Part shown: piece after piece, positions 1 to 64,000 of the stretch
Layout: each line of letters opens with the position of its first letter
Numbering within the stretch: position 1 is the first letter of the stretch
Assembly (NCBI GenBank): GCA_964427715.1
Contig: CAYRUV010000001.1
Coordinates: forward strand, 124,125-188,124
DNA: 64,000 bases
Source: an uncultured archaeon
Lineage (GTDB): Archaea > Iainarchaeota > Iainarchaeia > Iainarchaeales > VGJJ01
Reading direction: 5' to 3'
Translations under genes and position numbers: made by a program
The notes under the pieces: model-generated
The model's input: the letters and a program-made list of their open reading frames with translations, nothing else
Told to the model about the DNA's origin: nothing
The model's database searches: none

Positions 1-20
1 ATTTCCTATCCGGCCGGAAC

Positions 21-230
21 TCAGCGCTTCTTGACTTCGGGAAGTATGTCCACGTCGGATCCCGTGTCTTCTTTAATCCAGTATCGCGAGGATCCCACCA
101 ACTGCCCCACTGGGACGGGTTCCATGAAGGCGACGTGTGGGGTCAATACGACCTTCCAGTCGTCCGTGTGTACGAAGAATGATGCCTGGGTCTGGTCGAA
201 CTCCTAAGGCTCGATTTCTCTTTCCGGCAT
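21..230 (-). pseudogene. 70-codon ORF interrupted by an in-frame TAG at codon 9 (MPEREIEP*EFDQTQASFFVHTDDWKVVLTP...EVKKR)
   Basis: Manual translation. ATG at 230 is preceded by an SD-like CAGGAG and a TATTTAA box at about 247-253. TAG at 206-204, then 60 open codons to TGA at 23-21. Confidence 0.4.
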
Positions 231-285
231 TCTCCTGAGAGTGGCGTTAAATACTATTGAATCCTACTCCCTTTGGGATGGGAAA

Positions 286-867
286 ATGAGGCTCGAGAAG
301 GGATTGGTTCACGTCTACACGGGTGATGGGAAAGGCAAGACGACTGCTTCCTTAGGATTAGCTCTACGGGCCATGGGCCACGGCCTAAGCGTGTATATGG
401 TCCAATTCATGAAAATAGGATACACAGGGGAAGCTCTTGCGCTGCGTAAGTTTGGTTTGCCGATGAAGTTTGAAAGCTACAACGTAATCTGCAAGAACCA
501 GGCGCAGCATGATGAGGAAATTGAGAAGGGCACGTTTGCTGGATATTGTCGGGATTGTTTTGTCCCCAATCAGTATGATTCAGTAATGGCCGATAAAGCG
601 TTTGAGGATGGAAAGAATGCCGTCCTTTCTGGGATGTATGATTTGGTGGTGTTTGACGAGTTGAATGTGGCGATGAACATGAAGTTGCTCTCCGTGGAGC
701 GAGTCCTTTCCATGCTGGAGCAGAAACCCTCCCACACGGAAGTGGTGTTGACGGGACGCAATGCTCCGGCGGAAATTCTCAAGGTGGCCGACTATGTCAC
801 CGAGATGGGACTCAAGAGGCATCCCTACATGAAGCAGATTTTCGCGCGAAAAGGAATTGAGTTCTAG
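286..867 (+). CDS. cobO: cob(I)alamin adenosyltransferase, CobA/CobO/BtuR family
   Basis: VHVYTGDGKGKTTASLG P-loop, VQFMK, LVVFDE, VLTGR, C-terminal RKGIEF. Start reassigned to ATG 286. Confidence 0.9.
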   Translation: MRLEKGLVHVYTGDGKGKTTASLGLALRAMGHGLSVYMVQFMKIGYTGEALALRKFGLPMKFESYNVICKNQAQHDEEIEKGTFAGYCRDCFVPNQYDSVMADKAFEDGKNAVLSGMYDLVVFDELNVAMNMKLLSVERVLSMLEQKPSHTEVVLTGRNAPAEILKVADYVTEMGLKRHPYMKQIFARKGIEF

Positions 868-876
868 GTCCTCCCC

Positions 877-1260
877 ATGTCGACATTCATCCCTTCCAAT
901 CCCTACGTGCTGACCTCCATGCGTCGCGGGGGCCTCTCGGGAAAAGTATCGTACTTGACGATTCGCCGCGAGGGAAAGAAATATGCGGCGACGTTTGGGA
1001 ATTATTCCATGAACACTCCAATCGGGGTTTCAGAGAAAAATGCACGCCTCCTGGAGGACACTCTAAAAAAGATAGACTGGTCCTCTCTCCCGAATGAGGA
1101 TGGTTCTTCCGGGTATGATTTGTCCATTTGGTCCGTGGTCGTCATTCAGGATTCCCACGAGTGGCGTTTCAGTGTGCGGAGTGAACAGGCAGCCTCCTTC
1201 CATCTGGAAGCCCTTCAGTTCGTGCTGGATGGGATTGTGGCGGGCACGAATACCCTCTGA
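877..1260 (+). CDS. hypothetical protein
   Basis: 127-aa ORF 9 nt downstream of cobO on the same strand; no firm family motif. Confidence 0.6.
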   Translation: MSTFIPSNPYVLTSMRRGGLSGKVSYLTIRREGKKYAATFGNYSMNTPIGVSEKNARLLEDTLKKIDWSSLPNEDGSSGYDLSIWSVVVIQDSHEWRFSVRSEQAASFHLEALQFVLDGIVAGTNTL

Positions 1261-1352
1261 GGGGGGCTAATCGGCTATTTTCCCTTACCCCCTTGCCTGG
1301 CAGGGGGGGTGGCCTTTTGGTTAAAAACCCTTTGAGGGGAACCGTTCCTAGA

Positions 1353-1994
1353 ATGACCATTTTTGTGGATACGGCGAACATCCTCGAGGCCGAGCGTTGG
1401 CTCAAGCAGCCTTTTTTGAAGGGCGTGACGACCAATCCCTTGCTCTTGGCCCAATTGAAGGTCAAGGATCGCTTTGAGCATTTGCAGAAAATCAATCACT
1501 TGCTGAACAAGGAGCAAATCCTCATGGCGCAGGCCGTGGGGGAGACGCCCGATGAGTTGCTGGAGGATGCTCGGACCATCCATGAAGTTCTTCCAAATGC
1601 CATCGTGAAGATTCCTGCGGACACGAATGGGTTTTCAATTGCTCCCACTCTGAATCACGATAAGATTGAACTCTGCTTTACGGCCGTCTTTTCGGCCGCA
1701 CAGGGAATCCTCGCCGCGTTTGCCGGGGGACACTACATTGCCCCCTATGTTGGGCGTATGCAAGAGGCCAAGTTGGATCCCTGGGGGGAAATCGAAGAGA
1801 TGATGTCCGCATTTGAGGCTCATGAGTTGGATGCGCATGTTCTCGCCGCTTCGTTGCGTACGCCGCAGGATGTTTCGAAGGCATTCGCGTTGGGCTGTCA
1901 CATTACTGCTAAGCCATCCGTGTTGGATCAAAGTTTGACCCCCCCTCACACGGAGAAGATGGTCAAAGAGTTCAACAAGGCGCGTATCTTGTAA
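1353..1994 (+). CDS. fsa: transaldolase-family class I aldolase with fructose-6-phosphate aldolase (FSA)-type residues
   Basis: FVDTA, GVTTNP, Schiff-base VKIP, AQA (Gln), APYVGR (Tyr), VLAASLR. Start at ATG 1353. Confidence 0.8.
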   Translation: MTIFVDTANILEAERWLKQPFLKGVTTNPLLLAQLKVKDRFEHLQKINHLLNKEQILMAQAVGETPDELLEDARTIHEVLPNAIVKIPADTNGFSIAPTLNHDKIELCFTAVFSAAQGILAAFAGGHYIAPYVGRMQEAKLDPWGEIEEMMSAFEAHELDAHVLAASLRTPQDVSKAFALGCHITAKPSVLDQSLTPPHTEKMVKEFNKARIL

Positions 1995-2014
1995 AGGAAA
2001 AGGATTGGAATCGC

Positions 2015-3208
2015 ATGCTCATCGGAATCGTCGGAAAACCCTCGGCGGGAAAATCAACCTTTTTTGCGGCCGCCACGTTGATTGATGTGGCGCGTGCCCC
2101 GTATCCGTTCACCACCATCGAGCCCAACAAGGGGGTTGGGTTTGTTAGAGTTGAGTGTGCGGATAAGGATTTCAGCGTGCAGTGCAATCCCCGCTCTGGA
2201 TATTGTATCAATCACACGCGCTTCGTCCCCGTGGAACTATTAGACGTTGCAGGGCTTGTTCCGGGGGCGCATGAGGGAAAAGGATTGGGGAACAAATTCC
2301 TGGACGATTTACGCCAAGCGGATGTGTTGATTCACGTGGTGGACGCCTCCGGAAGTACAAATGAAAAGGGAGAGGCCGTTGAGAGTGGCTCCCACGACCC
2401 CTGCAAGGATGTTCGTTTCTTAGAGGAGGAGTTAGAATTATGGATGTTGGGCATTTTGGAGAATAACTGGGGAAAGTTTGCCCGCCAGCCTCTCCAGACG
2501 AAGCAGCAAATCATTGATGCGGTGTCCAAGGGTCTCTCCGGGCTCGGAATCAACGATGCGCAAGTGGATCAAGGACTGAACAAATCCAAGCTGATGGAGA
2601 AACGATTGAATGATTGGTCTCCGGAGGATAAGCGATCGTTCGTGCATCATTTGCGATTAATCTCAAAACCCATCGTGATTGCCGCTAACAAGTGCGACCT
2701 TCCGCACGCGCAACAAAACGTGGAGAAGATGAAGAAGGAATTCCCCCACTTGATGATTATCCCCTGCTCCGCCGAGGCGGAGTTGACGCTGAAGAAAGCC
2801 GCCAAGAATAACATCCTTGATTACACCCCCGGCGCGGAGAAATTTGAAATGAAAACCCAATTGAATGAGGCGCAGCAGAATGCCTTGAAGTACATTCAGG
2901 AAAAAGTCCTGACTCCCTTGCATGGTTCGGGTGTCCAAAAGGTGTTGGATGAAACCGTATTCTCCTCCCTCGGGTACATGGCGATTTTCCCGGGCGGAAC
3001 GAAGGGATTAACAGATTCGCAAGGGCGGGTCATGCCGGATTGTTTCTTGATGCCGCGTAACTCGACGACGTTGGATTTTGCATTCCGCTTGCATACGGAC
3101 TTCGGAAAACACTTCATCAAGGCCATTGATGTGAAAACGCGTATGTTGTTGGGAAAGGACCACGTCCTCAAGAATCGCGACGTGATTGAGATTGTGGCGA
3201 ACAAATAG
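2015..3208 (+). CDS. ychF: YchF/OBG-family ATPase/GTPase with TGS domain
   Basis: [45 protein letters not shown]-terminal TGS. Confidence 0.9.
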
Positions 3209-3244
3209 GGATAGGTTTTTCTTCCGCCTCTGTACATTCGTCTA

Positions 3245-3721
3245 ATGAATCGTTCAATTCTCGCATTGCTTATTTTTTCTATACTCTTTCTCGTGGGTTG
3301 CGCCTCTCCTCCGGCTGAATCGTCTCCGGTGGCGCCGGAGGGAATTGCCCTTCCTTCGGTGTGCGTGGATAACTCCTGCGTGGTGGTGGAAGTAGCTGAC
3401 ACTCCGGCAGAGCGTCAATGGGGATTAATGAATCGTTCCAAACTAGCCGAGGATGCAGGAATGATTTTCGTGTTTGAGGAGATGGGGATTCATTCCTTCT
3501 GGATGAAAAACACCCTTATTCCATTGGATGTGATTTGGATTGGGGATAATTTGCACGTGATGGAGGTTCAGTCCATGTCCCCTTGCGCGCAGGACCCGTG
3601 TCCCTTGTACACGCCCGCGTGGCCCGCAAAGTATGTGTTAGAGGTGAATGCGGGTTGGGCCGAGAAGAAAGGGATTGGTCCCGGGGAATTGGTCACGATG
3701 TATGGGATTCTTACCGAGTGA
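3245..3721 (+). CDS. DUF192 family exported protein (possible lipoprotein)
   Basis: Signal peptide with LVGC; VEVADTPAERQWGLM, FWMKNTLIPLDVIWI, YVLEVNAG. Confidence 0.8.
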   Translation: MNRSILALLIFSILFLVGCASPPAESSPVAPEGIALPSVCVDNSCVVVEVADTPAERQWGLMNRSKLAEDAGMIFVFEEMGIHSFWMKNTLIPLDVIWIGDNLHVMEVQSMSPCAQDPCPLYTPAWPAKYVLEVNAGWAEKKGIGPGELVTMYGILTE

Positions 3722-3722
3722 T

Positions 3723-4310
3723 TTACATCTCTGGGTTGGGTGCAGGTTCGGGGGATAATTCGAGGGTGAGTTCCACAAAGTTGTCCACGGCCTGATCCAA
3801 GAAGCTCTGTTTGAAGTTAACCAATAGGTGTTTGGCGGATTCCGGATTCACGAGCGTGAAGAATGTCTTTCTCCCTTCACGAGAACGCTGCAATACCCCT
3901 GCCTCCACCAGTTTGTCCAAGTGCCACGAGGTAGTGGAGGGGGACAGGTTGATTTCCTCGGCGATGCGCTCATTATTGGCTCTCTTCTCAGTGAGGAGAA
4001 ATAGGATAATTTTTCTCGTGGAGGCGTGGCGAAGGAACGCCATGGTTTGTTGCCCAATTTGAGTTTGAGGATGGGTCTCCACGGATTGCCCGCGCACGGA
4101 ATAATATCGAACGAACTTTCCTTCGGTCTGCGTGCGGAGAATGTGGTGTTTTTGCAAATAGTCTAAATGATACTGCAAACTCCCCACGGCCAAACCGGTG
4201 CGTCGCTGGATTTCTCGAAAGTGAAGACCGGGGGAAGCCTCAATCGTGTCGTAGATGCGCTTCCGCACGTCCAATTGGAGGGCCTTGGCGAACCCTTCAT
4301 CATCCGCCAT
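3723..4310 (-). CDS. tandem winged helix-turn-helix transcriptional regulator
   Basis: Two wHTH units (PGLHFREIQRRTGLAVGSLQYHL; NERIAEEINLSPSTTSWHLDKL). Confidence 0.8.
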   Translation of the reverse strand: MADDEGFAKALQLDVRKRIYDTIEASPGLHFREIQRRTGLAVGSLQYHLDYLQKHHILRTQTEGKFVRYYSVRGQSVETHPQTQIGQQTMAFLRHASTRKIILFLLTEKRANNERIAEEINLSPSTTSWHLDKLVEAGVLQRSREGRKTFFTLVNPESAKHLLVNFKQSFLDQAVDNFVELTLELSPEPAPNPEM

Positions 4311-4316
4311 ACGTGT

Positions 4317-4700
4317 TTACCCCTTTCTCGGCGCGAATATCGCGTAGGCAATCAGGGCAAGTGATGCAAGTTCGATGACGTTCTCGGCGTGATCCGGGAA
4401 AAATTGTCCGGAGCTCACGAATAGGTCCATGACTTTCAGCAGCCACTTGAATGCTAACAGTCCGAATGCGAGGGCAATCCATTTAATCTTCGGGTTCGGA
4501 TTGCGTCTCCAGGCGACAATTCCAATGAGGGCCACCGCGAGGGAGAATAGGAACACAATCACGCGCGTGATGAAATCAAACTGGGCGGCTTCGTTGGTGA
4601 GTACGCGCAGGGGATTGGTAATCACCTCAACCCACCCCATGGCGTGAACCGATGGAATGAGGGCCATCAACAGGATGAGGAATACAATGGGTTTGCGCAT
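4317..4700 (-). CDS. small membrane protein (signal peptide plus about 3 TM), co-oriented with the wHTH gene
   Basis: Start MRKPIVFLILL at 4700; hydrophobic segments; 6-nt gap to the wHTH gene. Confidence 0.65.
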   Translation of the reverse strand: MRKPIVFLILLMALIPSVHAMGWVEVITNPLRVLTNEAAQFDFITRVIVFLFSLAVALIGIVAWRRNPNPKIKWIALAFGLLAFKWLLKVMDLFVSSGQFFPDHAENVIELASLALIAYAIFAPRKG

Positions 4701-4972
4701 AGGGGAATCGTCTCCGCTCGTGATAACGTCCAGATGCCGTTCGTTCCTTTTAAGGGCGTGGGAAAAAATGAATGAGGGGGATCCAAATAGAATCCCCCTG
4801 CGTGAGGAGAGCGGTAAAGGCGAAAAAAGGCCCAACCTACACTCCCTTGTTCACGGGTTTTAATACCATTTTTGGTGCGACGCTCAACAAGTAAAACAAC
4901 CCTCGAATGGAGGGGCGACCCAGATTTATAAAGAGGGAACGATTGCCTTCCTCCATGAGAGGAGTGATTGGA

Positions 4973-6886
4973 ATGAATGCTAAGCCGATTCGTGGACAGG
5001 GAGCACTAGAATATTTACTATTGATTGGAGGGGCCGTCCTGGTAGGGACGGTTGTCCTGCTGATTGCGATAGGCTCCACGTCTTCCACGACGGGCATCAT
5101 CAATGATAACATTGACAATTTCACGGGTGAAATTTCACTCAATACAGCGTTTGGCGGGGGCGGCGGTCCTCCTGCTTCGGGTTGTTCCGGTGGCGCTCCG
5201 AATGGCACGTGTGATTCGGGAGAAGATAGTTCTAGTTGTCCTGCTGATTGTACTTCAGGGGCAGACAACAATCCTCCTTCAATTTCACTCTCTGCTGTTG
5301 ACACGACTGCTGGGGGACAGATTCAAGTGACTTACTCCGCAGTAGACTCAGTGTCTCCACCTACTTTGTCAGGTTTGGTCTATGATTCTTCCTTTTCGAC
5401 GATTAATGGGTTGACCTTGGCTACCTTCAATACGCATCCTAGCTATCAATTGCTTTCAACCAGTCCACTTATGGTGGGCGGGTTGACGGATGGCACGGGG
5501 TATTATTTCCGAGTCGCCTCATGTGATAGCCACTCTCCATTGAATTGTGCGTTATCCTCTACCTTTGGTCCGGTCGTTCCGACCACGGCGGGTCCGGGTC
5601 CAGCGTATTTGAGTGGTTTCACTGTTACTCCACAAGCCAACACGGCGGGTTTCGCCAATTATAATTATTCATGGACAGTCACTGATTCCCTTCCTGCAGC
5701 ATTCAAAAATCCGATTGCAGGAATTGTCCCATTAACATCTGCAGCGCCTGCCGGGTTGACCTTTGACGACGGTCCTGCCGTCACGAACAATTTCTATGCG
5801 GCACGAAACCCGGTTGCAGGGACAGCGGACGCGTTGACAGTATCGAGCGGTAATGGCACGGGAAAGATTTCCAATACGGCCATCAAGACCTTGTTAGAGT
5901 TATTTGGTGGAACGGGTGCATTTTTTGGTATTGCCTTTGAGCAGGTAGCTTTGCCTGGGAAGATGGAATTGTTTCTCCCTACTACTGCCAGTTCGTTCCC
6001 GCCTGACACGGAAGCTCCTTCCTTGGTGACATTGACGTCTGGAACTGGGGCGGGTAATGGGGGGCAGATTAGTCTGAGTTTTACCAACCCCAGCGATCAA
6101 TATCTTGGAACGACCTACACCACACCAGGTGGACTCTTGTCGAACCCCAAACAGCATGAGGTAGCGTGGTCTAATACGGCTTCGGACTTCACGGATTTCA
6201 CTACATTCAATGCGATTCCAGCCTCCCAGAAGAAGGTGAGTGTCAATGGTAATACGGCGGGCGCTCCTTGGTCTGATATCTTGAATTACAATAATGGATT
6301 GGTTCCTAGCTCTGCGGGCAACTTTGTCGGAGTCAAGGTCTGCGATCAGGCCGACACGATCACGGCGTCCATCTCTAATTGTTACGTCGTGAGTGGTGGG
6401 CCCTATACGGCCAGCAAAGAGTCAGTTAACAAGCAGTCCGAGGATCCTGCGGCTACTGTGACGTCGCTCATCTCGGACACAACCACCTACCCGGGTTTTA
6501 ATCTCTTGAAGTATTCGGGTTCTGGTTGTGGAGTTGCTGGGAGTAGTTACTCGATTCCAGTAACCTTCTTGCAACCGGCCAGCTCGGCTCCCACCTATCG
6601 TGTGTTCTTCCGTTATGGAAACCTCAATGGTGTTGGGGGTCAACGTGTCACGGCGCAGTTGGGCACAAGCAAAGCGTTTACATCACTGTCGACAACTTCA
6701 GGAACGAACCTCGTTTGGTCGAGTGCTATTTCACTTCCATCCGTTCCTGCTTCGACGAATTTGATGCTGTGGCACGGTACGTCGACTACTCCAACCTGTA
6801 CTTCAAATGTGTACATCGACCGTGTGATTGCTACCACTAGCCCGACGTGTGTTCCCACCCTGCCTGATGGGTCAGATTGTGCATAG
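4973..6886 (+). CDS. large surface protein with class III (archaeal type IV pilin-like) signal peptide
   Basis: MNAKPIRG/QGALEYLLLIGGAVLVG after SD GAGGAGTG; Cys-rich CDSGEDSSSCPADC motif; S/T/G-rich beta-strand repeats. Confidence 0.8.
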   Translation: MNAKPIRGQGALEYLLLIGGAVLVGTVVLLIAIGSTSSTTGIINDNIDNFTGEISLNTAFGGGGGPPASGCSGGAPNGTCDSGEDSSSCPADCTSGADNNPPSISLSAVDTTAGGQIQVTYSAVDSVSPPTLSGLVYDSSFSTINGLTLATFNTHPSYQLLSTSPLMVGGLTDGTGYYFRVASCDSHSPLNCALSSTFGPVVPTTAGPGPAYLSGFTVTPQANTAGFANYNYSWTVTDSLPAAFKNPIAGIVPLTSAAPAGLTFDDGPAVTNNFYAARNPVAGTADALTVSSGNGTGKISNTAIKTLLELFGGTGAFFGIAFEQVALPGKMELFLPTTASSFPPDTEAPSLVTLTSGTGAGNGGQISLSFTNPSDQYLGTTYTTPGGLLSNPKQHEVAWSNTASDFTDFTTFNAIPASQKKVSVNGNTAGAPWSDILNYNNGLVPSSAGNFVGVKVCDQADTITASISNCYVVSGGPYTASKESVNKQSEDPAATVTSLISDTTTYPGFNLLKYSGSGCGVAGSSYSIPVTFLQPASSAPTYRVFFRYGNLNGVGGQRVTAQLGTSKAFTSLSTTSGTNLVWSSAISLPSVPASTNLMLWHGTSTTPTCTSNVYIDRVIATTSPTCVPTLPDGSDCA

Positions 6887-6915
6887 TCCAGTTTGGGAAC
6901 AGAATACGATATTTT

Positions 6916-6960
6916 GAGGGGGGAATTTTCCCCCCTCCTATTTCATTTCTTTTTTTTCCC
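6916..6960. terminator. hairpin plus T-tract between convergent genes
   Basis: GAGGGGGG-AATTTT-CCCCCCTC perfect 8-bp stem (6916-6937) followed by a T-rich run. Confidence 0.5.
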
Positions 6961-6967
6961 GTTTCCT

Positions 6968-8263
6968 TTACGGAACGATCCTATTCATGGTTCGTGGGAA
7001 CCCGACGGCGTCGCGGATGTGGTCCATCTTGAATAACCACATGGTGAGGCGAGACAATCCTAACCCTCCACCCGTGTGGGGAACGCTCCCGTACTTTCGC
7101 AGGTCCACGTACCACTGGTAGTCTTTCTCTTTGAGCTTGGCCTCTTTCATTCTCGTTGAGAGTTCTTCATATGTCCAGCATCGTTCTCCGCTTCCGATAA
7201 TCTCTCCATATCCCTCTGGGGCGAGCATGTCGGCGCACAATACGGTTTCCGGTCGCTTAGGGTCGGGTCGGTGGTAAAACGGCTTGAGGACGGTGGGGTA
7301 GTGATGCACGATGATGGGTACATCAAAATCCTTCGTGATTTCCCTTTCATGCATCTCCTGCAGGTCGTCTCCCCATTTCAATTCGGGGAACTTCTTCTGG
7401 GCCACTTTGAACGCTTCATCGTACGTGAATCGTTGGAATTTGCTCTTGACGATCTTCTCCAATGTCTTCGGGTCGCGTCCGAAGTAGGCGAGTTGTTCCT
7501 TTCCGTGGTCCAATACATACTGGGCGATGAACTTGATCATCCCTTCTTCCCACTCTAATAGATCATCCAAGTGGGTGAAGGCCGTTTCCCATTCCGCGTG
7601 CCAGAACTCCGTCAAGTGTCTGCGTGTACGGGAGGGTTCGGCTCGGAAAGAGGGGGCGAGCGTGTAGACCTTTTCTAGTGCGTGCGCGTACACTTCCAGA
7701 TAGAACTGCGATGATTGCGTGAGGAATGCTTTTTTGCCGAAATAGTCTACCTCGAACAACTCGCTTCCTCCTTCTACTGCTCCAGAAACAAACATGGGGC
7801 ATTGGACTTCTAAGTAACCGGTCTTTTTGCAATATTCATGGAACGCCTCAAACACCAATGAGGAGGCCTTCATTCCTTGCTGCATTTTAGTTGAGCGCAG
7901 CCAGAGGTGTCGTACGTCGAGTAGGAATTCTTCCGAGAGATCCTTTCCGATGGGGAATTCTTCCCCTGCGTGCAAGACTTCGACTTTTTCCACCTGCATT
8001 TCTTTTCCGCCGGGTGCCCTTTCGTCGCTCTTGATGGTTCCCCATACCTTGATAGAGCTTTCCATCAACGCTTTGCGCGCACTCTCGTAGGCTTTCTTGT
8101 CCGTAATCGCTTCGCTCGAGAGGACGGCCTGAATTTCTCCGCTTCCGTCTCGTAGGAGCCAGATGAGGGTTCCCTTGAAATCCCTTTTTCGTTTGATCCA
8201 GCCCCATACCTCGGCTGTTTTGACTTCTTTCTTGAGTATGTCTCCAATCATGCTCCGTGTCAT
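6968..8263 (-). CDS. asnS: asparagine--tRNA ligase
   Basis: OB-fold GWIKRKR/LRDGSG; VEGGSELF; LTQSSQFYLE; FRAEPSRTRRHLTEFW; YGSVPHTGGGLGLSR. Confidence 0.85.
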   Translation of the reverse strand: MTRSMIGDILKKEVKTAEVWGWIKRKRDFKGTLIWLLRDGSGEIQAVLSSEAITDKKAYESARKALMESSIKVWGTIKSDERAPGGKEMQVEKVEVLHAGEEFPIGKDLSEEFLLDVRHLWLRSTKMQQGMKASSLVFEAFHEYCKKTGYLEVQCPMFVSGAVEGGSELFEVDYFGKKAFLTQSSQFYLEVYAHALEKVYTLAPSFRAEPSRTRRHLTEFWHAEWETAFTHLDDLLEWEEGMIKFIAQYVLDHGKEQLAYFGRDPKTLEKIVKSKFQRFTYDEAFKVAQKKFPELKWGDDLQEMHEREITKDFDVPIIVHHYPTVLKPFYHRPDPKRPETVLCADMLAPEGYGEIIGSGERCWTYEELSTRMKEAKLKEKDYQWYVDLRKYGSVPHTGGGLGLSRLTMWLFKMDHIRDAVGFPRTMNRIVP

Positions 8264-8517
8264 AGTGTATATCGCTCCCTGGGTTTGTTTATCGATGAAA
8301 AATCAGGCCTTTCGCGTCCAAACCTGCCAGGGCTTGGGAAAGGGGGCTATTGGGGGCGATTGGAGTTGATGCGTACAAGTAAAGCAGAGGGTGAAGCACC
8401 GGCTGTTTGAGTGAGTAAGGTACGCATCTAACCAAACTAGGCCCTTTAGGGTTTAAAATAGGGAATTGCAACCCGTTCAGAAGCCGGTATTAAATGGGAT
8501 AAAACCTCCCTGCTTGA

Positions 8518-8634
8518 ATGAAGAAGCCGGTTTCTAAGAAGAATGGAAAGAAGGATGAAGAGCCCAACCCCACCTTGCAAGGGAGAATCTTTCACATCTC
8601 GGGAAAGAAGCACCTGCCCAAGCGGAAGAAGTAG
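8518..8634 (+). CDS. 38-aa Lys-rich small protein below the ORF-track cutoff (MKKPVSKKNGKKDEEPNPTLQGRIFHISGKKHLPKRKK)
   Basis: Manual translation. TATTAAAT at 8488-8495 gives leaderless-type spacing; it fills the gap before the convergent aspS stop. Confidence 0.45.
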   Translation: MKKPVSKKNGKKDEEPNPTLQGRIFHISGKKHLPKRKK

Positions 8635-8643
8635 TGAATCCTT

Positions 8644-9960
8644 TCACGGAGTCAATCGTTCCGGGTCTCTCGGAAGCAAAATGGCTTCTTTGACGTTTTC
8701 CAGGTTGAGCATCTGCTTCACGATGCGGTCCATTCCTAACCCCACTCCTCCGTGGGGAGGGGCGCCGTAGCGGAAGATGTCTTGGTAGAAGGGCATTTGC
8801 GCTAAGTCGATTCCTTTCTCCTTGGCCTGGGCAATGAGGATGGGTAATCGGTGTTCGCGCTGGGCGCCGGTGCCGATTTCGAGTCCTTTGTAAATGAGGT
8901 CGAAGGATTTGGTGATGGTCTTGTCTGCGTCGGGTCGCATGTGGTAGAATGCGCGCTTCTCCACGGGGTAGTCGAGGATGAACACGAAGTCGGAGTTGTA
9001 TTTCTCCTTCACATACTGCCCAATCATCCGCTCGGCTTCGGGGTCCGGGTCTTCTTTAGGAGGGAGGACTTTTCCTTTCTGCTCAAGCATCTTTCTCAAT
9101 TCTTTCCAGGACAATCGGGGAATTTGCGTGGGGACGTGAATTTCAATTCCCAATCGTTGCAAGGATTCTTTGGCTTCGGCGTCCACGGCGCTCAATAGGT
9201 ATTGGATGTATTTTTCGACCACATCCATCACGTCATGTTCGTTCTCAATGAATCCCATCTCAAAGTCGATTCCCGTGAATTCGGTCAAGTGTCTCGTGGT
9301 GTGGGAGTTTTCCGCGCGGAAGATAGGTTCCACGGCGTAGACTTTTTCCATTCCTGAAACCACAAACATCTGCTTGTAGATTTGAGGACTTTGCGCCAAT
9401 GCGGCGGTCTTTCCAAAATACGGGAGTTTGAATTCTTCGGCCCCGCTTTCCACCCCTGACGCGGTGAGTTTGGGTGTTTGGATGTTGATGAATCCATTTT
9501 TCTCAAAGAATTCAATTGTTTTCGTGAAAACCTTACTTCGCACGAGGAATTGGTCCTTGATTTTCTCACGTCGAACATCCAGGAAGCGGTAGTCCAATCG
9601 TTTATCGAGCGAAGTGGTGGTTTCCGGCATTAAGTCCACGGGGATGGGTTGCTCGGATTCGTTCAGAACCTCAATTTTTGTCGCCTCGAGCTCGATTTCC
9701 CCTGTTTTCATTTCTCTTTTGATTTGGTTGGGGGGTCGCGCGTTGACTTTTCCATACACACGTACCACGGACTCAGGCTTGAGGGTGTGGGCGGCAGTAA
9801 GGTCCTTGTTGACGAAGACTTGGGTAATCCCGGTGCGGTCTCTCAGGAGGAGAAAGGATATCTTTCCCGTGAGTCGGTGGGCGTCGACCCATCCTTCTAG
9901 GACGACCTGCTTTCCGGCATCCGTGGCGCGTAGTTCTCCGCAGGTATGCGTACGTATCAT
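8644..9960 (-). CDS. aspS: aspartate--tRNA ligase, archaeal/eukaryal-type catalytic domain
   Basis: LAQSPQIYKQ, FRAENSHTTRHLTEF, GAQREHR, YGAPPHGGVGLGMDR, PRDPERLTP. Confidence 0.9.
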   Translation of the reverse strand: MIRTHTCGELRATDAGKQVVLEGWVDAHRLTGKISFLLLRDRTGITQVFVNKDLTAAHTLKPESVVRVYGKVNARPPNQIKREMKTGEIELEATKIEVLNESEQPIPVDLMPETTTSLDKRLDYRFLDVRREKIKDQFLVRSKVFTKTIEFFEKNGFINIQTPKLTASGVESGAEEFKLPYFGKTAALAQSPQIYKQMFVVSGMEKVYAVEPIFRAENSHTTRHLTEFTGIDFEMGFIENEHDVMDVVEKYIQYLLSAVDAEAKESLQRLGIEIHVPTQIPRLSWKELRKMLEQKGKVLPPKEDPDPEAERMIGQYVKEKYNSDFVFILDYPVEKRAFYHMRPDADKTITKSFDLIYKGLEIGTGAQREHRLPILIAQAKEKGIDLAQMPFYQDIFRYGAPPHGGVGLGMDRIVKQMLNLENVKEAILLPRDPERLTP

Positions 9961-10018
9961 GGAGAAAGGAATACCCTTGAGGTGTTTTAAATGGTACTTG
10001 GCAACCCCTTTGTTTTCC

Positions 10019-12037
10019 TCACGGCTTCGGGAGGAACGTAATCGGATATCTCGCCAATTGATGGGTTACGATGCCTGGGGTTCCCATTGAAACATAGAGG
10101 AATGCCGTCTGGTCCACCGTGTTAAAGTTAGGATCCGTGGAGTCGTGGTCGATGATGGAGGGGTAGGCCACGCTGGAGGGGGATAATACCTCCACCCCGG
10201 GAGCGGTGGTTTCCGTCCAGGGCATTTTGGCAAAGGCAATGAGGGTGGATTCGTCCCAGTTAATGAGGTCCGTTGAGAGGGAGTAGTAGATTCCCGTCAT
10301 GAGTTGGGGTCCTCCAGGATTTCCCATATCCACCCATTCTCCATGCGTGCCCACGAGCATGTATTTGTTGAAGAATGTGTTAAAGGTTAGGGATGTGTGC
10401 ATCGTGGCAATATTTGGATTATTGATGGGAGTGCAGGAGTCTGGTCCGCGCAGGTCGGCGTTGAATTGTCCGCCTCCGCTATATCCTTTCCACACGGAAT
10501 CCGGAACTAATGGGGCGGGTGTACGGATGAGGCACAGCATTTGTTTTCCTGCTACATATGGATCGTCGATGACGTGGACCATGGAATAATAGTATCCGTC
10601 TTTCTCAATGAGATTCGAGTGTCCTCCATACCCAATGGCCTCAGTTGTGGGATTGAATACGAATGAATCGGGCAACGTGGCCACGCGGTATCCGGGGGAG
10701 GATGGGTTTTGGGTGTAGGTTTTTCCTCCATCCTTGGAATACGCGCTTGTGACCGTGGTGTAGGGTTGGCATACATAGGTGTTGATACACCCTGGATAGA
10801 GTGTGGGTGTCGAGTGGGCTTCGGGGTGGAATTCGTTGTGCGTGAGCATGTACACGTGTTCTTCGCTTCCGACTTTTCCTAAATAGTAGGGGGTGGATAG
10901 CCATTCTTCATCGTTGAATTTGGTGTAATCGGAGTCCCATCCCGTGGCATGGATGACTCCGTCCATGTCGAACCCTGGCAGAGTGGGGGTTGGAAATCCA
11001 TCCGGTGTGCAGTCTCTGGTGAGGGAGTCGAAATCATTCCCTGTCATGCGTCGGGAGTTATAGAACACGGAATACAAGTGTATTTTTCCATCAGCGTCCT
11101 TGAACGCGTCCGCGGCCGTGTCGGGTACATCTAGTGTTCCGCATCCGTTAGGGGCATTAAAGGGAGGGGATCCGGCATCATACACCATTTGCATGGGCCC
11201 TAACACCACGGCAGAGGGTTTGGTTTGGAGAGTGGAGGGGCTTCCTTCATTTCCGGAATTGTCGATGGCCGTGATGGCGTATGCATACGACACCCCATTT
11301 TGGAGGAGAGTGTCAACGTGAGTGGTTGTGCTGAGGGGAATGCTCAGCACGTATTCCAATGGTTTGGGTATTCCATTCTCCACGATTGCACGGTACAATC
11401 GGTACCCTTGCAAGTCGGTTTCCGTGTTAGGGTTCCAGGCTAAGGATACTTGTCCGTGTTGGGGAGTGGCTTGGAACATCGCTGGAGGAGTAGGTGGAGT
11501 GGGGTCGCTTGGATTTCCTCCATACGTGGCGGATACAATTCCGCTCACGCTGCAATTGGCGGGGGTTGCGTGGTCGCAGGCGAGGAGCTTGTAGTAATAG
11601 GTCTTTCCTGTAAGTAGGTAATAGTTGTCTGTGAATCCCGTGCTATCGTCAGGCGGCGGAGCATAATCCACTCCATTTCCCGTGTAGAGAAAAAAGGTGT
11701 TAACTCCTTTCATTTGGACCAATTTACCACTTTCATTTTCTTGCCGGGCCAAATAATAGTGGATGGGATTTTGTCCATCGATAGCTGTCCAGGAGAGCTG
11801 AATTCCTCCTGGGATTGGAACGGCGGAGAATGAGGTGATGTTCGGTCCATACGTGTCGCCGAATGCCGCTTGGTTGAGGGCGACGGTGTGGTCGTCGAGG
11901 GCTTGATTTACGAGCCCGGATTCGGTGGACGTGGAGTTTAAGAGCATGGCGACCACAATGAAAGCAATCAGTACCGCTCCCCCCATGAGGAGAGTGAGTT
12001 CGAGCGATCCTTGCCCGCGAGAAAGAGGCTTCTCCAT
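10019..12037 (-). CDS. large surface protein with class III signal peptide, Fn3-like domains and a C-terminal beta-rich (propeller-like) domain
   Basis: MEKPLSRG/QGSLELTLLMGGAVLI; Fn3 signatures (VSLAWNPNTETDLQGYRLYR; YAYAITAIDNSGNEG). Confidence 0.8.
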   Translation of the reverse strand: MEKPLSRGQGSLELTLLMGGAVLIAFIVVAMLLNSTSTESGLVNQALDDHTVALNQAAFGDTYGPNITSFSAVPIPGGIQLSWTAIDGQNPIHYYLARQENESGKLVQMKGVNTFFLYTGNGVDYAPPPDDSTGFTDNYYLLTGKTYYYKLLACDHATPANCSVSGIVSATYGGNPSDPTPPTPPAMFQATPQHGQVSLAWNPNTETDLQGYRLYRAIVENGIPKPLEYVLSIPLSTTTHVDTLLQNGVSYAYAITAIDNSGNEGSPSTLQTKPSAVVLGPMQMVYDAGSPPFNAPNGCGTLDVPDTAADAFKDADGKIHLYSVFYNSRRMTGNDFDSLTRDCTPDGFPTPTLPGFDMDGVIHATGWDSDYTKFNDEEWLSTPYYLGKVGSEEHVYMLTHNEFHPEAHSTPTLYPGCINTYVCQPYTTVTSAYSKDGGKTYTQNPSSPGYRVATLPDSFVFNPTTEAIGYGGHSNLIEKDGYYYSMVHVIDDPYVAGKQMLCLIRTPAPLVPDSVWKGYSGGGQFNADLRGPDSCTPINNPNIATMHTSLTFNTFFNKYMLVGTHGEWVDMGNPGGPQLMTGIYYSLSTDLINWDESTLIAFAKMPWTETTAPGVEVLSPSSVAYPSIIDHDSTDPNFNTVDQTAFLYVSMGTPGIVTHQLARYPITFLPKP

Positions 12038-12184
12038 GGGAAACGGATGTTGGGCCCCTTTTTATCCATTCGTGTGGGTGGGGAAAATGGAGATAGACGG
12101 AGAGGTTGGCGAAAGGATCGAGGGAAGGTGCTTCCCAATTCAATGGGAAACCGCGATCCCTCGACCCTCCTCGCAAGTGTGAAA

Positions 12185-12202
12185 GCCACGCGTGAGCGTG
12201 GC
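12185..12202 (-). terminator. 7-bp GC hairpin just downstream of the nrdJ stop
   Basis: GCCACGC-N4-GCGTGGC followed by TTT on the minus strand, 14 nt after the stop codon. Confidence 0.45.
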
Positions 12203-12216
12203 GGTGATTCATCGGT

Positions 12217-14463
12217 TCATACGGAGCAGTAGGAGTACCCGCAATCCATGCACGTGGCGCATCCCTCTTGCATGTGGAGCTTGTTGCCGTTGCATTTCGT
12301 GCAGGTCTTCATTTCTCCCTTGCTCACGTCATGGGTCTTGGCTGCGAGGACTTTCTGCTTGTATTGGTCCTCGACTTCCTTGTTACTTTTTCCCTTGACG
12401 TTGAGATTCAACACTTGGTTCTCGAATCCCTTGCTTCCGTCGCGGTAAATCGTAACGCCTTTGCATCCCTGCTTGTACGCAAGGGTGTAGACTTCCTTCA
12501 CGTCTTCCACTTGGGCGTCGTGCGAGAAGTTCACGGTCTTCGAGATGGCGTTGTCCGTGTACTTTTGCCAAGCCGCCTGCATGCGGACGTGCCAATACGG
12601 GGTAATGTCGTGGGCGCACACAAATGTCTTGCGCACATCCTCCGGGATTTCGTCGCAGTGTTGTAAGGTTCCTTCTGCGGCGATCTTCTCCATCAATTCT
12701 TCGGAATAGAATCCTCGCTTGATGGCGACTTCCTTGAAGATATCATTCACGTACAATAATTCCTGTCCATCCATCACACGCTTAACGAAGGAAATCGCAA
12801 ACAAGGGCTCGACTCCACTGGAACAGTCGGCAATCATGGAGATGGTTCCCGTGGGGGCGATGGTGATGCGGGCGCAATTCCGGAACGTGGGTCCATTCGG
12901 AACATCGTAGATGCTTCCCTTGATGTGGGGGAAGGGTCCTTTTTCTTTCCCTAATTCTTGAGACATTGCGTCGGCTTCTTCTCGGATGAATTTGACCATT
13001 TTCTCCGCGTACTGGCATCCTTCTTCCGAGTTGTAGGGGATGTTGAGCTTGAATAGCATGTCCGACCATCCCATAACACCTAATCCAATTCGTCGGTTTC
13101 CCTTGTTCATCTTTTCAATCTGGGGAATGACATACCGGTTCATGTCGATGGTGTTGTCCAGGAATCGCACGCTGGTGCGAATCGTTTCTCTCAACTCGTT
13201 CCACATGACCTCTCCCTGAGGAGTAACATACTTGGCGAGGTTGATGCTTCCCAAGTTACACGAATCATAGGGTCCTAGCGGCTGCTCTCCACAAGGGTTG
13301 GTGGCCTCAATCGTGTAGATGTGAGGGATGGGATTGTCTCGGTTGATTCGATCAATAAAGATAATTCCAGGATCGCCGGACTTCCATGCACTTGTAACTA
13401 ACTCCTCAAACAATGCTGCTGCGTTTTCTCTTCGCACCACTTGTTTGGTGTGGGGGTCGATCAAATCAAAGTCTTCTCCCTTCTCCACCGCCTCCATGAA
13501 TTTTTCCGTTAATGCAACCGAGATGTTGAAGTTGTTGATTTTAGTAATATCGTCCTTACAGTGAATAAACTCTCGAATGTCCGGGTGATCCACGCGTAGA
13601 ATTCCCATGTTGGCTCCGCGTCGTTTTCCTCCTTGTTTGATGATTTCCGTGGAGGCGTTGTAGACGCTCATGAAACCCACAGGACCGGTGGCCACTCCCT
13701 TCGTGGACTTGACCATGCTTCCTTTAGGTCGCAGGCGTGAAAAGTCAAACCCCGTTCCTCCACCGGATTGGTGAATCATGGCCTGGTGCTTCATGGTTTC
13801 GTAAATACCCTCAATGTTGTCCTCAATGGGTAAAACAAAGCACGCCGATAATTGTTGGATGGGCGTTCCCGCGTTCATTAAGGTGGGAGTGTTGGGCATG
13901 AATTCCATATTTTCCATGAGGGTGACAAACTTGTCCGACCACACTTGGACGGTTTCCTCATTTCCCCCATGTAATAATTCGGCCTTGGCGATGTTATCGG
14001 CTACGCGTCGCCATAATTGCTCAGGTGTCTCCTTCACTTTTCCTGTTTCGTCGCGCAACAAATAGCGTTCCTTCAATACGCGCAATTGGTTGATTCCAAC
14101 TTTCGTGTCAACCGGCATTCCAAGCATGGTTCGCTTGAGTTCTCTCTCTTCCGTTCTCTTCTGTCGGTATAGGATGTAGGATTTGGCGACCTTGGTTTCC
14201 CCTGCTTTCATCAATTCTTCTTCCACAATATCCTGGATGTGCTCCACCGTGGGAATGCTATCTTCCGGGTGGGCTTCCCTTTCTTGGATGAGTCGTTCGA
14301 TGACCTTATCGGAAATCTTCAAGGCCAGGCTCATGTTCTCCTTTCCCGTGGCGAAAAAGGCTTTGGATATCGCGCTCGTAATCTTATCCTGGTTCAGCGG
14401 GGCAATCGCGCCGCTTCTTTTTTTGATATTCGGGATGAGGGTTTGGATTTGGCTTGGATTCAT
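12217..14463 (-). CDS. nrdJ: class II (AdoCbl-dependent) ribonucleotide reductase with N-terminal ATP cone and C-terminal Zn ribbon
   Basis: ATP cone (IKKRSG...VEHIQDIVEEEL), PNTPTLMNAG, LSACFV, NPCGEQPL, TIAPTGTIS, GVTIYRDGS, CTKC...CMDCGYSYC. Confidence 0.92.
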   Translation of the reverse strand: MNPSQIQTLIPNIKKRSGAIAPLNQDKITSAISKAFFATGKENMSLALKISDKVIERLIQEREAHPEDSIPTVEHIQDIVEEELMKAGETKVAKSYILYRQKRTEERELKRTMLGMPVDTKVGINQLRVLKERYLLRDETGKVKETPEQLWRRVADNIAKAELLHGGNEETVQVWSDKFVTLMENMEFMPNTPTLMNAGTPIQQLSACFVLPIEDNIEGIYETMKHQAMIHQSGGGTGFDFSRLRPKGSMVKSTKGVATGPVGFMSVYNASTEIIKQGGKRRGANMGILRVDHPDIREFIHCKDDITKINNFNISVALTEKFMEAVEKGEDFDLIDPHTKQVVRRENAAALFEELVTSAWKSGDPGIIFIDRINRDNPIPHIYTIEATNPCGEQPLGPYDSCNLGSINLAKYVTPQGEVMWNELRETIRTSVRFLDNTIDMNRYVIPQIEKMNKGNRRIGLGVMGWSDMLFKLNIPYNSEEGCQYAEKMVKFIREEADAMSQELGKEKGPFPHIKGSIYDVPNGPTFRNCARITIAPTGTISMIADCSSGVEPLFAISFVKRVMDGQELLYVNDIFKEVAIKRGFYSEELMEKIAAEGTLQHCDEIPEDVRKTFVCAHDITPYWHVRMQAAWQKYTDNAISKTVNFSHDAQVEDVKEVYTLAYKQGCKGVTIYRDGSKGFENQVLNLNVKGKSNKEVEDQYKQKVLAAKTHDVSKGEMKTCTKCNGNKLHMQEGCATCMDCGYSYCSV

Positions 14464-14497
14464 GCGGGGACCACCTTTTTGTTATTCGCGCCTGACG

Positions 14498-14513
14498 GCT
14501 CTACATGTTGCGT
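14498..14513 (-). promoter_or_regulatory. possible NrdR-box-like site upstream of nrdJ
   Basis: ACGCAACATGTAGAG matches 11/15 positions of the bacterial NrdR consensus acaCwAtATaTwGtg. Single copy only; no nrdR in the window. Confidence 0.25.
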
Positions 14514-14722
14514 TTTGGGATGCGCCTGGAGTATTTTTTTCCAGGGGAGTATTGGGGTTCCTCTTGTAAGTTTACCCGACTATTAAAACGTATTTCATCC
14601 CCCCAAATTTCCGAAGCATTGGGCCAATGGAGGGATTCTAGTTTTTTTAGAAAAATTTCTTCAAAGGAAAATTTTTCCTCCCCGGCGACGTGATTATAAG
14701 GGGGCGGGAGAATTTTTTTCAT

Positions 14723-15661
14723 ATGACGAAATTCTCGCCGCGTTTAGTGGAGCGGTACAAGGAATTGATCTCCCAAGAAGAAGACCTCGAGGCCTTCTTA
14801 CAAGTCTCCAAGACCCGCTGGCCTAAAACGATTCACGTGAATCCGTTGAAAGCCGATTCCAAGTGGGTGGAGTCTCGTCTTCATTCAAGGGGGGTTTCTT
14901 TTTCCCAGCCCGAGCATTTCCCTCACACGTATTTTTTGGAAAACTTGTCTTCGTTAATTGGAGGATGGTGGGAGATCCAGAATGGGTTTTTTCATCCGCA
15001 GGAGTTAGCCTCTCAACTTCCCGCCCAGGTTTTACATCCACTCCCAGGAGAAACGGTCCTCGACATGGCCGCAGCTCCAGGGAATAAGACCATTCAGTTG
15101 GCCGGGCTGATGAAAAACGAAGGAAGCTTGTTGGCGTGCGAGCCCAACAAAGAAAGAGCCAAAGCCTTGAGGTACATGTTAGGTCGGGCCGGCGTAATGA
15201 ACGCCGGGATTGCCTTGCAGGATGCCTTAACCCTTCCCAATTCATTCGTGTTTGATAAGATTCTATTGGATGCTCCGTGTTCAGGAGAAGGATTGTTGAG
15301 AAAAAAGCCTCAAACCCTGAAGAGTTGGTCCGAGAAATATGTGGTGCATAAGGCCCAACTCCAAACAAAGCTCATCCTCAAGGCCGCCGACCTATTGAAA
15401 GAAGGGGGGACCCTAGTCTATAGTGTGTGTACCCTCTCCCCCGAAGAGTGTGAGGGGGTCCTCACGACGTTATTGCATGAACGAAAAGACATGCGCCTGG
15501 TTCCTTTCACCCTTCCCGGATTGAAGACTCGCCCCGGCTTATCGTCGTTTAGGAACCGGACCTTTTCTCATGGGATGGACCATGTTAAACGTCTATATCC
15601 CCAGGATACGAACACGCAGTCTTTCTTCGTGGCTAAGTTGGTCAAGGGGGGTTCCCGATGA
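14723..15661 (+). CDS. RsmB/NOP2-family RNA m5C methyltransferase
   Basis: QELASQ, DMAAAPGNKT, DAPCSGEG, YSVCT, PEECE. Confidence 0.9.
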   Translation: MTKFSPRLVERYKELISQEEDLEAFLQVSKTRWPKTIHVNPLKADSKWVESRLHSRGVSFSQPEHFPHTYFLENLSSLIGGWWEIQNGFFHPQELASQLPAQVLHPLPGETVLDMAAAPGNKTIQLAGLMKNEGSLLACEPNKERAKALRYMLGRAGVMNAGIALQDALTLPNSFVFDKILLDAPCSGEGLLRKKPQTLKSWSEKYVVHKAQLQTKLILKAADLLKEGGTLVYSVCTLSPEECEGVLTTLLHERKDMRLVPFTLPGLKTRPGLSSFRNRTFSHGMDHVKRLYPQDTNTQSFFVAKLVKGGSR

Positions 15662-16128
15662 AAATCCCCTTCTGTTCCCCCGGACATGCCAAGCGGTATA
15701 TTTCCTACCTGGTCTCACGGTATGGGATTCCTCTTTCTATTCTCAAACCATACCGTTGGATTCAACATAAGGAAAGTGTGTTTGCGGTCCACATGAACGC
15801 GCAAATTCTTGCAGACTCTAACGCGAACATTTTCGCCCTAGGATTATTGGCCTTCTCGGAAGGAACCCAATTCGAGCCCACCTCTAACTTCATCACCCTC
15901 CTGGGGGGTCACATTTCCCAGAATGTGGTTCCCATCAACGCGCACCAGATGGAGTCCTTTTTCCAGCGGAAGAAAATAGGGCGAGAATACTTGGATGTTT
16001 CAAAAGTCCTCTCGGACGGATGGGTGGCCGTATCATGCGAGGGAAAAGTCATCGGTTCCGCATCCCTGACCCGTAACCATTTAATTCCCAACCTTCCCCC
16101 CACGATGCATGCCGAGGAAAACGACTAA
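15658..16128 (+). CDS. PUA-like partner of the RsmB/RsmF methyltransferase (resembles the C-terminal domain as a separate protein)
   Basis: ATGA overlap with the upstream MTase; GWVAVSCEGKVIG...LIPNLP resembles RsmF/NIP7 C-terminal domains. Confidence 0.55.
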   Translation: MKIPFCSPGHAKRYISYLVSRYGIPLSILKPYRWIQHKESVFAVHMNAQILADSNANIFALGLLAFSEGTQFEPTSNFITLLGGHISQNVVPINAHQMESFFQRKKIGREYLDVSKVLSDGWVAVSCEGKVIGSASLTRNHLIPNLPPTMHAEEND

Positions 16129-16741
16129 GTCAGCGTCCCGCTCAACGAGTCCATACTGGTTGGTACTCGATGTTCACGGCGTTCTCATCCCCAGTTCCGA
16201 GAAATGGATCCTGGGTCAAGCGGCCAAGGACACTCACTCCTCATTGCTTGGTATTTACTTCAACTGGTTTCGATATTTGCATCAAACCCAAGTAGGTAAG
16301 CTCCCGGCAAAGGCATTCTATGAGCGTGTGTTTGGGAGGAAGCTGTCTCAGAAAGAATTTTCTCGCCTCATCATGTCGCGCTACGCCCAACGCGGGGTGT
16401 TCGATCCCAAAGTGGTTTCCCAATTGGCTCGCCTGAAGAAGAAGGGGTGGAAGTTGGCGATTCTTTCAGACATGAACTCCGCTCAAGCGTCCTATCATCG
16501 CGAGAAGAAACACTTTGCATTGTTTGATGAGGTTTTCCTTTCGTGTGAAACGGGTTTGATGAAACCCTTCCCGAGTGCGTTTGATGCGTTGCAGAAACGA
16601 ATGAATGCGCGCTCGGATCACATTGTGTTTGCGGATGATTTGTGGTTCAACACGTGGTCGGCCTCCCTGCACGGATGGAAGGCCGTCACGGTGTCGCAGC
16701 GCCGCAACCAATTGTTGCATTTCCTGCAAGATTTAGAGTAG
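16109..16741 (+). CDS. HAD-superfamily hydrolase
   Basis: LDVHGVL (motif I variant), LAILSD, GLMKP, VFADD. Confidence 0.8.
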   Translation: MPRKTTKSASRSTSPYWLVLDVHGVLIPSSEKWILGQAAKDTHSSLLGIYFNWFRYLHQTQVGKLPAKAFYERVFGRKLSQKEFSRLIMSRYAQRGVFDPKVVSQLARLKKKGWKLAILSDMNSAQASYHREKKHFALFDEVFLSCETGLMKPFPSAFDALQKRMNARSDHIVFADDLWFNTWSASLHGWKAVTVSQRRNQLLHFLQDLE

Positions 16742-16750
16742 GGATTTTGT

Positions 16751-16978
16751 TTACCCCATTCGTTCGTTCAACCAGTTGTAGATGAGCGCAAATACTCCCA
16801 ATCCAATGGCCATGGCAATTCCCATTCCTACTCCTCCGGTGGTTTGGCCCATCATCCCATAGTATGCGCCCATCATTCCGTACGAGCCGCCCATGAAGAA
16901 TCCCATTACTAATCCAAGGATTCCCCCGGCGAGTGCGAAGGCCAAAGGATTGAGTCTCATTGTTTTTTCGTTCTTCAT
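16751..16978 (-). CDS. small Met/Gly-rich 2-TM membrane protein, last gene of the copper operon
   Basis: ATGA overlap with the copA stop; [19 protein letters not shown]...GMMG repeats. Confidence 0.6.
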
Positions 16979-19167
16979 TTTTTTTCCTCCATTTTTTTGA
17001 ATCGTATGCGTCGCAGCAGGAGGGCGTTGGTGACCACGGACACACTGCTCAGGGCCATGGCCCCTCCTGCGATGATGGGAGAGAGCAACCACCCCGTATA
17101 AGGGTAGAGGATTCCGGCGGCGATGGGAATGCCTAACACGTTATACACGAGGGCCCAGAACATCCCTTGCTTGATTTTTCCCATGGTGGCCTTTCCCAAG
17201 TGGAGGGCATTCACCACATCATAGGGGTTGCCTTTCATGAGCACCACGTCTCCGGCCTCGATGGCGATGTCGGTGCCGCTGCCCATGGCAATTCCTAATT
17301 CGGCCTGAGCCAGGGCGGGGGCGTCATTGATTCCATCTCCCACGAATGCGACCTTTTTTCCTTGCGCTTGAAGTTTTTTCACATATTCGGCTTTTTGCTC
17401 GGGCAGCACGTGAGCAAACACATTGGTTATTCCCGCGCGAGCGGCAATCGCTTTGGCGGTGCGCGCATTGTCTCCGGTAATCATCCACACGTCCTTGTGC
17501 AGGTCCTTAAGCTCCTTCACGGTAGCGGCGGAGGATTCCTTGAGTACGTCCGCAATGCCAATAATGGCAAGCACTTTTTTTCCACTGGATAGGACAACCA
17601 CCGTCTTTCCTTCATTTTCCCACTTTTCATTCATACCCTCATACTCATCGAGGGGAATTTGTTGTTCCTCCGTCCAGCGAATATTGCCTAATCGATACGC
17701 CTTTCGCTGGTGGGTTCCCTCCACTCCCTTCCCGAAGTGGGCCTTGAACCCGTCTATTTTAGAGGCGGGTATTTTCTTGGATTGTACATACTGCACGACG
17801 GCCTGCGCGAGGGGATGCTCCGATTTTTCTTCCAATCCTCGGAGGATTCCCAGAATGTCCTTTGTTTCTTTCTCATTCTTCACCCACACGTCCGTGACCT
17901 GAGGTTTTCCCTGCGTGATGGTTCCCGTCTTGTCGAACACAATCGTATCAATCGCGTGCATGGTTTCAAGGGCCTCGGCACCTTTGATGAGTATTCCATT
18001 CTCCGCCCCCACTCCCGTGCCCACCATAATCGCAGTGGGAGTAGCAAGTCCCAATGCGCAGGGGCATGCAATCACGAGGACGGAGACACTGGTAACTAAT
18101 GCAAATGCCAGGGTGGCCTGCCCGAATGTCATCCATCCAATGAAGGTCAAGAGTGCAATCCCAATCACAATAGGGACGAACACCGCGGATATTTGGTCCG
18201 CGAATCGCTGAATGTCTGCCTTGCTTCCTTGGGCATCCTCGACCAATTGAACAATTCGTGCCAAGACGGTATTTTTTCCCACTCCCGTGGCTTTGAATGT
18301 GATGCTCCCATTCAGGTTGATGGTTCCCCCGATGACCGTGTCTCCTTTTCTCTTTTCGGCTGGGATGCTTTCTCCCGTAATCATACTTTCATCAATGGCG
18401 GTCATTCCGTCCGCGATGATTCCATCCACCGGAATGCGTTCGCCGGGGCGCACGACAATCATGTCATTGAGTATGACTTCCGAAATGGGAATTTCCATTT
18501 CCTTTTTTCCCCGCATGACACGTGCCATCTTGGGAGACAAATCCATGAGTTTTCGAATGGCCTCGCTGGTTTTTCGCTTGGCTAAGGCTTCCAAGTATTT
18601 CCCTAGAATCACGAGCGTGATGAGCACGGCCCCCACCTCAAAGTATTGTTCGTCTCCAAACCCGAAGAGGGTGGCTACGCTGTAGAAGTACGCGGCGCTA
18701 GTTCCAAGTGCGATAAGCGTATCCATACTCGCGGTCCTATTTTGCAAGGCCGTCCACGCTCCTAAGTAGAAGTGTCGTCCGATGTAGAATTGGACGGGCG
18801 TGGCTAATGCGAACAATACCCACTCACGCTGGGGAAAGTCCATGAGGAACATCCCAATGATTAATGCCGGGAATGCAAGCACACTTCCAATGATGAGCTG
18901 GTTCTTCAACTCCGCGATTTCCTTCGCTCGTATTTCCTGTTCGCGCTGGGAGGAAATGTCCAGGCTCGCCGAGTACCCTCTTTTGTTCACGGCCTCCATG
19001 AGGTCTTTTTCTCCGGCCTGCTTCTCATCGTATTCCACGCGGGCCTTTTGCGTGCCGTAATTCACATTGGCCTCTTTCACGCCGGGCACTTTCTGCAATG
19101 ATTTGGTGATGAGCACGGCACAGCTCGCGCAGTGCATTCCATCAATGGCCATTTCTATTTTTTTCAT
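16975..19167 (-). CDS. copA: P1B-1 type Cu(I)-translocating P-type ATPase
   Basis: HMA GMHCASC, TGES, CPC, DKTGT, GDGIND, YN and MALSS transmembrane ligands. Confidence 0.93.
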
Positions 19168-20090
19168 GCGAATCCCCCCCACACGAATGCGGATTTAGGT
19201 CCCCACACGATGAGGGTGAGAATGAGGAGCATTGCCACGAGACAAAATCCCACGAAGGGGATGAATCGGATTGTTTTTTTCTCGGATTGAATGGGCCCCA
19301 CTTCCTGGAGCATGAAATAACTCATTCCCCCCAGGATGAGGAAGGAAACCCCAAACAGAATGTAGAGGAATTCGAGGAGGTGATCGGTAATCATCATCAC
19401 ACTCAACATGGCCCCCATGGTCCCCGACATGAGTCCGGCCATGAGTCCTTCGAGGATGCTCATGATTCCATTCTTGCGCATCGCATAGGCACTAATTCCC
19501 ATCCCAATGATCATTCCTCCCACGCTTCCAATGAACATTCCATTCGTGGCTCCCATGAGAGCGCCGCTCATGAATCCGGACATCATTCCGATGCCCATTC
19601 CAGCCATCATCCCGTGGGTGCAGTTGAAGTGCTCCCGTAAGGGGTGGATGTGCAGCAAGGATCCCCCCACGAGGGCGGTTCCAATTGGAAGGAGTGCGAG
19701 AATGGGCCATTGTCGCGCCACACTATCATTTCCTGCGGCCAGAAACTGAAAGGCACCATACATCGCCAGAGAGGCCAAAACGAGACACCCAATCGTGTAT
19801 TGGACGAGTTGATGCTCGGCCTCAAACCCTTTGGCATTCGAGAGAATGCGTGTGAGGGTGTGGGTGAGGTGGCTGCCTGTACTGTTTCCTTCATCCAGGT
19901 AATCGTATTCGCGAAGTCGATTCTTGATTAAGTGCACGTCCTCCTCTCGGCACGTGAGGGTGAGGGTCTTTCCATCCTGAGAGAGAGATTCGATTCGTGC
20001 CTGAGGAATTTTTTGCAGAATTCGTCCGATGACTTTTTCGCAGGCCTCGCAGGAGACATTTTGAATAGGAAGTGTGAGCGTGTGAGTCAT
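19164..20090 (-). CDS. HMA-domain plus Met-rich multi-pass membrane protein
   Basis: N-terminal NVSCEAC; [16 protein letters not shown] and [14 protein letters not shown] in TM segments; ATGA overlap with copA. Confidence 0.75.
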
Positions 20091-20100
20091 TTTTTTCTCC

Positions 20101-20301
20101 TCAGGCGACCTGGTATCCTTCCTTCTCAATGGCTTTCTTCACGTTTCCCATTTCTTTTTTTTCATCCTTGACGTCCACGACGATTTCTCCTTTTGCATGG
20201 TTAGCCGACACGACTTTAGTGCCGGTTTCCTCAATGGATTCCGTGAGCATGATTTCGCAGCTCCGGCAGTGCATTCCCTTGACTTGTATGGTTTTCTTCA
20301 T
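20101..20301 (-). CDS. copZ: CopZ-like heavy-metal chaperone
   Basis: 66 aa, VKGMHCRSC, ends AIEKEGYQVA. Confidence 0.8.
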   Translation of the reverse strand: MKKTIQVKGMHCRSCEIMLTESIEETGTKVVSANHAKGEIVVDVKDEKKEMGNVKKAIEKEGYQVA

Positions 20302-20714
20302 CCCATCACCTCGATAGTCCCGTTGAACATTTTCATGGAACAATGGAAAGGAAACGTTCCCTCCTTGGAGGGAGTGAATTCAATCGATGTTTCTCCTTGC
20401 GAGGGGGCAAGCTTTCGTATCTTGTATTCGGGAAAAATGACCTCTCGTCCGCACCCGGCGTATTCATCGGCGGAATAGTGGATTCTCACTGGGATTCCTT
20501 TCTTCACGTATAGGATGGAGGGTTCATAGGTCCCGTACTTAGTGGCCTTGAGAAACACCTCTTGTTTCCCATCTATAATTGGGGGAAACGTAATCGATCC
20601 TGGGTCGACAATTTCCTTGTCAATCTGGGTGGACGCGGCCCCGGCTGAAAAAAGGAGAAACACTCCTCCCAAGACTAGTGCGGCCATGATTCCAACAATA
20701 ATCGCGTGGTTCAT
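20298..20714 (-). CDS. membrane-anchored cupredoxin-domain protein (CupA-like)
   Basis: One N-terminal TM; YEPSILYVKKGIPV, GC, EFTPSKEGTFPFHCSMKMFNG. Confidence 0.8.
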   Translation of the reverse strand: MNHAIIVGIMAALVLGGVFLLFSAGAASTQIDKEIVDPGSITFPPIIDGKQEVFLKATKYGTYEPSILYVKKGIPVRIHYSADEYAGCGREVIFPEYKIRKLAPSQGETSIEFTPSKEGTFPFHCSMKMFNGTIEVMG

Positions 20715-20718
20715 GGAA

Positions 20719-20777
20719 GTTTCAGGTCGTGAAACGATATATAAGGACTGGTGAAACAATGTTTCATATCATGAAAC
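20719..20777. promoter_or_regulatory. divergent promoter with two GTTTCA-N5-TGAAAC palindromic operators flanking a shared TATA box
   Basis: 20719-20735 GTTTCAggtcgTGAAAC and 20761-20777 GTTTCAtatcaTGAAAC; ATATATAA at 20737-20744; extra half-site TGAAAC at 20752. Confidence 0.65.
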
Positions 20778-21280
20778 AATTGCACTTCTCCGGACTCTCC
20801 TTCCGTGCCAAGACGGGAATATGGATTGCCCTCGTATTAGTGTTTGTTTCGATTCTCACTCTCACCACGCTCTCCTACCTCTCGCCCACCTATGAAGGGG
20901 TAATCGGTTTCTTTGTTCATTTTCATTTTGAGGCCATGGTGCTGATCGGCTTGTTGGGGGTAGGAATTGGCGGAGTTAGCTTCTATTTGTTGGAGCGGGA
21001 GATTCAGGGGAAGGAAGGTACGATTCAAAATCAATCCCAATTGTTGTTGTCTTTCTTGACTCCCTTAGAAAAGGACTGCGTCTTATTTTTGGTCAAGAAT
21101 CACGGGGAATGTTTCCAGTCAGATCTCTCCCGTCTTCCGGGAATGACTCGCCTGAAGGCGCATCGGATGGTCCAACGACTGCATGAGCGAAAAATCATCC
21201 ACCCTTCCTCGTATGGGAAGGCGAACAAATTAGTGCTCGCCGATGAGTGGAAGACCGGCCTTTCTTCCCTGGAACACTAA
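20759..21280 (+). CDS. membrane-anchored (2 TM) winged-HTH protein
   Basis: Two hydrophobic helices, then FLTPLEKDCV...CFQSDLSRLPGMTRLKAHRMVQRLHERKII. Confidence 0.75.
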   Translation: MFHIMKQLHFSGLSFRAKTGIWIALVLVFVSILTLTTLSYLSPTYEGVIGFFVHFHFEAMVLIGLLGVGIGGVSFYLLEREIQGKEGTIQNQSQLLLSFLTPLEKDCVLFLVKNHGECFQSDLSRLPGMTRLKAHRMVQRLHERKIIHPSSYGKANKLVLADEWKTGLSSLEH

Positions 21281-21844
21281 TTACGCTTTTGCGTGCTTTT
21301 CCACGATGATATTCATTTCGGCCCTTTTGGCATCGCTGGGCTTCTCAATTTGCGTGTCCATTTTCCAATACTTGTTTTGGTGATACGCTAAGGGTTTTTC
21401 ACTCGTGGTGCGGGCATCCACCACGTCACCGATGAAGAGGGTGTGGCTTCCCTTCGGGATGATTTCAGTTACGTTCACTTCGGCCATGAGGGAGGATCCT
21501 TCCACTAATAGTTGGTCGAGCTTTTTTCCTTTTGTGAATTTAACACCCAATTCCTTGAGGGCGTCAATCTTGTTGATTTGGTGTCCGGAGCTTCCGCCGG
21601 CAATTGAAGAGACCCAGTTTTGTTTTTCAGAGGCGATGCTCACGCCGAACTTTTTGGTCGTGAGGATATTTTCTCCCGTGGCCTTGTGGGGTCCGATGGC
21701 AACCGCTATTCGAGCAGGCGTGTATGAAACTAGGTAGGTCCACTCCGCGGCCATGATGTTGGGTCCATTCGGCCCATCACTGGTGATTAATCCTACGTTC
21801 GTAATGAATTTTTGATGATAGTCGCTTCCCCAGGGGAAATCCAT
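21281..21844 (-). CDS. flavin reductase (DIM6/NTAB) family protein
   Basis: GPNIMAAEW, HTLFIGDVV. Confidence 0.85.
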   Translation of the reverse strand: MDFPWGSDYHQKFITNVGLITSDGPNGPNIMAAEWTYLVSYTPARIAVAIGPHKATGENILTTKKFGVSIASEKQNWVSSIAGGSSGHQINKIDALKELGVKFTKGKKLDQLLVEGSSLMAEVNVTEIIPKGSHTLFIGDVVDARTTSEKPLAYHQNKYWKMDTQIEKPSDAKRAEMNIIVEKHAKA

Positions 21845-21947
21845 GTTCTCAACTCCTAGAATTAGATGTTACAATAAATATATCGGACATACGATATTAA
21901 AAGTGGGTTGGAAAATCTCGAAAAATAACCCTAGAAAAATAGACGAG

Positions 21948-22021
21948 TGCACCGGAGAGGATTTGAACCTCTGACCTCCCGATTATCAGTCGGGTGCTCT
22001 ACCAGGCTAAGCTACCAGTGC
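21948..22021 (-). tRNA. tRNA-Ile(GAT)
   Basis: Cloverleaf GCACTGG/CCGGTGC-A, anticodon arm CCCGA-CT GAT AA-TCGGG, T loop TTCAAAT; no intron, no CCA. Confidence 0.95.
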
Positions 22022-22048
22022 AACCTTTTGCGAAAAGGTTGATCAAAA
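22021..22048. repeat. CTTTT-N3/4-AAAAG hairpin element, copy A (abuts the tRNA-Ile 5' end)
   Basis: CAACCTTTT-GCG-AAAAGGTTG perfect 9-bp stem followed by ATCAAAA. Confidence 0.65.
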
Positions 22049-22156
22049 GCGTTAGAATCCCCTACGGGAATTCAGACTCTCCTAATCCCTTTTTGCTTCC
22101 AAGAAAACGGCCTCCGAATCCTTTTAAAGGGCACCTTGCGGGGGCGGTCCTATAAT

Positions 22157-22173
22157 GGCTTTTGTCAAAAGGG
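22157..22173. repeat. hairpin element, copy B (between the TATA box and the dus start)
   Basis: CTTTTGTCAAAAG (22159-22171) is identical to 53429-53441. Confidence 0.55.
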
Positions 22174-22178
22174 ATGGT

Positions 22179-23120
22179 ATGAAGACCACTTACGCGGGAT
22201 TGAAACTCTCCTCCCCGGCCGTATTGGCCCCCATGTCAGGGGTTTCGACGCTCCCTTTTCGTCTCCTATGTAAAGAATTGGGGGCGGGGTTGACGTACAC
22301 GGAATTTGCCTCGGCAATTGCCATCGCGAGAAACCTGGAAGGGAGAGCCTCCAACAACAAGGTATTCAATCGCATCGAAACGGTAAAAGAAGAACACCCG
22401 GTGGGTGTGCAACTGTTTGCCCCGCAGGAAAAGGATTTGATTACCGCAATTGAATTTGTGGAGAAAAACTTTGATTTGGTGGACATTAATTTCGGATGTC
22501 CCTCTCCCAAAATCACCGGCGGGGGATGCGGCGCCTATTTGTTGAAGAATCCGGAGAAGATGATTTCATTAATTGAAGCCGCCGTGTCGGTGTCGAAGAA
22601 ACCAGTTACGTGTAAAGTGAGAATGGGGTGGGACAAGCCCGTATTGCATGAGTTTGTAAGGAAAATTGAGAATGCGGGAGTGAAGGGAATTGCCTTGCAT
22701 GCGCGCACCGCCCAACAAGGGTATTCGGGCAAAGCGGATTGGGAGTATATTCGTCAAATCAAGGAATTAATTTCCATTCCCCTGATTGGAAATGGGGACA
22801 TTGCCTCGGTGCAGGATGTGAAGGATAAGCTGGATCAAAAGTATTGTGATTTGGTCATGATTGGTCGTTCCGCGTGGAACAATCCTGGGATTTTCTCCGA
22901 GATTGCCGGGAAGGACGTTCCAACTAAGGTGGAGATTGTGGAGCGCTACTTCAAACTCTGCGCCAAGTACCCCATTACGGAGTTATTGGACGTAAAGGCC
23001 CAGATTTCGGGTATCTTCTCGGGTTTACCCAACGTGAAGAAGCTGAGAGTGGCCTTAAATCAGGCCAAAGATTTAAGTCAGGTGGAAGCGGTAGTGGTAG
23101 CAGGGTTGTCGGACCAATAA
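22179..23120 (+). CDS. dus: tRNA-dihydrouridine synthase
   Basis: LAPMSG, YTEF, VQLF, DINFGCP, CGAYLL, KVRMG, LHART, GNGDI, MIGR. Confidence 0.9.
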   Translation: MKTTYAGLKLSSPAVLAPMSGVSTLPFRLLCKELGAGLTYTEFASAIAIARNLEGRASNNKVFNRIETVKEEHPVGVQLFAPQEKDLITAIEFVEKNFDLVDINFGCPSPKITGGGCGAYLLKNPEKMISLIEAAVSVSKKPVTCKVRMGWDKPVLHEFVRKIENAGVKGIALHARTAQQGYSGKADWEYIRQIKELISIPLIGNGDIASVQDVKDKLDQKYCDLVMIGRSAWNNPGIFSEIAGKDVPTKVEIVERYFKLCAKYPITELLDVKAQISGIFSGLPNVKKLRVALNQAKDLSQVEAVVVAGLSDQ

Positions 23121-23135
23121 AAGGGGGAATTACCA

Positions 23136-23771
23136 GTGGAAGCCTACAAGAAGGAGACCATTTTCACGTACGACTCGAACGTCGCCGGGTTTGAAAAAAA
23201 GTTTCAAGATAATTTTGAGAAGTATGGTCGCGAGGACCTTGAACGGTTTATTTCCAATCTAAAGGGGGGAAAGGTCGTGGATATCGGATGCGGCCCGGGC
23301 GTGTATTTAGAAGCCATGCGCGAAGCGGGGCTGGATGCCATGGGCATCGATTTGTCCGAGTCTTTCATTGAGCGTTGCCACGAGAAAGGATTGAATGTTC
23401 GGAAGATGGATATGGAGAATCCCCTGTTGTATCCTCATTCGTTTGACGGGTTGTGGGCTCATGCCGTGTTGCCACATGTTCCACGTGAACGCGTTGCGGC
23501 TCTTCTTCAAACGTGGACGCGTCTCCTCAAGCGAGACGGATTGCTCTGGCTTTCTCTTCGCGAGGGAGAAGGGGAAGGATTTGACGCGGATGCGTCCAAC
23601 ACCGACCGCAAGCGCTGGTTGACTTTCTACACGGATGAGGAAGTGCGAAAATTAGTGGGAAAACGATTCGAAGTAATTCATTTTGAACAGACGGATCGAA
23701 GCGGGAAAAAATACTTGAAGTATTTGCTCCGTCTCAAGCCCGAAGCCCCTAAGGCGTTTCGTAATTTTTGA
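23136..23771 (+). CDS. class I SAM-dependent methyltransferase (paralog 1)
   Basis: VVDIGCGPG, GIDLS, FDGLWAHAVLPH. Confidence 0.85.
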   Translation: MEAYKKETIFTYDSNVAGFEKKFQDNFEKYGREDLERFISNLKGGKVVDIGCGPGVYLEAMREAGLDAMGIDLSESFIERCHEKGLNVRKMDMENPLLYPHSFDGLWAHAVLPHVPRERVAALLQTWTRLLKRDGLLWLSLREGEGEGFDADASNTDRKRWLTFYTDEEVRKLVGKRFEVIHFEQTDRSGKKYLKYLLRLKPEAPKAFRNF

Positions 23772-23781
23772 AGAGGGGGAA

Positions 23782-23979
23782 TTATTTCCCTCCTTCCTCT
23801 TTCTTGGCCGGAACCTCTCGAATAATCTCGCGAATAATTTCTCTCGGACGAGGGGCCGGACTATCTTCGGGCCAGGCCGATTCCAGAACAACGACGGAAA
23901 CCATGGGTACGTTACAGTGGGCTCCCGGAAACTTGGACAGGAATCCGCAGGCGTGGCACATGAACGCGTCTTTGTACAT
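23782..23979 (-). CDS. small protein with a putative Zn-binding motif
   Basis: CHAC...HCNVPM and a REII-REII-RE repeat. Confidence 0.5.
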   Translation of the reverse strand: MYKDAFMCHACGFLSKFPGAHCNVPMVSVVVLESAWPEDSPAPRPREIIREIIREVPAKKEEGGK

Positions 23980-24088
23980 GCGACTCTCCTGCTAGGATAG
24001 ATAGGTATGCGTCCTACCTTCCGTATAAGGATTCCCTCTGGTAACGAGTAAATGGAAGGGAACCGCCGAATAATGGTTCGTTTTTCTC

Positions 24089-24466
24089 TTAGAGGTCAAA
24101 TCCAATCAAGAGGGTGGCTTCGTCTCCCTCGACGCGTACTTTTTTGGCCAAATACGTGTGCACGGCCAATCCAGGAGAGGAGGACACCACATTCTTGGCC
24201 GGCACTTCGGGGAAAACCACTGGAGGAAAAACTATTTCCCCGTTTTCTTTTTTCACAATCGTTTGCGTGGGCTCTCTCCACGAGGAATCGTGGACTAAAC
24301 ACACGCAGTATTTTCGCTTCACCGCTTCGTGCACACCCAAGTTATTTTCGTCTTCTTCCCTTTTGACGAAGGAATGATCGTCGGGCGTGAGGACGTAGAG
24401 GCGGGTAATCCCCTGAAGCTTTCCCAGCTGGTGGAGGATGTGCTTGATGGGTTTCTCGTCCGACAT
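24089..24466 (-). CDS. hypothetical protein
   Basis: 125-aa ORF with protein-like composition filling the gap between the MTase paralogs. Confidence 0.65.
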   Translation of the reverse strand: MSDEKPIKHILHQLGKLQGITRLYVLTPDDHSFVKREEDENNLGVHEAVKRKYCVCLVHDSSWREPTQTIVKKENGEIVFPPVVFPEVPAKNVVSSSPGLAVHTYLAKKVRVEGDEATLLIGFDL

Positions 24467-24501
24467 ACGGGTATTTACGCTCCAGAATCCTAATATAGGG
24501 T

Positions 24502-25125
24502 ATGCCCCCCACCGGGAAAAAGAAGGGATACAAGGACACGAACAAGAAAGCGTATGATTCGAAGGCCGATGCGATTGAGCGATTGTATCAGAAGCACTTC
24601 TCGCACGTGAAGCCGTTCGCCCAGGATTTTCTTAGGCATCTTCCGGGGAAAACCGTGATTGATTTGGGAGCGGGTCCCGGGACGCATGCACACTATTTCT
24701 ATGAGCGGGGATTAGACGTCATGTGCGTGGATTATTCCAAGGAAATGCTCCGCCGCTGCGCCAACAAGGGAGTGAAAGCGCTGTTGATGGACATTGAGGA
24801 CTTTTGGATGCCCGATAAGACCGTGGATGGAATTTGGATGTATTCCTCGCTTTTACACATCAAGGATGAGAACATTCCGGCGGTGGTGCGCAACTTGGCC
24901 CGGATGCTCAAGCCGAATGGGGTGTTGGGATTAGCCGTGAGAGAGGGAGAGAAAGATGGATTTGATACTGACCCGCTCGGCGTGAAACGCTGGTTTAATT
25001 TTTTCACCGATGAGGAGATCCGCGGGCACTTTTCTCCCTATTTTGATGTGGTGGACTACACGCGCAGCGAATATGGAAAAGGGGATGTTTTCCTGAATTA
25101 TTTATTTCGCCGGAAATACCATTAG
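24502..25125 (+). CDS. class I SAM-dependent methyltransferase (paralog 2)
   Basis: VIDLGAGPG, CVDYS, VDGIWMYSSLLH; colinear with 23136..23771. Confidence 0.85.
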   Translation: MPPTGKKKGYKDTNKKAYDSKADAIERLYQKHFSHVKPFAQDFLRHLPGKTVIDLGAGPGTHAHYFYERGLDVMCVDYSKEMLRRCANKGVKALLMDIEDFWMPDKTVDGIWMYSSLLHIKDENIPAVVRNLARMLKPNGVLGLAVREGEKDGFDTDPLGVKRWFNFFTDEEIRGHFSPYFDVVDYTRSEYGKGDVFLNYLFRRKYH

Positions 25126-26876
25126 AGGGATTTTAGTTCCTTGAGCTGGTGCTCCAATAGTTTGAATCCGCTTTCCCAGCTTTTTTTCTTCGTGGGATCG
25201 AATCCCATTTCGTTGAGCATTTTTTCAGGATTCTTGCTCCCGCCGTATGCGAGGAATTTTTCATAGTCCTTCACGAAGTCCTTTCCCTCTTTCTGGTAGC
25301 GCGCGTAGAAATTCAACACGAGCAAATGACCAAATGCGTAGGCGTATGTGTAGAAGGGTGCTTGAAAAAAGTGAGAAATACCCAACCATTCGTATTGGAA
25401 TTCTTCTGGGATGTGCATCTTTTTTCCAAACTGTACGCGGAGGTTTTGCTGGTAGGCCTGGTTGATTTCAGGGATGGTTTTTCCTTCCTTGACCATTTCA
25501 AACGCTTCTTTTTCAAAGAGGGTGAAAAAGGATTGTCGCTGGATGCTGGCGAATGCCTCATCCATCTGCTTGGCGAGCATATGTTTTCGGAACGTGGGGG
25601 AGGAATCGTTTTCCAAGAGGTGCGCATCTAATAGTATCTCCCCAAACGTAGATGCGGTCTCGGCGAGAGGCAGCCCAGCATGTTGGGTGAAGATGGAGTG
25701 AGAGGATGAATAATGATTATGAATCGCGTGTCCTAATTCGTGGGCGATCGTAGAGACGCTCTTTAGGTCCCCGGTCCAGTTCAACAATACGTAGCTGGTA
25801 TCTTTGGGAGTCGTGATGGTGCAAAAAGCACCTCCTCGTTTTCCTTTTCGTAAGCGTGCGTCCATTCGTTTATCTTTCAAAACGCGATGAGCTTCCTCTT
25901 TCATGCGGGGGGAGAATGATTCATAGGCGTTCATCACATGCGCATACCCTTCCTTGAATTCCCATTTTTTCTTGGGCGGGTGGAGGGGGGCATAGATGTG
26001 ATAGCGTGAGTTAGGATTTCCCAACTCCTTGGCCTTCCACTCGAAGTAGGATTGAAATACGTTCGTGTTTTGCTCGCACACGCGCAGGAAAGTATCAACT
26101 GTCTCATCGGAAAGATCATTGGCAAGGTTTCGAATAGATAGAGGAGAATCGTATTTTCTCAAGTAAATGTCTTCGTTCCACCAGTCTTGGGCGATGTTTT
26201 TGTAGATTTCTCCCAATGCCCCTGAATCTTTTCCAAATCGCTCCCATAAGAGTGAATAGGCTTGTTTTCGCTCCTCCGGATGGGGACTTTGTACCTTGGC
26301 TCGGAGTTCTTCCTCGTTGAGCGTGCGGGTGGTCTTTCCTGCTTTCCATTCGAATGTGTAGTCGCCCGTGAGAATATCATAGAGTTTTGTGAGGGCCGAG
26401 TTTCCCGTGGAGGATTTGAGGTTGGAGAGTTGTTCTTCTTTCTCCGAGAGCATGTGCTTGGAATACTTTCTCGATTCCATTAACGCGTACGCGTGATCCT
26501 TGTTCCTGGGTAATAGTTTTCGGGCGGTCTTTTCATCGAGTCCCTTCCACCATAATCCGAAAAAGAGTCGCTGATTCCCTTCGCGTGTGAGGATATTCTC
26601 AAGGCGCGACTCTAATGCTTTGGCTTTTTCATCCTGCGTGTTTTGGGCGAACGCGAGCATGGCATAGGTTGAGAGGGTGTGTGTTTTCTCGGCGAACCAT
26701 TCATTTTCGCGCAGGATTTCCTCCACTAACTCTCGTGTAGGGTGTTCGAGTTTTTTTCGGTAGGAGAGATACTTCTTCGTTTGAGCCTGAATAGCATTTA
26801 CGTCCCTCTGGATGTCCTTCTCGGTGGAATAGATGGGTCTCAAATCCCACTCGGGGAGGTTTTGGGAGGTACTCAT
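25122..26876 (-). CDS. pepF: oligoendopeptidase F (M3B)
   Basis: WDLRPIY, GKRGGAFC, HELGH, LAETASTFGE, FYTYAYAFG. Confidence 0.9.
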   Translation of the reverse strand: MSTSQNLPEWDLRPIYSTEKDIQRDVNAIQAQTKKYLSYRKKLEHPTRELVEEILRENEWFAEKTHTLSTYAMLAFAQNTQDEKAKALESRLENILTREGNQRLFFGLWWKGLDEKTARKLLPRNKDHAYALMESRKYSKHMLSEKEEQLSNLKSSTGNSALTKLYDILTGDYTFEWKAGKTTRTLNEEELRAKVQSPHPEERKQAYSLLWERFGKDSGALGEIYKNIAQDWWNEDIYLRKYDSPLSIRNLANDLSDETVDTFLRVCEQNTNVFQSYFEWKAKELGNPNSRYHIYAPLHPPKKKWEFKEGYAHVMNAYESFSPRMKEEAHRVLKDKRMDARLRKGKRGGAFCTITTPKDTSYVLLNWTGDLKSVSTIAHELGHAIHNHYSSSHSIFTQHAGLPLAETASTFGEILLDAHLLENDSSPTFRKHMLAKQMDEAFASIQRQSFFTLFEKEAFEMVKEGKTIPEINQAYQQNLRVQFGKKMHIPEEFQYEWLGISHFFQAPFYTYAYAFGHLLVLNFYARYQKEGKDFVKDYEKFLAYGGSKNPEKMLNEMGFDPTKKKSWESGFKLLEHQLKELKSL

Positions 26877-26918
26877 ACGCTGGAGAGAATGAAAAACGGG
26901 TTATATAGGTGTGGGTGG

Positions 26919-28676
26919 CTAGTTGGGCGTCCCGTTGCCCTGCTGTTCTCTCCAGAAGGCATAATACAATCCTTTCTTCCGCACGAGTTGAGCGTGGGAT
27001 CCTTCCTCTACAATATGTCCCTTTTCCAGCACGTAGATGGTGTCCGCATGCGTTAAGGTGGAGAGGCGGTGGGCGATCAATACAAAGATGACCTCGGGTC
27101 GGCTCTTTTTCAATTCTTGAATGGTTTCTGTAATTGATTTTTCCGTTAAGGAATCTAACGCACTCGTGGCCTCATCGAAGATCAAAATATCCGGATTGCG
27201 TAAGAGCGCGCGGGCAATCGCTAAGCGTTGCTTTTCTCCCCCGGAGAGTTTGATTCCGCCTTCTCCAATCTTGTTGTCCAATCCTTTCTCTCCTCTCGTG
27301 ATGAGGTGGTCCGCTCGTGCGTGTTGCAAGGCTTCCTTCATCTCTTTCTCGGTGGCGCGGGGATTTACGAATAATAGGTTTTCACGAATGGTGCCTGCGA
27401 ACAATTGCGTCTCTTGGGCGACAATTCCAATGCGCTTACGCAGGGCTTCCGCGTCCACCTTTTTCACATCAATTCCATTCACTAAAATCTTTCCATTCGT
27501 GGGTTGATAGAGTCCCGTGAGGAGCTTGATGAGGGTGGACTTTCCGCTTCCGCTCGCACCCGCAAATGCCACGGTTTCCCCGGCCCCAATCTCAAGAGAT
27601 ATCTCTTTCACGGAGGGGATTTGGTTGGATGAATAATGGAATGACACGTTTTCGTATTGGATCGTCTTAATCTTCGACAAGGGAGTGGGGTTTTTTGGTT
27701 TTGTTTGAGGAGGGAGTGTGAGAATCTCATCTAAGGATTCCAATGAGGCCTTGGCTTCCTGGTAGCGCTGGGCCACCGTTCCCAATTCCGCGAGAGGTCC
27801 AAATATGAAGAAGGAGTAGAATAGCAGGGAGAATAGTGATCCTAAGGTCATCTCGGAGTTGAAAACTAACCAGAGCATCAATCCCAACAATCCGGTGCGG
27901 AGGGCATTGATTAATGTGCCCTGCACGAAAGCGAGTAATCGCACTAAGCGGACTTTTCGCAGTTCAAGTCCCAGGATTTTTTCATTCACTTGGTTGAGTC
28001 GTCCTATTTCTTGGGATTCCAATCCCATGCTTTTTACCAATTCCACGTTTCGAATGGTTTCCGTGGTGCTTCCCGCGAGCTCGGCGGACTCTGATACAAT
28101 GGCCTTTTGGGCGGCTTTGATTCGGGAGCTTAGCACGTAGGTGATGATTCCAATCATGGGCATCATGAGCAAGTACGCCAGAGCAACGGCCCAGTGGACC
28201 GTAAACGCGTAAATCAAAACGAAGACAATTCCCACAAGGGAGAAGAACATCGTCCCAATCATGATCTCAATGAATCCCTGCATGTCCGTGCGGGCCTTCT
28301 GCAACTTTTGGAGGATTTCACCGGAACGTCGGTCCTCGAACACTTCGTAAGGAAGCGAGAATGTGTGCTCCACACTTCGAGAGTACATTTCCGTTCCCAC
28401 ACGCTGCGTAATCACATTCACGAAGTATTCTTGGAACGTCTTCGCGGTGCGGGAAACAAACGCCACGGCCATGCTTCCGATGAGTAAGAGGGTAACTCCC
28501 TGCAAGAATTGGTCGGTGGTCAACTGTCCCACTTTCGTGGCGTAATCGTCGATGATGAACCGAAAAATGAGGGGGTCCATCAGGGAGAATATTTGGTTGA
28601 TTCCTGCGAGAAAGAGCGCTAACGCAATGGTCTTCTTGTGGTTGCGGAGGAACTTCCATCCCGGGATCATGTTCAT
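26919..28676 (-). CDS. ABC exporter, fused TMD-NBD (MsbA-like)
   Basis: Six TM; GASGSGKST, LSGGEKQR, LIFDEATSALD, IAHRLST. Confidence 0.92.
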   Translation of the reverse strand: MNMIPGWKFLRNHKKTIALALFLAGINQIFSLMDPLIFRFIIDDYATKVGQLTTDQFLQGVTLLLIGSMAVAFVSRTAKTFQEYFVNVITQRVGTEMYSRSVEHTFSLPYEVFEDRRSGEILQKLQKARTDMQGFIEIMIGTMFFSLVGIVFVLIYAFTVHWAVALAYLLMMPMIGIITYVLSSRIKAAQKAIVSESAELAGSTTETIRNVELVKSMGLESQEIGRLNQVNEKILGLELRKVRLVRLLAFVQGTLINALRTGLLGLMLWLVFNSEMTLGSLFSLLFYSFFIFGPLAELGTVAQRYQEAKASLESLDEILTLPPQTKPKNPTPLSKIKTIQYENVSFHYSSNQIPSVKEISLEIGAGETVAFAGASGSGKSTLIKLLTGLYQPTNGKILVNGIDVKKVDAEALRKRIGIVAQETQLFAGTIRENLLFVNPRATEKEMKEALQHARADHLITRGEKGLDNKIGEGGIKLSGGEKQRLAIARALLRNPDILIFDEATSALDSLTEKSITETIQELKKSRPEVIFVLIAHRLSTLTHADTIYVLEKGHIVEEGSHAQLVRKKGLYYAFWREQQGNGTPN

Positions 28677-28784
28677 GTATCTATCGGGTGTCCGATGGGT
28701 TTTTATGGGATAATGGGGGTCCCGCGAACTACGCCCCGTATTAAGTCCAACGTCCCTAATGCGTGCGTACGGGAGGAATGAAAT

Positions 28785-29159
28785 ATGGCCGGATACGCTG
28801 GAAACATCGAATCATTGACTCAACATAATACATTTTTTCGGAGGGTGCTTTTCACCGCCAAGCACATGCAATTAGTGGTCATGTCCCTCGCTCCAAACGA
28901 GGAAATTGGACTTGAAACCCACTCGGATACGGACCAATTCATCCGCGTGGAAGCGGGGGAAGGGAAATGCAAGATTGGGGACTCGGAACACGTGTTGAAA
29001 GATGGAGTTGCCGTGGTAATCCCGGCGGGGCATGCGCACAACGTGTGGAACACGTCCTCTACACACGCATTGAAACTCTACACCATCTACACGCCCCCCG
29101 AGCACAAGGATGGGACCATTCACAAAACCAAATTGGACGCCGAAAAAGACCATCATTGA
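28785..29159 (+). CDS. cupin-domain protein
   Basis: EIGLETH..TDQFIRVEAG, IPAGHAHNV, LKLYTIY.PPEH. Confidence 0.85.
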   Translation: MAGYAGNIESLTQHNTFFRRVLFTAKHMQLVVMSLAPNEEIGLETHSDTDQFIRVEAGEGKCKIGDSEHVLKDGVAVVIPAGHAHNVWNTSSTHALKLYTIYTPPEHKDGTIHKTKLDAEKDHH

Positions 29160-29200
29160 AGAATGAATACCGATAAAAGGGAGGAATTGTTTCCTTCCTC

Positions 29201-29449
29201 ATGTATTTTGTTTATCTATTAGAGTGTGCGGATCGCACGCTGTATTGCGGCTTTACCACGGATTTAGTCAAACGGGTCGCGTGGCACAATGCGGGGAAGG
29301 CGAGTAAGTATACGCGCGCTCGTTTGCCGGTGAAACTAGTCTATTCCGAATCCTACGCATTGCGCACGGACGCGTTGAAGCGCGAGTATGCGATCAAGCG
29401 GATGCCTAGAGAAGAGAAATGGGAACTCGTGAAGAGTTCCAAGAAATAA
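29201..29449 (+). CDS. GIY-YIG nuclease family protein (UPF0213-like)
   Basis: YFVYLLECAD.TLYCGFT.D...R...HN.G..SKYTR, ALKREYAIK. Confidence 0.88.
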   Translation: MYFVYLLECADRTLYCGFTTDLVKRVAWHNAGKASKYTRARLPVKLVYSESYALRTDALKREYAIKRMPREEKWELVKSSKK

Positions 29450-29468
29450 TTGGGTGATTTTTCAACCC

Positions 29469-31082
29469 TTAATCGTCTTTCGGCGCGTGCTTCAACCCAA
29501 AGTGTTTGGTCACTTTGATGTTTTCATCCTGAGGGTATCGCTTTCCCTTGTTGAAAGGCTTTTTTCCCTTCCAATTGGGATCCCGTGTAGGACGTTCATC
29601 GCGTGAACGGTTTCCACCTTGTGAGAAGGAAGTTCCGCCGCTTGCGGGGCGTGAACCAAAAGGCTTCGAGTCTCCAAATCGGCGATTCCCGTACGGCTTT
29701 CCTTCGATCTCACTCTTGCGGGGAAAGAATCGTCTTCCCCCTTGAGGAGCGTGTCCTTCTCCGCTTCGCGGTGCGTGATACGGTCGTCCACCCATGGGTC
29801 GCGCGTGTGTGTTTCCGTGTCCCTGGTTGGATGAGTACTCGGGCTTTCCTTTCTTGTTGGCGAACTCAATCGGTTCAAACGTCGGAAGGGGCGCCTCGGT
29901 AATGGTTAACGACTTGTCGCGCAAAATGGAGCGGAAATAATCGTAGTCCTGGGGTGCGAGCAAGGAAATAATCTTTCCTTCCTCTCCCGCTCTTGCGGTG
30001 CGTCCGGAGCGATGAATGTATTCCGAGGGCGTGCGGGGAATATCATAGTTGATGATGTGGGACACGTTCTTGATGTCCAATCCTCGCGCCGCCACGTCAC
30101 TCGCCACTAATACGTGGAAGTGTCCGCGGTGGAAGTCATCCAGCGTTCGTTTACGTTGATTCTGTGACAATCCTCCGTGGATGGATTGGGCGTGCACGTT
30201 GTGCTGGTTCAGGTTTCGTTCCACCTTATCCACCATGCGTCGCGTTCCCGCAAAAATAATCGCCAAGGGGGGCTTTTCTTCCTTGAGGATGTGCATCAAT
30301 AACCCAAACTTTTGGTCGCCGCGCTTGTCCAAATCGTAATAGATTTGTTCCAATTTTCCCTTGTCGACATAGGCTTCCGCCTTCACAACCTGCGGGTGTT
30401 TCATGAAATTTTGAGCAATCTGGTGAACTTCTCCCGAAAGAGTGGCCGAGAATAACAGGGTTTGTCTCTGCGTGGGAACTTGCTGCATGATTTTTTTCAT
30501 GTCGCGGATGAATCCCATGTCCAACATTCGGTCGGCTTCGTCCAATACCAAAATGTTAATCGTGGAGGCGTTGAATGTGCCTCTCGACATGTGATCGAGA
30601 ATTCGTCCCGGGGTTCCCACCACAATATCGGTGCGTCGCAGGTTGGCGATTTGTCCGCCCATTCCGACTCCACCATACACGGCAGTAATGCTAACTCGTT
30701 TGTGCTTGGAGAACTTTCTCATTTCCTGCATGACTTGTTCGCACAACTCACGTGTGGGTACGAGGATTAATGCTTGGGGTCGTCCGCTGGGTCGGATGTT
30801 TTCAATAATGGGCAATCCAAACGCGGCGGTCTTTCCACTACCCGTGTGGGATTGTCCGATGACATCCTTTCCCGCAAGTATGAGGGGAATACTCATGCGT
30901 TGAATGGGCGTCCATTCCGTGTAGCCTAATTCTTTGACCGCTTGTTGGATGGCGTTGGAGAATGCGAATGGAATTTCGTCTCCTTCTTTCGCAGGGGCTT
31001 CCTTCTTAGGGTGCTCCTCTTTGTGGGCGTGTTCTTTCTTTTCGTGCGACGCAGAATGCGCGGCATGGGTATGCGTGTTCAT
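29469..31082 (-). CDS. DEAD-box RNA helicase
   Basis: Q motif, HTGSGKT, PTREL, TPGR, DEAD, SAT, ARGLD, HRSGRTAR; His-rich N-terminus and R/G-rich tail. Confidence 0.93.
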   Translation of the reverse strand: MNTHTHAAHSASHEKKEHAHKEEHPKKEAPAKEGDEIPFAFSNAIQQAVKELGYTEWTPIQRMSIPLILAGKDVIGQSHTGSGKTAAFGLPIIENIRPSGRPQALILVPTRELCEQVMQEMRKFSKHKRVSITAVYGGVGMGGQIANLRRTDIVVGTPGRILDHMSRGTFNASTINILVLDEADRMLDMGFIRDMKKIMQQVPTQRQTLLFSATLSGEVHQIAQNFMKHPQVVKAEAYVDKGKLEQIYYDLDKRGDQKFGLLMHILKEEKPPLAIIFAGTRRMVDKVERNLNQHNVHAQSIHGGLSQNQRKRTLDDFHRGHFHVLVASDVAARGLDIKNVSHIINYDIPRTPSEYIHRSGRTARAGEEGKIISLLAPQDYDYFRSILRDKSLTITEAPLPTFEPIEFANKKGKPEYSSNQGHGNTHARPMGGRPYHAPRSGEGHAPQGGRRFFPRKSEIEGKPYGNRRFGDSKPFGSRPASGGTSFSQGGNRSRDERPTRDPNWKGKKPFNKGKRYPQDENIKVTKHFGLKHAPKDD

Positions 31083-31130
31083 AGGGTTCTGTTTTCCTTT
31101 TCCTTTGTTTTTTTCTTTGCTTTCGAATCA

Positions 31131-31203
31131 TAGCCCCGCGGCGATTCGAACGCCGGTCCTCGGATTCAAAGTCCGATATCCTTGACCACTAGACGACGGG
31201 GCT
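31131..31203 (-). tRNA. tRNA-Gln(TTG)
   Basis: AGCCCCG/CGGGGCT-A with the archaeal A1-U72 pair; TCGGA-CT TTG AA-TCCGA. Confidence 0.95.
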
Positions 31204-31402
31204 AGCCGTGATTCGTCCAGCGAAAACGGAGGAAAGGTGGGATTCTGCATCCCCTAGTAGACCCTCTACACATAGTGCCAAACGATTCTAGTGAATAGGT
31301 TCGGGTTGGGACAGTTTTTAAAGGCCTGTCGAACCCGACCGGCCAATTCATCGACGGAATCCTTCAAACTAGCATTTTAAGCCGAAAGGGCGTCTTCCCA
31401 CT

Positions 31403-31969
31403 ATGAAGCTCTCCACCCACATCCTGACGGGTCTCCTACTCATTGCATTTGGCGCAGGGGTCGGGGTCTCCCAATACTACCTGCCCTCCTTAGAAGCCAG
31501 TATCGCCCCTCCCTCTTCATTTTCCGGCATCCAATCCGCCTTCTGCCCCTCCCCTGCGTGTGAGGAGCTAGTCCTCCAGACGGTTGAAGGGTCTACCTCC
31601 CGAGTGTGGGTGGCCATGTACTCCTTCACCAACGCTGATTTGGCCCAGGGTTTGATTCAGGCTAAAAATAACGGAGTGGACGTGCGGGTGGTGGTAGAAA
31701 AGCAGCAAGCGGGGGGACAGTATTCTCAACACCAGGAACTCGCGGCCGCGGGGATTCCCGTGCGCATTGACACCAACCCCAATCTCATGCATCACAAGTT
31801 TGCGGTGATAGACAATTCAATGGTCATCACGGGCAGTATGAATTGGACTGGGAATGGAGTGGGGGAAAATAATGAGAATTTAGTCATCATCGCCTCGCCG
31901 GAACTCAACACGAAATTCGCCAGCGAGTTTGATGCGGTATGGAATGACAGCACGCCGTTCACGGAATGA
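31403..31969 (+). CDS. exported phospholipase D-like (single HKD) nuclease/phosphodiesterase
   Basis: N-terminal TM; MYSFT; MHHKFAVID...ITGSMNWT...NNEN. Confidence 0.85.
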   Translation: MKLSTHILTGLLLIAFGAGVGVSQYYLPSLEASIAPPSSFSGIQSAFCPSPACEELVLQTVEGSTSRVWVAMYSFTNADLAQGLIQAKNNGVDVRVVVEKQQAGGQYSQHQELAAAGIPVRIDTNPNLMHHKFAVIDNSMVITGSMNWTGNGVGENNENLVIIASPELNTKFASEFDAVWNDSTPFTE

Positions 31970-31978
31970 ATGGGTTAA

Positions 31979-33889
31979 TTATTTTCCCGTGCGCTTCTTC
32001 AGTTCTTTTTCCAATGCTTGGGCGATGAAGTATCCCTGGGCCTTTCCGCGTAGGGCTTGCATCGCTGTTCCCATGAGTGCGGATTGGGCGCCCATTCCTT
32101 TGGCCAATACCAAATGTTCGTTCTTGTCCACGATTTGCTTGATGATAATACTAATCTCATCCTCGTTCGCACTATTGGCTTGGTGTTTCTGCGTGATTTC
32201 AGAAAGGGGCTTGGTGGGGTGATCGGCCCACTCCTTGAGGATGTGGGGGAAGTTCTCGCGCAACACTTGTTTGCTTTTCTCCGCGGCCAATAATTCTTCG
32301 AGTTGAACATGGGTGAGTTTATCCACGGCAGGCTTTTCCCTGCGCACCGTGTTGAGGGTAGTAAGTAAGAGGGACGCGGAGGTCGTGGGATCGTATCCCT
32401 TCTCAAGCAAGGCTCCATAGAATCGCGCCTTGTTGTCAAGTTTCATTTCATCCGCGAGTTTTTCCGAGAGTCCTTTCTCCAAGTAGGATTTCTTTCTCTC
32501 TTCGGCCCAGCGGGGGAGATTCTTTTTCATGCGTTCAATCTTTTCTGGTATGATGGGAATAGCCTGCAGGTCGGTTTCTGGGTACATGCGTGCCGCTCCG
32601 GGAAGAGGACGAGAGTATTCAGAATTTCCTCCTTCCACTGCGTTGCGCGTCTCTTCGGGCACCCCTTCGAGCATGTACGCGAGTCGATCCTTGATGACGC
32701 GGATGGCGTGTTCGGCGCGGGAGTGTTCTCCCATTACCAATGCAAAGCTATCATTTGGTTGTGCGTGCAGGGCTTCTCGGAGCGTTTGGACTTCCACGCT
32801 GGAAAGGCCATACTTGTCCAATGGTTCGTCTCCATGCAACAACCCCATAAGTCCGGTCTTGGCTTTCACGTAGCCAGAGATTTCCGTTCCAATTCTACGT
32901 TGGGGTTGGACTTCCTTTCCCATGCGTCCGTGCATGTGGGGTAATCGTATCGCATGAAGGACGTGTCCCTTTTGCAGGGCTGTTTGGATCATCTTCGCCC
33001 CACTTTTAGTGAATAATCCTGTCACATCCATTCCGCTTTGGCTTTCGATGGTGTTTTTGTTCAATCCCACTGAAAGCAATTCTTGTTTGAGTGCGAGGAG
33101 GGCGTTTTGTCGCTGCATTTCCCTGCGCACGTATTCGTCAATGAGTTCCAGCTCTTGGATTCCCTTCAATTCTACGCGGGCGCCTCCGGGGACGGAAATA
33201 TTGATGTCTTGTCGGATAGTTCCGAGTCCTCGTTTCACGTGTCCGGTGATGCGCATTAATTCTCCCATTTTCAGCGCGGTCATCTTAGCGTGCTCCGGTG
33301 TATGAATGTCGGGCATCGTAGCGAGTTCGATGAGTGGAAATCCCAATCGGTCGAGTCGATAGACGACTTCTTTCTCGCTTCGTTGGATAGGTCGCGCGGA
33401 GTCTTCTTCTACGGCGAGTCCTTGCATGCGGATGGGAGTCCCATCCTCGAGGGTGATGCTTCCCCCAAATGATACTTGCGTGGTGCGTTGAAATCCGGAC
33501 GTGTTGCTTCCGTCCACCACATTCTTTCGCATCACCACCGCTTCATCCACGATGGCAGCCCCAATCTTTAATGAAACCTCGAGGGCGATGTCCAATGCAT
33601 GCGTGTCCAGCGTGGCCGGGGGTTCTTCGTCCGTCTCGATGAGTGAAACATTTTCGTGGTGTCCTTGGTAGATGAACACTTGTTTCTTGTGCGCGGCCTC
33701 TAATGCCGCCGCATCCACTTTACCGAGTTCGCTGGCCACGGCATGAAGTTTGCGTGTGAAGGTAAATTCCGGCGCATCCTCTCGCAAAGTAGTGGGCATG
33801 CGGGAGAATAGTTTTCCCGTATCCAATTGCTGGTGCACCTCCAGTCCGCACGTGACTGGATGCGGATGCGTGGGCTGGTTGATAGTCAT
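31979..33889 (-). CDS. gatE: Glu-tRNA(Gln) amidotransferase subunit E
   Basis: CGLEVHQQL, DGSNTSGFQRT, LDRLGFPLIE, GLGTIRQDINIS, PGAARMYPETD. Confidence 0.95.
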   Translation of the reverse strand: MTINQPTHPHPVTCGLEVHQQLDTGKLFSRMPTTLREDAPEFTFTRKLHAVASELGKVDAAALEAAHKKQVFIYQGHHENVSLIETDEEPPATLDTHALDIALEVSLKIGAAIVDEAVVMRKNVVDGSNTSGFQRTTQVSFGGSITLEDGTPIRMQGLAVEEDSARPIQRSEKEVVYRLDRLGFPLIELATMPDIHTPEHAKMTALKMGELMRITGHVKRGLGTIRQDINISVPGGARVELKGIQELELIDEYVRREMQRQNALLALKQELLSVGLNKNTIESQSGMDVTGLFTKSGAKMIQTALQKGHVLHAIRLPHMHGRMGKEVQPQRRIGTEISGYVKAKTGLMGLLHGDEPLDKYGLSSVEVQTLREALHAQPNDSFALVMGEHSRAEHAIRVIKDRLAYMLEGVPEETRNAVEGGNSEYSRPLPGAARMYPETDLQAIPIIPEKIERMKKNLPRWAEERKKSYLEKGLSEKLADEMKLDNKARFYGALLEKGYDPTTSASLLLTTLNTVRREKPAVDKLTHVQLEELLAAEKSKQVLRENFPHILKEWADHPTKPLSEITQKHQANSANEDEISIIIKQIVDKNEHLVLAKGMGAQSALMGTAMQALRGKAQGYFIAQALEKELKKRTGK

Positions 33890-33935
33890 AGGAGAGACAA
33901 GGATTGCGGGTCTTTAAATCCTTATTTGGCCGTCC

Positions 33936-35153
33936 CTAACGGTGGTGGAAGAGGAGCTGGGTTAATTCCCTCGGTTTGGGTGCGGGGAACGTCTTGAGTC
34001 CCATCATTTCTTCGGCCACAATCACGCCTAATAGGAGGAGGGTTCCGGACAACGCGAACAAGAGTCGCATGCCCGAGGCCTCCACAATGATTCCGGCCAC
34101 CAAGAATGCGACGAGGGCGCCTATTTTGGAGATGGAGACGTGGGTTCCTAACACCGCTCCTTCTTTCTTTTGTTTCTCGGCATACCCGGAGAGCATGGCA
34201 ATGCTTCCAATTCCCAGCATCGCGGTTCCCACTCCATACACGAAGACGGAGAGAAGAATGGTTTCAAATGTCGTGGAGAATCCCAGTCCAATCATGGATA
34301 TACCTGCCAGGGATGTTCCAAGGATGCTGACCTTCTTGCTACCCCATTCGTCCGTCATTCTCCCTGCGATATGTTGGAGGAGCTGGGGGATTTCCCTCAC
34401 GAAGAGGATGATTCCCACTAACTCAATGGGGAAGTTGAGCCGTTGCACTAAATACAAGGGTAAGAAGGCGAACATCACGGCGACGCTGAACTGATGGGAC
34501 ATGACCAGTGCGGTTAATCCTCGGAAGGGTTTGGACTGGAGATAGTCCTTCCACAGGGGGATAGGGTTCCACACCAGCTTCTGTAAGGGTGGAAGGGGGT
34601 GCACGTTGTGTCGCTGGAAATAATACCACAACGCAAGAGAGCCCATGGCGAGCACGGCAACCAAGAACGGAGAATAAAATCCCATCTGGGCCGCAATCAC
34701 TGCACCGATGAGGGGTCCAAATACGTGTCCTAATTTTCCAATCGATAGGCTCGTTCCAATGCGGGTGTGTGTTTTAGTCCCGAATGGATTCTTGGTGGCC
34801 AAGTCTTCGAGTTTGGCGACGCAGACGAGGACAACCGCATTGTATCCTATTCCTTCGAGTATCCGCGCAAGAAAAATAAGCAAGGCACTATCGAACCAAA
34901 AATACATGGTGTAGGCCATCATCGTGAATAGGATTCCCCCCAGGATGACGGGTCGTCGTCCCCAATTATCCGATATTCCTCCGATGAGGGGCGCGGTAAC
35001 AAGACTGGCGAGGGAGAAGGCGGAGAATAGGAATGATAGAGTGGCCGGGTCGTATCCCTTCCCGCTCAAGTAGAGGGAGAAGATCGGATCCACCAACACC
35101 ACGGCGAACGCGAACATCGCGTGCACGAGCGTGATGCGCTTAAAGGGCTCCAT
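33936..35153 (-). CDS. MFS transporter (12 TM)
   Basis: Motif A GGISDNWGRR and second-half GRMTDEWGSK. Confidence 0.88.
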   Translation of the reverse strand: MEPFKRITLVHAMFAFAVVLVDPIFSLYLSGKGYDPATLSFLFSAFSLASLVTAPLIGGISDNWGRRPVILGGILFTMMAYTMYFWFDSALLIFLARILEGIGYNAVVLVCVAKLEDLATKNPFGTKTHTRIGTSLSIGKLGHVFGPLIGAVIAAQMGFYSPFLVAVLAMGSLALWYYFQRHNVHPLPPLQKLVWNPIPLWKDYLQSKPFRGLTALVMSHQFSVAVMFAFLPLYLVQRLNFPIELVGIILFVREIPQLLQHIAGRMTDEWGSKKVSILGTSLAGISMIGLGFSTTFETILLSVFVYGVGTAMLGIGSIAMLSGYAEKQKKEGAVLGTHVSISKIGALVAFLVAGIIVEASGMRLLFALSGTLLLLGVIVAEEMMGLKTFPAPKPRELTQLLFHHR

Positions 35154-35213
35154 TTCTTTTGAGAAGAAGGGCCGGTTTAAAAGCCATACGAGGGCGTCTT
35201 TTCTGTACCGGTT

Positions 35214-35286
35214 GGGGGGGTCGTCTAGCCTGGTAGGATTGCACCTTCGGGAGGTGCAGGCGAGAGTTCAAATCTCTCCTCCCCCG
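35214..35286 (+). tRNA. tRNA-Pro(CGG)
   Basis: GGGGGGG/CTCCCCC-G; GCACC-TT CGG GA-GGTGC; GAGAG-TTCAAAT-CTCTC. Confidence 0.93.
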
Positions 35287-35290
35287 CTTT

Positions 35291-35884
35291 CTATTTTTCG
35301 ATCATTCCATACTTTTTGTTCTTCTCAGTCATCTTGATGAAGTAACGCAAGCGTTGCTCCTTGACCTCTTGTCGGCCCGTGCTGGTGAGGGAAATCCAAT
35401 CAATGCGGATTTTCTTGTATGCCGCGGGGAACTTTTGAAAGTTCTTCCACACGACTGGGTTTTCCTTCAAGCGTTTTTCAATCCACGCGGGAATGACTAG
35501 TTTTCCATGGGCCTTCAAGGCCTTGTTGGCATGCTTCCTGGAAAGGTGCGCATTCCCTCCCACATGTGCCAGTCCTTCGGGTTTCATTTTTCCTTCTTTC
35601 ATTAATCGACGAATGTGTTCCATGTTCAATGCAGAAATAGGGCTTCCCTTCCTGCGCGGAGAAAAGCGTTGGGCATATTTCTCCTCATCGATTCCTTTCG
35701 CGGTGGAGTCAATCCACCCAAAACAAAGGGCTTCTTTCACCGCGTCCACGTAAGGAATTCGAGGCTTGCCCGAATTTTTCTTGTAGTAGATGAGCCAAAT
35801 CTCTTTCTTCTTCTCGTGATTCTTCTCTAACCACTTTCTCCACGCGGGAGCGTCGGTAACGTAGAGTGTTTCGCCGATGTTCAT
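35291..35884 (-). CDS. YdeI/OmpD-associated family protein
   Basis: WRKWLEKNH, EIWLIYYKK, EALCFGWIDS, RFSPRR; ATGA overlap with the OTC gene. Confidence 0.85.
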   Translation of the reverse strand: MNIGETLYVTDAPAWRKWLEKNHEKKKEIWLIYYKKNSGKPRIPYVDAVKEALCFGWIDSTAKGIDEEKYAQRFSPRRKGSPISALNMEHIRRLMKEGKMKPEGLAHVGGNAHLSRKHANKALKAHGKLVIPAWIEKRLKENPVVWKNFQKFPAAYKKIRIDWISLTSTGRQEVKEQRLRYFIKMTEKNKKYGMIEK

Positions 35885-36879
35885 TGGAGGATCGCACTCA
35901 ACAGGGCCATCTGCACGTACATCCTGTTCTTGGCTTGCGGCCAGACGAGGGATCGCTTGCTGTACATGACCTTGTCGGTAATTTCTTCTCCCTTGATGGC
36001 CGGGAGGCAGTGCATGGCTCGCACATTCTTGGCGCACTTGTCCAATAGCTTGTCATTCAATTGGAAGGGGAGGAACATTGGGCGAATCTTTTCCTTGTCC
36101 AAATGCATATGCATGCTCTCCCATTCGTCGGTGTACACCACATTCACGTGCTTCAATTCTTCCTTGGAAGGAATTTCGTGGAAGACCTTGATCTCTGCGC
36201 CTGTTTTCTTGGCGAGCTTGTGTGCGGTCGCGAGGAAGTGCTTGGATACGGGGAATTGTTTGGGAGTGGCCACCCACACATTCACGCCTAACATGGCTCC
36301 TCCCACAAGGAGAGAATCCGTGATGTTGTCGGCGTTCCCCACGTACAATAACGTAAGACCGGTGAGCTTTCCAAAATGCTCACGGATGGTGAAATAATCA
36401 GAAAGGATTTGACACGGGTGATCTTCATCGGTTAATCCATTGATGATGGGAATGTTTACGTACTTGGCAAACGCATCCACTTCCGCGTGGGGAAATACGC
36501 GGGCCATGATGGCATCGCAGTATCCTGCAAGAGTGCTGGCCGTGTCGCGCCAGTCCTCTCCTCGTCCCATTTGGGTGTTGGCCTTGTCGATAAAAGTAGA
36601 GTGTCCCCCCAAGAGTGCGATTCCATTATCGAATGAAACGCGTGTGCGCGTGGAGGGCTTTTCGAAGAGAAGCGCGACGTTCTTTTGGTGGAGAAGTTTG
36701 GGCATCTCCATACCTTGAGCGTGCATGAGTTTGAGTCGCTCGGCGAGGTGGTAGAGCATGTAGGCTTGGTGCAGGTGCGTGTCTTCGATGTTCAGGAAAT
36801 CCTTCCCCCTGAGGGATCTCAATTCCTTCGTGGCGAGTATTCGCTTGATCTCATTTCGTAATGCGGGTTCCGTTTTCAT
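35881..36879 (-). CDS. arcB: ornithine carbamoyltransferase (probably catabolic)
   Basis: FEKPSTRT, HPCQ, YTDEWESM, HCLP; overlaps the carbamate kinase gene. Confidence 0.9.
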   Translation of the reverse strand: MKTEPALRNEIKRILATKELRSLRGKDFLNIEDTHLHQAYMLYHLAERLKLMHAQGMEMPKLLHQKNVALLFEKPSTRTRVSFDNGIALLGGHSTFIDKANTQMGRGEDWRDTASTLAGYCDAIMARVFPHAEVDAFAKYVNIPIINGLTDEDHPCQILSDYFTIREHFGKLTGLTLLYVGNADNITDSLLVGGAMLGVNVWVATPKQFPVSKHFLATAHKLAKKTGAEIKVFHEIPSKEELKHVNVVYTDEWESMHMHLDKEKIRPMFLPFQLNDKLLDKCAKNVRAMHCLPAIKGEEITDKVMYSKRSLVWPQAKNRMYVQMALLSAILQ

Positions 36880-37768
36880 GGTCTAACACTCCTTGCAGTT
36901 TTCCCATTTTTCCAATGTACGAGGTCTTTCCTCCCTTTTGGACAAATCGGATGCTGGCCTCGACTTTAGGGGCCATGCTTCCCTGTCCAAATTCTCCCTT
37001 CTTCCAATAGGATTGGGCGGTCTTCAGGTTCATATGTTTGAGAGGAATGGGTTTTTTCGAGTAATAGTCCTTGTACGCGTGCTCCTCATTCGTGAGGATA
37101 GCCAACGTGTCACTCTTGAGAGAGTTGCCTAACACCTGCGCGGCGCGATCCTTATCGATGACCGCTTCAATGCCCTGGTATCCGTACGTGGTTTTGAATA
37201 CAGGGATTCCTCCTCCCCCGCATGCAATGACCACCTCATGGGCCTCTAATAATTTTTCAATCGTTTCAAGCTCAATGATTTTTTTGGGTGTGGGGGATGC
37301 AACCAGTTTGCGGTATCCTTTCTTGGGGTCGTGCATGAAGGATACGCCTTGTTTGTTCCACTCCTTGACCTGAGAAAGTCCTCCCCACGGTCCAATGGGT
37401 TTGGAGGGTTTCTTGAATTTAGGATCGTTCTTGTCCACTTCCACATGCGTAAGGATCGCGGCGGTTTCAATGGTGGGTTTCCAGTGTTTTAGTCCCATGG
37501 TGAGAAAGTGTCCAATCTGCCCCTGCGTCATTCCCACTTCCACATCTAATGGCATCGGGGGTATTTTCTTGGCGGCGTGCATTTGGATTTCTAAGTTCCC
37601 CACTTGGGGTCCGTTTCCGTGAACGATGACGATGGGAATTCCCTTGCGTACGAGGGGGATGATATCCTTCACGGCCTGTCGGACGTTTTTCATCTGCTGG
37701 GAGTAGTTCCCGATTTCATGTTCTCGTATGAGGGCATTCCCGCCAAACGCCACAATGAGGGGTTTCAT
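36851..37768 (-). CDS. arcC: carbamate kinase
   Basis: VAFGGNAL, VHGNGPQVG, KPIGP, CGGGGIPV, AVIDKD, GSMAPK. Start reassigned to 37768. Confidence 0.93.
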   Translation of the reverse strand: MKPLIVAFGGNALIREHEIGNYSQQMKNVRQAVKDIIPLVRKGIPIVIVHGNGPQVGNLEIQMHAAKKIPPMPLDVEVGMTQGQIGHFLTMGLKHWKPTIETAAILTHVEVDKNDPKFKKPSKPIGPWGGLSQVKEWNKQGVSFMHDPKKGYRKLVASPTPKKIIELETIEKLLEAHEVVIACGGGGIPVFKTTYGYQGIEAVIDKDRAAQVLGNSLKSDTLAILTNEEHAYKDYYSKKPIPLKHMNLKTAQSYWKKGEFGQGSMAPKVEASIRFVQKGGKTSYIGKMGKLQGVLDHENGTRITK

Positions 37769-37819
37769 TCCCCTGTTGAGCGTTTGGAATTTATATAGGG
37801 GGACGCCTCCCTCTTTTTC

Positions 37820-38692
37820 ATGGCCCGAAACGCTGCCCGTCGTGTCCGGATGACAATTCCCTCTACTGGAAAAGTGGTCCACGCTTCTATTATTCGCCCC
37901 TTGCCAAAGAGGGGTCGCACCTACATGACGACGCGGAACATTTCTGTCATGACTTCCGCTCAGGTCAAGTCAGTTGAGGGATTTTTGCGCCAGTTGAAAC
38001 GATTGGAGATGCAATATCGAAATCGGAGAATTTCAACCGTTGACTATGAGGTGTATCGCCATGCTCTCGAAAAAAAGTTCGTGGCCCTTACTCGAATGAG
38101 AATGGCTCAAGTGAAGCGGGTGTCAGAGCGCCACCACAAATCCGGGATGCTCTTCAATGATCGCTCATTCAAGGAGCGCGGCCGTGCATTGATGGCCCAG
38201 TCGAAGGATTTCACAGTGGCCATTTTGGATATTGACTTCTTCAAGTCCGTGAATGACACCATCGGCCACGATGCGGGGGATGCCGCTCTGGCTTTTTTTG
38301 GAAATCAAATCAATCGGGTCTCACGAGGTATGCGGGGATTCGCGGGGCGAATAGGGGATGGGGAGGAGTTTGCCGTGGCTATTCCGGGTGGAGCTATCCA
38401 CATGATTGGGTTTATTCGCACTCTGAGCAAACGCATGCAGACCCAGTTCGCGCGCGAGGAAACCACGCGGACTATGCTGCAAGGTAAGCTTCCAACCTTC
38501 AGTGCGGGGGTCGCCTTCGGCACGGAAGGGAAAAAGTTTGAGGATGTAATGAAGATTGCCGATGCGCGGGAGATTCTATCCAAAAAAGGGAGAAACCGTG
38601 TGACAATACCGCTAGGAAAAGACAACATGCCTCGAACGGTTCGTATCAGTTCCGATGAGAGCTGGTTGAAGGGCAAAGTCTCCCGTCACTAG
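37820..38692 (+). CDS. GGDEF-domain (diguanylate-cyclase-like) protein with variant RIGDGEEF loop
   Basis: AILDIDFFKSVNDTIGHDAGD, RIGDGEEFAVAIP, FSAGVA, KIAD...KKGRNRV; Arg-rich N-terminal region. Confidence 0.85.
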   Translation: MARNAARRVRMTIPSTGKVVHASIIRPLPKRGRTYMTTRNISVMTSAQVKSVEGFLRQLKRLEMQYRNRRISTVDYEVYRHALEKKFVALTRMRMAQVKRVSERHHKSGMLFNDRSFKERGRALMAQSKDFTVAILDIDFFKSVNDTIGHDAGDAALAFFGNQINRVSRGMRGFAGRIGDGEEFAVAIPGGAIHMIGFIRTLSKRMQTQFAREETTRTMLQGKLPTFSAGVAFGTEGKKFEDVMKIADAREILSKKGRNRVTIPLGKDNMPRTVRISSDESWLKGKVSRH

Positions 38693-38727
38693 ATACATTA
38701 TTATTCCGTCGGAAGTTGATTGCATCC

Positions 38728-39429
38728 ATGCGTCTCGTCTCCTTGTTTTCAGGTGGAAAGGACTCCACGTATGCCACACACTTGGCGAAATGGTCCGGCC
38801 ACGAGATTGTGTGTTTGCTATCCATGAAACCCGTGGATGCCGACTCCTACATGTTCCACACGCCCAACATTGATGCGACTGCATTGCAGGCCGAGGCGAT
38901 GGGCATTCCACTCGTGAGGGTGTACACGAAGGGAGAAAAAGAGAAAGAATTAGTGGAGCTCAAGGATGCCCTGCGTGAATTGAAAAAATCTGCGAAGATT
39001 GAAGGGGTTATCACGGGGGCGGTTTCCTCCGTGTATCAAGCCTCTCGGATTGAGCGCATCTGTCACGAGCTAGATTTGTACTGTTTCAACCCTCTCTGGC
39101 TATCCAAGCCCGAGGCGCATTGGCATGAGTTGCTATTGAATGGTATGGAGATCGTTTTAGTGCGGGTCGCCGCGCAGGGACTCGACAAGAAGTGGTTGGG
39201 CCGAACAATGGACATTCCTTCCATTCTTGCATTGCAAAATATGCACCATCATGGAGTGAGTTCGATTGGGGAAGGGGGAGAATTCGAATCCTTCGTCTGC
39301 GATGCTCCTCTGTTCAAGAAAAAAATAGTTATCGAGAAATACAAGGATGAATGGAAAGGAATGCAGGGTACGAGGCACATCCTGAAAGCCAAGCTGGTCG
39401 ATAAATCAGCGGGGAAGGGATTGAAATGA
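38728..39429 (+). CDS. dph6: diphthine--ammonia ligase (Dph6/DUF71 PP-loop ATPase)
   Basis: LFSGGKDS, SYMFH, GAVSSVYQ, PLW, GEGGEFESFV. Confidence 0.9.
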   Translation: MRLVSLFSGGKDSTYATHLAKWSGHEIVCLLSMKPVDADSYMFHTPNIDATALQAEAMGIPLVRVYTKGEKEKELVELKDALRELKKSAKIEGVITGAVSSVYQASRIERICHELDLYCFNPLWLSKPEAHWHELLLNGMEIVLVRVAAQGLDKKWLGRTMDIPSILALQNMHHHGVSSIGEGGEFESFVCDAPLFKKKIVIEKYKDEWKGMQGTRHILKAKLVDKSAGKGLK

Positions 39430-40013
39430 ACCTCCATTCCCATGTGTTAGTGGTGGATTGCTCGGATCGTGATGATTTATTGACGCGTCGCCAGTTTGTG
39501 TGGCCGATTCAGCGAAACATTCATGGATTGTCCTCCTCGATTCATCTCTCCAAATTCTCCAAGTCTTCCTTGAAGGGATTCGACGCAGTGATTTTCTCCG
39601 GCTGCACCCTCAAGGATAATGCCTTTGTTTCGCATGCGAAAAATCTCGGGTGGTTAAAGGAAGCTGGAATTCCCCTGCTGGGTATTTGTGCAGGTCATGA
39701 GTTGCTGGGGATTGTTTTTGGTGGAAAACTGGAACGATTGAAGGTCCCCGTGATTGGGATGGAAACCGTGAAGGTGGATGGGAGGAAAGCCCATGGGTTG
39801 CATTTGGAGGAAGGAGTGTTCTCCGCGTATCACTTGAATGGAAATGCCGTGTCTCTCCCGAAGGGATTCATGGGGGTGGGTCAATCCACGCGGGTGAAGA
39901 ATGAGATAATGATTCATCCCGAGTTGAAAGTGGTGGGGTTCCAATTCCATCCCGAATACATCCACGGAAAGTTCATTCAATCATTCATTTACTGGGCCGA
40001 GAAAAAGAACTAG
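39426..40013 (+). CDS. class I glutamine amidotransferase domain protein
   Basis: IFSG, LGICAGHE (nucleophile Cys), FQFHPE (His-Glu); ATGA overlap with dph6. Confidence 0.85.
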   Translation: MNLHSHVLVVDCSDRDDLLTRRQFVWPIQRNIHGLSSSIHLSKFSKSSLKGFDAVIFSGCTLKDNAFVSHAKNLGWLKEAGIPLLGICAGHELLGIVFGGKLERLKVPVIGMETVKVDGRKAHGLHLEEGVFSAYHLNGNAVSLPKGFMGVGQSTRVKNEIMIHPELKVVGFQFHPEYIHGKFIQSFIYWAEKKN

Positions 40014-40987
40014 CACGTTCCGCTAGAGGGCCAGACTTGGTAGGCGAATTGAGGAGTTCCACTCTCAGGGTCATAATATCCGCCGCCCGTAAGAGGGGAT
40101 TCTTTCTCCCATATTTCTCGGCAGTTGAATGCAAATCCACACCCTGTGCAGAATGACTTTTTCCGGCACACTTTATCGATGCCATCGAATTGGGCGCTTT
40201 CTTTCGTGATTAAATCTCTCTGGCAGAGCTGGGCGTTGATTCCTGTGAGGACCAATTCGTGTGTCTCCTCATCAAACCCTCCTCCTTCAGAGTGGGCCTT
40301 CAGGATGAGCTGGAATGTTCCAATGGTGGTGAGGGAAAGAGACACGTTCACGTTCTGGGAATCTCCCGATTCGAGGGAAGGGATGGTGGTTTCTATTTTT
40401 TGGATCTCAATGGGTTTATTCTTCCCCGCGACGATTTGGTTTTGTAGGAGTGTTGCGGTGAAGATAACATTCTCCGCCTCCACTCCTCCGATGTTGTGGA
40501 TGGTGGTCTGGATGGGGTATTCGGTGGTTCCTTGCAGGGCGAATGGACTCGTTGCGAGGGTGTTTTCCATTTCCAATTGCGCGGGTTCTTTTCCGATGTA
40601 AAGTATACACGCGTGCAGCTCGTTGAGCGTCTCGCACCTTGCGGAGAGGGTGGTTTTGATTCCCTGGTTAATTCGGATGCGATCCCCTGTGACGGAGAGG
40701 GAATAGGGGCATGATTCAAGAGAGGGGCAGCAGTTCTCTCCTGAGCAGGCGAAGGATACGTTGCGCGTGGTCGCATCGAGGTTACGAGCGTAAATCGTGT
40801 CGCCTTCTTTCAAAGTAAGAGTGACCGACGAGGTTTTTCCTAGGGATGCTTGGGCCTCCAACAATAATGCGGGGGCGTGCTTCGCAAGGGCCGTTTGGGG
40901 GGTGAAAAATGAGGCGAAGTTAAAGAAAAAAACCCCTATCAGGGCGATGGCCACAATGGCCACGAGGAGAAGATTGAACACGTTCAT
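40010..40987 (-). CDS. membrane-anchored CARDB/Ig-like Cys-rich surface protein
   Basis: N-terminal TM; TTIHNIGGVEAENV, IPSLESGDSQNV; several Cys pairs; ATGA start at 40987. Confidence 0.7.
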   Translation of the reverse strand: MNVFNLLLVAIVAIALIGVFFFNFASFFTPQTALAKHAPALLLEAQASLGKTSSVTLTLKEGDTIYARNLDATTRNVSFACSGENCCPSLESCPYSLSVTGDRIRINQGIKTTLSARCETLNELHACILYIGKEPAQLEMENTLATSPFALQGTTEYPIQTTIHNIGGVEAENVIFTATLLQNQIVAGKNKPIEIQKIETTIPSLESGDSQNVNVSLSLTTIGTFQLILKAHSEGGGFDEETHELVLTGINAQLCQRDLITKESAQFDGIDKVCRKKSFCTGCGFAFNCREIWEKESPLTGGGYYDPESGTPQFAYQVWPSSGTC

Positions 40988-41226
40988 CGTTTGAATCCCC
41001 ATTTGTATTGGAGCATGAGAAGTTTCTTGAGTACGAAGGCAATAATGAGGCCGAACGCCGTGACCACGATCAAGTCTTCCCAATCTCCCGTGCGCAGGAA
41101 GTAGAGTCGTTGCTTGATGACAAACTCATCGATGGCCAAAAGAAAAATGACCACCAGTCCAAACGCCAGGATGAATAATCCGATGCGCATGAATTGGCTC
41201 AGTATGCGGATGAGGGTATTCTTCAT
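40984..41226 (-). CDS. small 2-TM membrane protein
   Basis: Two hydrophobic helices; overlaps the lig stop and the next start. Confidence 0.6.
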   Translation of the reverse strand: MKNTLIRILSQFMRIGLFILAFGLVVIFLLAIDEFVIKQRLYFLRTGDWEDLIVVTAFGLIIAFVLKKLLMLQYKWGFKR

Positions 41227-43061
41227 TCCCTTCCCTCCACCTTGACGCGCTTCTGCTCGTTGTACATGTCCAATATCTCTTTCACACTCGTGGCCTGCTC
41301 CGGAGTCTTATCGTTGCGCAATTTAAGGATACGGGGGAAGCGTAAGGCGTATCCCGTGCCCGTTTCCCTTCCGGCGGTGTGCATGGGTGATTGGGTGATT
41401 TCATCGGCACGAACTTCGACCACAAACTTTGGGGTGACCCACTCATGGGGGGTTACTTCGCTGTCCACCCGTGCGGGCTTGTGGGAGACGCGGTGTTTCA
41501 TGAGTAAATCATATAGTTCCTGGAGCATTTGCTCCGAGAATCCTGTTCCAATCCGGGTGATGGATTTGAACTCATCTCGTTCTTCATCATATACTCCAGC
41601 CAGTAATCCTCCCAATCCGAATTCGGTTCGTTTTCCTTTTCCTTTGTAGAATCCTAATATGACCAAATCTACGGAGTCTTGCAGCTCTCCCTTGTACGAG
41701 CGCTTGAGCTTAATCCACGCGAATTTTCTCGCCCCGGCAATGTAGGGGGCGTTCAAGTCCTTGCACACAATTCCTTCCAATCCTGCGGATACGTTTTCGT
41801 TGAAGAATCGGTCAATATCCTTGGGTTGATCCGTGATGATGCTCTTAGTCGACTCGATGAGTCCCTTTCCTTGGACCAAGGAGGAGAGTATTTTCCTTCG
41901 TTCGTGGAAGGGTTTTCCCATGACGTTTTTTCCGTCCATGTACATGACGTCAAACAGGAATAGTTTGAGGGGCAATTCTTTTGCTTTCTCCTCGATGTCA
42001 TATTTTCGTTTTCGCTGGATGGTGATTTGGAAGGGGAAGAATTCGTTGGTTTCTTCATTGACAGCCAGGGCTTCTCCCTCCACAATGCATTCCTTGGATT
42101 TGAGTTCCTTCCTCGCGGCCTCTACAATTTCGGGGAACATATCGGTCATGCTTTCGAGGTTCCGGGAGAATATCGTGATGGTGTTTCCTTTCTTGTGGAC
42201 TTGGACGCGGAACCCATCATATTTGGCTTCCACCATACACTTTCCCAGCTTTTCGATGATGTCTTTGGAGAACGGAAGCCTTTCCGCTAATGTTGGGCGT
42301 ATGGGCACACCCGGTTCGAGGTCGATTTTATCCAATCCTTTGAGTCCATGTTCCGTTAGGAGGGTAGCCACGTATCCCAGGTCGGAATGGATATTGTATT
42401 TGGCTTCGATTTGTTCGCGGAGTTTGGTTCGAAGTTTTCTTTCCTTCTCTTCGTCGCTCTTCTTAGTGATTTTATCTTCAATCTCCTGGATAAGTTTGGG
42501 GTTTTGTTTGGTGAATTCTTTTAGGTGAACTTGGGCCAGAGCATCCATGAGGGTCGGGTCTCCCACCCCCAATCGCAATGCACCGAGTGCGAATCGCGTG
42601 ACGAATTTTCCCTCATTAGGTGTAGATGCGTTGAGGAGCTCGGCGAGAAGGCGGATTTTGGTTTCCTGGGTTCCTTCTCCTGTTTGCGTGGCGAGCTTCA
42701 TGAAGTTTTCATGCACTTTCTTCACCGAGAGGGTTTGCTTCACGAGTGCTTGTTGGGTTTTTTTCTCCAGGAATTCAGCGGCCGTTTGTCCGAGGTCTCC
42801 GGTCTTCTTGAATTTTTTCTCCACATCTTCTTTGGAATATCCGGTGGCTTTTCCGATGGCTTGAATAACAAACTTTTCTCCGAGTCCCGTTTCTAAATTC
42901 TCATACGCGGGGGCGAGTCGTCCTTGTAATAAGTAAATAACATTCCGCATGTCCTCGGCTGGAGTCTTATCAAAGAGTGCGGCGAGCTGAATAGTCATGT
43001 CCAGTCGCTTGGTTGTTTTCTCGATTTGATCGAAGGCCTCGGCCACGGGTTCGAATCGCAT
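41223..43061 (-). CDS. lig: ATP-dependent DNA ligase (archaeal)
   Basis: DNA-binding domain, EAKYDGFRVQ, EGEA, LFDVM, EGIVCK, WIKLK, ALRFPR. Confidence 0.96.
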   Translation of the reverse strand: MRFEPVAEAFDQIEKTTKRLDMTIQLAALFDKTPAEDMRNVIYLLQGRLAPAYENLETGLGEKFVIQAIGKATGYSKEDVEKKFKKTGDLGQTAAEFLEKKTQQALVKQTLSVKKVHENFMKLATQTGEGTQETKIRLLAELLNASTPNEGKFVTRFALGALRLGVGDPTLMDALAQVHLKEFTKQNPKLIQEIEDKITKKSDEEKERKLRTKLREQIEAKYNIHSDLGYVATLLTEHGLKGLDKIDLEPGVPIRPTLAERLPFSKDIIEKLGKCMVEAKYDGFRVQVHKKGNTITIFSRNLESMTDMFPEIVEAARKELKSKECIVEGEALAVNEETNEFFPFQITIQRKRKYDIEEKAKELPLKLFLFDVMYMDGKNVMGKPFHERRKILSSLVQGKGLIESTKSIITDQPKDIDRFFNENVSAGLEGIVCKDLNAPYIAGARKFAWIKLKRSYKGELQDSVDLVILGFYKGKGKRTEFGLGGLLAGVYDEERDEFKSITRIGTGFSEQMLQELYDLLMKHRVSHKPARVDSEVTPHEWVTPKFVVEVRADEITQSPMHTAGRETGTGYALRFPRILKLRNDKTPEQATSVKEILDMYNEQKRVKVEGRE

Positions 43062-43106
43062 AGGCTAAGGGACGCGAAACGGGCTTTTAATGGTTGATTG
43101 GGGGAA

Positions 43107-43568
43107 CTAGCCGAACATTCGTTCGAGTGCCGAGCGGAAGGGGTGTTTTCTCTCTCGAATCACGAGTCCGTGTTTGGAGGCAAAGTGTCGGGCGTGCCAG
43201 GACACAGGGGCGTCTAATTCCACTTCTCTCAGCATGTGGGGTTTGGCCGTTCGGGCGCTGGTCGGGCGTATTTCGATTCCTTTGCTTTTCAATTCTCCTA
43301 ATGCTTCCCAGTGTTCAATCAAGGCCTGTTCCGGGACCTCTTGCAACAATTTTTCAGGGATGTGGGCGGAGTGCGTGTGGATGACGGCTTTGGGGATCAA
43401 CACCGCATGCTTGAGTGCGCGTAATGCTCGCTTGGCGCGGTAGAATCGTTCCCTATGTTCAGGGTGGTGGAGCGTGTGGGCTTTTGGTTGGGTGTGGGTT
43501 CGAGTCTTGGCTCGGGCTCCTCGTTTGGCGGCTCTTTTCTTGGTTTTGGATTCACGTTTGGAACTCAT
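43107..43568 (-). CDS. basic His/Arg-rich hypothetical protein
   Basis: Start MSSKRESK at 43568 (a longer start would overlap tRNA-Pro); TTTAAA about 22 nt upstream. Confidence 0.6.
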   Translation of the reverse strand: MSSKRESKTKKRAAKRGARAKTRTHTQPKAHTLHHPEHRERFYRAKRALRALKHAVLIPKAVIHTHSAHIPEKLLQEVPEQALIEHWEALGELKSKGIEIRPTSARTAKPHMLREVELDAPVSWHARHFASKHGLVIRERKHPFRSALERMFG

Positions 43569-43648
43569 ATTGGTTGCAAAATTTTGGGGTTTAAAAACAC
43601 ATTCCCTGGTTTTTCCTATATCTTCGGACACATGTTCGGGGTATTTTT

Positions 43649-43721
43649 GGGGGAGTAGTATAGCCTGGTAGTATACCACCTTGGGGTGGTGGCGACCCCG
43701 GTTCAAATCCGGGCTCTCCCG
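43649..43721 (+). tRNA. tRNA-Pro(GGG)
   Basis: GGGGGAG/CTCTCCC-G; CCACC-TT GGG GT-GGTGG; CCCGG-TTCAAAT-CCGGG. Confidence 0.93.
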
Positions 43722-43807
43722 TTTCTTTTTTTTCTATTCCGCGGACCATTTTTTTGGGGGGTCGCAAGGCCTGATATTTAAGGTAAACGTGGGACTATTT
43801 GCCTGGT

Positions 43808-45253
43808 ATGGCTGCTGAAAAGGTTCCCAAGCTGGTGGGGATTACTGTCAAGAAGTCCGAGGACTTGTCGGAGTGGTACACGCAGGTTGTGCAGAAGGCC
43901 GAGCTGGCCGATTATGCACCTGTGCACGGATTCATGATTATCCGCCCACACGGCATGATGATGTGGGAAGGGATTCAACATTTTTTGGACACCAATGTCA
44001 AGAAGCGCGGCGTGCAGAATGCGTATTTTCCCTTGTTGATTCCGGAGTCTTTCTTCCGTAAAGAAGCCGAACACGCCGAAGGATTCGCTCCCGAAGTGGC
44101 GTGGATTGAGCAGGAAGAAGGGAATGAAGAGCGCCTCGCGATTCGCCCCACCAGTGAAACCATGATTTGTGATTCCTTTTCCAAGTGGGTCCGCTCGCAC
44201 CGCGACCTTCCGTTGAAAGTGAACCAGTGGTGTAACGTTGTGCGGTGGGAAATCAAGATGACGAAACCCTTCTTGCGTACACGTGAGTTTTTGTGGCAAG
44301 AAGGACACTGCCTGTATGCGTCCCACCAAGAGGAGTGGCAGGACACCCTGTACTTCTTGGAAGAATACCAAAAGGTCATGCAGGATTTGCTCGCGATTCC
44401 GGTGATTCCAGGAAAAAAAACTGAAGCCGAGAAGTTCGCCGGGGCTAACACGACTCTTACCGTAGAAGCGTGGATGCCGGATGGAAAAGCCCTACAGAGT
44501 GCCACCTCCCATGACTTAGGACAGAATTTCGCCAAGGCATTCAATATTTCTTTTTCAGGAGAAGATGAGAAGCCTCACTTTCCGTATCAGAATTCGTGGG
44601 GAATGTCCACGCGCACGATTGGGGCGATCATCATGGTCCACGGAGACGACAAGGGATTGGTCTTGCCTCCGCGCTTGGCACGAAACAAAGTGGTTATCGT
44701 GCCAATTCTTTTCGAGCAGACCAAACAGGTTGTGCTGGATGGTTCGCGCAAGCTCGCCAAGGAGTTAGAGAAGTTTGGCGTGGTGGTGGATGAACGTGAG
44801 CAATACTCGGCCGGGTGGAAGTTTAACGAGTGGGAATTGAAGGGAATTCCTCTGCGTATCGAAATCGGCCCGCGCGACTTGGGACAGAACCAATGCGTTC
44901 TGGTTCGACGCGACACGGGGGAGAAGAAGATTCTCCCGTTGCACGGGATTGAGAAAGCCATCGAGCATGAACTAGAGGCCATGCATCATGCCATGTTCAA
45001 TAAAGCAAAGGCGTGGTTGGACTCCAACATCGTCGATGTGAAGACCATGCGGGAATTTGACCACGCGTTGGAGCAGCGCAAGATCATCCGGATGTTGTTT
45101 TGCGGCACGAAAGAATGTGAAAAGGAAATCAAGGATAAGACCACAGCTGGAACCCGTTGTATTCCCTTGAGTGAGAAACCCGTGAAGGGCGGTCTGTGCG
45201 TGCAGTGCGGGAAGCACGCGGAATGGCATACGTTGTTCTCGAAGTCCTACTAG
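43808..45253 (+). CDS. proS: proline--tRNA ligase, archaeal/eukaryal type
   Basis: SEWYTQVV, RPTSET, NQWCNVVRWE, FLWQEGH, QNSWGMSTR, GIPLRIEIGPRD, C-terminal Cys motif. Confidence 0.96.
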   Translation: MAAEKVPKLVGITVKKSEDLSEWYTQVVQKAELADYAPVHGFMIIRPHGMMMWEGIQHFLDTNVKKRGVQNAYFPLLIPESFFRKEAEHAEGFAPEVAWIEQEEGNEERLAIRPTSETMICDSFSKWVRSHRDLPLKVNQWCNVVRWEIKMTKPFLRTREFLWQEGHCLYASHQEEWQDTLYFLEEYQKVMQDLLAIPVIPGKKTEAEKFAGANTTLTVEAWMPDGKALQSATSHDLGQNFAKAFNISFSGEDEKPHFPYQNSWGMSTRTIGAIIMVHGDDKGLVLPPRLARNKVVIVPILFEQTKQVVLDGSRKLAKELEKFGVVVDEREQYSAGWKFNEWELKGIPLRIEIGPRDLGQNQCVLVRRDTGEKKILPLHGIEKAIEHELEAMHHAMFNKAKAWLDSNIVDVKTMREFDHALEQRKIIRMLFCGTKECEKEIKDKTTAGTRCIPLSEKPVKGGLCVQCGKHAEWHTLFSKSY

Positions 45254-45693
45254 TCGAGGACTTTCTCCCACATTTCGGCTTTCTTCCCATCGACTCTTCG
45301 GGGGTGGATCTTCTTGAATGTGAATCCATCTTCGGCGTACACCCTCTTGGCACGGGTGTTAGTTGCTTGTACGAGTAGGAAGATGGTTTTCATCTTCTTC
45401 TGGCGCGCCCATTTCTCTCCTTCCTTCATGAGGGCTTGGGCGGTTCCTTTTCCTCGATGGGAGGGCTTCACCACAATTCCATTTAATCGTACGGCTTTCT
45501 TTTTGGGGTCCGCGATTTGGTATTCGGCGAACCCGGTAAATACGCCCCGATCTTCACTCTTCAAGAAATAGAAGTCCTTCCGCTTGATGCGCTGTTCGAT
45601 TCGGTCGAATTGCATTTGGGTATACGGAAAATATTCCAGGATGAGCGGGAGGATGTCCGGGATATCGTATTCGCTCGCGCGGAGAATAGGCAT
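45250..45693 (-). CDS. GNAT-family acetyltransferase
   Basis: VVKPSHRGKGTAQALM, N..A...Y...GF. Confidence 0.85.
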   Translation of the reverse strand: MPILRASEYDIPDILPLILEYFPYTQMQFDRIEQRIKRKDFYFLKSEDRGVFTGFAEYQIADPKKKAVRLNGIVVKPSHRGKGTAQALMKEGEKWARQKKMKTIFLLVQATNTRAKRVYAEDGFTFKKIHPRRVDGKKAEMWEKVLD

Positions 45694-45733
45694 GGAGAAA
45701 TGGATTCGGTTGTAGAATAAAATGAAGTAAGAG

Positions 45734-45806
45734 TGGGGTCACAGGGATTTGAACCCTGATCTAAAGCTCTGGAGGCTTTTGTGTTACCAGGTTGCACCAT
45801 GACCCC
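45734..45806 (-). tRNA. tRNA-Trp(CCA), intron-less
   Basis: GGGGTCA/TGACCCC-A; AAAGC-CT CCA GA-GCTTT. Confidence 0.94.
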
Positions 45807-45871
45807 AACCCAGGACGTACTAAAACGTACATCGGAGGGATTATAACCTATAATGGGTTTTTTCGGCTCAT

Positions 45872-47155
45872 ATGCGATACGTATGGGTGGTTTTGGCCCT
45901 CGTCCTGCTGTTGATTCCCGCGTGGGGTCTCCAGGCGTTTGATGCGGAAAGCACGCTTGTGCAGGGGAACTATTTGGAGCCCAATGAGAAGGCCGCCGTG
46001 TTCAAATCCCTCCCACAAAAGAGCGGCACATCCACATATTGGTCCGTTTCGATTCTCCAGAACGACTCCCTCAAGACCATCATTCCTATTTCAGATAAGG
46101 ATGGAAAATTGATAGAGAAGGGTTCCCTGCGCACGAACCTTATTTCGGCCAACCTCTTGGTGCAGCGATTATCCTTGCTGAAGACCCAAACAAACTGGCT
46201 CGTGTCTCTTCCCACCGTCAACAAACTCGAGGAGTTGGCCAATGCGGTGGAGAATGAAAAGTTTGACGTGGACATCGTCTCGCAGACGGTTACCAAAACT
46301 TCCTTGAAGGGAGACGTGGGCGTGTTGAAGGGAAAATTGGAGACGATGGCGAACGACTTACGAGGGATTGCCGAGGACATCAAGACGTTGAGTGAACAAG
46401 AAACCGCCTTCCTGAATGTTTCCATTGACACGAGTGTGGTGAATGGGATTGGCTCCTCCTACGCTGACATATTCGATGCGATTGACGCCCAAAAGGATGA
46501 AGCGGCAGAGTATGATCAGCAAATCTCAAAAGTGAAGAATCAGATTGCCTCGGACACCTCGCTGGATACCCAGACCAAGTCGCAGTTGTTGGGATTGTTA
46601 TCCCCTTTGGGTCCGAATCAAACCCTTACGAGCGCCCTTTCCCCGTATGCGGATTCCGCCGCGGAGAATGAGCAGCGCGTATCCGTGGAGATTGCGGGGA
46701 TTCCTACGAAAGTAAGTGCGTTGGAAGCCGAAGCCGATGCGCGGGTGTTACGTTCGGCGGCCTATGCGGGATTGTATGGTTTGGATGTTTCTTTTCAGAA
46801 ATCCACGGGATTTGATTCTCTCTCCCAAGGAGCATTAACTTTGCTGGCGGAAGAAAACATCTACCGCTGGAACGACCAAGTAAATATTCAGAATTTGAGT
46901 GGTGCGTGGGAGAATGCAGAGAATGCGTATGCGAAGAAGCAGTATGCTGCAGCGCTGGAATTATCCTCGAAAGGGAAAGGATTAGTGAAGACCATCAAGG
47001 GCGCGGGTATCGAAGAGAGTGTGGATCCCAACGCGCAGGCCACCGATACGCTCATCACCGGACTCGCGTATGTTCTGGTGGGAGTCGCCATCATTGTGGG
47101 GGGACGTAAATTAATGGAGATGACGAAAGTAAAGCAGACGGATGAGAACGAGTAA
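45872..47155 (+). CDS. exported coiled-coil protein with C-terminal membrane anchor
   Basis: Sec-type signal peptide, long helical heptad region, TM near the C-terminus. Confidence 0.75.
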   Translation: MRYVWVVLALVLLLIPAWGLQAFDAESTLVQGNYLEPNEKAAVFKSLPQKSGTSTYWSVSILQNDSLKTIIPISDKDGKLIEKGSLRTNLISANLLVQRLSLLKTQTNWLVSLPTVNKLEELANAVENEKFDVDIVSQTVTKTSLKGDVGVLKGKLETMANDLRGIAEDIKTLSEQETAFLNVSIDTSVVNGIGSSYADIFDAIDAQKDEAAEYDQQISKVKNQIASDTSLDTQTKSQLLGLLSPLGPNQTLTSALSPYADSAAENEQRVSVEIAGIPTKVSALEAEADARVLRSAAYAGLYGLDVSFQKSTGFDSLSQGALTLLAEENIYRWNDQVNIQNLSGAWENAENAYAKKQYAAALELSSKGKGLVKTIKGAGIEESVDPNAQATDTLITGLAYVLVGVAIIVGGRKLMEMTKVKQTDENE

Positions 47156-47180
47156 ATAGATCTATTTTCGCTTTTTTTTT

Positions 47181-48314
47181 TCACCAATTGAACTCGATGA
47201 TATCCCCGTCTTGGACGAGGTAGTCCTTGGCGACGCGTTGCCCATCGAACTTGGCACTGCCCCATATTTTGGCGTATTTGAAATTCTGCACGATGTCCTT
47301 GTGGACGAGTGCGGCCACATCTAACACATTGGATCCCTTATTCACAATCAATGGGATCGTTGCGGCTTCTTGTCCGGGCTTCTTGGTGTACACGTACACT
47401 TTGTCCAATACTTCAAACAGCAAGTCCAGCGCGACCTTCTTCTGCTCGGGGGTATTCTCCCACGTGTACATGACCATTCCCTTTTCTCGCTTCACTTCCG
47501 CGTGCTTGGTGCTTTTCATCAGTACAATCATGCAGCGCTTATACTCGAGGGTTTCGTCCATGACTTCTTCGATGGTTTCGAGGGTCGTGGGTTCGCGCAG
47601 GATGACTTGGACGTTGTGCATCCCCTTGGCTTTTAGGTGCTCGACCAGCTGCTCTTGAGGAATCTTCAAAAATTCTTTTCCCGTGAGAGAGAACCCCGGG
47701 AATGAGGAGGGGGTGACGCTGATGTTGGGCTTTTTTCGATTGAGAAGTATCCCGGAGAGTTCGAGTTCGTTCTTGAGGAGCAAATATTCGTTCGCCGCGT
47801 TCTGTGCACTCACCACGAAGACAATGGCATCGGCGTTGCGCACCACGGCGAGTATTTCTCGTCCGTTCATTTTCCCTTCGGCGCTTCCTTCGGTAATGGG
47901 GGGCAAATCCACGAGTTGGATCTTCGCACCCTTGAAATCGATCATACCCACATCTGGAAGAGTAGTGGTGAATTCGTAATCCCCTACCAATCCATTCAAT
48001 CCGGTCATGGCGTTGAAGAAGGTGGTCTTTCCCGAGTTGGGCACTCCCACCAATACGATTTGTCCGGCGCCATCCTTCTTGACGGCAATGGAGGGTCCTC
48101 CTCCTTTTTTGGAAGCTTGAGTCTTTTCCTTTTCGATTTCGAGTTTGATCCGAACGATCTTTTTCGTGATCTCATTCTTCATGTTCTCGGCGCCCTTGTG
48201 GGTGGGGCACTGGGATTTCATCTCTTCGAGTGCGGCCAGCTTCTCTGCGTTTGTCTTGGCCTGCTCGTACTTGGCCAGGGCATTGGCGTATTCGATCGAG
48301 ACGTTGGTGGTCAT
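47181..48314 (-). CDS. DRG/OBG-family GTP-binding protein with TGS domain
   Basis: GVPNSGKT, YEFTT, DLPP (G3 variant), VYTKKPG, YAKIWGS..FDGQRV, LVQDGDIIEF. Confidence 0.88.
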   Translation of the reverse strand: MTTNVSIEYANALAKYEQAKTNAEKLAALEEMKSQCPTHKGAENMKNEITKKIVRIKLEIEKEKTQASKKGGGPSIAVKKDGAGQIVLVGVPNSGKTTFFNAMTGLNGLVGDYEFTTTLPDVGMIDFKGAKIQLVDLPPITEGSAEGKMNGREILAVVRNADAIVFVVSAQNAANEYLLLKNELELSGILLNRKKPNISVTPSSFPGFSLTGKEFLKIPQEQLVEHLKAKGMHNVQVILREPTTLETIEEVMDETLEYKRCMIVLMKSTKHAEVKREKGMVMYTWENTPEQKKVALDLLFEVLDKVYVYTKKPGQEAATIPLIVNKGSNVLDVAALVHKDIVQNFKYAKIWGSAKFDGQRVAKDYLVQDGDIIEFNW

Positions 48315-48354
48315 GCGGAATGATTACTCCTTGGGGGGATTATTTAATGCCTCT

Positions 48355-49599
48355 CTAGATGAGCGCATTCGAGTCCGCGTTCGCGTCCCCCACCACGAGG
48401 GAGAAGTCCCCGGGGGTCGTGTTGGTGTCGTTGGCATTACTATCAACCGGCACTTCGACGATGGGCGGGTTGAGCGTGCTCTCAATGAGGGCCTCGCATC
48501 CCTTGAGTTCAGGGTGCGCCGCGCAGAGGTAGAGGGGGATGCTCTTCTGTCCGACGAATGCATACGTGCAGTCGATGATGAAGGAGGGCGTATACTTGAG
48601 GGGGTTCCATGCCAATCCCTCTTTGGTATTCTGGATTAGGATTTGGTCGGCCCCTGAGTTTTCATCCTGAACGCACGTGACGAATTCTTCTTGGGTGGCC
48701 TTGCTGTTGGCTCCGGCCTCCTTGATGCAGGCCTTCATGTAATTAATGTCAATGTTTCCGTGGAACTGCGCGCTGAAGTAGTTGCACTCCGTGTAGGCAT
48801 TGAGGAATCCGAGCTTGTCGGCGCACACCGCTCCCTTGTTGGTGGTGAAGGCCTCTTGGATATCCTTGAGGGTGAGTCGGTTATACATGATGGGCCGATA
48901 CTCGATGGACAATTCGGAGTATTGCTGCGTGAGTCCGTTGATGATTTTTTGGGCCTCAATGCAGGGCTTGCAGTCTCCATAGTCGAGCTGGGCCGTGAGG
49001 AGAATCTTTCCTTCGGGCACTTCGCACGTGCTGGGCTTCTGGACGTAGGTCAATAGTTTGGGTTGTTTGTCTAGGAATTTCTCCGGGATGATGACCCATC
49101 CCTTCTTGGTGGTCAAGGGCTCATTGATGAATTGTCCTTGGAGTGCCCCCTGAATCGTGGAGTTTTGGTCCAATCCAGCCACGCTCACTAGGGCGGTGGG
49201 AACGTAGACTAGGTTGAATTCCTTCACTAGGGCTTGCCCCTCTTCCGAGTGGAGGTCAATCGTGTTCAGGTCATACACGACGTTGCTCTCATCGAGTTTG
49301 GCGAGAATCGTATTGGTCTTCGGGCAGAAGATACAGGATTGATCCACGATGAGTTTGATCTGGACCGGTTGAACGATGGGGGTGGGCTGGTCTACGTGGG
49401 TGAGCTTGGTGAAGACTAGTATGCCCACAATCAATACAACGGCTACAAGGATGAGTCCGATGGCCAGGGCCTTTCGGTTGGACGCCGGGGGGGTTTGAGG
49501 ATGAGTGTGAGGGGTCGGGTGGTTCGCGTGGGCTTCTGGGGCGTGGTCGGGGTGCGCGTTTGCGTGTGTGTGTCCGTCGGCGTGAGTGTGGGTTTCCAT
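48355..49599 (-). CDS. membrane-anchored tandem thioredoxin-fold (DsbA-like) protein
   Basis: His-rich N-tail, one TM, CIFC and CKPC motifs, cis-Pro-like YVPT and YTPS. Confidence 0.72.
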   Translation of the reverse strand: METHTHADGHTHANAHPDHAPEAHANHPTPHTHPQTPPASNRKALAIGLILVAVVLIVGILVFTKLTHVDQPTPIVQPVQIKLIVDQSCIFCPKTNTILAKLDESNVVYDLNTIDLHSEEGQALVKEFNLVYVPTALVSVAGLDQNSTIQGALQGQFINEPLTTKKGWVIIPEKFLDKQPKLLTYVQKPSTCEVPEGKILLTAQLDYGDCKPCIEAQKIINGLTQQYSELSIEYRPIMYNRLTLKDIQEAFTTNKGAVCADKLGFLNAYTECNYFSAQFHGNIDINYMKACIKEAGANSKATQEEFVTCVQDENSGADQILIQNTKEGLAWNPLKYTPSFIIDCTYAFVGQKSIPLYLCAAHPELKGCEALIESTLNPPIVEVPVDSNANDTNTTPGDFSLVVGDANADSNALI

Positions 49600-49661
49600 A
49601 GCGTTTTAGGGCATCGAATGGCTTTAAAATGGGCATTACGGCAGTAGCCTATCGGCTTCCT

Positions 49662-50441
49662 ATGGCCTACTGGGTGGATTTTCACACGCACATCCTGGAT
49701 TCCCCAGACCTCTCCTCGATTGAGCGGGATAGCAAGGCCCAAAACGTCAATGCGTGGCTAGTGAACAGCGTGGATTTGGAGAACCACGCCCTCCTTTCTA
49801 AAAACCCCCCCTCTTTCCCCTCGGCCATCGTGGGGGTGGGGTGGCACCCGGAGCAGGTGATTGAGGTCGTTGAGAGTCGCATTCCTTCCATCCTGAAAAA
49901 GTTTGAACCGCTCGTGAAGAAGGCCCCTTACTTGGGAGAAACCGGGTTGGATTTTTTGTATGGGAAGACACCTGAACATCAAACCGCCCAAAAGAAAGTA
50001 TTTGCTCAATTCGTGGATTGGGCGAGTGAGTACGAGAAACTCATTGAGGTTCACACGCGCCATGCCAAGCAAGAATCGTTGGATTTGCTCGCGGACAAGA
50101 ATGCGGAGCGCGTAATCCTTCACTGGTTCTCAGGCAATCAAAAGCAACAGAAGCTGATTATTTCACGCAAGTGGGTGGTGACGGTGGGCCCCACCATCTT
50201 AAATTCTCCCCACATGAATCACTTTATCGAGCGGCAGCCCTTGGAGTTGTTAGGACTTGAAACGGACTCTCCCATTCCCTTCGATGGAACCCCTTCATCC
50301 CCTGCGTGGATTCCAAAAGTTGCGCGTCGGGTGGCGGAAATCAAAGGGGTTTCCCTGCGTGAGGTCAACGAGGCCCAATCCTCTATCTTTTCCCGCTTCT
50401 TTCCCGGTTTTCCTATAAACCCTTTTGGGGGAAAAGAATAG
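49662..50441 (+). CDS. tatD: TatD-family metal-dependent nuclease
   Basis: DFHTH, GWHPE, LGETGLDF, VHTR, ILHWFSG, ETDSP. Confidence 0.88.
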   Translation: MAYWVDFHTHILDSPDLSSIERDSKAQNVNAWLVNSVDLENHALLSKNPPSFPSAIVGVGWHPEQVIEVVESRIPSILKKFEPLVKKAPYLGETGLDFLYGKTPEHQTAQKKVFAQFVDWASEYEKLIEVHTRHAKQESLDLLADKNAERVILHWFSGNQKQQKLIISRKWVVTVGPTILNSPHMNHFIERQPLELLGLETDSPIPFDGTPSSPAWIPKVARRVAEIKGVSLREVNEAQSSIFSRFFPGFPINPFGGKE

Positions 50442-50442
50442 T

Positions 50443-50745
50443 ATGTCGACCCTCACCATCATTCTCACGGTTGGAGTTGTCCTCCTCGTGGGGTTAAACC
50501 TCTTGGCGTCGATTCTTCCTCGGAAGCAAAAAGTCCAGGTGACCTTTATTCCTCCCTCCGCGGTCCCCGTGAATAGTCCCGAGATGCCTGCGCGGAACGA
50601 GGGGGCATTGGCCGCCATCAACACGAAGATTGCCCAATTATTCTCCCGCGTGGAGGAGTTGGAACTCCGCATGCAGAGCATGGAGTCTCCCTCCATGAAC
50701 GAGTCCGAGTGGATTGAGACCGTTCCCGTGCGGAAGAGAAAGTAA
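50443..50745 (+). CDS. small single-TM coiled-coil protein
   Basis: N-terminal TM, then a heptad INTKIAQLFSRVEELE. Confidence 0.6.
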   Translation: MSTLTIILTVGVVLLVGLNLLASILPRKQKVQVTFIPPSAVPVNSPEMPARNEGALAAINTKIAQLFSRVEELELRMQSMESPSMNESEWIETVPVRKRK

Positions 50746-50762
50746 ACCCGGTTGTGTCACGT

Positions 50763-51356
50763 ATGGCTGAGAATAATCCCCCCATGATGGATGAAGAGAA
50801 TCCGTATTCCATTTCTCCCATGCAGTGTCACCAGTGCCACAAGCAGGCGTCCCTGGTTCAGGTCACGGAAACCATTCCCTTGTTTGGAAAACTGTTGATG
50901 CAAACCCTCTCGTGCTCTCACTGCGGATTCAAGTGGTCCGATGCGATGAGTTTAGAGTTCCGTGAACCCTGTGCGTATGAGGCTCACATTCGAAGTGAGA
51001 AGGACATGCACATCAAGATTGTAAGGAACTCCTCGGGGACGATTGAGATTCCAGAATTGGGGGTGTTGTTGGAACCCGGTCCCTTTGCGGAGGGATTCTT
51101 CACCAACATTGAGGGTTTTTTGGAACGTGTAGAGGGTGTGCTGCGCGTCTTCGTGAATGGGGGGACTCCTGAACAAAAAAAGGCCGCCCAGTCTCGTATT
51201 GAAGAGTTGGAAAAGTGTCGCTCGGGAAAGATGCCCTTTACCATTATCGTGAAGGATCCCTTCGGTGGAAGCGCGCTGATTGGCCATGGTGTGACGCGTC
51301 AATCCTTGAAGGACGAAGAGGCAAAGAGCTTGAAGAAAGGAGTTAGTCTGGGCTAG
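50763..51356 (+). CDS. ZPR1-type zinc finger protein
   Basis: CHQC...IPLFG...CSHCGF, IPELG..LEPG, TNIEGFLER, DPFGGS. Confidence 0.9.
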   Translation: MAENNPPMMDEENPYSISPMQCHQCHKQASLVQVTETIPLFGKLLMQTLSCSHCGFKWSDAMSLEFREPCAYEAHIRSEKDMHIKIVRNSSGTIEIPELGVLLEPGPFAEGFFTNIEGFLERVEGVLRVFVNGGTPEQKKAAQSRIEELEKCRSGKMPFTIIVKDPFGGSALIGHGVTRQSLKDEEAKSLKKGVSLG

Positions 51357-51366
51357 TATTTCTATC

Positions 51367-51930
51367 TCACTTCTTTTTTTTCCGGGATACATTAATCATG
51401 GAGCGGGTCCTTTCTTCCAATTCTTTCGGATCGTTGAGTACGCGAATCATCTCCTCTTCGACCTGTTTGTAGCTTCGGATGACCCTTTCTAGAGGGGTGA
51501 TTCTCTTCCGTTCTTCAGCGACCGTCAGGGGCGTCTTCTCCACACTCATGTGGTGGCGGAGCATGCTCTTGTACATCTCCATCCGGTGTAGTTTGAGTTC
51601 CATCTGGAATATTTCTTTGGCGACAGGAATCATGTGGCGCACCATCGCGTCATCGACGAACTTGCTTTCTCTGGCTTGCCGAGAGAATAACATCTGTCGT
51701 GTGTCTTGTTCGTTGGCTATATTTTCCAATGCATGTTCGTACTCCATGGTGCGCTTGGCATACCATGCGAGCTTGTGCGCTCGAGTCATTATCACAGGGG
51801 GGGATATTCGCATGAAGCGAAATAATGGCATGGCTCGTGCGTCCACTTTCTCGGGCGCCTTGGCTGCCAGCCTTAATTTGATTTGATTGGCCGGCCTAAT
51901 CATTCTTTGATTTCCACGTCTTTCGCTCAT
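51367..51930 (-). CDS. basic Arg/Met-rich hypothetical protein
   Basis: Long helical ORF with no recognisable family motif; start uncertain (51948/51930/51903). Confidence 0.6.
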   Translation of the reverse strand: MSERRGNQRMIRPANQIKLRLAAKAPEKVDARAMPLFRFMRISPPVIMTRAHKLAWYAKRTMEYEHALENIANEQDTRQMLFSRQARESKFVDDAMVRHMIPVAKEIFQMELKLHRMEMYKSMLRHHMSVEKTPLTVAEERKRITPLERVIRSYKQVEEEMIRVLNDPKELEERTRSMINVSRKKKK

Positions 51931-52594
51931 TCGTGTCTCCACTCTCATTTCGCGTGTGTTTGGCGATGATGCTGGCCGCGCTCACGCTGGGCTCGATATC
52001 GTCGGCTTTTTCTTGGAATACAATTCCCTTCATTCCTTTTCTCAATGGTTTTCCGTCCATCAATGTCATGCTTTCGGGTGAGAGTTTTTCTTTGAGTGAG
52101 TGGAAAGCCAGTGCGATTTCCGCTTGGATGTCATTCATCGTGAGTCCTTTTTTTCGCAGCTCATCTATCATGCGTGCGCTCACGGATACGCGCATATCAA
52201 TCAGTGCATGTTGCGTGGCTTCTTGGTAGTGCTTGGCAATGTTGCTCGTTTTTTTTGAGTCGCGTAGTCCGCGCAACGCGTTTCGCGGTCCTAACACTCC
52301 TCCCACCACTAAGGGTCCTGTCTTCTCTCCGCGTCCCACTTCATCAATCCCAAACACCCGTTCGTCGTTTTCTTTTTCCATCCAGGAGAGGAGTTTTTCC
52401 TTGACGGCTTTCTCCACTTCCGCGTGTTTGGCGGCAATGACGATTTTTCCGGAGGTGTACACCGTCACCACGCTATCCCCCACTTTGTGTCGGGCTTTTT
52501 CGTACTGTGAGGGGGTTGGTAGGGAGGGATATTTGTCCAGCTCCTTGAGTACGGTCTTGGTTTCTTGGGGGGTGAAGGATAGGGTCACGACCAT
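51896..52594 (-). CDS. rnhB: type 2 ribonuclease H with HIII-like (TBP-like) N-terminal domain and short C-terminus
   Basis: YEKARHKVGDSVVTVYTSGKIVI; GIDEVGRGE, DSKK, MDG, KADD..PSVSAASIIAK. Confidence 0.8.
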   Translation of the reverse strand: MVVTLSFTPQETKTVLKELDKYPSLPTPSQYEKARHKVGDSVVTVYTSGKIVIAAKHAEVEKAVKEKLLSWMEKENDERVFGIDEVGRGEKTGPLVVGGVLGPRNALRGLRDSKKTSNIAKHYQEATQHALIDMRVSVSARMIDELRKKGLTMNDIQAEIALAFHSLKEKLSPESMTLMDGKPLRKGMKGIVFQEKADDIEPSVSAASIIAKHTRNESGDTNERKTWKSKND

Positions 52595-52652
52595 GGGAGG
52601 GACGACCCCTCCTGAGTATTTAATGGTCTTCCGTTGCGAGAAGAAAAAGTTC

Positions 52653-52712
52653 GGGTCAGACGTGAGTTAATTCATCATCCTTGCGTCAGTCGGGGTTTAC
52701 GTCATCATTCCC
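52653..52712 (-). ncRNA. box C/D guide sRNA
   Basis: GGGA-ATGATGA(C)-CGTAAACCCCGA-CTGA(D')-CGCAAGG-ATGATGA(C')-ATTAACTCACGT-CTGA(D)-CCC: four perfect boxes, two 12-nt guides, terminal stem. Confidence 0.9.
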
Positions 52713-52742
52713 ACCTAGTAGGGGGAGGGAGACTTCTAAAAG

Positions 52743-53039
52743 CTAATCAAATGGGCGCGTGACCGAAACATAGGATAGGATGGCGGCCAGGGAGAGGTTC
52801 ACAATCAATGCGGCGGCGAGGATGGGTTTGAACTCGCTGAAGGCTTGAGCGTTGTATTGGAGCGTCTCGAGCATGGTGGATAGGCAGTATGCGAAGGCCT
52901 GGAGCATTCCAAACGAGAGGATAATCCAATAGGCACGGCTCTCTCCCGCGTGGGGAATCGATTTCCATGCGAATCGGAACGCGAAGAGGAATGCCACGGC
53001 TCCAATGGCATCCATGATAGGGATGAGGTCATACATCAT
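52743..53039 (-). CDS. small 3-TM membrane protein
   Basis: Three hydrophobic helices; 1-nt overlap with the upstream 3-TM gene. Confidence 0.6.
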   Translation of the reverse strand: MMYDLIPIMDAIGAVAFLFAFRFAWKSIPHAGESRAYWIILSFGMLQAFAYCLSTMLETLQYNAQAFSEFKPILAAALIVNLSLAAILSYVSVTRPFD

Positions 53040-53344
53040 TATTTCTCCCTCGATAATCGTTCCATTTTCTTGCGCATGAACTGTTGTCCTTCATAGTTGC
53101 GCTGGGTCCAATACAGGAAGAGGACTCCTCCTCCTAGAATTCCGACGAGGTGATAGAGAATGTGAAAGGACTCGTTCCAGGTCATCAGCCAGATGTTTTG
53201 GGAAATGATTCCTATCACAATGGCGGTGAATCCGAAAAAGAATATTTTGGATGAGCGGGAGGCTCGATAATCCAGGATAGCCGGGATATACCCTAGCACC
53301 GCGAAGAGCAATACCAATAATTCCGCGAAGGGAAGGGGGTTCAT
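53039..53344 (-). CDS. small 3-TM membrane protein
   Basis: Three hydrophobic helices, basic tail; TTTTTTATA promoter upstream. Confidence 0.6.
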   Translation of the reverse strand: MNPLPFAELLVLLFAVLGYIPAILDYRASRSSKIFFFGFTAIVIGIISQNIWLMTWNESFHILYHLVGILGGGVLFLYWTQRNYEGQQFMRKKMERLSREK

Positions 53345-53402
53345 CTTTTCATCCAGCGAATCGACCTATAAAAAAGTGTTCCATTCCAATTCAAAAAAAT
53401 GA

Positions 53403-53455
53403 ATGCGCGGGGCAGGATAGGTACCGGCCTTTTGTCAAAAGCCCCTGGAAAAGGA
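53403..53455 (-). repeat. duplicated tRNA-Leu(CAG) 3' end plus hairpin element copy C
   Basis: 53403-53418 matches 53461-53476 at 15/16 nt; the spacer holds CCTTTT-GTC-AAAAG. Confidence 0.7.
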
Positions 53456-53461
53456 ATTCCA

Positions 53462-53545
53462 TGCACGGGGCAGGATTTGAACCTACGAAGGCACTAAGCC
53501 ACCAGGACCTGAACCTGGCCCCTTAGACCGCTTGGGTACCCGTGC
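53462..53545 (-). tRNA. tRNA-Leu(CAG)
   Basis: GCACGGG/CCCGTGC-A; CCAGG-TT CAG GT-CCTGG; long variable arm. Confidence 0.95.
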
Positions 53546-53584
53546 GTGAAGGGATTAGTGGGAAACAAGTCATATAAAGGGTGT

Positions 53585-54166
53585 TCAGGCCCACTCGATT
53601 TTGATCACATGGAGTGCTTCAAAGGATAGTTTGAGGTAAGAAACCACCTTCGTTTTGAAGTGTCGTTTGTGGAGGGCCGTTTGGATATTCTCAATTCCAT
53701 TCAGGGAAGACACGAGCAAGAGACACATGCCCTTCTCCCCCAAGTGTTTGGGGAATTGCGACATGAATCGGTTGATGACTTCCCTGCCTTCCTCTCCTCC
53801 ATCCACCTCCATCCATTTGAGTTCATCGGAAGGAACGTAGGGGGGGTTGAACACCATCACGTCAAATTTTCCCTTGATTCCCTCGAATAAGTTTCCAAGG
53901 GTGCATTGCGTGTGGGCATGAGCAAAATAGGTCTCAATCATTTTTTGGGTAGTGCGTATCGCCGCGGGGTTAAGATCGATGGCATGCACGCTCTCGGCGC
54001 CGCCCAACAATAATGCAGCGGTCTGGATGCCGCTTCCGCATCCCATGTCTAGGCATTTCTTCCCGCGCACGTTTTCGTTTTCGATGGCATGGGCCAATAG
54101 CCAGGAGTCATCACTCGGCGCATACCCTTCGTCGGGCTTCTTGAATCGGATTGTTTCCAACTTCAT
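53585..54166 (-). CDS. HemK2/PrmC-type protein-glutamine N5-methyltransferase
   Basis: YAPSDDSWLL, LDMGCGSG, IDLNP, FNPPY, DGGEEGREVI. Confidence 0.88.
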   Translation of the reverse strand: MKLETIRFKKPDEGYAPSDDSWLLAHAIENENVRGKKCLDMGCGSGIQTAALLLGGAESVHAIDLNPAAIRTTQKMIETYFAHAHTQCTLGNLFEGIKGKFDVMVFNPPYVPSDELKWMEVDGGEEGREVINRFMSQFPKHLGEKGMCLLLVSSLNGIENIQTALHKRHFKTKVVSYLKLSFEALHVIKIEWA

Positions 54167-54276
54167 TATGTTATAGTGGCGTAAATCAACGCATTTAAAT
54201 GAATTCATTTTCACTCAGGGTGCGTTCCAGAAAATGAAAATAATCGACGCAAAAACCTCCCAATAGGTGTACCTCG

Positions 54277-54588
54277 ATGAATGTTAGTGCCTTATTTCAC
54301 ACAGCCTCCGCTCGGATTGAAGAGAAGATATACGGAATCCAAGTGGGATTATCCGTGTATGTTGGACTCGTGAGAGCCTCCATCCAAGAAAAGATTCCCC
54401 TGCTCCAAAATCACGTTTGGGCCGCAGTGGGGATTTCATTTTTCGTCGTCTTGGCGATTCAATCCATTATTTTGATCTTGTCGTTGTTCACATTCCTTGT
54501 GAATGGGACCATGGGTCTTTCTCGATTGGTGGTGAAGTTCACAAAAGATACCATCCGTGTGGTTCAACCCCTGCGTGCGGTTCGTTGA
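54277..54588 (+). CDS. hypothetical membrane protein
   Basis: One long hydrophobic segment; fills an intergenic gap. Confidence 0.45.
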   Translation: MNVSALFHTASARIEEKIYGIQVGLSVYVGLVRASIQEKIPLLQNHVWAAVGISFFVVLAIQSIILILSLFTFLVNGTMGLSRLVVKFTKDTIRVVQPLRAVR

Positions 54589-54629
54589 TTAAGAATATCT
54601 TAAAATAGTCAAAATGGCGCTATGCGTGA

Positions 54630-54977
54630 ATGCCCTCTCCCATACGCAAAACTACTCCTGCAGTAGCCCGCCAGTATCTTGAGATGCTTTCCCGCGATCC
54701 TCCTAAAGTCACGAGTAGTATGAGGGTCGTGATTCAAATCGTGCGTGGTATTCGCGATGGGACGATTCTTCCGGCAGATATGCGTGGTCGTGTAGACTCA
54801 TATCGGGAGGTGCTGCAGGATCCCGTTTTGAGGGCAGCGGTATATCGCGTCCTCGACAAGCGTGCACAGAGGGGGGCGATGCAGGTGGATAAGTGGAGGG
54901 TTGGTTTCAGGATAAATGGATCGAGGGCGCCCAACGGGGGTCGCCGTCGACCTCCTTCGAAGTTTCGTTCTCGATAA
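54630..54977 (+). CDS. basic Arg-rich hypothetical protein
   Basis: 115 aa; TTAAAA about 25 nt upstream of the ATG. Confidence 0.55.
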   Translation: MPSPIRKTTPAVARQYLEMLSRDPPKVTSSMRVVIQIVRGIRDGTILPADMRGRVDSYREVLQDPVLRAAVYRVLDKRAQRGAMQVDKWRVGFRINGSRAPNGGRRRPPSKFRSR

Positions 54978-54988
54978 TAGTAATATTA

Positions 54989-55062
54989 CGCCGGTGCGGG
55001 GATTTGAACCCCGGTCGAGAGCTTCGGAAGCTCTAATGCTATCCAGGCTACACCACACCGGC
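54989..55062 (-). tRNA. tRNA-Arg(CCG)
   Basis: GCCGGTG/CACCGGC-G; AGAGC-TT CCG AA-GCTCT. Confidence 0.95.
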
Positions 55063-55079
55063 TGACTTTTTTTTAGAAA

Positions 55080-55163
55080 TGCAGGAAGGAGGATTCGAAC
55101 CTCCGAAGGCACTAAGCCAATAGGGCCTAAACCTATCCCCTTAGACCGCTTGGGTATTCCTGC
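55080..55163 (-). tRNA. tRNA-Leu(TAG)
   Basis: GCAGGAA/TTCCTGC-A; ATAGG-TT TAG GC-CCTAT; long variable arm; tandem with tRNA-Arg. Confidence 0.95.
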
Positions 55164-55217
55164 GTGCTAGTATGCGTGCGCGGATGCCCATAAAAACCCG
55201 GCTTTTCTTTTCCATGG

Positions 55218-55847
55218 GTGAATCGCACCATCAAGCTATTGCTTATCGCCGACGTCTTCACCACTACGGGTTTTGGTCTCATCGAGCCCATTCTCGCTAT
55301 CTACATCAATGGTACTCTTACCGGTGGATCATTGGTGGCGGCGGGACTGGCGAGTACGTTATTCCTCATCACCAAGTCGGCCGTCCAGTTGCCCTTTTCT
55401 CGCTACGTGGATGCGCATGATCACAAAATTAAGTGGTTGTTAGTCGGGACATTCATCATTTCATTAGTCCCATTCCTCTACATCTACGCCACGGATGTGA
55501 TGCATTGGTTCTTGGCGCAAATCCTATATGGAATCGGTGCCGGACTCGCGTATCCCACGTGGTTATCCTTATGGTCCACGCACCTGGACAAAAAACATGA
55601 AGGGTATGAGTGGAGTCTCTATTCAACGTCCGTGGGAATCATGATGGCCATCACCGCAACGCTAGGGGCGGTTCTCGCGGAAAGCGTGGGGTATCAATGG
55701 ACCTTCATCAGTGTAGGTTTCCTTTCCCTGGTTGGATGTGGTATTTTATTATTCCTTGAAGAAAAGGCGGAAAAGAAATCCCGACCGGTTCCGTGGGCAC
55801 ATTATCATTCTCACAAAAAAGCCAATCCGGGGGATCGACACGGGTAG
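55218..55847 (+). CDS. half-size (6 TM) MFS-like membrane protein
   Basis: Motif-A-like SRYVDAHDHK, about 6 TM, stop after the sixth helix; His-rich tail. Confidence 0.75.
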   Translation: MNRTIKLLLIADVFTTTGFGLIEPILAIYINGTLTGGSLVAAGLASTLFLITKSAVQLPFSRYVDAHDHKIKWLLVGTFIISLVPFLYIYATDVMHWFLAQILYGIGAGLAYPTWLSLWSTHLDKKHEGYEWSLYSTSVGIMMAITATLGAVLAESVGYQWTFISVGFLSLVGCGILLFLEEKAEKKSRPVPWAHYHSHKKANPGDRHG

Positions 55848-55866
55848 TTATCAGAATTGAAAACTA

Positions 55867-56844
55867 CTAGTCTCGTTCTTGCTTGATTAGGTCGCCGAAG
55901 TTAATGCGTTCGGGTGGATTTTCTTCAATGTCTTCCCGCAATCCCTTTTCTCCGTCGCTGTCTGCTGACCACTTTCTGGGTTGGGGTTCCGGCCGCCCGG
56001 ATAATTTGGAGTTGGACGGAACACCCTTGAAGAGTGAATCCAGTGTTCCCTCAAAAAAGGGCGTGCTGTTTCCGGGAGAAGAACCGAAAGAGGAATTGGA
56101 TTGTCCGCGGAAGAAAAAGAAAAGCAACCCCACTACGATCAATGCGCCCACTCCTAACAAGGGAAGATTTCCCCCGCTAACGAGACCAGTCCCATTCAGG
56201 AAGGGGATGTTGAATCCCTGTTGGTCGGTTTGCGTTAACATCGAGGGTTCGGGCTTCTCAATAATATCCAAGCGATTGGTCACGTCATTCAGTGCCGTTT
56301 GTGTGGTTTCTTTTACGGAGGATAACTCGGATTGGGTCTCGTAGACTTTTTGCTCGGTGGTGGTAGTAAATGTCTCCAACTCCTCCACGCGCGTCGAGAG
56401 GGTGGTCATGCTCGCGTCGAGGGATTCCTTCTCACTCGCGTCTAATGCATCCATCACGTTGAGGGTGACGGTTTGTTTTTCCGACTTGGGTCCTTGCGTC
56501 TGCACTTCAATGAGGTGGGGTCCCTTGGCGAACCCTGTATGTGTGACAATGGCGGTTAATCCCTCATTCGTTTTGGGATCCGCATCCCATGTGGCGCAGT
56601 GGATGATGAAGGGAATCCACTCGGGTTGTACTGCGCATGTCCCCGTAGGGTATACGGTGGCCACGAGGATGTTATCGAAGTGAATCGTCGCGGTGTTGAA
56701 CGCATCCGTCGCAGGAAGGGTGGCGCGGAATGTGAAGGGGGCGAATGTTTGCATCTTCTCCGGAGACTGTATCTCGAGCGCGAATGCGTGCGTGGAAAAT
56801 AATGCCAATGTGATGAGAATGAGGAGTTTGTTGAGGGTCTTCAT
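55867..56844 (-). CDS. exported Ig-like plus coiled-coil protein with TM anchor and cytoplasmic tail
   Basis: Signal peptide MKTLNKLLILITLALFSTHAFA, Cys pair, heptad region, TM LLGVGALIVVGLLFFFF. Confidence 0.7.
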   Translation of the reverse strand: MKTLNKLLILITLALFSTHAFALEIQSPEKMQTFAPFTFRATLPATDAFNTATIHFDNILVATVYPTGTCAVQPEWIPFIIHCATWDADPKTNEGLTAIVTHTGFAKGPHLIEVQTQGPKSEKQTVTLNVMDALDASEKESLDASMTTLSTRVEELETFTTTTEQKVYETQSELSSVKETTQTALNDVTNRLDIIEKPEPSMLTQTDQQGFNIPFLNGTGLVSGGNLPLLGVGALIVVGLLFFFFRGQSNSSFGSSPGNSTPFFEGTLDSLFKGVPSNSKLSGRPEPQPRKWSADSDGEKGLREDIEENPPERINFGDLIKQERD

Positions 56845-56964
56845 GGTCGTCATTATTCCTTTTTGCATATTTAAGGAAGGGCGGTTCGTGCGCTACATAA
56901 GAAGCAGAGCGGAGTTCATAATGCCCGTTTTTAAGGCTATTTTGGTGGTTTTTGAGTAATAGCC

Positions 56965-57036
56965 AGGCCCGTAGTGTAACGGCTATCACGGGGCATTCAC
57001 ACTGCCCAGACGGCAGTTCAACTCTGCCCGGGCCTA
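56965..57036 (+). tRNA. tRNA-Val(CAC)
   Basis: AGGCCCG/CGGGCCT-A; GGGCA-TT CAC AC-TGCCC; GGCAG-TTCAACT-CTGCC. Confidence 0.92.
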
Positions 57037-57060
57037 TTGTGGAATGAGCAAATCCATTTA

Positions 57061-57122
57061 GCTTTTTTTTCGGTCGAGCCTTTTCTCTAAAAGGGTCGGT
57101 TCCGATTCTGCCCGGGCCTATT
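57061..57122 (+). repeat. hairpin element copy D plus duplicated tRNA-Val 3' end
   Basis: TCTGCCCGGGCCTATT at 57023-57038 repeated exactly at 57107-57122; CCTTTT-CTCT-AAAAGG at 57079-57094. Confidence 0.75.
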
Positions 57123-57173
57123 TTTGATTTTGCGATTTCTGGCCTGCTTTTAATAGTCTTTTTTCCTTCCTGC

Positions 57174-57506
57174 GTGATGGTCTTTCGCAAGCTCCTGGAG
57201 AGAAAACTCCGTTCCCTTAAGTTGAAGCGGGAACGCGTAGTCCGTTTGTATGATCGGCGACTCAAGCATATTGCGGAGGAGTTGGCGCGCTTGAACAAGG
57301 AATATGCTTCCGCCCCTAGTGGGCGTGCGGCCGAGATCCGTGAGCGGTTGGGTCGTTTGCACGTGCAAGAGGTTTTCACGCGCAGCTATCGGGTTTCTGA
57401 GCCCCGAGAGATGGATGTGAGTATTCGGAAAATTGAGGCACGTTTATCTCGCCCCTCCTTGGGTGAGCGATTCAGGGGTTGGCTTAAGAATCGAAGGAGG
57501 AAATAA
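57174..57506 (+). CDS. basic Arg-rich helical hypothetical protein
   Basis: 110 aa; TTTTAATA about 25 nt upstream; stop abuts the convergent gene. Confidence 0.55.
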   Translation: MMVFRKLLERKLRSLKLKRERVVRLYDRRLKHIAEELARLNKEYASAPSGRAAEIRERLGRLHVQEVFTRSYRVSEPREMDVSIRKIEARLSRPSLGERFRGWLKNRRRK

Positions 57507-58154
57507 TCAGCAGGCCAGCAATTGATTGAGGGTGCTCTTGCTCTGCACGCCCTCGTAGACCTTTTCCCCAATCACTAGCGAGGGGGTTTTCTCAATGGAG
57601 TAATCCTTCACCAACAAGTCCACCGGCTCAATGCCCCCTTCCACGGGGAATGCGAATATTTGGATTTGTTGATGGCACGAGTCGCGTATCTCATTGAGTA
57701 TTTGCGCCTGAATCAAACACTCGTTGCAGTTCGCCCCGTCCGGGAAGAAATACAAAATAGGCTGCTTGAGGGCATTGGATTCCGGACACTTGTATTCGAA
57801 TTTTTTCAAAGAGAAATACAACTTTGCATTGGCAGCTTGGAATCGCTGGCGCACGGTGGAGTAATCGTTCTGCAGTCCATTCTGTCTCGCCTGGTCCAGT
57901 AAACTCAATAGGGGAAATAGTCGTTCATTCTGCTTCTGGATGTGCTCCGTGAGCACTTCACAATACCGCTGCGTGTCGCCGGTGGACTCGATGTATTCTA
58001 AGTAGGCATCCACGGCCCCCTCTTCCGCAATCACGGTATCAATTTTCCCCAAGAGGGTGTTGTTGCGCTCCCCTTCCAATGCGGTAGATAGAAGGAACCA
58101 CGCCGTGAGGATGAGGAGGGTGAGAATCCCTGCACGTACAAATAGGTTTACCAT
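57507..58154 (-). CDS. membrane-anchored thioredoxin-fold protein
   Basis: N-terminal TM; ILYFF...CNEC..QAQIL; YSIEKTPSLVI; 7-nt overlap with the GT2 gene. Confidence 0.72.
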   Translation of the reverse strand: MVNLFVRAGILTLLILTAWFLLSTALEGERNNTLLGKIDTVIAEEGAVDAYLEYIESTGDTQRYCEVLTEHIQKQNERLFPLLSLLDQARQNGLQNDYSTVRQRFQAANAKLYFSLKKFEYKCPESNALKQPILYFFPDGANCNECLIQAQILNEIRDSCHQQIQIFAFPVEGGIEPVDLLVKDYSIEKTPSLVIGEKVYEGVQSKSTLNQLLAC

Positions 58155-59458
58155 TTTTGCACCCCTCCTCGAATGGCATTCACTAAACTATACACTTGGA
58201 TGAATACGATAAAGGCCCAATACACGCTGAGGAAGAGCAATACCCCTGCGAGGGAAATGTTCTGGACCTTTGCCCCCGCGGCGCGGGTGCCCATGTAGGC
58301 TAACAAGAGCGTAATTCCCACAATCATCAAGTAAAGGAAAAGGTGACTGTTCAGGTAGAGCGTGGGCACTACCAGGGTTTCGAATGCGATGGTGGAATAC
58401 GAGGATACCGTTCCCCACGCTGTGTGCCAGTATTCCAATCCCATTCTCACGGCGAGCATGAGGAAGAGAATCGCAGACAAGTCTAGCACCACGCGCAGGG
58501 GGAAGAAGAATCGGAAGAATAGTTTTTTCGTGGAGAACATCTCGCTGCGGTACTTGTAGATCGTCTGCCACCCCCCATAGGCCCATCGCTTGCGCTGGCG
58601 GAATAATTTGTTGATCGTGTCCGGGACTTCCGTGAATACTTGGGCGTGTGGCTCCAGTACGACACGATATCCTAGTTTGTGTAAGTGGAAGGTGATTTCC
58701 ATATCCTCCGTGATGTTGTGCTCGTCATACCCTCCCATTCTCACTAATGCCTCTTTCGTGTAGGCGGATAGGGGTCCCGGCGTCACGTATAATGAATCCA
58801 TCGTGTTGAGGGCGGAATTCTTCAGTCCAAATTCGAGGAAGTATTCCACTTCCTGTATTTTTTGAAGCAACCCATGGTTGTTCTTCACGCGTACAATCGT
58901 GGTGACCGCACCCACATTTTCAAATGCATAGAAGTTGGGGATAAGTTTCATGATGGCATCCGGGGACGGATACGAGTCTCCGTCCATCGCCACGACGATT
59001 TCCCCCTTGGCTTTCTGGAGGGCGGTATTAATCGCGCGGGCTTTTCCTTGGTTCTTTTCAAACCGAATGAAATCGATTCCTTTTCCCTTGAAGTCTTTTA
59101 CAATCTCGGGGGTTTGGTCGGTACTGGCATCATCTACAACCATGATTTGCATTTTTTTGGGATACTCCAATTTGGTCACGCACTCCAAGCAGCGGCGCAA
59201 ACTCTCTCCTCGGTTGAAGGCTGGAATGATGATGGAGACGGTGGGCCACTCCTTGATTGTGGGAATCGCTTTCTTGTCTCGCTCCATATATGCGAGGAAG
59301 AAGAAGCATCCCATGTAGAGGAACAATACGGAGAACGTAATCATGATGGGAAACAAGGGGAGGGTAAACACAACCCATGTTACCACGAGGGCGAAAGCAA
59401 AGTATAGGGTGAGTGCGGCGGCCTGCCATTTGGAGAATTCGGTCTTGAATTCCTTCAT
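58148..59458 (-). CDS. processive family-2 glycosyltransferase (PgaC/HasA/CesA-like)
   Basis: IIIPAFN, VVDDASTD, GKA.AIN, MDGD, TPGP, ITED, QRKRW; TM helices at both ends. Confidence 0.88.
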   Translation of the reverse strand: MKEFKTEFSKWQAAALTLYFAFALVVTWVVFTLPLFPIMITFSVLFLYMGCFFFLAYMERDKKAIPTIKEWPTVSIIIPAFNRGESLRRCLECVTKLEYPKKMQIMVVDDASTDQTPEIVKDFKGKGIDFIRFEKNQGKARAINTALQKAKGEIVVAMDGDSYPSPDAIMKLIPNFYAFENVGAVTTIVRVKNNHGLLQKIQEVEYFLEFGLKNSALNTMDSLYVTPGPLSAYTKEALVRMGGYDEHNITEDMEITFHLHKLGYRVVLEPHAQVFTEVPDTINKLFRQRKRWAYGGWQTIYKYRSEMFSTKKLFFRFFFPLRVVLDLSAILFLMLAVRMGLEYWHTAWGTVSSYSTIAFETLVVPTLYLNSHLFLYLMIVGITLLLAYMGTRAAGAKVQNISLAGVLLFLSVYWAFIVFIQVYSLVNAIRGGVQKW

Positions 59459-59532
59459 ACCAAGACCTGCGAAGGGGTGTTTTAATGGGTTTTGGGTTGA
59501 GCGTCGAAAAATGGGCCTATTTGCGAGTCTAT

Positions 59533-60864
59533 TCACTTCGTGAATGCGCTGGCTGTAACCCCGCCATCCCACGTCGTACGGGGTCTCATTTTGATGGTGT
59601 AGATGGATTCAGCGTTATCATCCAGTAGGAGGGCGTATCCTTTCCCCCTGGGCATTTCAGCATACAGCTTGTCGAAGTCCCCGTGCATGTAGGAGGGTCT
59701 CAATTGTGACACGGCCATGATGTCATCCTGCGCGGTCATGCGGTGGGAGATGAACAAATCACACTGGGAAATGGCATCCGGGTGAAGCTTGTTGGGTCGT
59801 TGCGTCGCTAACACCAGACTTAATCCAGGCTGTCTTCCGACACGGACCCACTCTAACAAAATGTTCAATGCGATGTTGGGTTCGTCTTTGGGCATGAACA
59901 TGTGGGCTTCATCAATCATCAACCAGACAATAGGCATCGAAGATTCTCGTCCTAGACCCTTCATCAATCGAATTTCTTCCTCTTTGCGGTAGAGCATTCG
60001 TTCTTCGAACAATTTCTTTCCCAATAATCCCACAATAATGTCCTTCGTCCCTTCCATCCCAATTGCTTGGCGATACGCCGATACATCGATGACGGTGATG
60101 GTGCCGGCTTGGGCGATGTCCATCATTTTCGTTCCTTCTTTCTCTAGCAAACCCCACCCCTTGGCCATTTCGATTCGATTCTTGAGCGCCTGTTGCGTGA
60201 GCTTGTCCGATTCCGGGTCGCGGGTAATCGCTTGGATGATATCGTCCATTCCGAATCGAGTTCCCAATTGTTCCTTCAACTGCTCCAACACCCTTCCTAG
60301 CAGAATGGCCTCGGGGTCGTGCCACGTGTACCTAAACAGGGCCATCCATTCCGTGATGTCCAACTCACTACAACGAAGCGTGAGGGGTGCGTCTACGGGG
60401 ATTTGCTTCTCGGTGTAGAAGTCCATCTTACCTTTGGGAACCAGGATGCGCACCGGCGTGGCTTCGGGGGTTAATCCCCATTCCGCGAGTTCCTTTTCAT
60501 TTCCCCGCGTGGGCACCTTTAACGTCCAAAATATCCCCACCATGTCAATCACAATCACGGAGATTCGTCGTTTCATCTCGGGCTTTAACTTGGCGAATTC
60601 TTCAATCATGACTCCCATGGAGTAGGATTTTCCCCCGCCGCGCTTTCCGCAAATCAACACCACGTGGGGTTTGGCTGCGTCCATCAATACTTTTCGTCCC
60701 AGCACTGGGTTTTCCCCCGAGGACATGACGACTTTCCCAATGTAGGCGGTTCCTTCCTCTCCATATTTCTGGATGTCCCCCTGCGTACGCCCAACGATGG
60801 TATTCTTGGCCGCGAAGTCCACGTTCACGGAGTTATCGGTCATGCTCTCGAGGAAAGACCCCAT
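59533..60864 (-). CDS. HerA/FtsK/VirB4-superfamily (DUF87-like) ATPase
   Basis: Walker A GKRGGGKS, VIDMVG, Walker B LMIDEAH, RVGRQPGLSLVLATQRP. Confidence 0.85.
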   Translation of the reverse strand: MGSFLESMTDNSVNVDFAAKNTIVGRTQGDIQKYGEEGTAYIGKVVMSSGENPVLGRKVLMDAAKPHVVLICGKRGGGKSYSMGVMIEEFAKLKPEMKRRISVIVIDMVGIFWTLKVPTRGNEKELAEWGLTPEATPVRILVPKGKMDFYTEKQIPVDAPLTLRCSELDITEWMALFRYTWHDPEAILLGRVLEQLKEQLGTRFGMDDIIQAITRDPESDKLTQQALKNRIEMAKGWGLLEKEGTKMMDIAQAGTITVIDVSAYRQAIGMEGTKDIIVGLLGKKLFEERMLYRKEEEIRLMKGLGRESSMPIVWLMIDEAHMFMPKDEPNIALNILLEWVRVGRQPGLSLVLATQRPNKLHPDAISQCDLFISHRMTAQDDIMAVSQLRPSYMHGDFDKLYAEMPRGKGYALLLDDNAESIYTIKMRPRTTWDGGVTASAFTK

Positions 60865-60894
60865 CTATTTAAACCCGAGTAAAGTTATTCCGAA

Positions 60895-61365
60895 ATGCCC
60901 GGCCGAGAGTTGAAAGAGCGAGAAGAGGTCCTTCAAACCTTACTCAAAAAGATTGACGCGGACATCGACCTCTTCACACGGCGCATGGAAAAACTACAAA
61001 AGAAACACGACGATTTGTCGGATGTAGTGGATGATTCGGGGTTGGAACCCGTGCCTATTTCGTTCATCCCTGCTCAGGGAAAAATGGACGTGCTGAATGA
61101 GTTGGAAGTACATATCCTCGAGCTCAACAAGCTCAAGAATTTGGTGGGGATGAAACTCAAACGATTGTTGCAGGAAGAAGAGCTCTTGGATCACCTGCAG
61201 AGCGAGTATGGGAAGAATGTCCAATTCAAGCGCAGCACCAAGGGCGGAATCGAATTGCAAGTGTTGGATAAGGACGCCGATTCCGCGTATGGGGAATTGT
61301 TGGAAAGCAAGAAGCGACTAGAATCCCTTCGCGGACAAATCCATGAGATTGGGGATGAGGACTAG
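60895..61365 (+). CDS. coiled-coil hypothetical protein
   Basis: Heptad-rich; divergent from the ATPase across a 30-nt gap containing TATTTAAA. Confidence 0.65.
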   Translation: MPGRELKEREEVLQTLLKKIDADIDLFTRRMEKLQKKHDDLSDVVDDSGLEPVPISFIPAQGKMDVLNELEVHILELNKLKNLVGMKLKRLLQEEELLDHLQSEYGKNVQFKRSTKGGIELQVLDKDADSAYGELLESKKRLESLRGQIHEIGDED

Positions 61366-61421
61366 GGTTTTTCCTACGCATTCCCGTTCAATTATAAACA
61401 CCCTCGGCGCGAAAAGAGTAT

Positions 61422-62030
61422 ATGGCTGGAGATATCACGTTAGACAAGGAAGTATTCAAAGCGCTCGCCGGAGAAACCCGTGTGAGCGTGCTGAAGGCAT
61501 TAATGGAGCGTCGAAAGACGCAGAGTGAATTGGCCAAGGAAATGAGCCTGGCGGCCCCCACCATCAAGGACCATGTGGACATCCTCGCACACGCAGGGTT
61601 GGTTCGTGAAGTGGACGATGGACACAAGTGGAAGTATATCGAACTCACGGTGAAAGGCAAAGCATTATTGCAGCCGCAGGATAGTCGTATTTTGGTGTTG
61701 CTGGGAACCAGCTTGTTAGGTGTAGCGGCCACGGGATACTTGGCCTACTCACGATATTTTTCTCAACTGCCTGCCCACCCCCCCGGTCCATTTATGGCGG
61801 CGGAGTCCACGATGATGGCCGCGGTCGATTCGGCTCCCACCCTTGCCATGGGAGTATCGGATGCCGCTGCGAAGACGATGAGTGCGTCCGCCCCGGCGGC
61901 CATGGATACGTCTGCACAAGTGGTGATGCAGGTTGCCCCAGTCCTTCCCTCTGCGGAGCTAGCCGTGTTAGTGATTTGTTTAGTGGTCTTTGGTATTAGC
62001 GTGGGAATGTGGATCAAGAAGACGTACTAG
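61422..62030 (+). CDS. ArsR-like wHTH protein with C-terminal membrane segments
   Basis: FKALAGETRVSVLKAL...TQSELAKEMSLAAPTIKDHVDIL..AGLV, followed by two TM. Confidence 0.8.
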   Translation: MAGDITLDKEVFKALAGETRVSVLKALMERRKTQSELAKEMSLAAPTIKDHVDILAHAGLVREVDDGHKWKYIELTVKGKALLQPQDSRILVLLGTSLLGVAATGYLAYSRYFSQLPAHPPGPFMAAESTMMAAVDSAPTLAMGVSDAAAKTMSASAPAAMDTSAQVVMQVAPVLPSAELAVLVICLVVFGISVGMWIKKTY

Positions 62031-62049
62031 GGGGATTCTTCGAATCCCC
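62031..62049. terminator. perfect 8-bp hairpin right after a stop codon
   Basis: GGGGATTC-TTC-GAATCCCC. Confidence 0.45.
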
Positions 62050-62256
62050 GTTTATCGTTTCCGCCGGGAGAAAACGGCGAGAGAAAAAGAGTGATGGGGG
62101 AGTTGGGCTCCCCCACCGGGTTGGGTTGGTATGTTATTTCTTGGGTAGGCAAATTGGGTTGGTTAGTGCTCAAATCGTCCGCGGGGCCCTTACTTGGTTG
62201 GGTTGGGAGTTAAGGAGGGGTCCCGCGTCCGAGTTGAACAGTATTGTTGGGAAGTA

Positions 62257-62739
62257 TCATGCGTTCGCTTGAACGAACACCACCTTTTTTCCGGATTGGA
62301 TTTTTCCTAAGTGTCCGGCTTTCACCAGCATATTCAATCGTTGCGAGGCCGCGTTGGGATTCTTGTATCCCAATTTGGATTGAACGAGCATCGCATCGAC
62401 TTTCTGGTGACTCTCAACTAGTTTCATGATCTTTTGATCCTGCTCAGGGAGAAGAGAAATGGAATGAGCCCCTTGGGTTGGGTTGGGAGTTAGGGTGGGA
62501 CCCACTCCATTCGTCTTCAATTGGAAGGATAATTCGTCGTACTTGCTCTCCATCTTCGCCAGCAACTCATTGGTTTGCTGTCGCTCTTGGGCGAGCTTAT
62601 ACAACAATGCCGCGACCAACATGGGATTGTCGGCGTGGGACATAACGTCGTTCAGGTCGGCGGTCAACTGGGTGAATTCGGGCGAGACCTGGCTCAATAA
62701 GGCCTGAATCTTCCGTTGAGAATCCTCATGATGCGTCAT
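62257..62739 (-). CDS. coiled-coil plus C-terminal wHTH protein
   Basis: Heptads, P/T linker, then LPEQDQKIM...LGYKNPNAASQRLNMLVKAGHL. Confidence 0.72.
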   Translation of the reverse strand: MTHHEDSQRKIQALLSQVSPEFTQLTADLNDVMSHADNPMLVAALLYKLAQERQQTNELLAKMESKYDELSFQLKTNGVGPTLTPNPTQGAHSISLLPEQDQKIMKLVESHQKVDAMLVQSKLGYKNPNAASQRLNMLVKAGHLGKIQSGKKVVFVQANA

Positions 62740-62744
62740 GCATC

Positions 62745-62763
62745 GTCATGATATCATCATGAC
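62745..62763. promoter_or_regulatory. palindromic operator between the TATA box and the start of the wHTH gene
   Basis: GTCATGAT-ATC-ATCATGAC directly adjoining TATATATAC (62764-62772). Confidence 0.55.
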
Positions 62764-62851
62764 TATATATACTTTTCGGGTTCGTTGGGTTTCACTACCC
62801 TATTTCCTTTCTCCTATAAAATGACCTTTGGTAGGCCTCTGGAGGGTAGGA

Positions 62852-63538
62852 TTATGGTTTTGGTGGGTGAGACAATTCTTTCCGGTATGCCTTGGCGATG
62901 GCCAGGGCGGTCTTGTTGATGAGTAATCGCCTGCATTCGAAGAATAACCAATGGGGGTCCACTTGGCCGTATTTTTTCTTCACGGCTGTTTCGAGTGTGA
63001 GTAATTCCTTCTTGGTCAGGCGAACCACGGCGGTAATGTCGGTGGGTGGGATGCGGCGATGAGTGTCCTTCCTGAAGAGGGGCAGGTCCGGTGCGTCTCC
63101 TTCTCCGAAGAGGCGTCTCCGATAGTCGGTCGTGCCAATCACATAGGCGCCTTCGCGGTATCTGTTTTTTCCTGGCTTCCATTTATTTTTCAAGACCATA
63201 ATGGCTGGATAGTCGGCGGGCGTCTTCCATTTTCTCCAATGGGTGAGGGTGCGATTCTGAAAAGCGTGGTTGATGGTTGCGGCGATGGATCCGTGCAGCT
63301 CAGTGAGAGTTGTTCTGTTGCTTTCGGGAGTGATGGATGGCTGATAAACATAGATGTGTCCATCCGTTGAGGATTTGCTTGATGAAAGTCCCCGTCGGTG
63401 GTTGCGCGCTTCTTCCAAGGATGTACCGCGCAGGGCTAATCCAAGATTAGGATTATTCAAAGCGGTTCCCAATCGTCGGAGCGAGGCAGTGTAGATTTGT
63501 TTTCGTGGAGAGCGGCTGCGACTTGAGTGCGCGGGCAT
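62852..63538 (-). CDS. basic hypothetical protein
   Basis: 228 aa with an Arg/Ser-rich N-terminus; TTTTTTAT about 25 nt upstream. Confidence 0.65.
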   Translation of the reverse strand: MPAHSSRSRSPRKQIYTASLRRLGTALNNPNLGLALRGTSLEEARNHRRGLSSSKSSTDGHIYVYQPSITPESNRTTLTELHGSIAATINHAFQNRTLTHWRKWKTPADYPAIMVLKNKWKPGKNRYREGAYVIGTTDYRRRLFGEGDAPDLPLFRKDTHRRIPPTDITAVVRLTKKELLTLETAVKKKYGQVDPHWLFFECRRLLINKTALAIAKAYRKELSHPPKP

Positions 63539-63590
63539 GGTGTGAGTAATGTTTCGGGCGATAAAAAAGGTTTTGGGAAAAAAGAGAGAA

Positions 63591-63611
63591 GGGCCGGCTT
63601 TTCGCCGGTCC
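63591..63611 (-). terminator. GC hairpin followed by a pyrimidine/T tract
   Basis: GGACCGGC-GAAAA-GCCGGCCC then TTCTCTCTTTTTT, 10 nt after a stop codon. Confidence 0.5.
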
Positions 63612-63621
63612 CGAATAATTT

Positions 63622-64000
63622 TTACTTCAAGTATTTGATGGTATTTTCCATGATTCCCGCGGTGATGCCCGGGTTATAGTTGAAGTAGATGACTTTTCCA
63701 CCACCCAACTGGGCCTGTTCCACGATGGCCGGGAAGTTCTTTCCCGTTCGTGCGTCTTCGATGTAGGCGATCTCGTTGCCGGTGACTCCGACATCAAATA
63801 CCGTTAATCCCAAGTATCCGACTTCGGCCTGCGCAGGAACGCGTTCGATTCCCTGCATAATGGGGTGTTTGTAGTCTTGCTGCCAAATCACTCCCAACAC
63901 GACAATGGGTCGCTTGCACGTGGGCTGTCCGTCGAGGATAATATCACAATTCACGGGGACAATGGATCCGAAGTTAGCCTTCCATCCCAATACATCCAAT
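63622..64000 (-). CDS. C-terminal part of a hypothetical (probably surface) protein, truncated by the window edge
   Basis: Open frame to the window end; GGGKVIYFNYNPG near the C-terminus. Confidence 0.6.
   Translation of the reverse strand, partial: LDVLGWKANFGSIVPVNCDIILDGQPTCKRPIVVLGVIWQQDYKHPIMQGIERVPAQAEVGYLGLTVFDVGVTGNEIAYIEDARTGKNFPAIVEQAQLGGGKVIYFNYNPGITAGIMENTIKYLK

Follow-up and report, generated by a model that had tools for sequence, protein, structure and literature searches.

The window analysed here is a 64,000 bp stretch of contig CAYRUV010000001.1 (assembly GCA_964427715.1) from an uncultured archaeon of the Iainarchaeales. It contains dph6 followed by a gene for a small class I glutamine amidotransferase (GATase), and the two overlap by four nucleotides (Table 1). 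Both open reading frames and the overlap were read at 38728-40013, where the sequence-only reading of this DNA had placed them. In a profile search the dph6 product matched PF01902 with an E value of 1.5e-61, and it scored 267.7 bits against TIGR03679 (Dph6_archaeal), above the equivalog cut-off of 197.3. It aligned over its full length to PH1257 (2d13, E 3e-55) and PF0828 (3rjz, E 3.5e-50). Its PP-loop and GEGGEFE motifs are identical to those of these stand-alone archaeal Dph6 proteins (2d13; 3rjz/3rk0/3rk1), for neither of which was a report of a glutaminase partner found in the literature. Within DUF71 an EGGE/D-x-E motif (E188 of PF0828) denotes Dph6 and ENGE-F/Y-H denotes the DUF71-B12 subfamily (PMC3541065). 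The window protein has the Dph6-type EGGExE and not ENGExH. The product of 38728-39429 is confirmed as a bona fide archaeal Dph6, and its predicted activity is the amidation of diphthine-EF-2. The A/T-rich stretch upstream of dph6 is possibly the pair's own promoter, which would produce a short-leader dph6-GATase transcript.

Table 1. Features of the dph6-GATase locus, given as positions in the window.
Feature	Position	Length or residues	Strand	Basis or remark
Candidate TATA-like A/T-rich stretch ATACATTATTATT	38693..38705		+	23-35 nt 5' of dph6 ATG, sequence only
In-frame TTG, alternative dph6 start	38716		+	sequence
dph6, diphthine-ammonia ligase (PP-loop ATP pyrophosphatase)	38728..39429	233 aa	+	PF01902, TIGR03679
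PP-loop SGGKDS of Dph6	38749-38766	aa 8-13	+	sequence
Dph6-type EGGEFE motif	39271-39288	aa 182-187	+	sequence
Shine-Dalgarno-like GGGGAAGGG in dph6 3' end	39411..39419		+	6 nt before GATase ATG; putative function
ATGA overlap, GATase start and dph6 stop	39426..39429		+	ATG 39426-39428, TGA 39427-39429
Dph6-associated class I glutamine amidotransferase	39426..40013	195 aa	+	PF00117, triad
GATase subfamily motif QFVWPI	39492-39509	aa 23-28	+	sequence
GATase GICAG	39681-39695	aa 86-90	+	sequence
GATase nucleophile Cys88 (tgt)	39687-39689	aa 88	+	in GICAG
GATase His175 (FHPE)	39948-39950	aa 175	+	sequence
GATase Glu177 (FHPE)	39954-39956	aa 177	+	sequence

The GATase matched PF00117 (E 5.5e-21) and has both the class I fold and the GxCxG and HxE contexts of the catalytic triad. 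An intact Cys-His-Glu triad had been claimed for it and was borne out, as none of 17 orthologues differs at Cys88, His175 or Glu177; the equivalent positions are invariant in 10 fusion proteins. Its AlphaFold model had a pLDDT of 91.9. The best Foldseek matches to this model were archaeal GuaA-A subunits (probability 1.00, TM 0.75-0.83), and these are also its closest solved relatives by sequence (E 1e-29). The protein is confirmed as a class I glutamine amidotransferase with an intact triad, and glutaminase activity is predicted. The ATGA overlap has the geometry of translational coupling. Of the 17 orthologous junctions, most had a purine-rich GGAGG-like stretch at the place equivalent to the Shine-Dalgarno-like element.

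The pairing of the two genes was followed through related genomes and metagenomes. In the family to which the window belongs (Candidatus Iainarchaeum) each of the 17 genomes has dph6 directly upstream of the GATase and on the same strand, and the pairing is kept while GATase identity falls to 35%. A Nanoarchaeota order was also sampled. The pair adjoins on the same strand in 15 of its 22 GATase-bearing genomes, and in five more dph6 precedes the GATase on that strand at a distance of 0.8-3.2 kb. Among 72 informative metagenome loci 62 had the genes adjoining, two had them fused and three had dph6 further upstream (67/72 in total). Some of the metagenome GATases that were looked up were labelled Bathyarchaeia or Methanotrichaceae. 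A few genomes had other genes between dph6 and the GATase. The 4-nt overlap was found in 15/17 family, 10/15 Nanoarchaeota and 60/67 metagenome pairs, or approximately 85 of 99 junctions together. The pairing is kept in two or more DPANN phyla and is far beyond chance. The synteny survey, which took in the family, the Nanoarchaeota order, the metagenome loci and fused proteins, ruled out the concern that the arrangement was unique to one genome.

The distribution of the partner is patchy. It occurs in only 23 of 81 genomes of the sampled Nanoarchaeota order, and in the window's own order the majority of families are without a class I partner. Linked and stand-alone Dph6 proteins were interleaved on the Dph6 tree, a quick search under LG+G4 with SH-aLRT support only. 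Repeated gain or loss marks the glutaminase as an accessory module that is dispensable in evolution. Gene order and co-transcription alone are insufficient as proof of a shared reaction. Dph6 position 105 was considered as a marker of the partner, with YQ-A in 34/42 linked proteins versus R/K in 19/26 others. It was rejected as a lineage signal, stand-alone Dph6 from Nanoarchaeota also being mostly YQA or YQS. No Dph6 residue tracking the presence of the partner was found when linked and other Dph6 were compared in two lineages.

At least ten proteins were found in which PF01902 (N-terminal) and PF00117 (C-terminal) are fused, including Methanothrix, Micrarchaeota and Aenigmarchaeota records. 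These were recovered by an exhaustive representative search; a word-indexed search for longer proteins had missed them, which reflects the limit of its sensitivity. In-frame fusions were read directly in metagenome DNA at two loci (L242 and L275). The AlphaFold model of one fusion, P0057, had a pLDDT of 88 and a pTM of 0.87, which indicates that the arrangement of the two domains is confidently fixed in the model. On the GATase tree, a quick search of the same type as the Dph6 tree, all Dph6-linked and fused GATases formed one clade (70 rows, SH-aLRT 96). GuaA domains, PyrG and unlinked small GATases were placed outside it. The clade is defined in this analysis and lies outside curated families. 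Its hallmarks are an N-terminal (E/Q)FVxP(I/V) motif and GICAG, both of which are present in the window GATase. Fused forms were scattered over both trees, and the well-supported branches force only one or two origins. Distant small GATases with 27-31% identity, from Prolixibacteraceae, Gemmatimonadota, one Micrarchaeota MAG and one uncultured archaeon, were excluded as members. They were placed outside the linked clade, and neither the flanks retrieved for them nor their contigs showed a Dph6.

Diphtheria toxin targets diphthamide, a conserved modification of EF-2. [quoted passage not shown] The genome to which the window belongs encodes Dph2 (PF01866, 267 bits), Dph5 (TIGR00522, 191 bits against a cut-off of 114) and EF-2 (aEF-2, 1024 bits), the latter with the sequence HEDAIHRG and its target histidine (HRG). 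Its one DUF71 gene is dph6. If diphthamide is made, the Dph6 function must therefore come from the window gene.

These observations bear on what the pair amidates. The DUF71 protein and the glutaminase could act on another protein carboxylate or a small molecule, instead of or besides EF-2. A second DUF71 subfamily has a different predicted substrate, in B12 salvage (PMC3541065), and the reviewers of that paper remarked that fused GAT domains are silent on which reaction takes the ammonia. The patchy distribution of the GATase would also suit a side function. However, EGGExE is present in the window Dph6 and in all 42 GATase-linked or fused Dph6 proteins examined, the score of the window protein is above the equivalog cut-off, and the sole DUF71 gene occurs together with Dph2, Dph5 and the EF-2 target histidine. 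A different acceptor is considered unlikely.

The GATase could instead act alone as a hydrolase, such as a gamma-glutamyl peptidase (Peptidase C26 type), and share a transcript with dph6 but not a reaction. Class I GATase folds include stand-alone hydrolases, and the protein has a weak match to PF07722 Peptidase_C26 (E 5.6e-5). Gamma-glutamyl peptidase 1 was among the fold matches, and the NCBI label on orthologues is 'gamma-glutamyl-gamma-aminobutyrate hydrolase family'. The best matches in both sequence and fold are, however, ammonia-donating GuaA-A subunits and not C26 peptidases. Neither the overlap, recurring at most junctions across phyla, nor the repeated in-frame fusion to Dph6 is expected of an unrelated neighbour, and this explanation appears very unlikely.

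Other synthetases which the GATase might serve were searched for. No match to TIGR00884 or PF00958 (GuaA-B) was found in the window's genome. The GuaA C-terminal domain was absent from all 16 genomes of the genus, where the only matches were below 25 bits and to other PP-loop proteins. The one member of the family with GuaA, G017, encodes it as a complete fused protein that includes a GATase, and the dph6-GATase pair is retained there as well. The window GATase scored 61.9 bits (cut-off 198) and 62.4 bits (cut-off 172.15) against GuaA-A models (NF001975/TIGR00888). Assignment as GMP synthase subunit A was rejected, the protein being below both cut-offs in a genus without GuaA-B. In the genomes checked, profile searches gave no match to TrpE/PabB or CarB. 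For HisF and NadE they gave only partial matches (18-31 bits), and the proteins hit were other TIM-barrel or PP-loop proteins. The window's genome is 85.6% complete, and four of the genomes checked for partners are 93-96% complete. PyrG is the only other class I GATase in the genome. The check for a guaA-B or trpE partner, named in the sequence-only reading as one way to test the pair, found none in the genomes searched, and service to GMP synthase appears very unlikely. JGI and NCBI names ('GMP synthase (glutamine-hydrolysing)' or 'subunit A'), the solved GuaA-A structures nearest to the protein and a 284-aa Asn_synthase-only protein without a glutaminase domain in the window's genome (L155:1189-2043, minus strand) might suggest that ammonia is donated to a synthetase elsewhere (GMP synthase subunit B, or an AsnB-like enzyme without GAT-II) and that the adjacency to dph6 is historical, but this is the least likely of the alternatives given the GuaA evidence above, the own GAT-II domain of the AsnB-like homologue in the complete genome G015, where the pair is also conserved, and fusions that join Dph6 and not GuaA-B or AsnB-like enzymes.

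The pair was compared to known systems. It resembles the split archaeal GMP synthetase (for example the M. jannaschii and P. horikoshii enzymes; 2lxn, 7d40, 1wl8, 2a9v), in which a free class I GATase of approximately 190 aa works with a separate PP-loop ATP pyrophosphatase. In both, the glutaminase has a Cys-His-Glu triad, the partner adenylates its substrate and then needs ammonia, and natural fused forms exist. The GMP synthetase mechanism includes allosteric activation and ammonia tunnelling (bioRxiv 10.1101/2022.02.27.481963). The systems differ in that the acceptor enzyme here is Dph6 (DUF71) and the substrate is the EF-2 diphthine side chain rather than XMP. The window GATase falls in a clade separate from GuaA and occurs in a genus without GuaA-B, and the Dph6 fusions have the synthetase before the GATase, the reverse of the order in GuaA fusions.

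Nitrogen donors of other kinds have been proposed for DUF71 proteins. The ammonia source of DUF71/Dph6 was suggested to vary, and the cases cited were a class II GAT/AsnB fusion, known from a few archaea, and eukaryotic RidA domains (PMC3541065). The GAT-II/AsnB-DUF71 fusions were reported in Methanohalophilus mahii, Methanosalsum zhilinae and Candidatus Nanosalinarum, and glutamine was proposed as the source of ammonia (de Crecy-Lagard et al. 2012, PMC3541065). The statement in the sequence-only reading that Dph6 has no known glutaminase therefore held in part. A class II form was already on record, while a class I partner is absent from PMC3541065 and was found in no paper. Fusions of GAT-II, Asn_synthase and Dph6 were also present in sister families, in approximately 20 of 61 genomes of the window's order as judged by open-frame length, with Pfam domains checked on six. 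In these proteins, as in the window pair, a glutamine-hydrolysing module is tied to Dph6. There the module is a class II Ntn glutaminase with an AsnB-type PP-loop domain, N-terminal to Dph6, whereas the window pair has only a class I triad enzyme, the product of a separate, overlapping downstream gene. None of the genomes checked had both the class I partner and the GAT-II/AsnB fusion. Eukaryotic Dph6 (yeast YLR143W) shares the DUF71 domain and has C-terminal YjgF/RidA domains that were suggested as local generators of ammonia (PMC3585130, PMC3541065). This appended module is of deaminase type and not a glutaminase, unlike that of the window pair. [quoted passage not shown]

Taken together, dph6 and the GATase are likely to encode the two subunits of a diphthamide synthetase that depends on glutamine and has the architecture of the split archaeal GMP synthetase. 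The identity of the genes, the catalytic motifs, the conserved pairing, the fusions, the monophyly of the linked GATases and the absence of other partners were all observed. The two-subunit, glutamine-dependent synthetase was the central proposal of the sequence-only reading, and it gained support here. As the pairing is kept or fused in several archaeal phyla, the last nitrogen of diphthamide probably comes from glutamine. In the proposed mechanism Dph6 would adenylate the diphthine carboxylate on the histidine of the EF-2 HEDAIHRG loop. The GATase would hydrolyse glutamine through Cys88, His175 and Glu177, and the nascent ammonia would then reach the active site of Dph6, most likely by way of a complex, transient or stable, for which the natural fusions and the pTM of the P0057 model are indirect evidence. 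We infer this complex formation, together with ammonia transfer and glutamine dependence. The start/stop overlap may give coupled and roughly equimolar synthesis of Dph6 and the GATase. Dph6 alone can presumably use free ammonia, which would account for the patchy distribution of the partner.

A broader and more speculative possibility is that Dph6 is a modular scaffold whose nitrogen donor has been repeatedly exchanged, between none, a class I GATase subunit or fusion, and a class II GAT-AsnB fusion. The class I glutaminase might then be active only while ATP and diphthine-EF-2 are bound to Dph6. This would make it, to our knowledge, the first protein-substrate-gated glutamine amidotransferase feeding a modification of the translation machinery.

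If the two-subunit synthetase is correct, many archaea (several DPANN lineages, Bathyarchaeia and Methanotrichaceae) would finish diphthamide with a glutamine-hydrolysing enzyme that has a previously unassigned subunit. A new EC-type activity would have to be defined. The widespread misannotation of this subunit as 'GMP synthase subunit A', a label which currently inflates purine-biosynthesis predictions in reduced DPANN genomes, would be corrected. The pair would also represent a natural experiment in the re-targeting of a GuaA-type glutaminase between PP-loop enzymes.

The upstream gene of the pair encodes Dph6. Its product scored 267.7 bits against the model TIGR03679 'Dph6_archaeal' (curated cut-off 197.3) and matched two prototypes of known structure, PH1257 (E 3e-55) and PF0828 (E 3.5e-50), over its full length. 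It has SGGKDS as its PP-loop, and also EGGEFE, the motif that marks true Dph6, whereas the DUF71-B12 subfamily has ENGE-F/Y-H instead (de Crecy-Lagard et al. 2012, PMC3541065). The window's genome holds a single DUF71 gene and also encodes Dph2, Dph5 and an aEF-2 (1024 bits) whose HEDAIHRG loop is canonical, which leaves this Dph6 as the sole candidate for the final step of diphthamide synthesis. Set beside this gene complement, an acceptor substrate other than diphthine is improbable. The carbamoyltransferase and carbamate-kinase-like genes further upstream may form a citrulline/carbamoyl-phosphate pair which yields ATP and also releases NH3, in a genome without CarB.

Features of the dph6-GATase region and of related loci
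Feature	Location	Strand	Description
Ornithine/aspartate carbamoyltransferase gene and amino-acid-kinase (carbamate-kinase-like) gene	window 35881-37882	-	overlapping; just upstream of GGDEF gene
GGDEF-domain gene	window 37820-38692	+	directly 5' of dph6, in an archaeon
dph6 (archaeal Dph6)	window 38728-39429	+	233 aa; PF01902 E 1.5e-61
ATGA overlap	window 39426-39429	+	GATase ATG on dph6 TGA; read in sequence
Class I GATase	window 39426-40013	+	195 aa; PF00117 E 5.5e-21
ORF	window 40010-41083	-	357 aa; convergent on GATase gene, overlapping its last 4 nt; no Pfam match
AsnB-like gene, window's genome	L155:1189-2043 (contig C12)	-	284 aa; Asn_synthase (PP-loop) part only, no GAT-II domain
AsnB-like homologue, G015	L154:841-2259		472 aa; GAT-II domain present
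GMP synthase, G017	L113 (G017:C3:19705-23559)		fused 595-aa frame
GATase and 342-aa gene, Candidatus Pacearchaeota	L050:2970-4531		overlap by ATGA

The sequence-only reading had placed dph6 here, with its stop codon overlapped by the start of a class I glutaminase that carries an intact Cys-His-Glu triad. Both open reading frames and the overlap were confirmed, and the triad is Cys88, His175 and Glu177, invariant in 17 family loci. The purine-rich stretch GGGGAAGGG lies 6 nt before the GATase ATG. The best curated models were GuaA N-terminal and GMP synthase subunit A, yet the protein reached only 62 bits where the cut-offs are 172 and 198. The closest entries in a PDB profile search (1wl8, 2d7j, 2a9v, 2lxn and mutants; E from about 1e-29 to 1e-27) were free-standing GATase subunits from split archaeal GMP synthetase, and such subunits were also the best fold matches (TM 0.75-0.83) of its AlphaFold model (pLDDT 91.9). 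That the protein is an unrelated hydrolase is improbable, slightly more so than a different acceptor substrate.

When 100 GATases were placed on a quick maximum-likelihood tree, a Dph6-linked clade (SH-aLRT 96) gathered all 17 Iainarchaeum sequences, 15 from Nanoarchaeota, 2 nearby ones, 10 from fusions and 23 database representatives, the last sharing an N-terminal (E/Q)FVxP(I/V) motif and GICAG. Outside it fell the GATase domains of GuaA, PyrG, the representatives without the motif and the unlinked small GATases of bacteria or Micrarchaeota. From sequence, fold and tree together, the partner is a separate, Dph6-associated branch of the GuaA-type glutaminases and no stray GuaA-A. The sister groups were bacterial small GATases (~188 aa) at loci L046, L048, L053 (Prolixibacteraceae) and L051 (Gemmatimonadota). 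Their contexts varied, with no DUF71 gene found in the fetched flanks; in G080 (Prolixibacteraceae), the one genome searched whole, a DUF71 gene was ~0.5 Mb distant from the small GATase.

The pairing, which the sequence-only reading had left to a synteny survey, proved to be widely kept. A GATase orthologue was found in 17/17 other genomes of the window's family and was not found in the rest of the window's order. Junctions could be read in 16 of those loci and in the window's own, and in all 17 dph6 lies immediately 5' of the GATase on the same strand, at identities down to 35% (GATase) and 52% (Dph6). Fifteen of the junctions are 4-nt ATGA overlaps, and the other two overlap by 1 nt and by 8 nt; GGAGG-like stretches precede the GATase ATG.

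The pair recurs in a Nanoarchaeota (Woese/Pacearchaeota) order, reached via locus L056. The GATase was present in 23 of 81 genomes there, with a strong match in 22. Dph6 was encoded directly upstream in 15 of these 22, 0.8-3.2 kb upstream on the same strand in five, and on a different contig in two. The 15 junctions comprised ten ATGA overlaps, four gaps of 1-76 nt and one uncertain start (script call: 41 nt inside dph6). An HTH regulator and a SIMPL-like gene were among the intervening genes in L056 (one such locus annotated) and in the Pacearchaeota locus L050. In L050 the GATase, of the Dph6-linked clade, lies 3.8 kb downstream of dph6 with a RecQ gene also between them; the 342-aa gene it overlaps matches the N-terminal two thirds of UPF0371/PRK13663.

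In JGI metagenome contigs, a pattern scan gave 80 loci of the GATase subfamily. Dph6 was directly upstream in 62, fused in frame in two and further upstream in three; eight had too little upstream sequence to judge. No dph6 was upstream in five, four of which were without the subfamily N-terminal motif. Of the 67 pairs that have dph6 upstream, a total that includes the two fusions, 60 show the 4-nt NTGA overlap. Ten of these GATases were looked up by exact match and five had NCBI names: they belong to Candidatus Bathyarchaeia and Methanotrichaceae/Methanothrix and are annotated as 'GMP synthase (glutamine-hydrolysing)', 'subunit A' or 'hypothetical protein'.

Natural fusions were also found. 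HMMER, run exhaustively over 1.84 billion representatives, returned proteins of 421-470 aa with a C-terminal GATase match. Pfam placed PF01902 N-terminally and PF00117 C-terminally in six, the gene order of the window, and a further search gave four more. Among the named records are 'diphthine--ammonia ligase [Methanothrix sp.]' (MFZ2471518.1) and, from Candidatus Micrarchaeota and Candidatus Aenigmarchaeota, entries called 'TIGR00289 family protein'. All ten fusions keep the PP-loop, EGGExE and the catalytic Cys, His and Glu of the GATase without change. An AlphaFold2 model of one fusion, P0057 (421 residues, built on the ten fusion sequences), had a mean pLDDT of 88.1 and a pTM of 0.87, which indicates that the two modelled domains are confidently fixed relative to each other.

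Other partners were sought in the window's genome (0.9 Mb, 19 contigs, 85.6% complete), and absences were rechecked in four genomes of the genus with 93-96% completeness, among them G015, a complete genome per the public record. The sequence-only reading had allowed that the GATase might serve a GMP synthase. This did not hold, as no GMP synthase C-terminal domain was found in the window's genome or in any of 16 genomes of the genus. G017, which belongs to the family but to another genus, is the only one of the 17 other family genomes with a GMP synthase, a complete GuaA that has a GATase of its own fused to it, and it retains the dph6-GATase pair. The presence of GMP synthase in this second genus only suggests that purine salvage differs within the family. 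TrpE/PabB, the other partner raised, and CarB were not found in these five genomes, and searches for HisF and NadE gave weak partial matches to other proteins only. PyrG is the sole other class I GATase in the window's genome. For the AsnB-like protein encoded here, one reading is that the gene is truncated, the other that it is a synthetase which depends on NH3 or is served in trans. A different acceptor enzyme for the GATase, of which this protein is an example, is the least probable alternative.

Class I GATases free NH3 from glutamine through a Cys thioester. Dph6 adenylates the diphthine carboxylate, after which NH3 displaces AMP (PMC3585130, citing Su et al.; PMC3541065). In the split GMP synthetase of M. 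jannaschii the PP-loop subunit switches the GATase on once it has bound its substrate, and the complex across which NH3 is tunnelled is transient (bioRxiv 10.1101/2022.02.27.481963). By analogy, the genomic evidence makes it likely that the window's pair works in the same way, with diphthine-EF-2 replacing XMP. Substrate-loaded Dph6 would activate the GATase, glutamine-derived NH3 would be tunnelled to Dph6, and translational coupling would supply both subunits together. Close relatives commonly have an NH3-only Dph6, so the Dph6 subunit here can probably still work with NH3.

Four Dph6 architectures were seen in 61 genomes of the window's order: stand-alone Dph6 (~228 aa); a GAT-II + Asn_synthase + Dph6 fusion (~700 aa; ~20 genomes judged from open-frame length, six of them checked with Pfam); Asn_synthase + Dph6 lacking GAT-II (~506 aa; four genomes, two checked); and the class I GATase-coupled form of the window's family. 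Many sister families have the fusion with GAT-II and some the one without it (loci L136, L140-L142, L144, L147, L149 and L150). In a quick-search Dph6 tree the window family's Dph6 formed one clade (SH-aLRT 99), grouping with the order's stand-alone Dph6, and the AsnS-fused forms formed another (93). Linked and stand-alone Dph6 interleaved in Nanoarchaeota, with 13 switches by parsimony, at least four of them forced by well-supported branches. From this pattern the glutaminase is an accessory, gained and lost while Dph6 persists.

No publication linking a class I GATase to Dph6 was found. Organism-specific NH3 donors for Dph6 were proposed as a general idea in 2012 (PMC3541065), and the class I GATase partner is therefore a new form of that idea and no new category. 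The window adds a genus that lacks all the other candidate acceptors tested for and, within one order, a view of one enzyme with three alternative donor modules.

Follow-up and report, generated by a model that had tools for sequence, protein, structure and literature searches.

A hairpin insert and a duplicated tRNA 3' end behind tRNA-Leu(CAG) of an Iainarchaeales archaeon probably reflect a small element with a long target duplication

The tRNA-Leu(CAG) gene of an uncultured archaeon of the order Iainarchaeales has its 3' end repeated a short distance downstream of the gene, with a small hairpin between the two copies, and the closest relative has the same locus without the hairpin and with one copy of the repeat. 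We think that this arrangement was probably produced by a small hairpin element that inserts non-autonomously, duplicates an unusually long stretch of its target, and would be moved by a putative agent acting in trans. The host genome (G000) amounts to ~0.9 Mb in 19 contigs and is 85.6% complete. Coordinates refer to the window, the 64,000-nucleotide stretch of one contig that was analysed, and the parts of the element at tRNA-Leu(CAG) are read on the minus strand.

The tRNA-Leu(CAG) gene (53462..53545, minus strand) is complete, lacks an encoded CCA, and was identified by ARAGORN and by the Rfam tRNA model at 52.4 bits. Its last 15 bases (tRNA positions 59-73) together with the first trailer base make up the proximal 16-nt repeat, ATCCTGCCCCGTGCAT (53461..53476, minus strand), which extends from A59 of the T-loop through the discriminator and one base beyond. 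The distal repeat (53403..53418, minus strand) is identical at 15 of 16 positions, and a search of the window with up to 3 mismatches returned these two matches in total (53476-53461 and 53418-53403). The sole difference is a T to C change at 53407. Since this C would create an A.C mismatch with acceptor position 3, the distal copy appears to be free of tRNA constraint. The proximal copy pairs perfectly in the acceptor stem, and the cloverleaf present in the predicted minimum-energy fold takes this copy.

Between the two copies lie 42 nt (53419-53460), which begin with an 8-nt filler, TTTT, and CC, continue with an imperfect hairpin, and end with GG and a 5-nt linker. The filler, GGAATTCC (53453..53460, minus strand), is the variable part between the tRNA end and the T-run. 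The remainder belongs to a recurrent module that we call M (53419..53454, minus strand), with its T-run at 53449-53452, the CC, a stem-loop at 53426-53445 that contains a conserved G.G mismatch, and the linker at 53419-53423. M at this locus matched the covariance model R1 with 41 bits (E 6e-9), while its DNA fold was predicted at -7.2 kcal/mol (z -1.67). The original prediction had recognized both the duplicated tRNA end and a hairpin between the copies, and both are borne out; the 58 bp that it gave as the distance is the start-to-start spacing, and the insert itself is 42 nt long. Beyond the distal copy is a run of seven T (T7; 53393..53399, minus strand), presumed to be the original tRNA terminator, followed by a 101-aa open reading frame (53039..53344, minus strand) that has no Pfam match, carries its own TATA-like box, and is syntenic in relatives, marking a conserved flank. 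Weak matches to archaeal C/D-box sRNA families (sR11, snoPyro_CD, sR9, and sR12; 19-23 bits, below the gathering scores) were also recorded at 52653-52712 (minus strand).

Comparing the locus across relatives, as had been proposed, yielded an exact empty allele. In the closest genome, G011, whose flanks are ~92% identical, an identical tRNA-Leu(CAG) is followed directly by the T7 flank, and the locus is 58 bp shorter. An independent metagenome contig from run X4 joins 53402 to 53461 and skips the same 58 bp; this comparison used contigs, and those of runs X2 and X3 did not cover the insert. We located the syntenic Leu-CAG loci of other genomes through the neighbouring RNase HII gene and found them empty in G011 and in three distant genomes, with a decayed unit in one intermediate genome (L095). 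Given this decayed unit, the difference may represent either a gain in the G000 lineage or slippage between the 16-nt repeats that removed the unit from G011. The intergenic flanks of G000 and G011 differ by 3 changes in 58 nt, and the one mismatch in the 16-nt copy would fit either history.

Similar units were found behind Arg, Leu, Ser, Gln, Lys, and Ala tRNAs of the genus, forming a multi-copy family whose occupancy differs between close relatives. The tRNA-Ser(GCT) locus is filled in G011, with a 40-nt unit and a 16-nt repeat, and is empty in G000; a unit behind tRNA-Arg(CCG) is present in G011 and G001 and missing from G000; and the layout behind tRNA-Leu(CAA) is the same in at least five genomes of the genus. 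In G003, units are arrayed, with three behind tRNA-Ser(TGA) and two behind tRNA-Gln(CTG). Decay is greatest in the outermost copies of these arrays, which suggests that new units are added beside the working tRNA.

Across the whole G000 genome, a copy of the tRNA's own 3'-end 14-mer (at most 2 mismatches) occurred within 150 nt downstream of 5 of the 43 tRNA genes (Leu-CAG, Val-CAC, Leu-CAA, Leu-GAG, and Ala-TGC) and upstream of none. When downstream regions were reassigned among tRNAs as a permutation control, the mean was 0.47 and the maximum 3. Similar matches arising by chance near tRNAs had been named as grounds for abandoning the duplication; in the shuffling test the flanking repeats at Leu-CAG had a p of about 0. 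Lys-TTT has a 14/17 copy, bringing the tRNA genes that share the layout to at least 6 of 43, and Arg-CCT is a seventh, with M and a decayed copy. The common layout consists of filler, T-run, the M hairpin, a 5-7 nt linker that is often T-loop-like with one extra base, a 13-20 nt copy of the tRNA's own end, and the native T-run. The filler slot varies from 0 to ~80 nt across units and often holds two hairpins (H1 and H2). Units behind tRNA genes have a single orientation, and their tRNA copies run from T-loop position 57-59 to position 73 plus 0-2 bases, mostly 16-18 nt in total, with perfect identity over 15-20 nt at several loci other than Leu-CAG and with distal copies at other loci that are more decayed. 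A sister unit within the window, behind tRNA-Val(CAC) (57037..57122, plus strand), has a 29-nt filler, a T-run, an M at 57066-57104 that belongs to the second of the two subfamilies in G000, and 16 nt that repeat the tRNA-Val end without a mismatch.

Within the M hairpins there are runs of T and of A, and a G.G or G.A mismatch is conserved. Stem positions alternate between G-C and A-T on both sides, with 95% of cells paired and 3 pairs changed on both sides; the covariation score was reached by 0 of 500 shuffles, a result that should be interpreted with caution as the structure was derived from these very sequences. No Rfam family matched the insert or the trailer hairpins. Covariance model R1 had 19 matches in G000 at E <=1, between 9 and 60 in five genomes of the genus at E <=0.01 (60 in G003), and, across the order, matches in 42 of 121 genomes at E <=1e-5. 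In addition to tRNA 3' ends, M was found behind protein genes, in tandem arrays free of tRNAs, inside the loops of other M copies, and inside tRNA introns in either orientation.

The repeats that flank M follow the target. At four tRNA loci of G003, M is 0.89-1.00 identical, while the adjacent tRNA-specific copies are 0.47-0.88 alike, and the same M stands beside Ser, Leu, and other tRNA cores and beside protein-gene ends, so that it is not tied to one target. M also lies between direct repeats of local sequence at non-tRNA sites, where the repeats measure 13, 18, 33, and possibly 9 nt. The 13-nt repeat (12/13) includes the stop codon of a protein gene and is present in G000 and G011. In four more distant genomes of the genus with that protein gene, both M and the repeat are absent, which points to a gain at the stop codon. 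The 18-nt repeat (17/18) is located within the end of a coding region; its insert consists of two trailer hairpins and M and adds a new tail to the protein. The 33-nt repeat (29/33), which surrounds M in a different family of the order, has a p of about 0, and the 9-nt repeat, in a further family, is weaker (p of about 0.005). A repeat that is made from the target and varies in length marks a target-site duplication and not a recombinase core that travels with an element. From these alignments, the repeat looks like the target-site duplication of a small element family.

The original prediction had read the locus as the attL/attR of a tRNA-targeting integrative element. As an integrase scar, the locus would go back to a virus or plasmid with an integrase that brought along a tRNA end of its own, integrated at the T-loop to 3' end of tRNA-Leu, and subsequently lost all of its cargo, leaving attL and attR 42 bp apart. 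What stands is the geometry of an insertion at a tRNA 3' end with a duplicated target; we consider a degraded integrative element unlikely. The geometry agrees with a T-loop class of integrase sites, reportedly set out by Williams in 2002, and the genus does harbour true integrative elements, as 11 different tRNAs are immediately followed by tyrosine integrases of 420-500 aa. At tRNA-Met in G005 and G001, elements of this kind stand in tandem (~9-10 kb; L057 and L069 on G005:C9, L062 and L067 on G001:C14), separated by 13-17 nt copies of the tRNA end, and each opens with a tyrosine integrase right behind the tRNA or a copy. A third segment at tRNA-Met lacks an integrase and encodes an AAA_14/DUF4143 ATPase and a MazF/RHH pair. 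One attR arm of an integrase element also resembles a T-arm to which one base has been added. The island of G005 is bordered on its outside by an M-plus-copy unit, beyond all three segments, the outermost of which lacks an integrase and encodes an AAA ATPase and a MazF-type toxin pair. Because the M unit is located outside all three segments, it was most likely there first.

Several observations count against an integrase scar. Near-identical M modules adjoin different tRNA-specific copies, the non-tRNA sites have unrelated duplications of 13-33 nt, and all units measure 40-~115 nt with no trace of cargo. The right arms of the integrase elements share another motif and lack M. A 58-bp duplex circle would be too stiff to serve as a recombination substrate. 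The statement that no integrase is present proved correct, as PF00589 had no match in the window and a single Xer-type gene, on another contig, in G000; an Xer-type enzyme is the sole recombinase of both G000 and G011. Viral contigs in IMG/VR returned no match to two M patterns. The search for the proposed att core in the same collection, using the T-arm and end of tRNA-Leu, returned a sole match on one unrelated viral contig, where the match is tRNA-like and lies beside three tRNA genes. Fragments of tRNA genes left behind by kilobase-scale integrations have been described (PMC9897764); our literature searches retrieved these and casposons, and found no hairpin mini-inserts of the M type.

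A different possibility is that M is a host regulatory module, a terminator, insulator, or promoter that is kept around tRNAs, and that the copy is a by-product of recombination, such as conversion from the Leu-CAA locus, or a small transcribed fragment. The shared layout behind Leu-CAA across the genus is consistent with this idea, as is the position of M at mature tRNA 5' ends. M adjoins the first base of four complete G000 tRNAs (Ile-GAT, Ala-GGC, Ser-GGA, and Leu-GAG), none of which has another TATA-like box within 70 nt. At tRNA-Ile(GAT) (21947-22021), M occupies 22016-22050 on the minus strand, the upstream gene is divergent, and the sole other TATA-like box is ~90 nt away; the remaining three tRNAs are located on other contigs. 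The M T-run precedes the four tRNA starts by ~24-36 nt, the distance expected of an archaeal TATA box, suggesting that M may act as a promoter too. T-runs on both strands would suit a two-way terminator, and judging from sequence features, M may be a putative tRNA promoter and two-way terminator. Its occurrence in 42 of 121 genomes, the compensatory changes in its stem, and its abutment on tRNA 5' ends fit a host function as well as selfish spread.

One further locus bears on the same idea. In G087, tRNA-Pro(GGG) is split after the anticodon loop by ~100 nt that contain T-runs and a sense-oriented M and are bounded by the complementary 7-mers CAACAAC and GTTGTTG (L115; G087:C60:20300-20950), as if the 3' half had its own promoter. 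This arrangement could be either a long intron or an adjacent split tRNA with its own promoter for the 3' half.

We nonetheless regard a host module as an improbable source of the duplication. The Leu-CAG insert matches the genome's own Leu-CAA unit at 30/42 positions and subfamily-1 units at other tRNAs in several genomes at 29-32 of 42-44. It is no nearer to the Leu-CAA unit than to units elsewhere, and copying from this paralogue is therefore not indicated; conversion from Leu-CAA was set aside as unsupported by similarity. The proximal copy is of the Leu-CAG type, distal copies decay, M occurs in both orientations within introns, and the duplications at protein-gene ends are left unexplained by a host module. 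Slippage on the native trailer, or a simple local tandem duplication, was likewise rejected, because the filler behind the first copy is unlike the trailer behind the second.

Introns in the T-loop of tRNA genes are known from archaea of the Thermoproteales, and the distal copy, which is co-linear with the tRNA and in the same sense, might serve as an alternative 3' exon, with the sequence from the first copy to the linker spliced out as a T-loop intron. This seems very improbable, as the tRNA is already perfect with the proximal copy, the distal one would introduce an A.C mismatch at Leu-CAG and has decayed further at other loci, a T-run stands between the copies, and the predicted fold uses the proximal copy with no bulge-helix-bulge. 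Chance similarity, in favour of which there is the shortness of the repeat and nothing beyond, has a negligible probability given the window search, the permutation and shuffle tests, and a layout that recurs at many tRNAs.

In the explanation that we favour, a mobile hairpin element, the 58 bp by which G000 exceeds the empty allele would correspond to one protein-less hairpin insertion plus its target duplication. The element would be M itself, comprising the T-run, an imperfect palindrome of ~20-30 nt with internal T/A runs, and a short right end. The target may have been opened by a pair of nicks, in the T-loop and immediately beyond the discriminator, with a stagger of ~16 nt, and fill-in would then have produced the two copies. 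The proximal copy would keep the tRNA whole while the T-run of the element substitutes for the displaced terminator, which would account for the tolerance of such insertions, and the distal copy would decay afterwards. The inserting agent would act in trans.

We searched for enzymes that could supply this activity. Cas1 (PF01867) was absent from G000, at 85.6% completeness, and from 15 of 16 other genomes of the genus, and present in one. Y1 transposases of the IS200-like type (PF01797) were absent from G000, G011, and G003, the last of which has 60 M matches, reverse transcriptases (PF00078) were found in 0 of 5 genomes, and no integron integrase (TIGR02249) exceeded the family cut-off in 41 genomes. 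DDE_Tnp_1 occurs in G001 and G003 only and does not track the element. None of the enzymes sought (Cas1, tyrosine recombinases, Y1, reverse transcriptase, DDE_Tnp_1, and integron integrase) tracks the element, and no known enzyme among them accounts for the insertions. The unit junctions are variable on the left and precise on the right, with a T-loop-like right end, and are unlike a standard transposase product. The left filler of 0-80 nt and the termini, which are not inverted repeats, count against an ordinary cut-and-paste transposon. The right end (GGTTCTG-like) mimics a T-loop with an extra base, which hints at a homology-guided or site-specific step.

Among known systems, casposons and the spacer integration of Cas1-Cas2 share several features with M units. 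The casposon of Aciduliprofundum boonei resides at tRNA-Pro and is mobilized by a Cas1 casposase (PMC5137440). Insertion occurs by the T-arm palindrome of a tRNA with a duplication of ~15 bp, a placement and length that M units resemble in part. Short DNA can be inserted, and successive integrations should line up in tandem with the most recent one beside the tRNA, as seems to hold for the M arrays. However, the A. boonei duplication overlaps the tRNA by 5 bp only, whereas that of M units covers positions 58/59 to 73, lies inside the tRNA, and measures 13-20 nt at tRNAs and 9-33 nt elsewhere. M units also lack terminal inverted repeats and polB, and Cas1 is missing from G000 and most of the genus. 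Tyrosine-integrase elements at T-loop to 3' end sites of tRNAs, and their cargo-less, cis-mobilisable derivatives, similarly repeat the tRNA 3' end directly, occur in tandem arrays, and leave the proximal tRNA intact, but M units have neither integrase nor cargo, do not carry the core, and use non-tRNA targets too.

Like MITEs and REP sequences, M is small, protein-less, palindromic, multi-copy, and intergenic, has genome-specific subfamilies, and is at times nested or arrayed; it is non-coding, and its presence varies between relatives, a MITE-like trait. Unlike them, it has an internal rather than a terminal palindrome, a left filler of 0-80 nt, a duplication of 9-33 nt that is longer and more variable than the usual 2-10 bp, and an orientation fixed relative to the target gene, while the Y1 partner of a REP/RAYT system is absent from G000, G003, and G011. 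Integron attC sites and CALIN arrays resemble M in the folded imperfect palindrome, the conserved mismatch, the variable loop, the conservation of structure over sequence, the existence of arrays without an integrase, and the entry of new units at one fixed end. However, M is ~30 nt long against at least 55 nt for attC, its boxes are only loosely like the R''/R' boxes, integron recombination makes no target duplication, and no integron integrase was found in the 41 genomes. A SINE-like, target-primed retroelement is at odds with the lack of a reverse transcriptase in 5 genomes.

We also have a broader proposal, which we put forward tentatively and think somewhat doubtful. DPANN archaea of this order may have an undescribed route of DNA insertion that places a ~36-nt T-run-plus-hairpin at gene 3' ends, above all at tRNA T-loops, with a ruler-like stagger of ~16 nt at tRNAs and 9-33 nt elsewhere. 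Such insertion could be carried out by an integrase acting in trans that resembles Cas1 or a casposase in its action but belongs to neither, or by a hairpin-guided template switch during replication or repair. If true, the unit arrays next to tRNAs would be comparable to leader-proximal CRISPR growth, in a Cas-free form. The 3' ends of tRNA genes are classic landing sites of viruses, plasmids, and casposons, and the M footprint appears at them without cargo or a visible enzyme, in genomes of ~1 Mb thought to have been stripped of mobile DNA. A new mechanism would bear on how long-stagger integrases such as Cas1 choose palindromes, on the spread of terminator and promoter hairpins around RNA genes, and, for DPANN archaea, on how split and intron-bearing tRNA genes arose. 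The decaying spare copies would be fossils of former tRNA ends, and they can mislead both tRNA annotation and the prediction of integrated elements from att sites.

Several other loci of the order contained related structures. A tRNA missed by ARAGORN (L107; G054:C14:53600-54250) has a seeming intron with an antisense M, together with an M unit whose 19-nt copy matches the tRNA 3' end perfectly, indicating that the layout exists in another family of the order. Also in another family, tRNA-Leu(TAG) is followed by a ~150-nt tandem duplication (L032; G036:C4, ~1565-1790) that starts in the T-loop, takes in ~60 nt of trailer, and is identical over at least 58 nt. Arrays free of tRNAs in G003 (L072 and L074) and G001 (L081) contain four to six M hairpins with a period of ~45-50 nt, and some of their hairpin elements are nested three deep. 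At L076 (G015:C1:199600-200200), three tandem 85-nt repeats have three hairpins each, the last of which is M-like. The loop of an M in G011 (L125; G011:C1, ~40650-40760) is split by a 47-nt palindromic insert; its counterpart lies behind the same protein gene in G000 (G000:C3:93166-93201), and a related insert interrupts M in G003 (L074). Two hairpins are conserved at the start of many tRNA trailers in relatives within the genus (L071, L010, L021, and L078), the first T-arm-like with a GTTYCG-like loop and the second GC-rich with 9-10 bp. The pair appears to be a second repeat family, since it is found behind different tRNAs of one genome.

Follow-up and report, generated by a model that had tools for sequence, protein, structure and literature searches.

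The exact duplicate of the 3′ end of tRNA-Val(CAC), found within the 64,000-nt stretch of archaeal DNA analyzed here (the window), is probably the footprint of a small, protein-less and hairpin-rich insertion element, with the copied tRNA end as its target duplication. At the level of sequence, genome comparison establishes the element as an insertion/deletion polymorphism with a copy of host sequence on each side, and places one family of such elements at no fewer than 18 tRNA species and at one protein-gene 3′ end. Because many targets share one element, the copied 3′ end is best read as a target duplication rather than as cargo or a classical att scar. The constant geometry of the repeat, the presence of a non-tRNA target (ispF) and the duplication of tRNA 5′ ends argue in the same direction.

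The window derives from an 898-kb genome in 19 contigs (G000) of a small, Iainarchaeum-like DPANN archaeon with 43 tRNAs. The closest publicly available relatives are MAGs of Candidatus Iainarchaeum/Diapherotrites. At the Val locus, the last 14 bases of the tRNA and two trailer bases form the sequence TCTGCCCGGGCCTATT (57023-57038), and an exact second copy follows at 57107-57122, as the first-pass annotation had reported. The two copies are spaced 84 bp from start to start with 68 nt in between. The units of this genome follow a common order of tRNA, short trailer, T-run, palindrome 'B', GG-TTCY, 3′-end copy and T-run (Table 1); oligo-T is an archaeal termination signal. The Val element ends in TTCCGAT, which resembles a T-loop with one surplus base. 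Taken in full, the 90-nt unit at tRNA-Val has a fold stability no better than that of shuffled sequences (z = 0.06), and the case for its hairpins therefore rests on comparison and not on thermodynamics. A known RNA family was rejected as the identity of the units, since Rfam covariance models match tRNAs only, whether applied to the interval 52000-58500 with E values of up to 1 or to the full window at the gathering score.

Table 1. Coordinates of the tRNA genes, repeat copies and element parts at the Val, Leu and Ile loci of the window.
Feature	Position	Strand	Remarks
tRNA-Val(CAC), intact, without encoded CCA	56965..57036	+	ARAGORN; Rfam RF00005, 59 bits
Val direct repeat copy 1, TCTGCCCGGGCCTATT	57023..57038	+	T-stem 3′ strand, acceptor 3′ strand, discriminator, 2 nt of trailer
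Val 68-nt inserted element	57039..57106	+	architecture as at other tRNAs; sister units with filled and empty sites
Val trailer hairpin, TGGA-atgagcaaa-TCCA	57040..57056	+	counterpart of the first hairpin in full-length units
Val T8 run	57063..57070	+	T-run ahead of the palindrome in all units
Val palindrome 'B', CGGTCGAGCC-TTTT-ctct-AAAA-GGGTCGG	57071..57099	+	GGTCGAGC/GGTCGG subfamily
Val element end TTCCGAT, T-loop-like	57100..57106	+	family consensus GG-TTCY before the repeat
Val direct repeat copy 2	57107..57122	+	followed by host T-run 57121-57125
tRNA-Leu(CAG), intact	53462..53545	-	ARAGORN; Rfam
Leu sister unit	53404..53461	-	43-nt element 53461-53419 plus repeat copy ATCCTGCCCCGCGCA 53418-53404
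Leu-unit palindrome, CCAGGGGC-TTTT-gac-AAAA-GGCCGG	53448-53424	-	within the 43-nt element
Palindrome TTTTGATCAACC-TTTT-cgc-AAAA-GGTT	22022..22052	-	abuts the 5′ end of tRNA-Ile(GAT); pattern match G000 C1:146144-146176
tRNA-Ile(GAT), intact	21947-22021	-	palindrome at its 5′ end

A sister case behind tRNA-Leu(CAG) had been described as having the same architecture, and this description holds. The 3′ end of that tRNA, ATCCTGCCCCGTGCA at 53476-53462 of the minus strand, recurs as ATCCTGCCCCGCGCA immediately beyond a 43-nt element. The junction that the two spacers were said to share (AAAAGG followed by YYGGT...) proved to be part of a conserved palindromic module present at many loci. Each duplicate was also said to match its own tRNA, which is borne out across genomes: the Leu-CAG fragments of G000 and of its relative G001 track the T-stem and acceptor sequences of their respective tRNAs.

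Units lie behind at least 7 of the 43 tRNAs of this genome, namely Val-CAC, Leu-CAG, Leu-CAA, Leu-GAG, Ala-TGC, Lys-TTT and Arg-TCT. Under a strict rule, by which the last 15 nt of the tRNA must recur with at most 2 mismatches no more than 150 nt downstream, 4 of the 43 tRNAs score, against a chance expectation of 0.013 derived from 129,000 random windows. The Ala-TGC, Lys-TTT and Arg-TCT units were added by looser inspection and lie outside this rule. The tRNA genes of G000 encode no CCA, and most are preceded by a TATA-like CCnTTTTTAAnG about 37-45 nt upstream.

The scan suggested by the first-pass annotation was carried to 17 genomes of the genus, G000 and 16 others, and such copies with their conserved palindrome were found at many tRNAs, against the possibility that other tRNAs lack them and that the likeness of the spacers is insignificant. 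Units were located by pattern search, inspection of fetched loci and hand-anchored counts of the palindrome arms, as the variable-length stems fell out of register in MAFFT alignments; the repeat table and the arm counts are based on sequences transcribed by hand. As a lower bound, units occur behind 18 tRNA species: Val-CAC; Leu-CAG, -CAA, -GAG and -TAG; Ala-TGC and -CGC; Lys-TTT; Arg-TCT, -CCG and -CCT; Ser-GCT, -TGA and -CGA; Gln-CTG and -TTG; Asn-GTT; and Trp-CCA. Beyond the genus, the strict search pattern is rare.

The full-length element spans ~80-110 bp and is composed of a short T-arm-like hairpin, a GC hairpin, a T-run, a palindrome of consensus YCRASC-TTTT-loop-AAAA-GGYYGG and a terminal TTCY. 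Full-length copies carry a conserved and well-defined left hairpin immediately 3′ of the repeat. Short copies of 43-68 bp, including that at tRNA-Val, lack most of the left part and have a variable left end. The repeat has a median length of 17 nt and is typically 16-17 nt long (6-23 nt overall when decayed copies are included), and in the youngest copies it is free of mismatches over 16-18 nt. At tRNA 3′ ends, the repeat typically starts at position 57/58 of the T-loop and stops 0-2 nt past the discriminator, or as many as 6 nt past it where the duplication takes in the trailer. The gene-proximal copy of the repeat leaves the tRNA whole, and the distal copy forms a spare fragment. On the side of the element, the junction GG-TTCY is constant and independent of the tRNA's own T-loop. 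By eye, no inverted repeats are present at the ends of the well-delimited units at Ser-GCT, Leu-CAG and ispF.

Units can also be stacked in arrays. Three follow tRNA-Ser(TGA) in G003, two identical 60-bp units follow tRNA-Lys in G012, and two identical units of ~110 bp follow tRNA-Ala(CGC) in G005; contig 23 of G012 holds at least five fragments, one of which adjoins an ORF. The arrays are polar, with perfect tRNA-proximal copies and decayed distal copies in five of six, the exception being that at Ser-CGA of G003.

The palindrome falls into subfamilies defined by their arms: GGTCGAGC/GGTCGG; GGTCAAGC or CGCCAACC/GGTTGG; CCCCGGGC/GGCCGG; and GATCAAAC/GTTTGG. With 28 copies anchored on their T and A tracts, A-T pairs at arm positions 3 and 4 of some subfamilies correspond to G-C pairs in others; position 2 frequently holds a conserved G.G mismatch and position 6 frequently a T.G wobble. 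In view of a possible archaeal bulge-helix-bulge intron-like element, the palindrome was inspected by eye, which shows the G.G mismatch as 1x1 and detects no 3-nt bulges. The sense strand is predicted to fold more stably than the antisense strand in 28 of 30 copies (mean of -10.9 versus -8.4 kcal/mol, p = 6.5e-6), a bias that points to a role of the palindrome as RNA or as single-stranded DNA of the sense strand. The palindrome also abuts position +1 of the intact tRNA-Ile(GAT), Leu-GAG, Ser-GGA and Ala-GGC genes. Since these four have no other TATA box, the palindrome may possess promoter activity. A leaderless-tRNA promoter forced by the loss of RNase P was rejected, as 15 of the 17 genomes, including G000, have RNase P RNA. 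The subfamilies are dispersed, multi-copy repeats that match at as many as 17 places in a single genome, and many copies occupy ordinary intergenic positions, after stop codons and beside GC hairpins and T-runs. A flanking duplication was looked for at dispersed palindromes away from tRNAs, and none was demonstrable. The GC subfamily had no match in viral contigs. A viral source was likewise rejected: a looser pattern gave 15 matches in viral contigs, all on contigs without a tRNA and at a chance-like level.

Filled and empty sites are found between close relatives. At Leu-CAG, the site filled in G000 is exactly 58 bp shorter in its nearest relative, G011, with flanks ~95% identical. There, the tRNA leads directly into TTCATTTTTTT, and the additional 58 bp of G000 correspond to the element and one copy of the repeat. 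The reverse polymorphism is seen at Ser-GCT, where G011 carries a 57-bp unit and G000 a bare site. No near-identical donor copy was found for this young-looking unit, and the difference could for that reason have arisen by deletion in G000 and not by gain in G011. Behind tRNA-Val, G011 has no unit; the entire downstream gene differs there too, which makes the locus uninformative on gain or loss. Each polymorphism may reflect either gain or loss.

One target, the 3′ end of the protein gene ispF, is not a tRNA. On contig C8 of G000, a full-length element of 82 bp lies in the last codons of the gene, between GTGATTCTTTTGTACAAG and GTGATTCTTTTATACAAG, with a duplication of 18-19 bp; this element is common to G000 and G011. 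The first copy of the duplication reads into the element and thereby acquires a new protein tail, and the second retains the original ...VILLYKK-stop. The site is uninterrupted in G007 and G002. In G016, a different but related element occupies the same place in reverse orientation with a repeat of ~20 bp. Judging by sequence, this insertion is independent of that in G000 and G011 and is the best evidence for gain over loss. Targets also extend to tRNA 5′ ends: in G004 and G008, a palindrome is flanked on either side by a copy of the initial 16-19 nt of a tRNA-Ser, and no T-run separates promoter and tRNA because the element is antisense to the tRNA. The first-pass annotation had suggested either a minimal mobile unit or scar with tRNAs as its target, or a duplication by a templated mechanism. 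A recurrent family that is gained or lost between close relatives agrees with this proposal, whereas strict targeting of tRNAs does not survive the ispF insertion, the tRNA 5′ ends of two relatives and the dispersed palindromes.

In the preferred model, insertion would proceed through nicks staggered by ~17 bp followed by gap filling, generating the target-site duplication. At tRNAs, the conserved GGTTC of the T-loop may serve as the recognition or anchor sequence; the duplicated segment would then stop precisely where the gene ends, and the tRNA would survive. Insertions elsewhere within a tRNA would presumably be lethal, which could explain why they are not seen. New units would enter beside the real T-loop and create the polarity of the arrays, and loss could occur by precise deletion between both repeat copies. 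Once inserted, the hairpins and T-runs may act as trailer or terminator RNA structures, a role that would account for the preference of the stems for the sense strand.

The 43-110-bp units encode nothing, and a search for an agent was carried out with protein-family profiles for Cas1 (PF01867), reverse transcriptase (PF00078), Y1 transposase (PF01797) and tyrosine recombinase (PF00589) in the 17 genomes. Cas1 was detected in G015 only, with no candidate in G000. The G015 protein is part of a true casposon with 44-nt inverted ends (locus L222, 6709-6752 and 17039-17082) and a 14-bp duplication, GTCGCTTTTTTATT, whose sequence takes in the final 5 nt of tRNA-Arg(TCG). G015 has almost no hairpin units. 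A Cas1/casposase was rejected as the agent on the grounds that it occurs in 1 of 17 genomes, itself nearly free of units, and that the casposon ends do not resemble those of the units. Retro-insertion by target-primed reverse transcription was discarded as well, a reverse transcriptase being found in 0 of the 17 genomes. The Y1 transposase was detected in three genomes, not including G000; this scarcity and the 16-19-bp duplications of the insertions speak against mobilization of the RAYT or IS200 type. One high-scoring XerA-like tyrosine recombinase gene is present in all 17 genomes, and the cognate recombinase that the first-pass annotation had hoped to find did not emerge, as G000 encodes just this common enzyme. 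Additional tyrosine integrases of ~440-500 aa occur in about 12 of the 17 genomes, though in neither G000 nor G011; in relatives they are found immediately 3′ of tRNA-Cys, tRNA-Arg(TCG) and tRNA-Met. At the integrase-bearing loci, no palindrome was found in four of six, and no att repeat was found within the fetched stretches. The enzyme may be supplied in trans from outside these assemblies or could be an unrecognised host protein.

Among known systems, casposon integration beside the tRNA T-loop, as at tRNA-Pro of Aciduliprofundum boonei, is the closest analogue. The A. boonei casposase requires a 15-bp duplicated segment and an adjacent 18 bp encoding the TψC loop of tRNA-Pro (PMC5137440). 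Casposons also form tandem arrays, as in Methanosarcina, in which the tRNA side is the expected point of entry for new insertions (PMC5137440). Both systems target the 3′ end of tRNA genes, with the TψC-loop segment as an upstream recognition sequence (a role that is putative for the units), and in both the arrays are separated by repeat copies. The duplications resemble each other in geometry without coinciding: that of casposons is 14-15 bp long and lies next to the T-loop segment, near the acceptor end, whereas that of the units is 16-17 bp and begins inside the T-loop. Furthermore, 16 of the 17 genomes, G000 among them, have no Cas1, and the units have non-inverted ends, are 43-110 bp long and are non-coding.

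That integrating elements leave partial tRNA genes behind is textbook knowledge (PMC9897764). The attL/attR scars of tyrosine integrases, particularly the class with a T-loop sublocation and the CIME-like accretion arrays, share with the units an intact tRNA, a displaced 3′ fragment starting in the T-loop and tandem stacking behind one tRNA, and both integrases and cargo islands occur in the genus. The units differ in belonging to one family at 18 tRNA species and a protein gene, in both orientations at ispF, in the lack of a cognate integrase in genomes that differ by units, and in a repeat that follows the local target rather than an element-borne core. REP/BIME sequences, palindromes derived from IS200/IS605 (RAYT/Y1) and MITEs are likewise short, non-coding, multi-copy, hairpin-forming and intergenic; all of these resemble the units further as palindrome mosaics located at gene ends and divided into subfamilies. 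REP and IS200-type elements, however, produce no target duplication, in contrast to the 16-19 bp of the units, while MITEs have inverted ends and duplications of 2-10 bp, neither of which applies here, and the Y1 transposase is missing from 14 of the 17 genomes. CRISPR spacer acquisition is similar in formal logic only: a segment of fixed length beside a recognition sequence is duplicated with each insertion, yielding a polar array in which the newest unit is nearest the recognition sequence. Here, the 'repeat' is instead the tRNA's own 3′ end, the inserts belong to one repeat family rather than being captured foreign DNA, and cas genes are lacking. In the literature searched, no account was found of a protein-less 45-110-bp hairpin element making 16-19-bp duplications, of one such element at 18 or more tRNA ends and a protein-gene end, of polar arrays of this kind, or of such an element without a recognisable transposase. 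It is conceivable, if still rather doubtful, that the units constitute a new class of protein-less mobile element, in which an unrecognised integrase would use the T-loop as a leader-like anchor and duplicate the next ~17 bp, building polar stacks reminiscent of CRISPR arrays without Cas1.

Alternatively, the units could be decayed tyrosine-integrase elements that have lost their interior, with the palindrome as the remaining att-proximal arm beside a displaced tRNA 3′ end. This origin is considered unlikely. It draws on the well-known phenomenon of integration-derived partial tRNA duplicates (PMC9897764), on the large integrases that sit directly 3′ of three tRNAs in relatives, on the ORF in the G012 contig 23 array, and on low-GC cargo inserts between tRNA 3′-end repeats, one of ~790 bp at tRNA-Cys of G000 and one of ~780 bp at tRNA-Ser(CGA) of G003, where the repeat begins at the same T-loop position as in the units. 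Yet the cargo-bearing attR copies (Cys and fragment A of Ser-CGA) contain no palindrome, and most integrase-bearing loci (four of six) fail to match it. One palindrome family at 18 tRNA ends and ispF would also demand an attP with a matching core each time. The two orientations among related ispF elements do not fit either, nor does the fact that G000 and G011 differ in units while the XerA-like enzyme is the sole integrase of each. A quite unlikely possibility is that no dedicated enzyme exists and that template switching or microhomology-mediated repair operates at hairpin-rich trailers: the hairpin module would be copied from another locus, and synthesis would return at the T-loop GGTTC and re-copy positions 57-73. 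Consistent with such a process, the right junction is always at GGTTC, which element end and T-loop have in common, the left junction and element length vary, the repeat length ranges over 12-23 nt, the ends are not inverted repeats by eye, and the searches for Y1 transposase, Cas1 and reverse transcriptase yielded no agent. It is opposed by the defined, conserved left hairpin of full-length copies and by the repeat length of young copies, which stays tightly around 16-17 nt. The ispF site, moreover, was apparently hit twice independently with little microhomology at its junctions, and a donor copy with the expected flanks was not found.

Selection on the duplicate itself offers a further explanation, and a highly unlikely one. 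Here, the palindrome would be a promoter or leader and the fragment a short RNA mimicking a tRNA 3′ end, or the unit would be a selected terminator or insulator. The four tRNAs that the palindrome abuts without another TATA box are presumably essential, the fragment begins at the expected +1, hairpins and a T-run follow every fragment, the stems favor the sense strand, and G003 has three identical copies of palindrome plus fragment with differing trailers. Maintenance by selection is nevertheless difficult to reconcile with decayed fragments (f3 of G003, f2 of G007 and Lys of G000), with a Gln-CTG fragment in G001 that does not track the changed acceptor of its tRNA, with non-canonical T-loops in fragments, and with a distance from T-run to +1 that varies over 27-36 nt. 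Units are also dispensable between sister genomes, the presence of RNase P RNA means that leaderless starts are not needed, and the ispF duplication is left unexplained.

If the target-duplication reading holds, very small archaeal genomes experience active insertion of short DNA at gene ends, and the gene is preserved by duplication of its last ~17 bp, which bears on DNA uptake by compact DPANN genomes. It would bear as well on the origin of tRNA-linked integration in the line leading from casposons to CRISPR adaptation, where a duplicated segment adjacent to the T-loop represents the ancestral target logic, and on the origin of partial tRNA genes and of long tRNA leaders and trailers. On a practical level, spare 3′ fragments and stacked hairpins confuse tRNA annotation and break assemblies. 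The Arg-TCT unit of G000 is itself split by such a contig break, with C16 and C18 both ending inside it.

The stretch behind tRNA-Val(CAC) at window positions 57037-57506 differs between the window's genome and G011 (locus L002), the two closest genomes. It is bounded by the tRNA and a conserved thioredoxin-like gene (57507-58154, minus strand). The window carries a coiled-coil ORF beside the hairpin unit, and the counterpart in G011 holds a different ORF, encoding a small membrane protein.

Features at the tRNA-Val locus, elsewhere in the window's genome (G000) and in genomes of the genus
Feature	Location	Strand	Setting
110-aa coiled-coil ORF	window 57174-57506		beside unit, between tRNA-Val and thioredoxin-like gene
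Palindrome	window 22022-22052	-	abuts +1 of intact tRNA-Ile(GAT)
Palindromes	G000 C5:16979, C16:3262, C1:69152+		abut +1 of intact Leu-GAG, Ser-GGA, Ala-GGC
82-bp hairpin element	G000 C8:~6380-6480, outside window		last codons of ispF
tRNA-Cys island	G000 C1:48095-48921, outside window		~790 bp low-GC DNA behind tRNA-Cys
tRNA 3'-fragment array	L046 (G012:C23:11800-13588)		at least 5 copies of one fragment, ATTGAATCTCTCCCCCCGTG
~190-bp multi-hairpin repeat	L048-L050 (G006 C19, C24, C43)		tRNA loci Arg-CCG, Ser-GGA, Gln-TTG
10.4-kb Cas1-solo element	L222 (G015:C1:45000-64900) 6624-17096		directly behind tRNA-Arg(TCG)

Hairpin elements are also found in a protein-coding gene. The ispF element of the window's genome is flanked by an 18-19-bp duplication, and the gene's reading frame now ends in a new tail of 13 residues supplied by the inserted element. 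The same site is empty in two genomes of the genus (G007 and G002), and ispF of a third (G016) carries an independent insertion in reverse orientation.

The T-tract/A-tract palindrome of these units also occurs at tRNA 5' ends. At tRNA-Ile(GAT), Leu-GAG, Ser-GGA and Ala-GGC it ends in AAAAGGTT before G+1. Because no TATA box was seen for these four genes, the palindrome and T-run may constitute their promoter. In two relatives (L191, G004:C86; L201, G008:C92), the 3' arrangement is mirrored: a second copy of the first 16-19 nt of tRNA-Ser stands upstream of the gene, and the palindrome separates the two copies, running antisense to the tRNA. This tRNA-Ser must therefore be produced with a long leader.

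Further arrangements are found in other relatives. The fragment copies of the L046 array, whose tRNA lies beyond the contig end, are interspersed with hairpin units and also with a single segment of ~1.1 kb, which carries an ORF whose tail is rich in Arg and Lys. The G006 repeat is nearly identical across its three tRNA loci; one occurrence is reversed and sits between two tRNA-Arg 3' fragments. Such hairpin-unit repeats fragment assemblies. The ends of contigs C16 and C18 of the window's genome mark a break inside the unit behind tRNA-Arg(TCT), leaving the palindrome and fragment at the C18 end; both parts are joined in G011.

The tRNA-Cys insert of the window's genome carries a small ORF and a repeat of the tRNA 3' end, CTATCGGCCCCCGCT; it lacks the palindrome and represents a classical island remnant. 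The orthologous tRNA-Cys of G003 is followed immediately by an integrase gene. The Cas1-solo element of G015 is flanked by a 14-bp duplication of its target, GTCGCTTTTTTATT, and has 44-nt inverted ends (6709-6752 and 17039-17082; 98%). No CRISPR array accompanies it, and most of its ORFs have no Pfam match. The element is a casposon, and its host genome is Iainarchaeum-like.

The window's genome also has a predicted tRNA-Ile with a TAT anticodon, outside the window (C1:194109-194183). Such tRNAs are uncommon in archaea, where AUA is usually read by a modified CAU tRNA.
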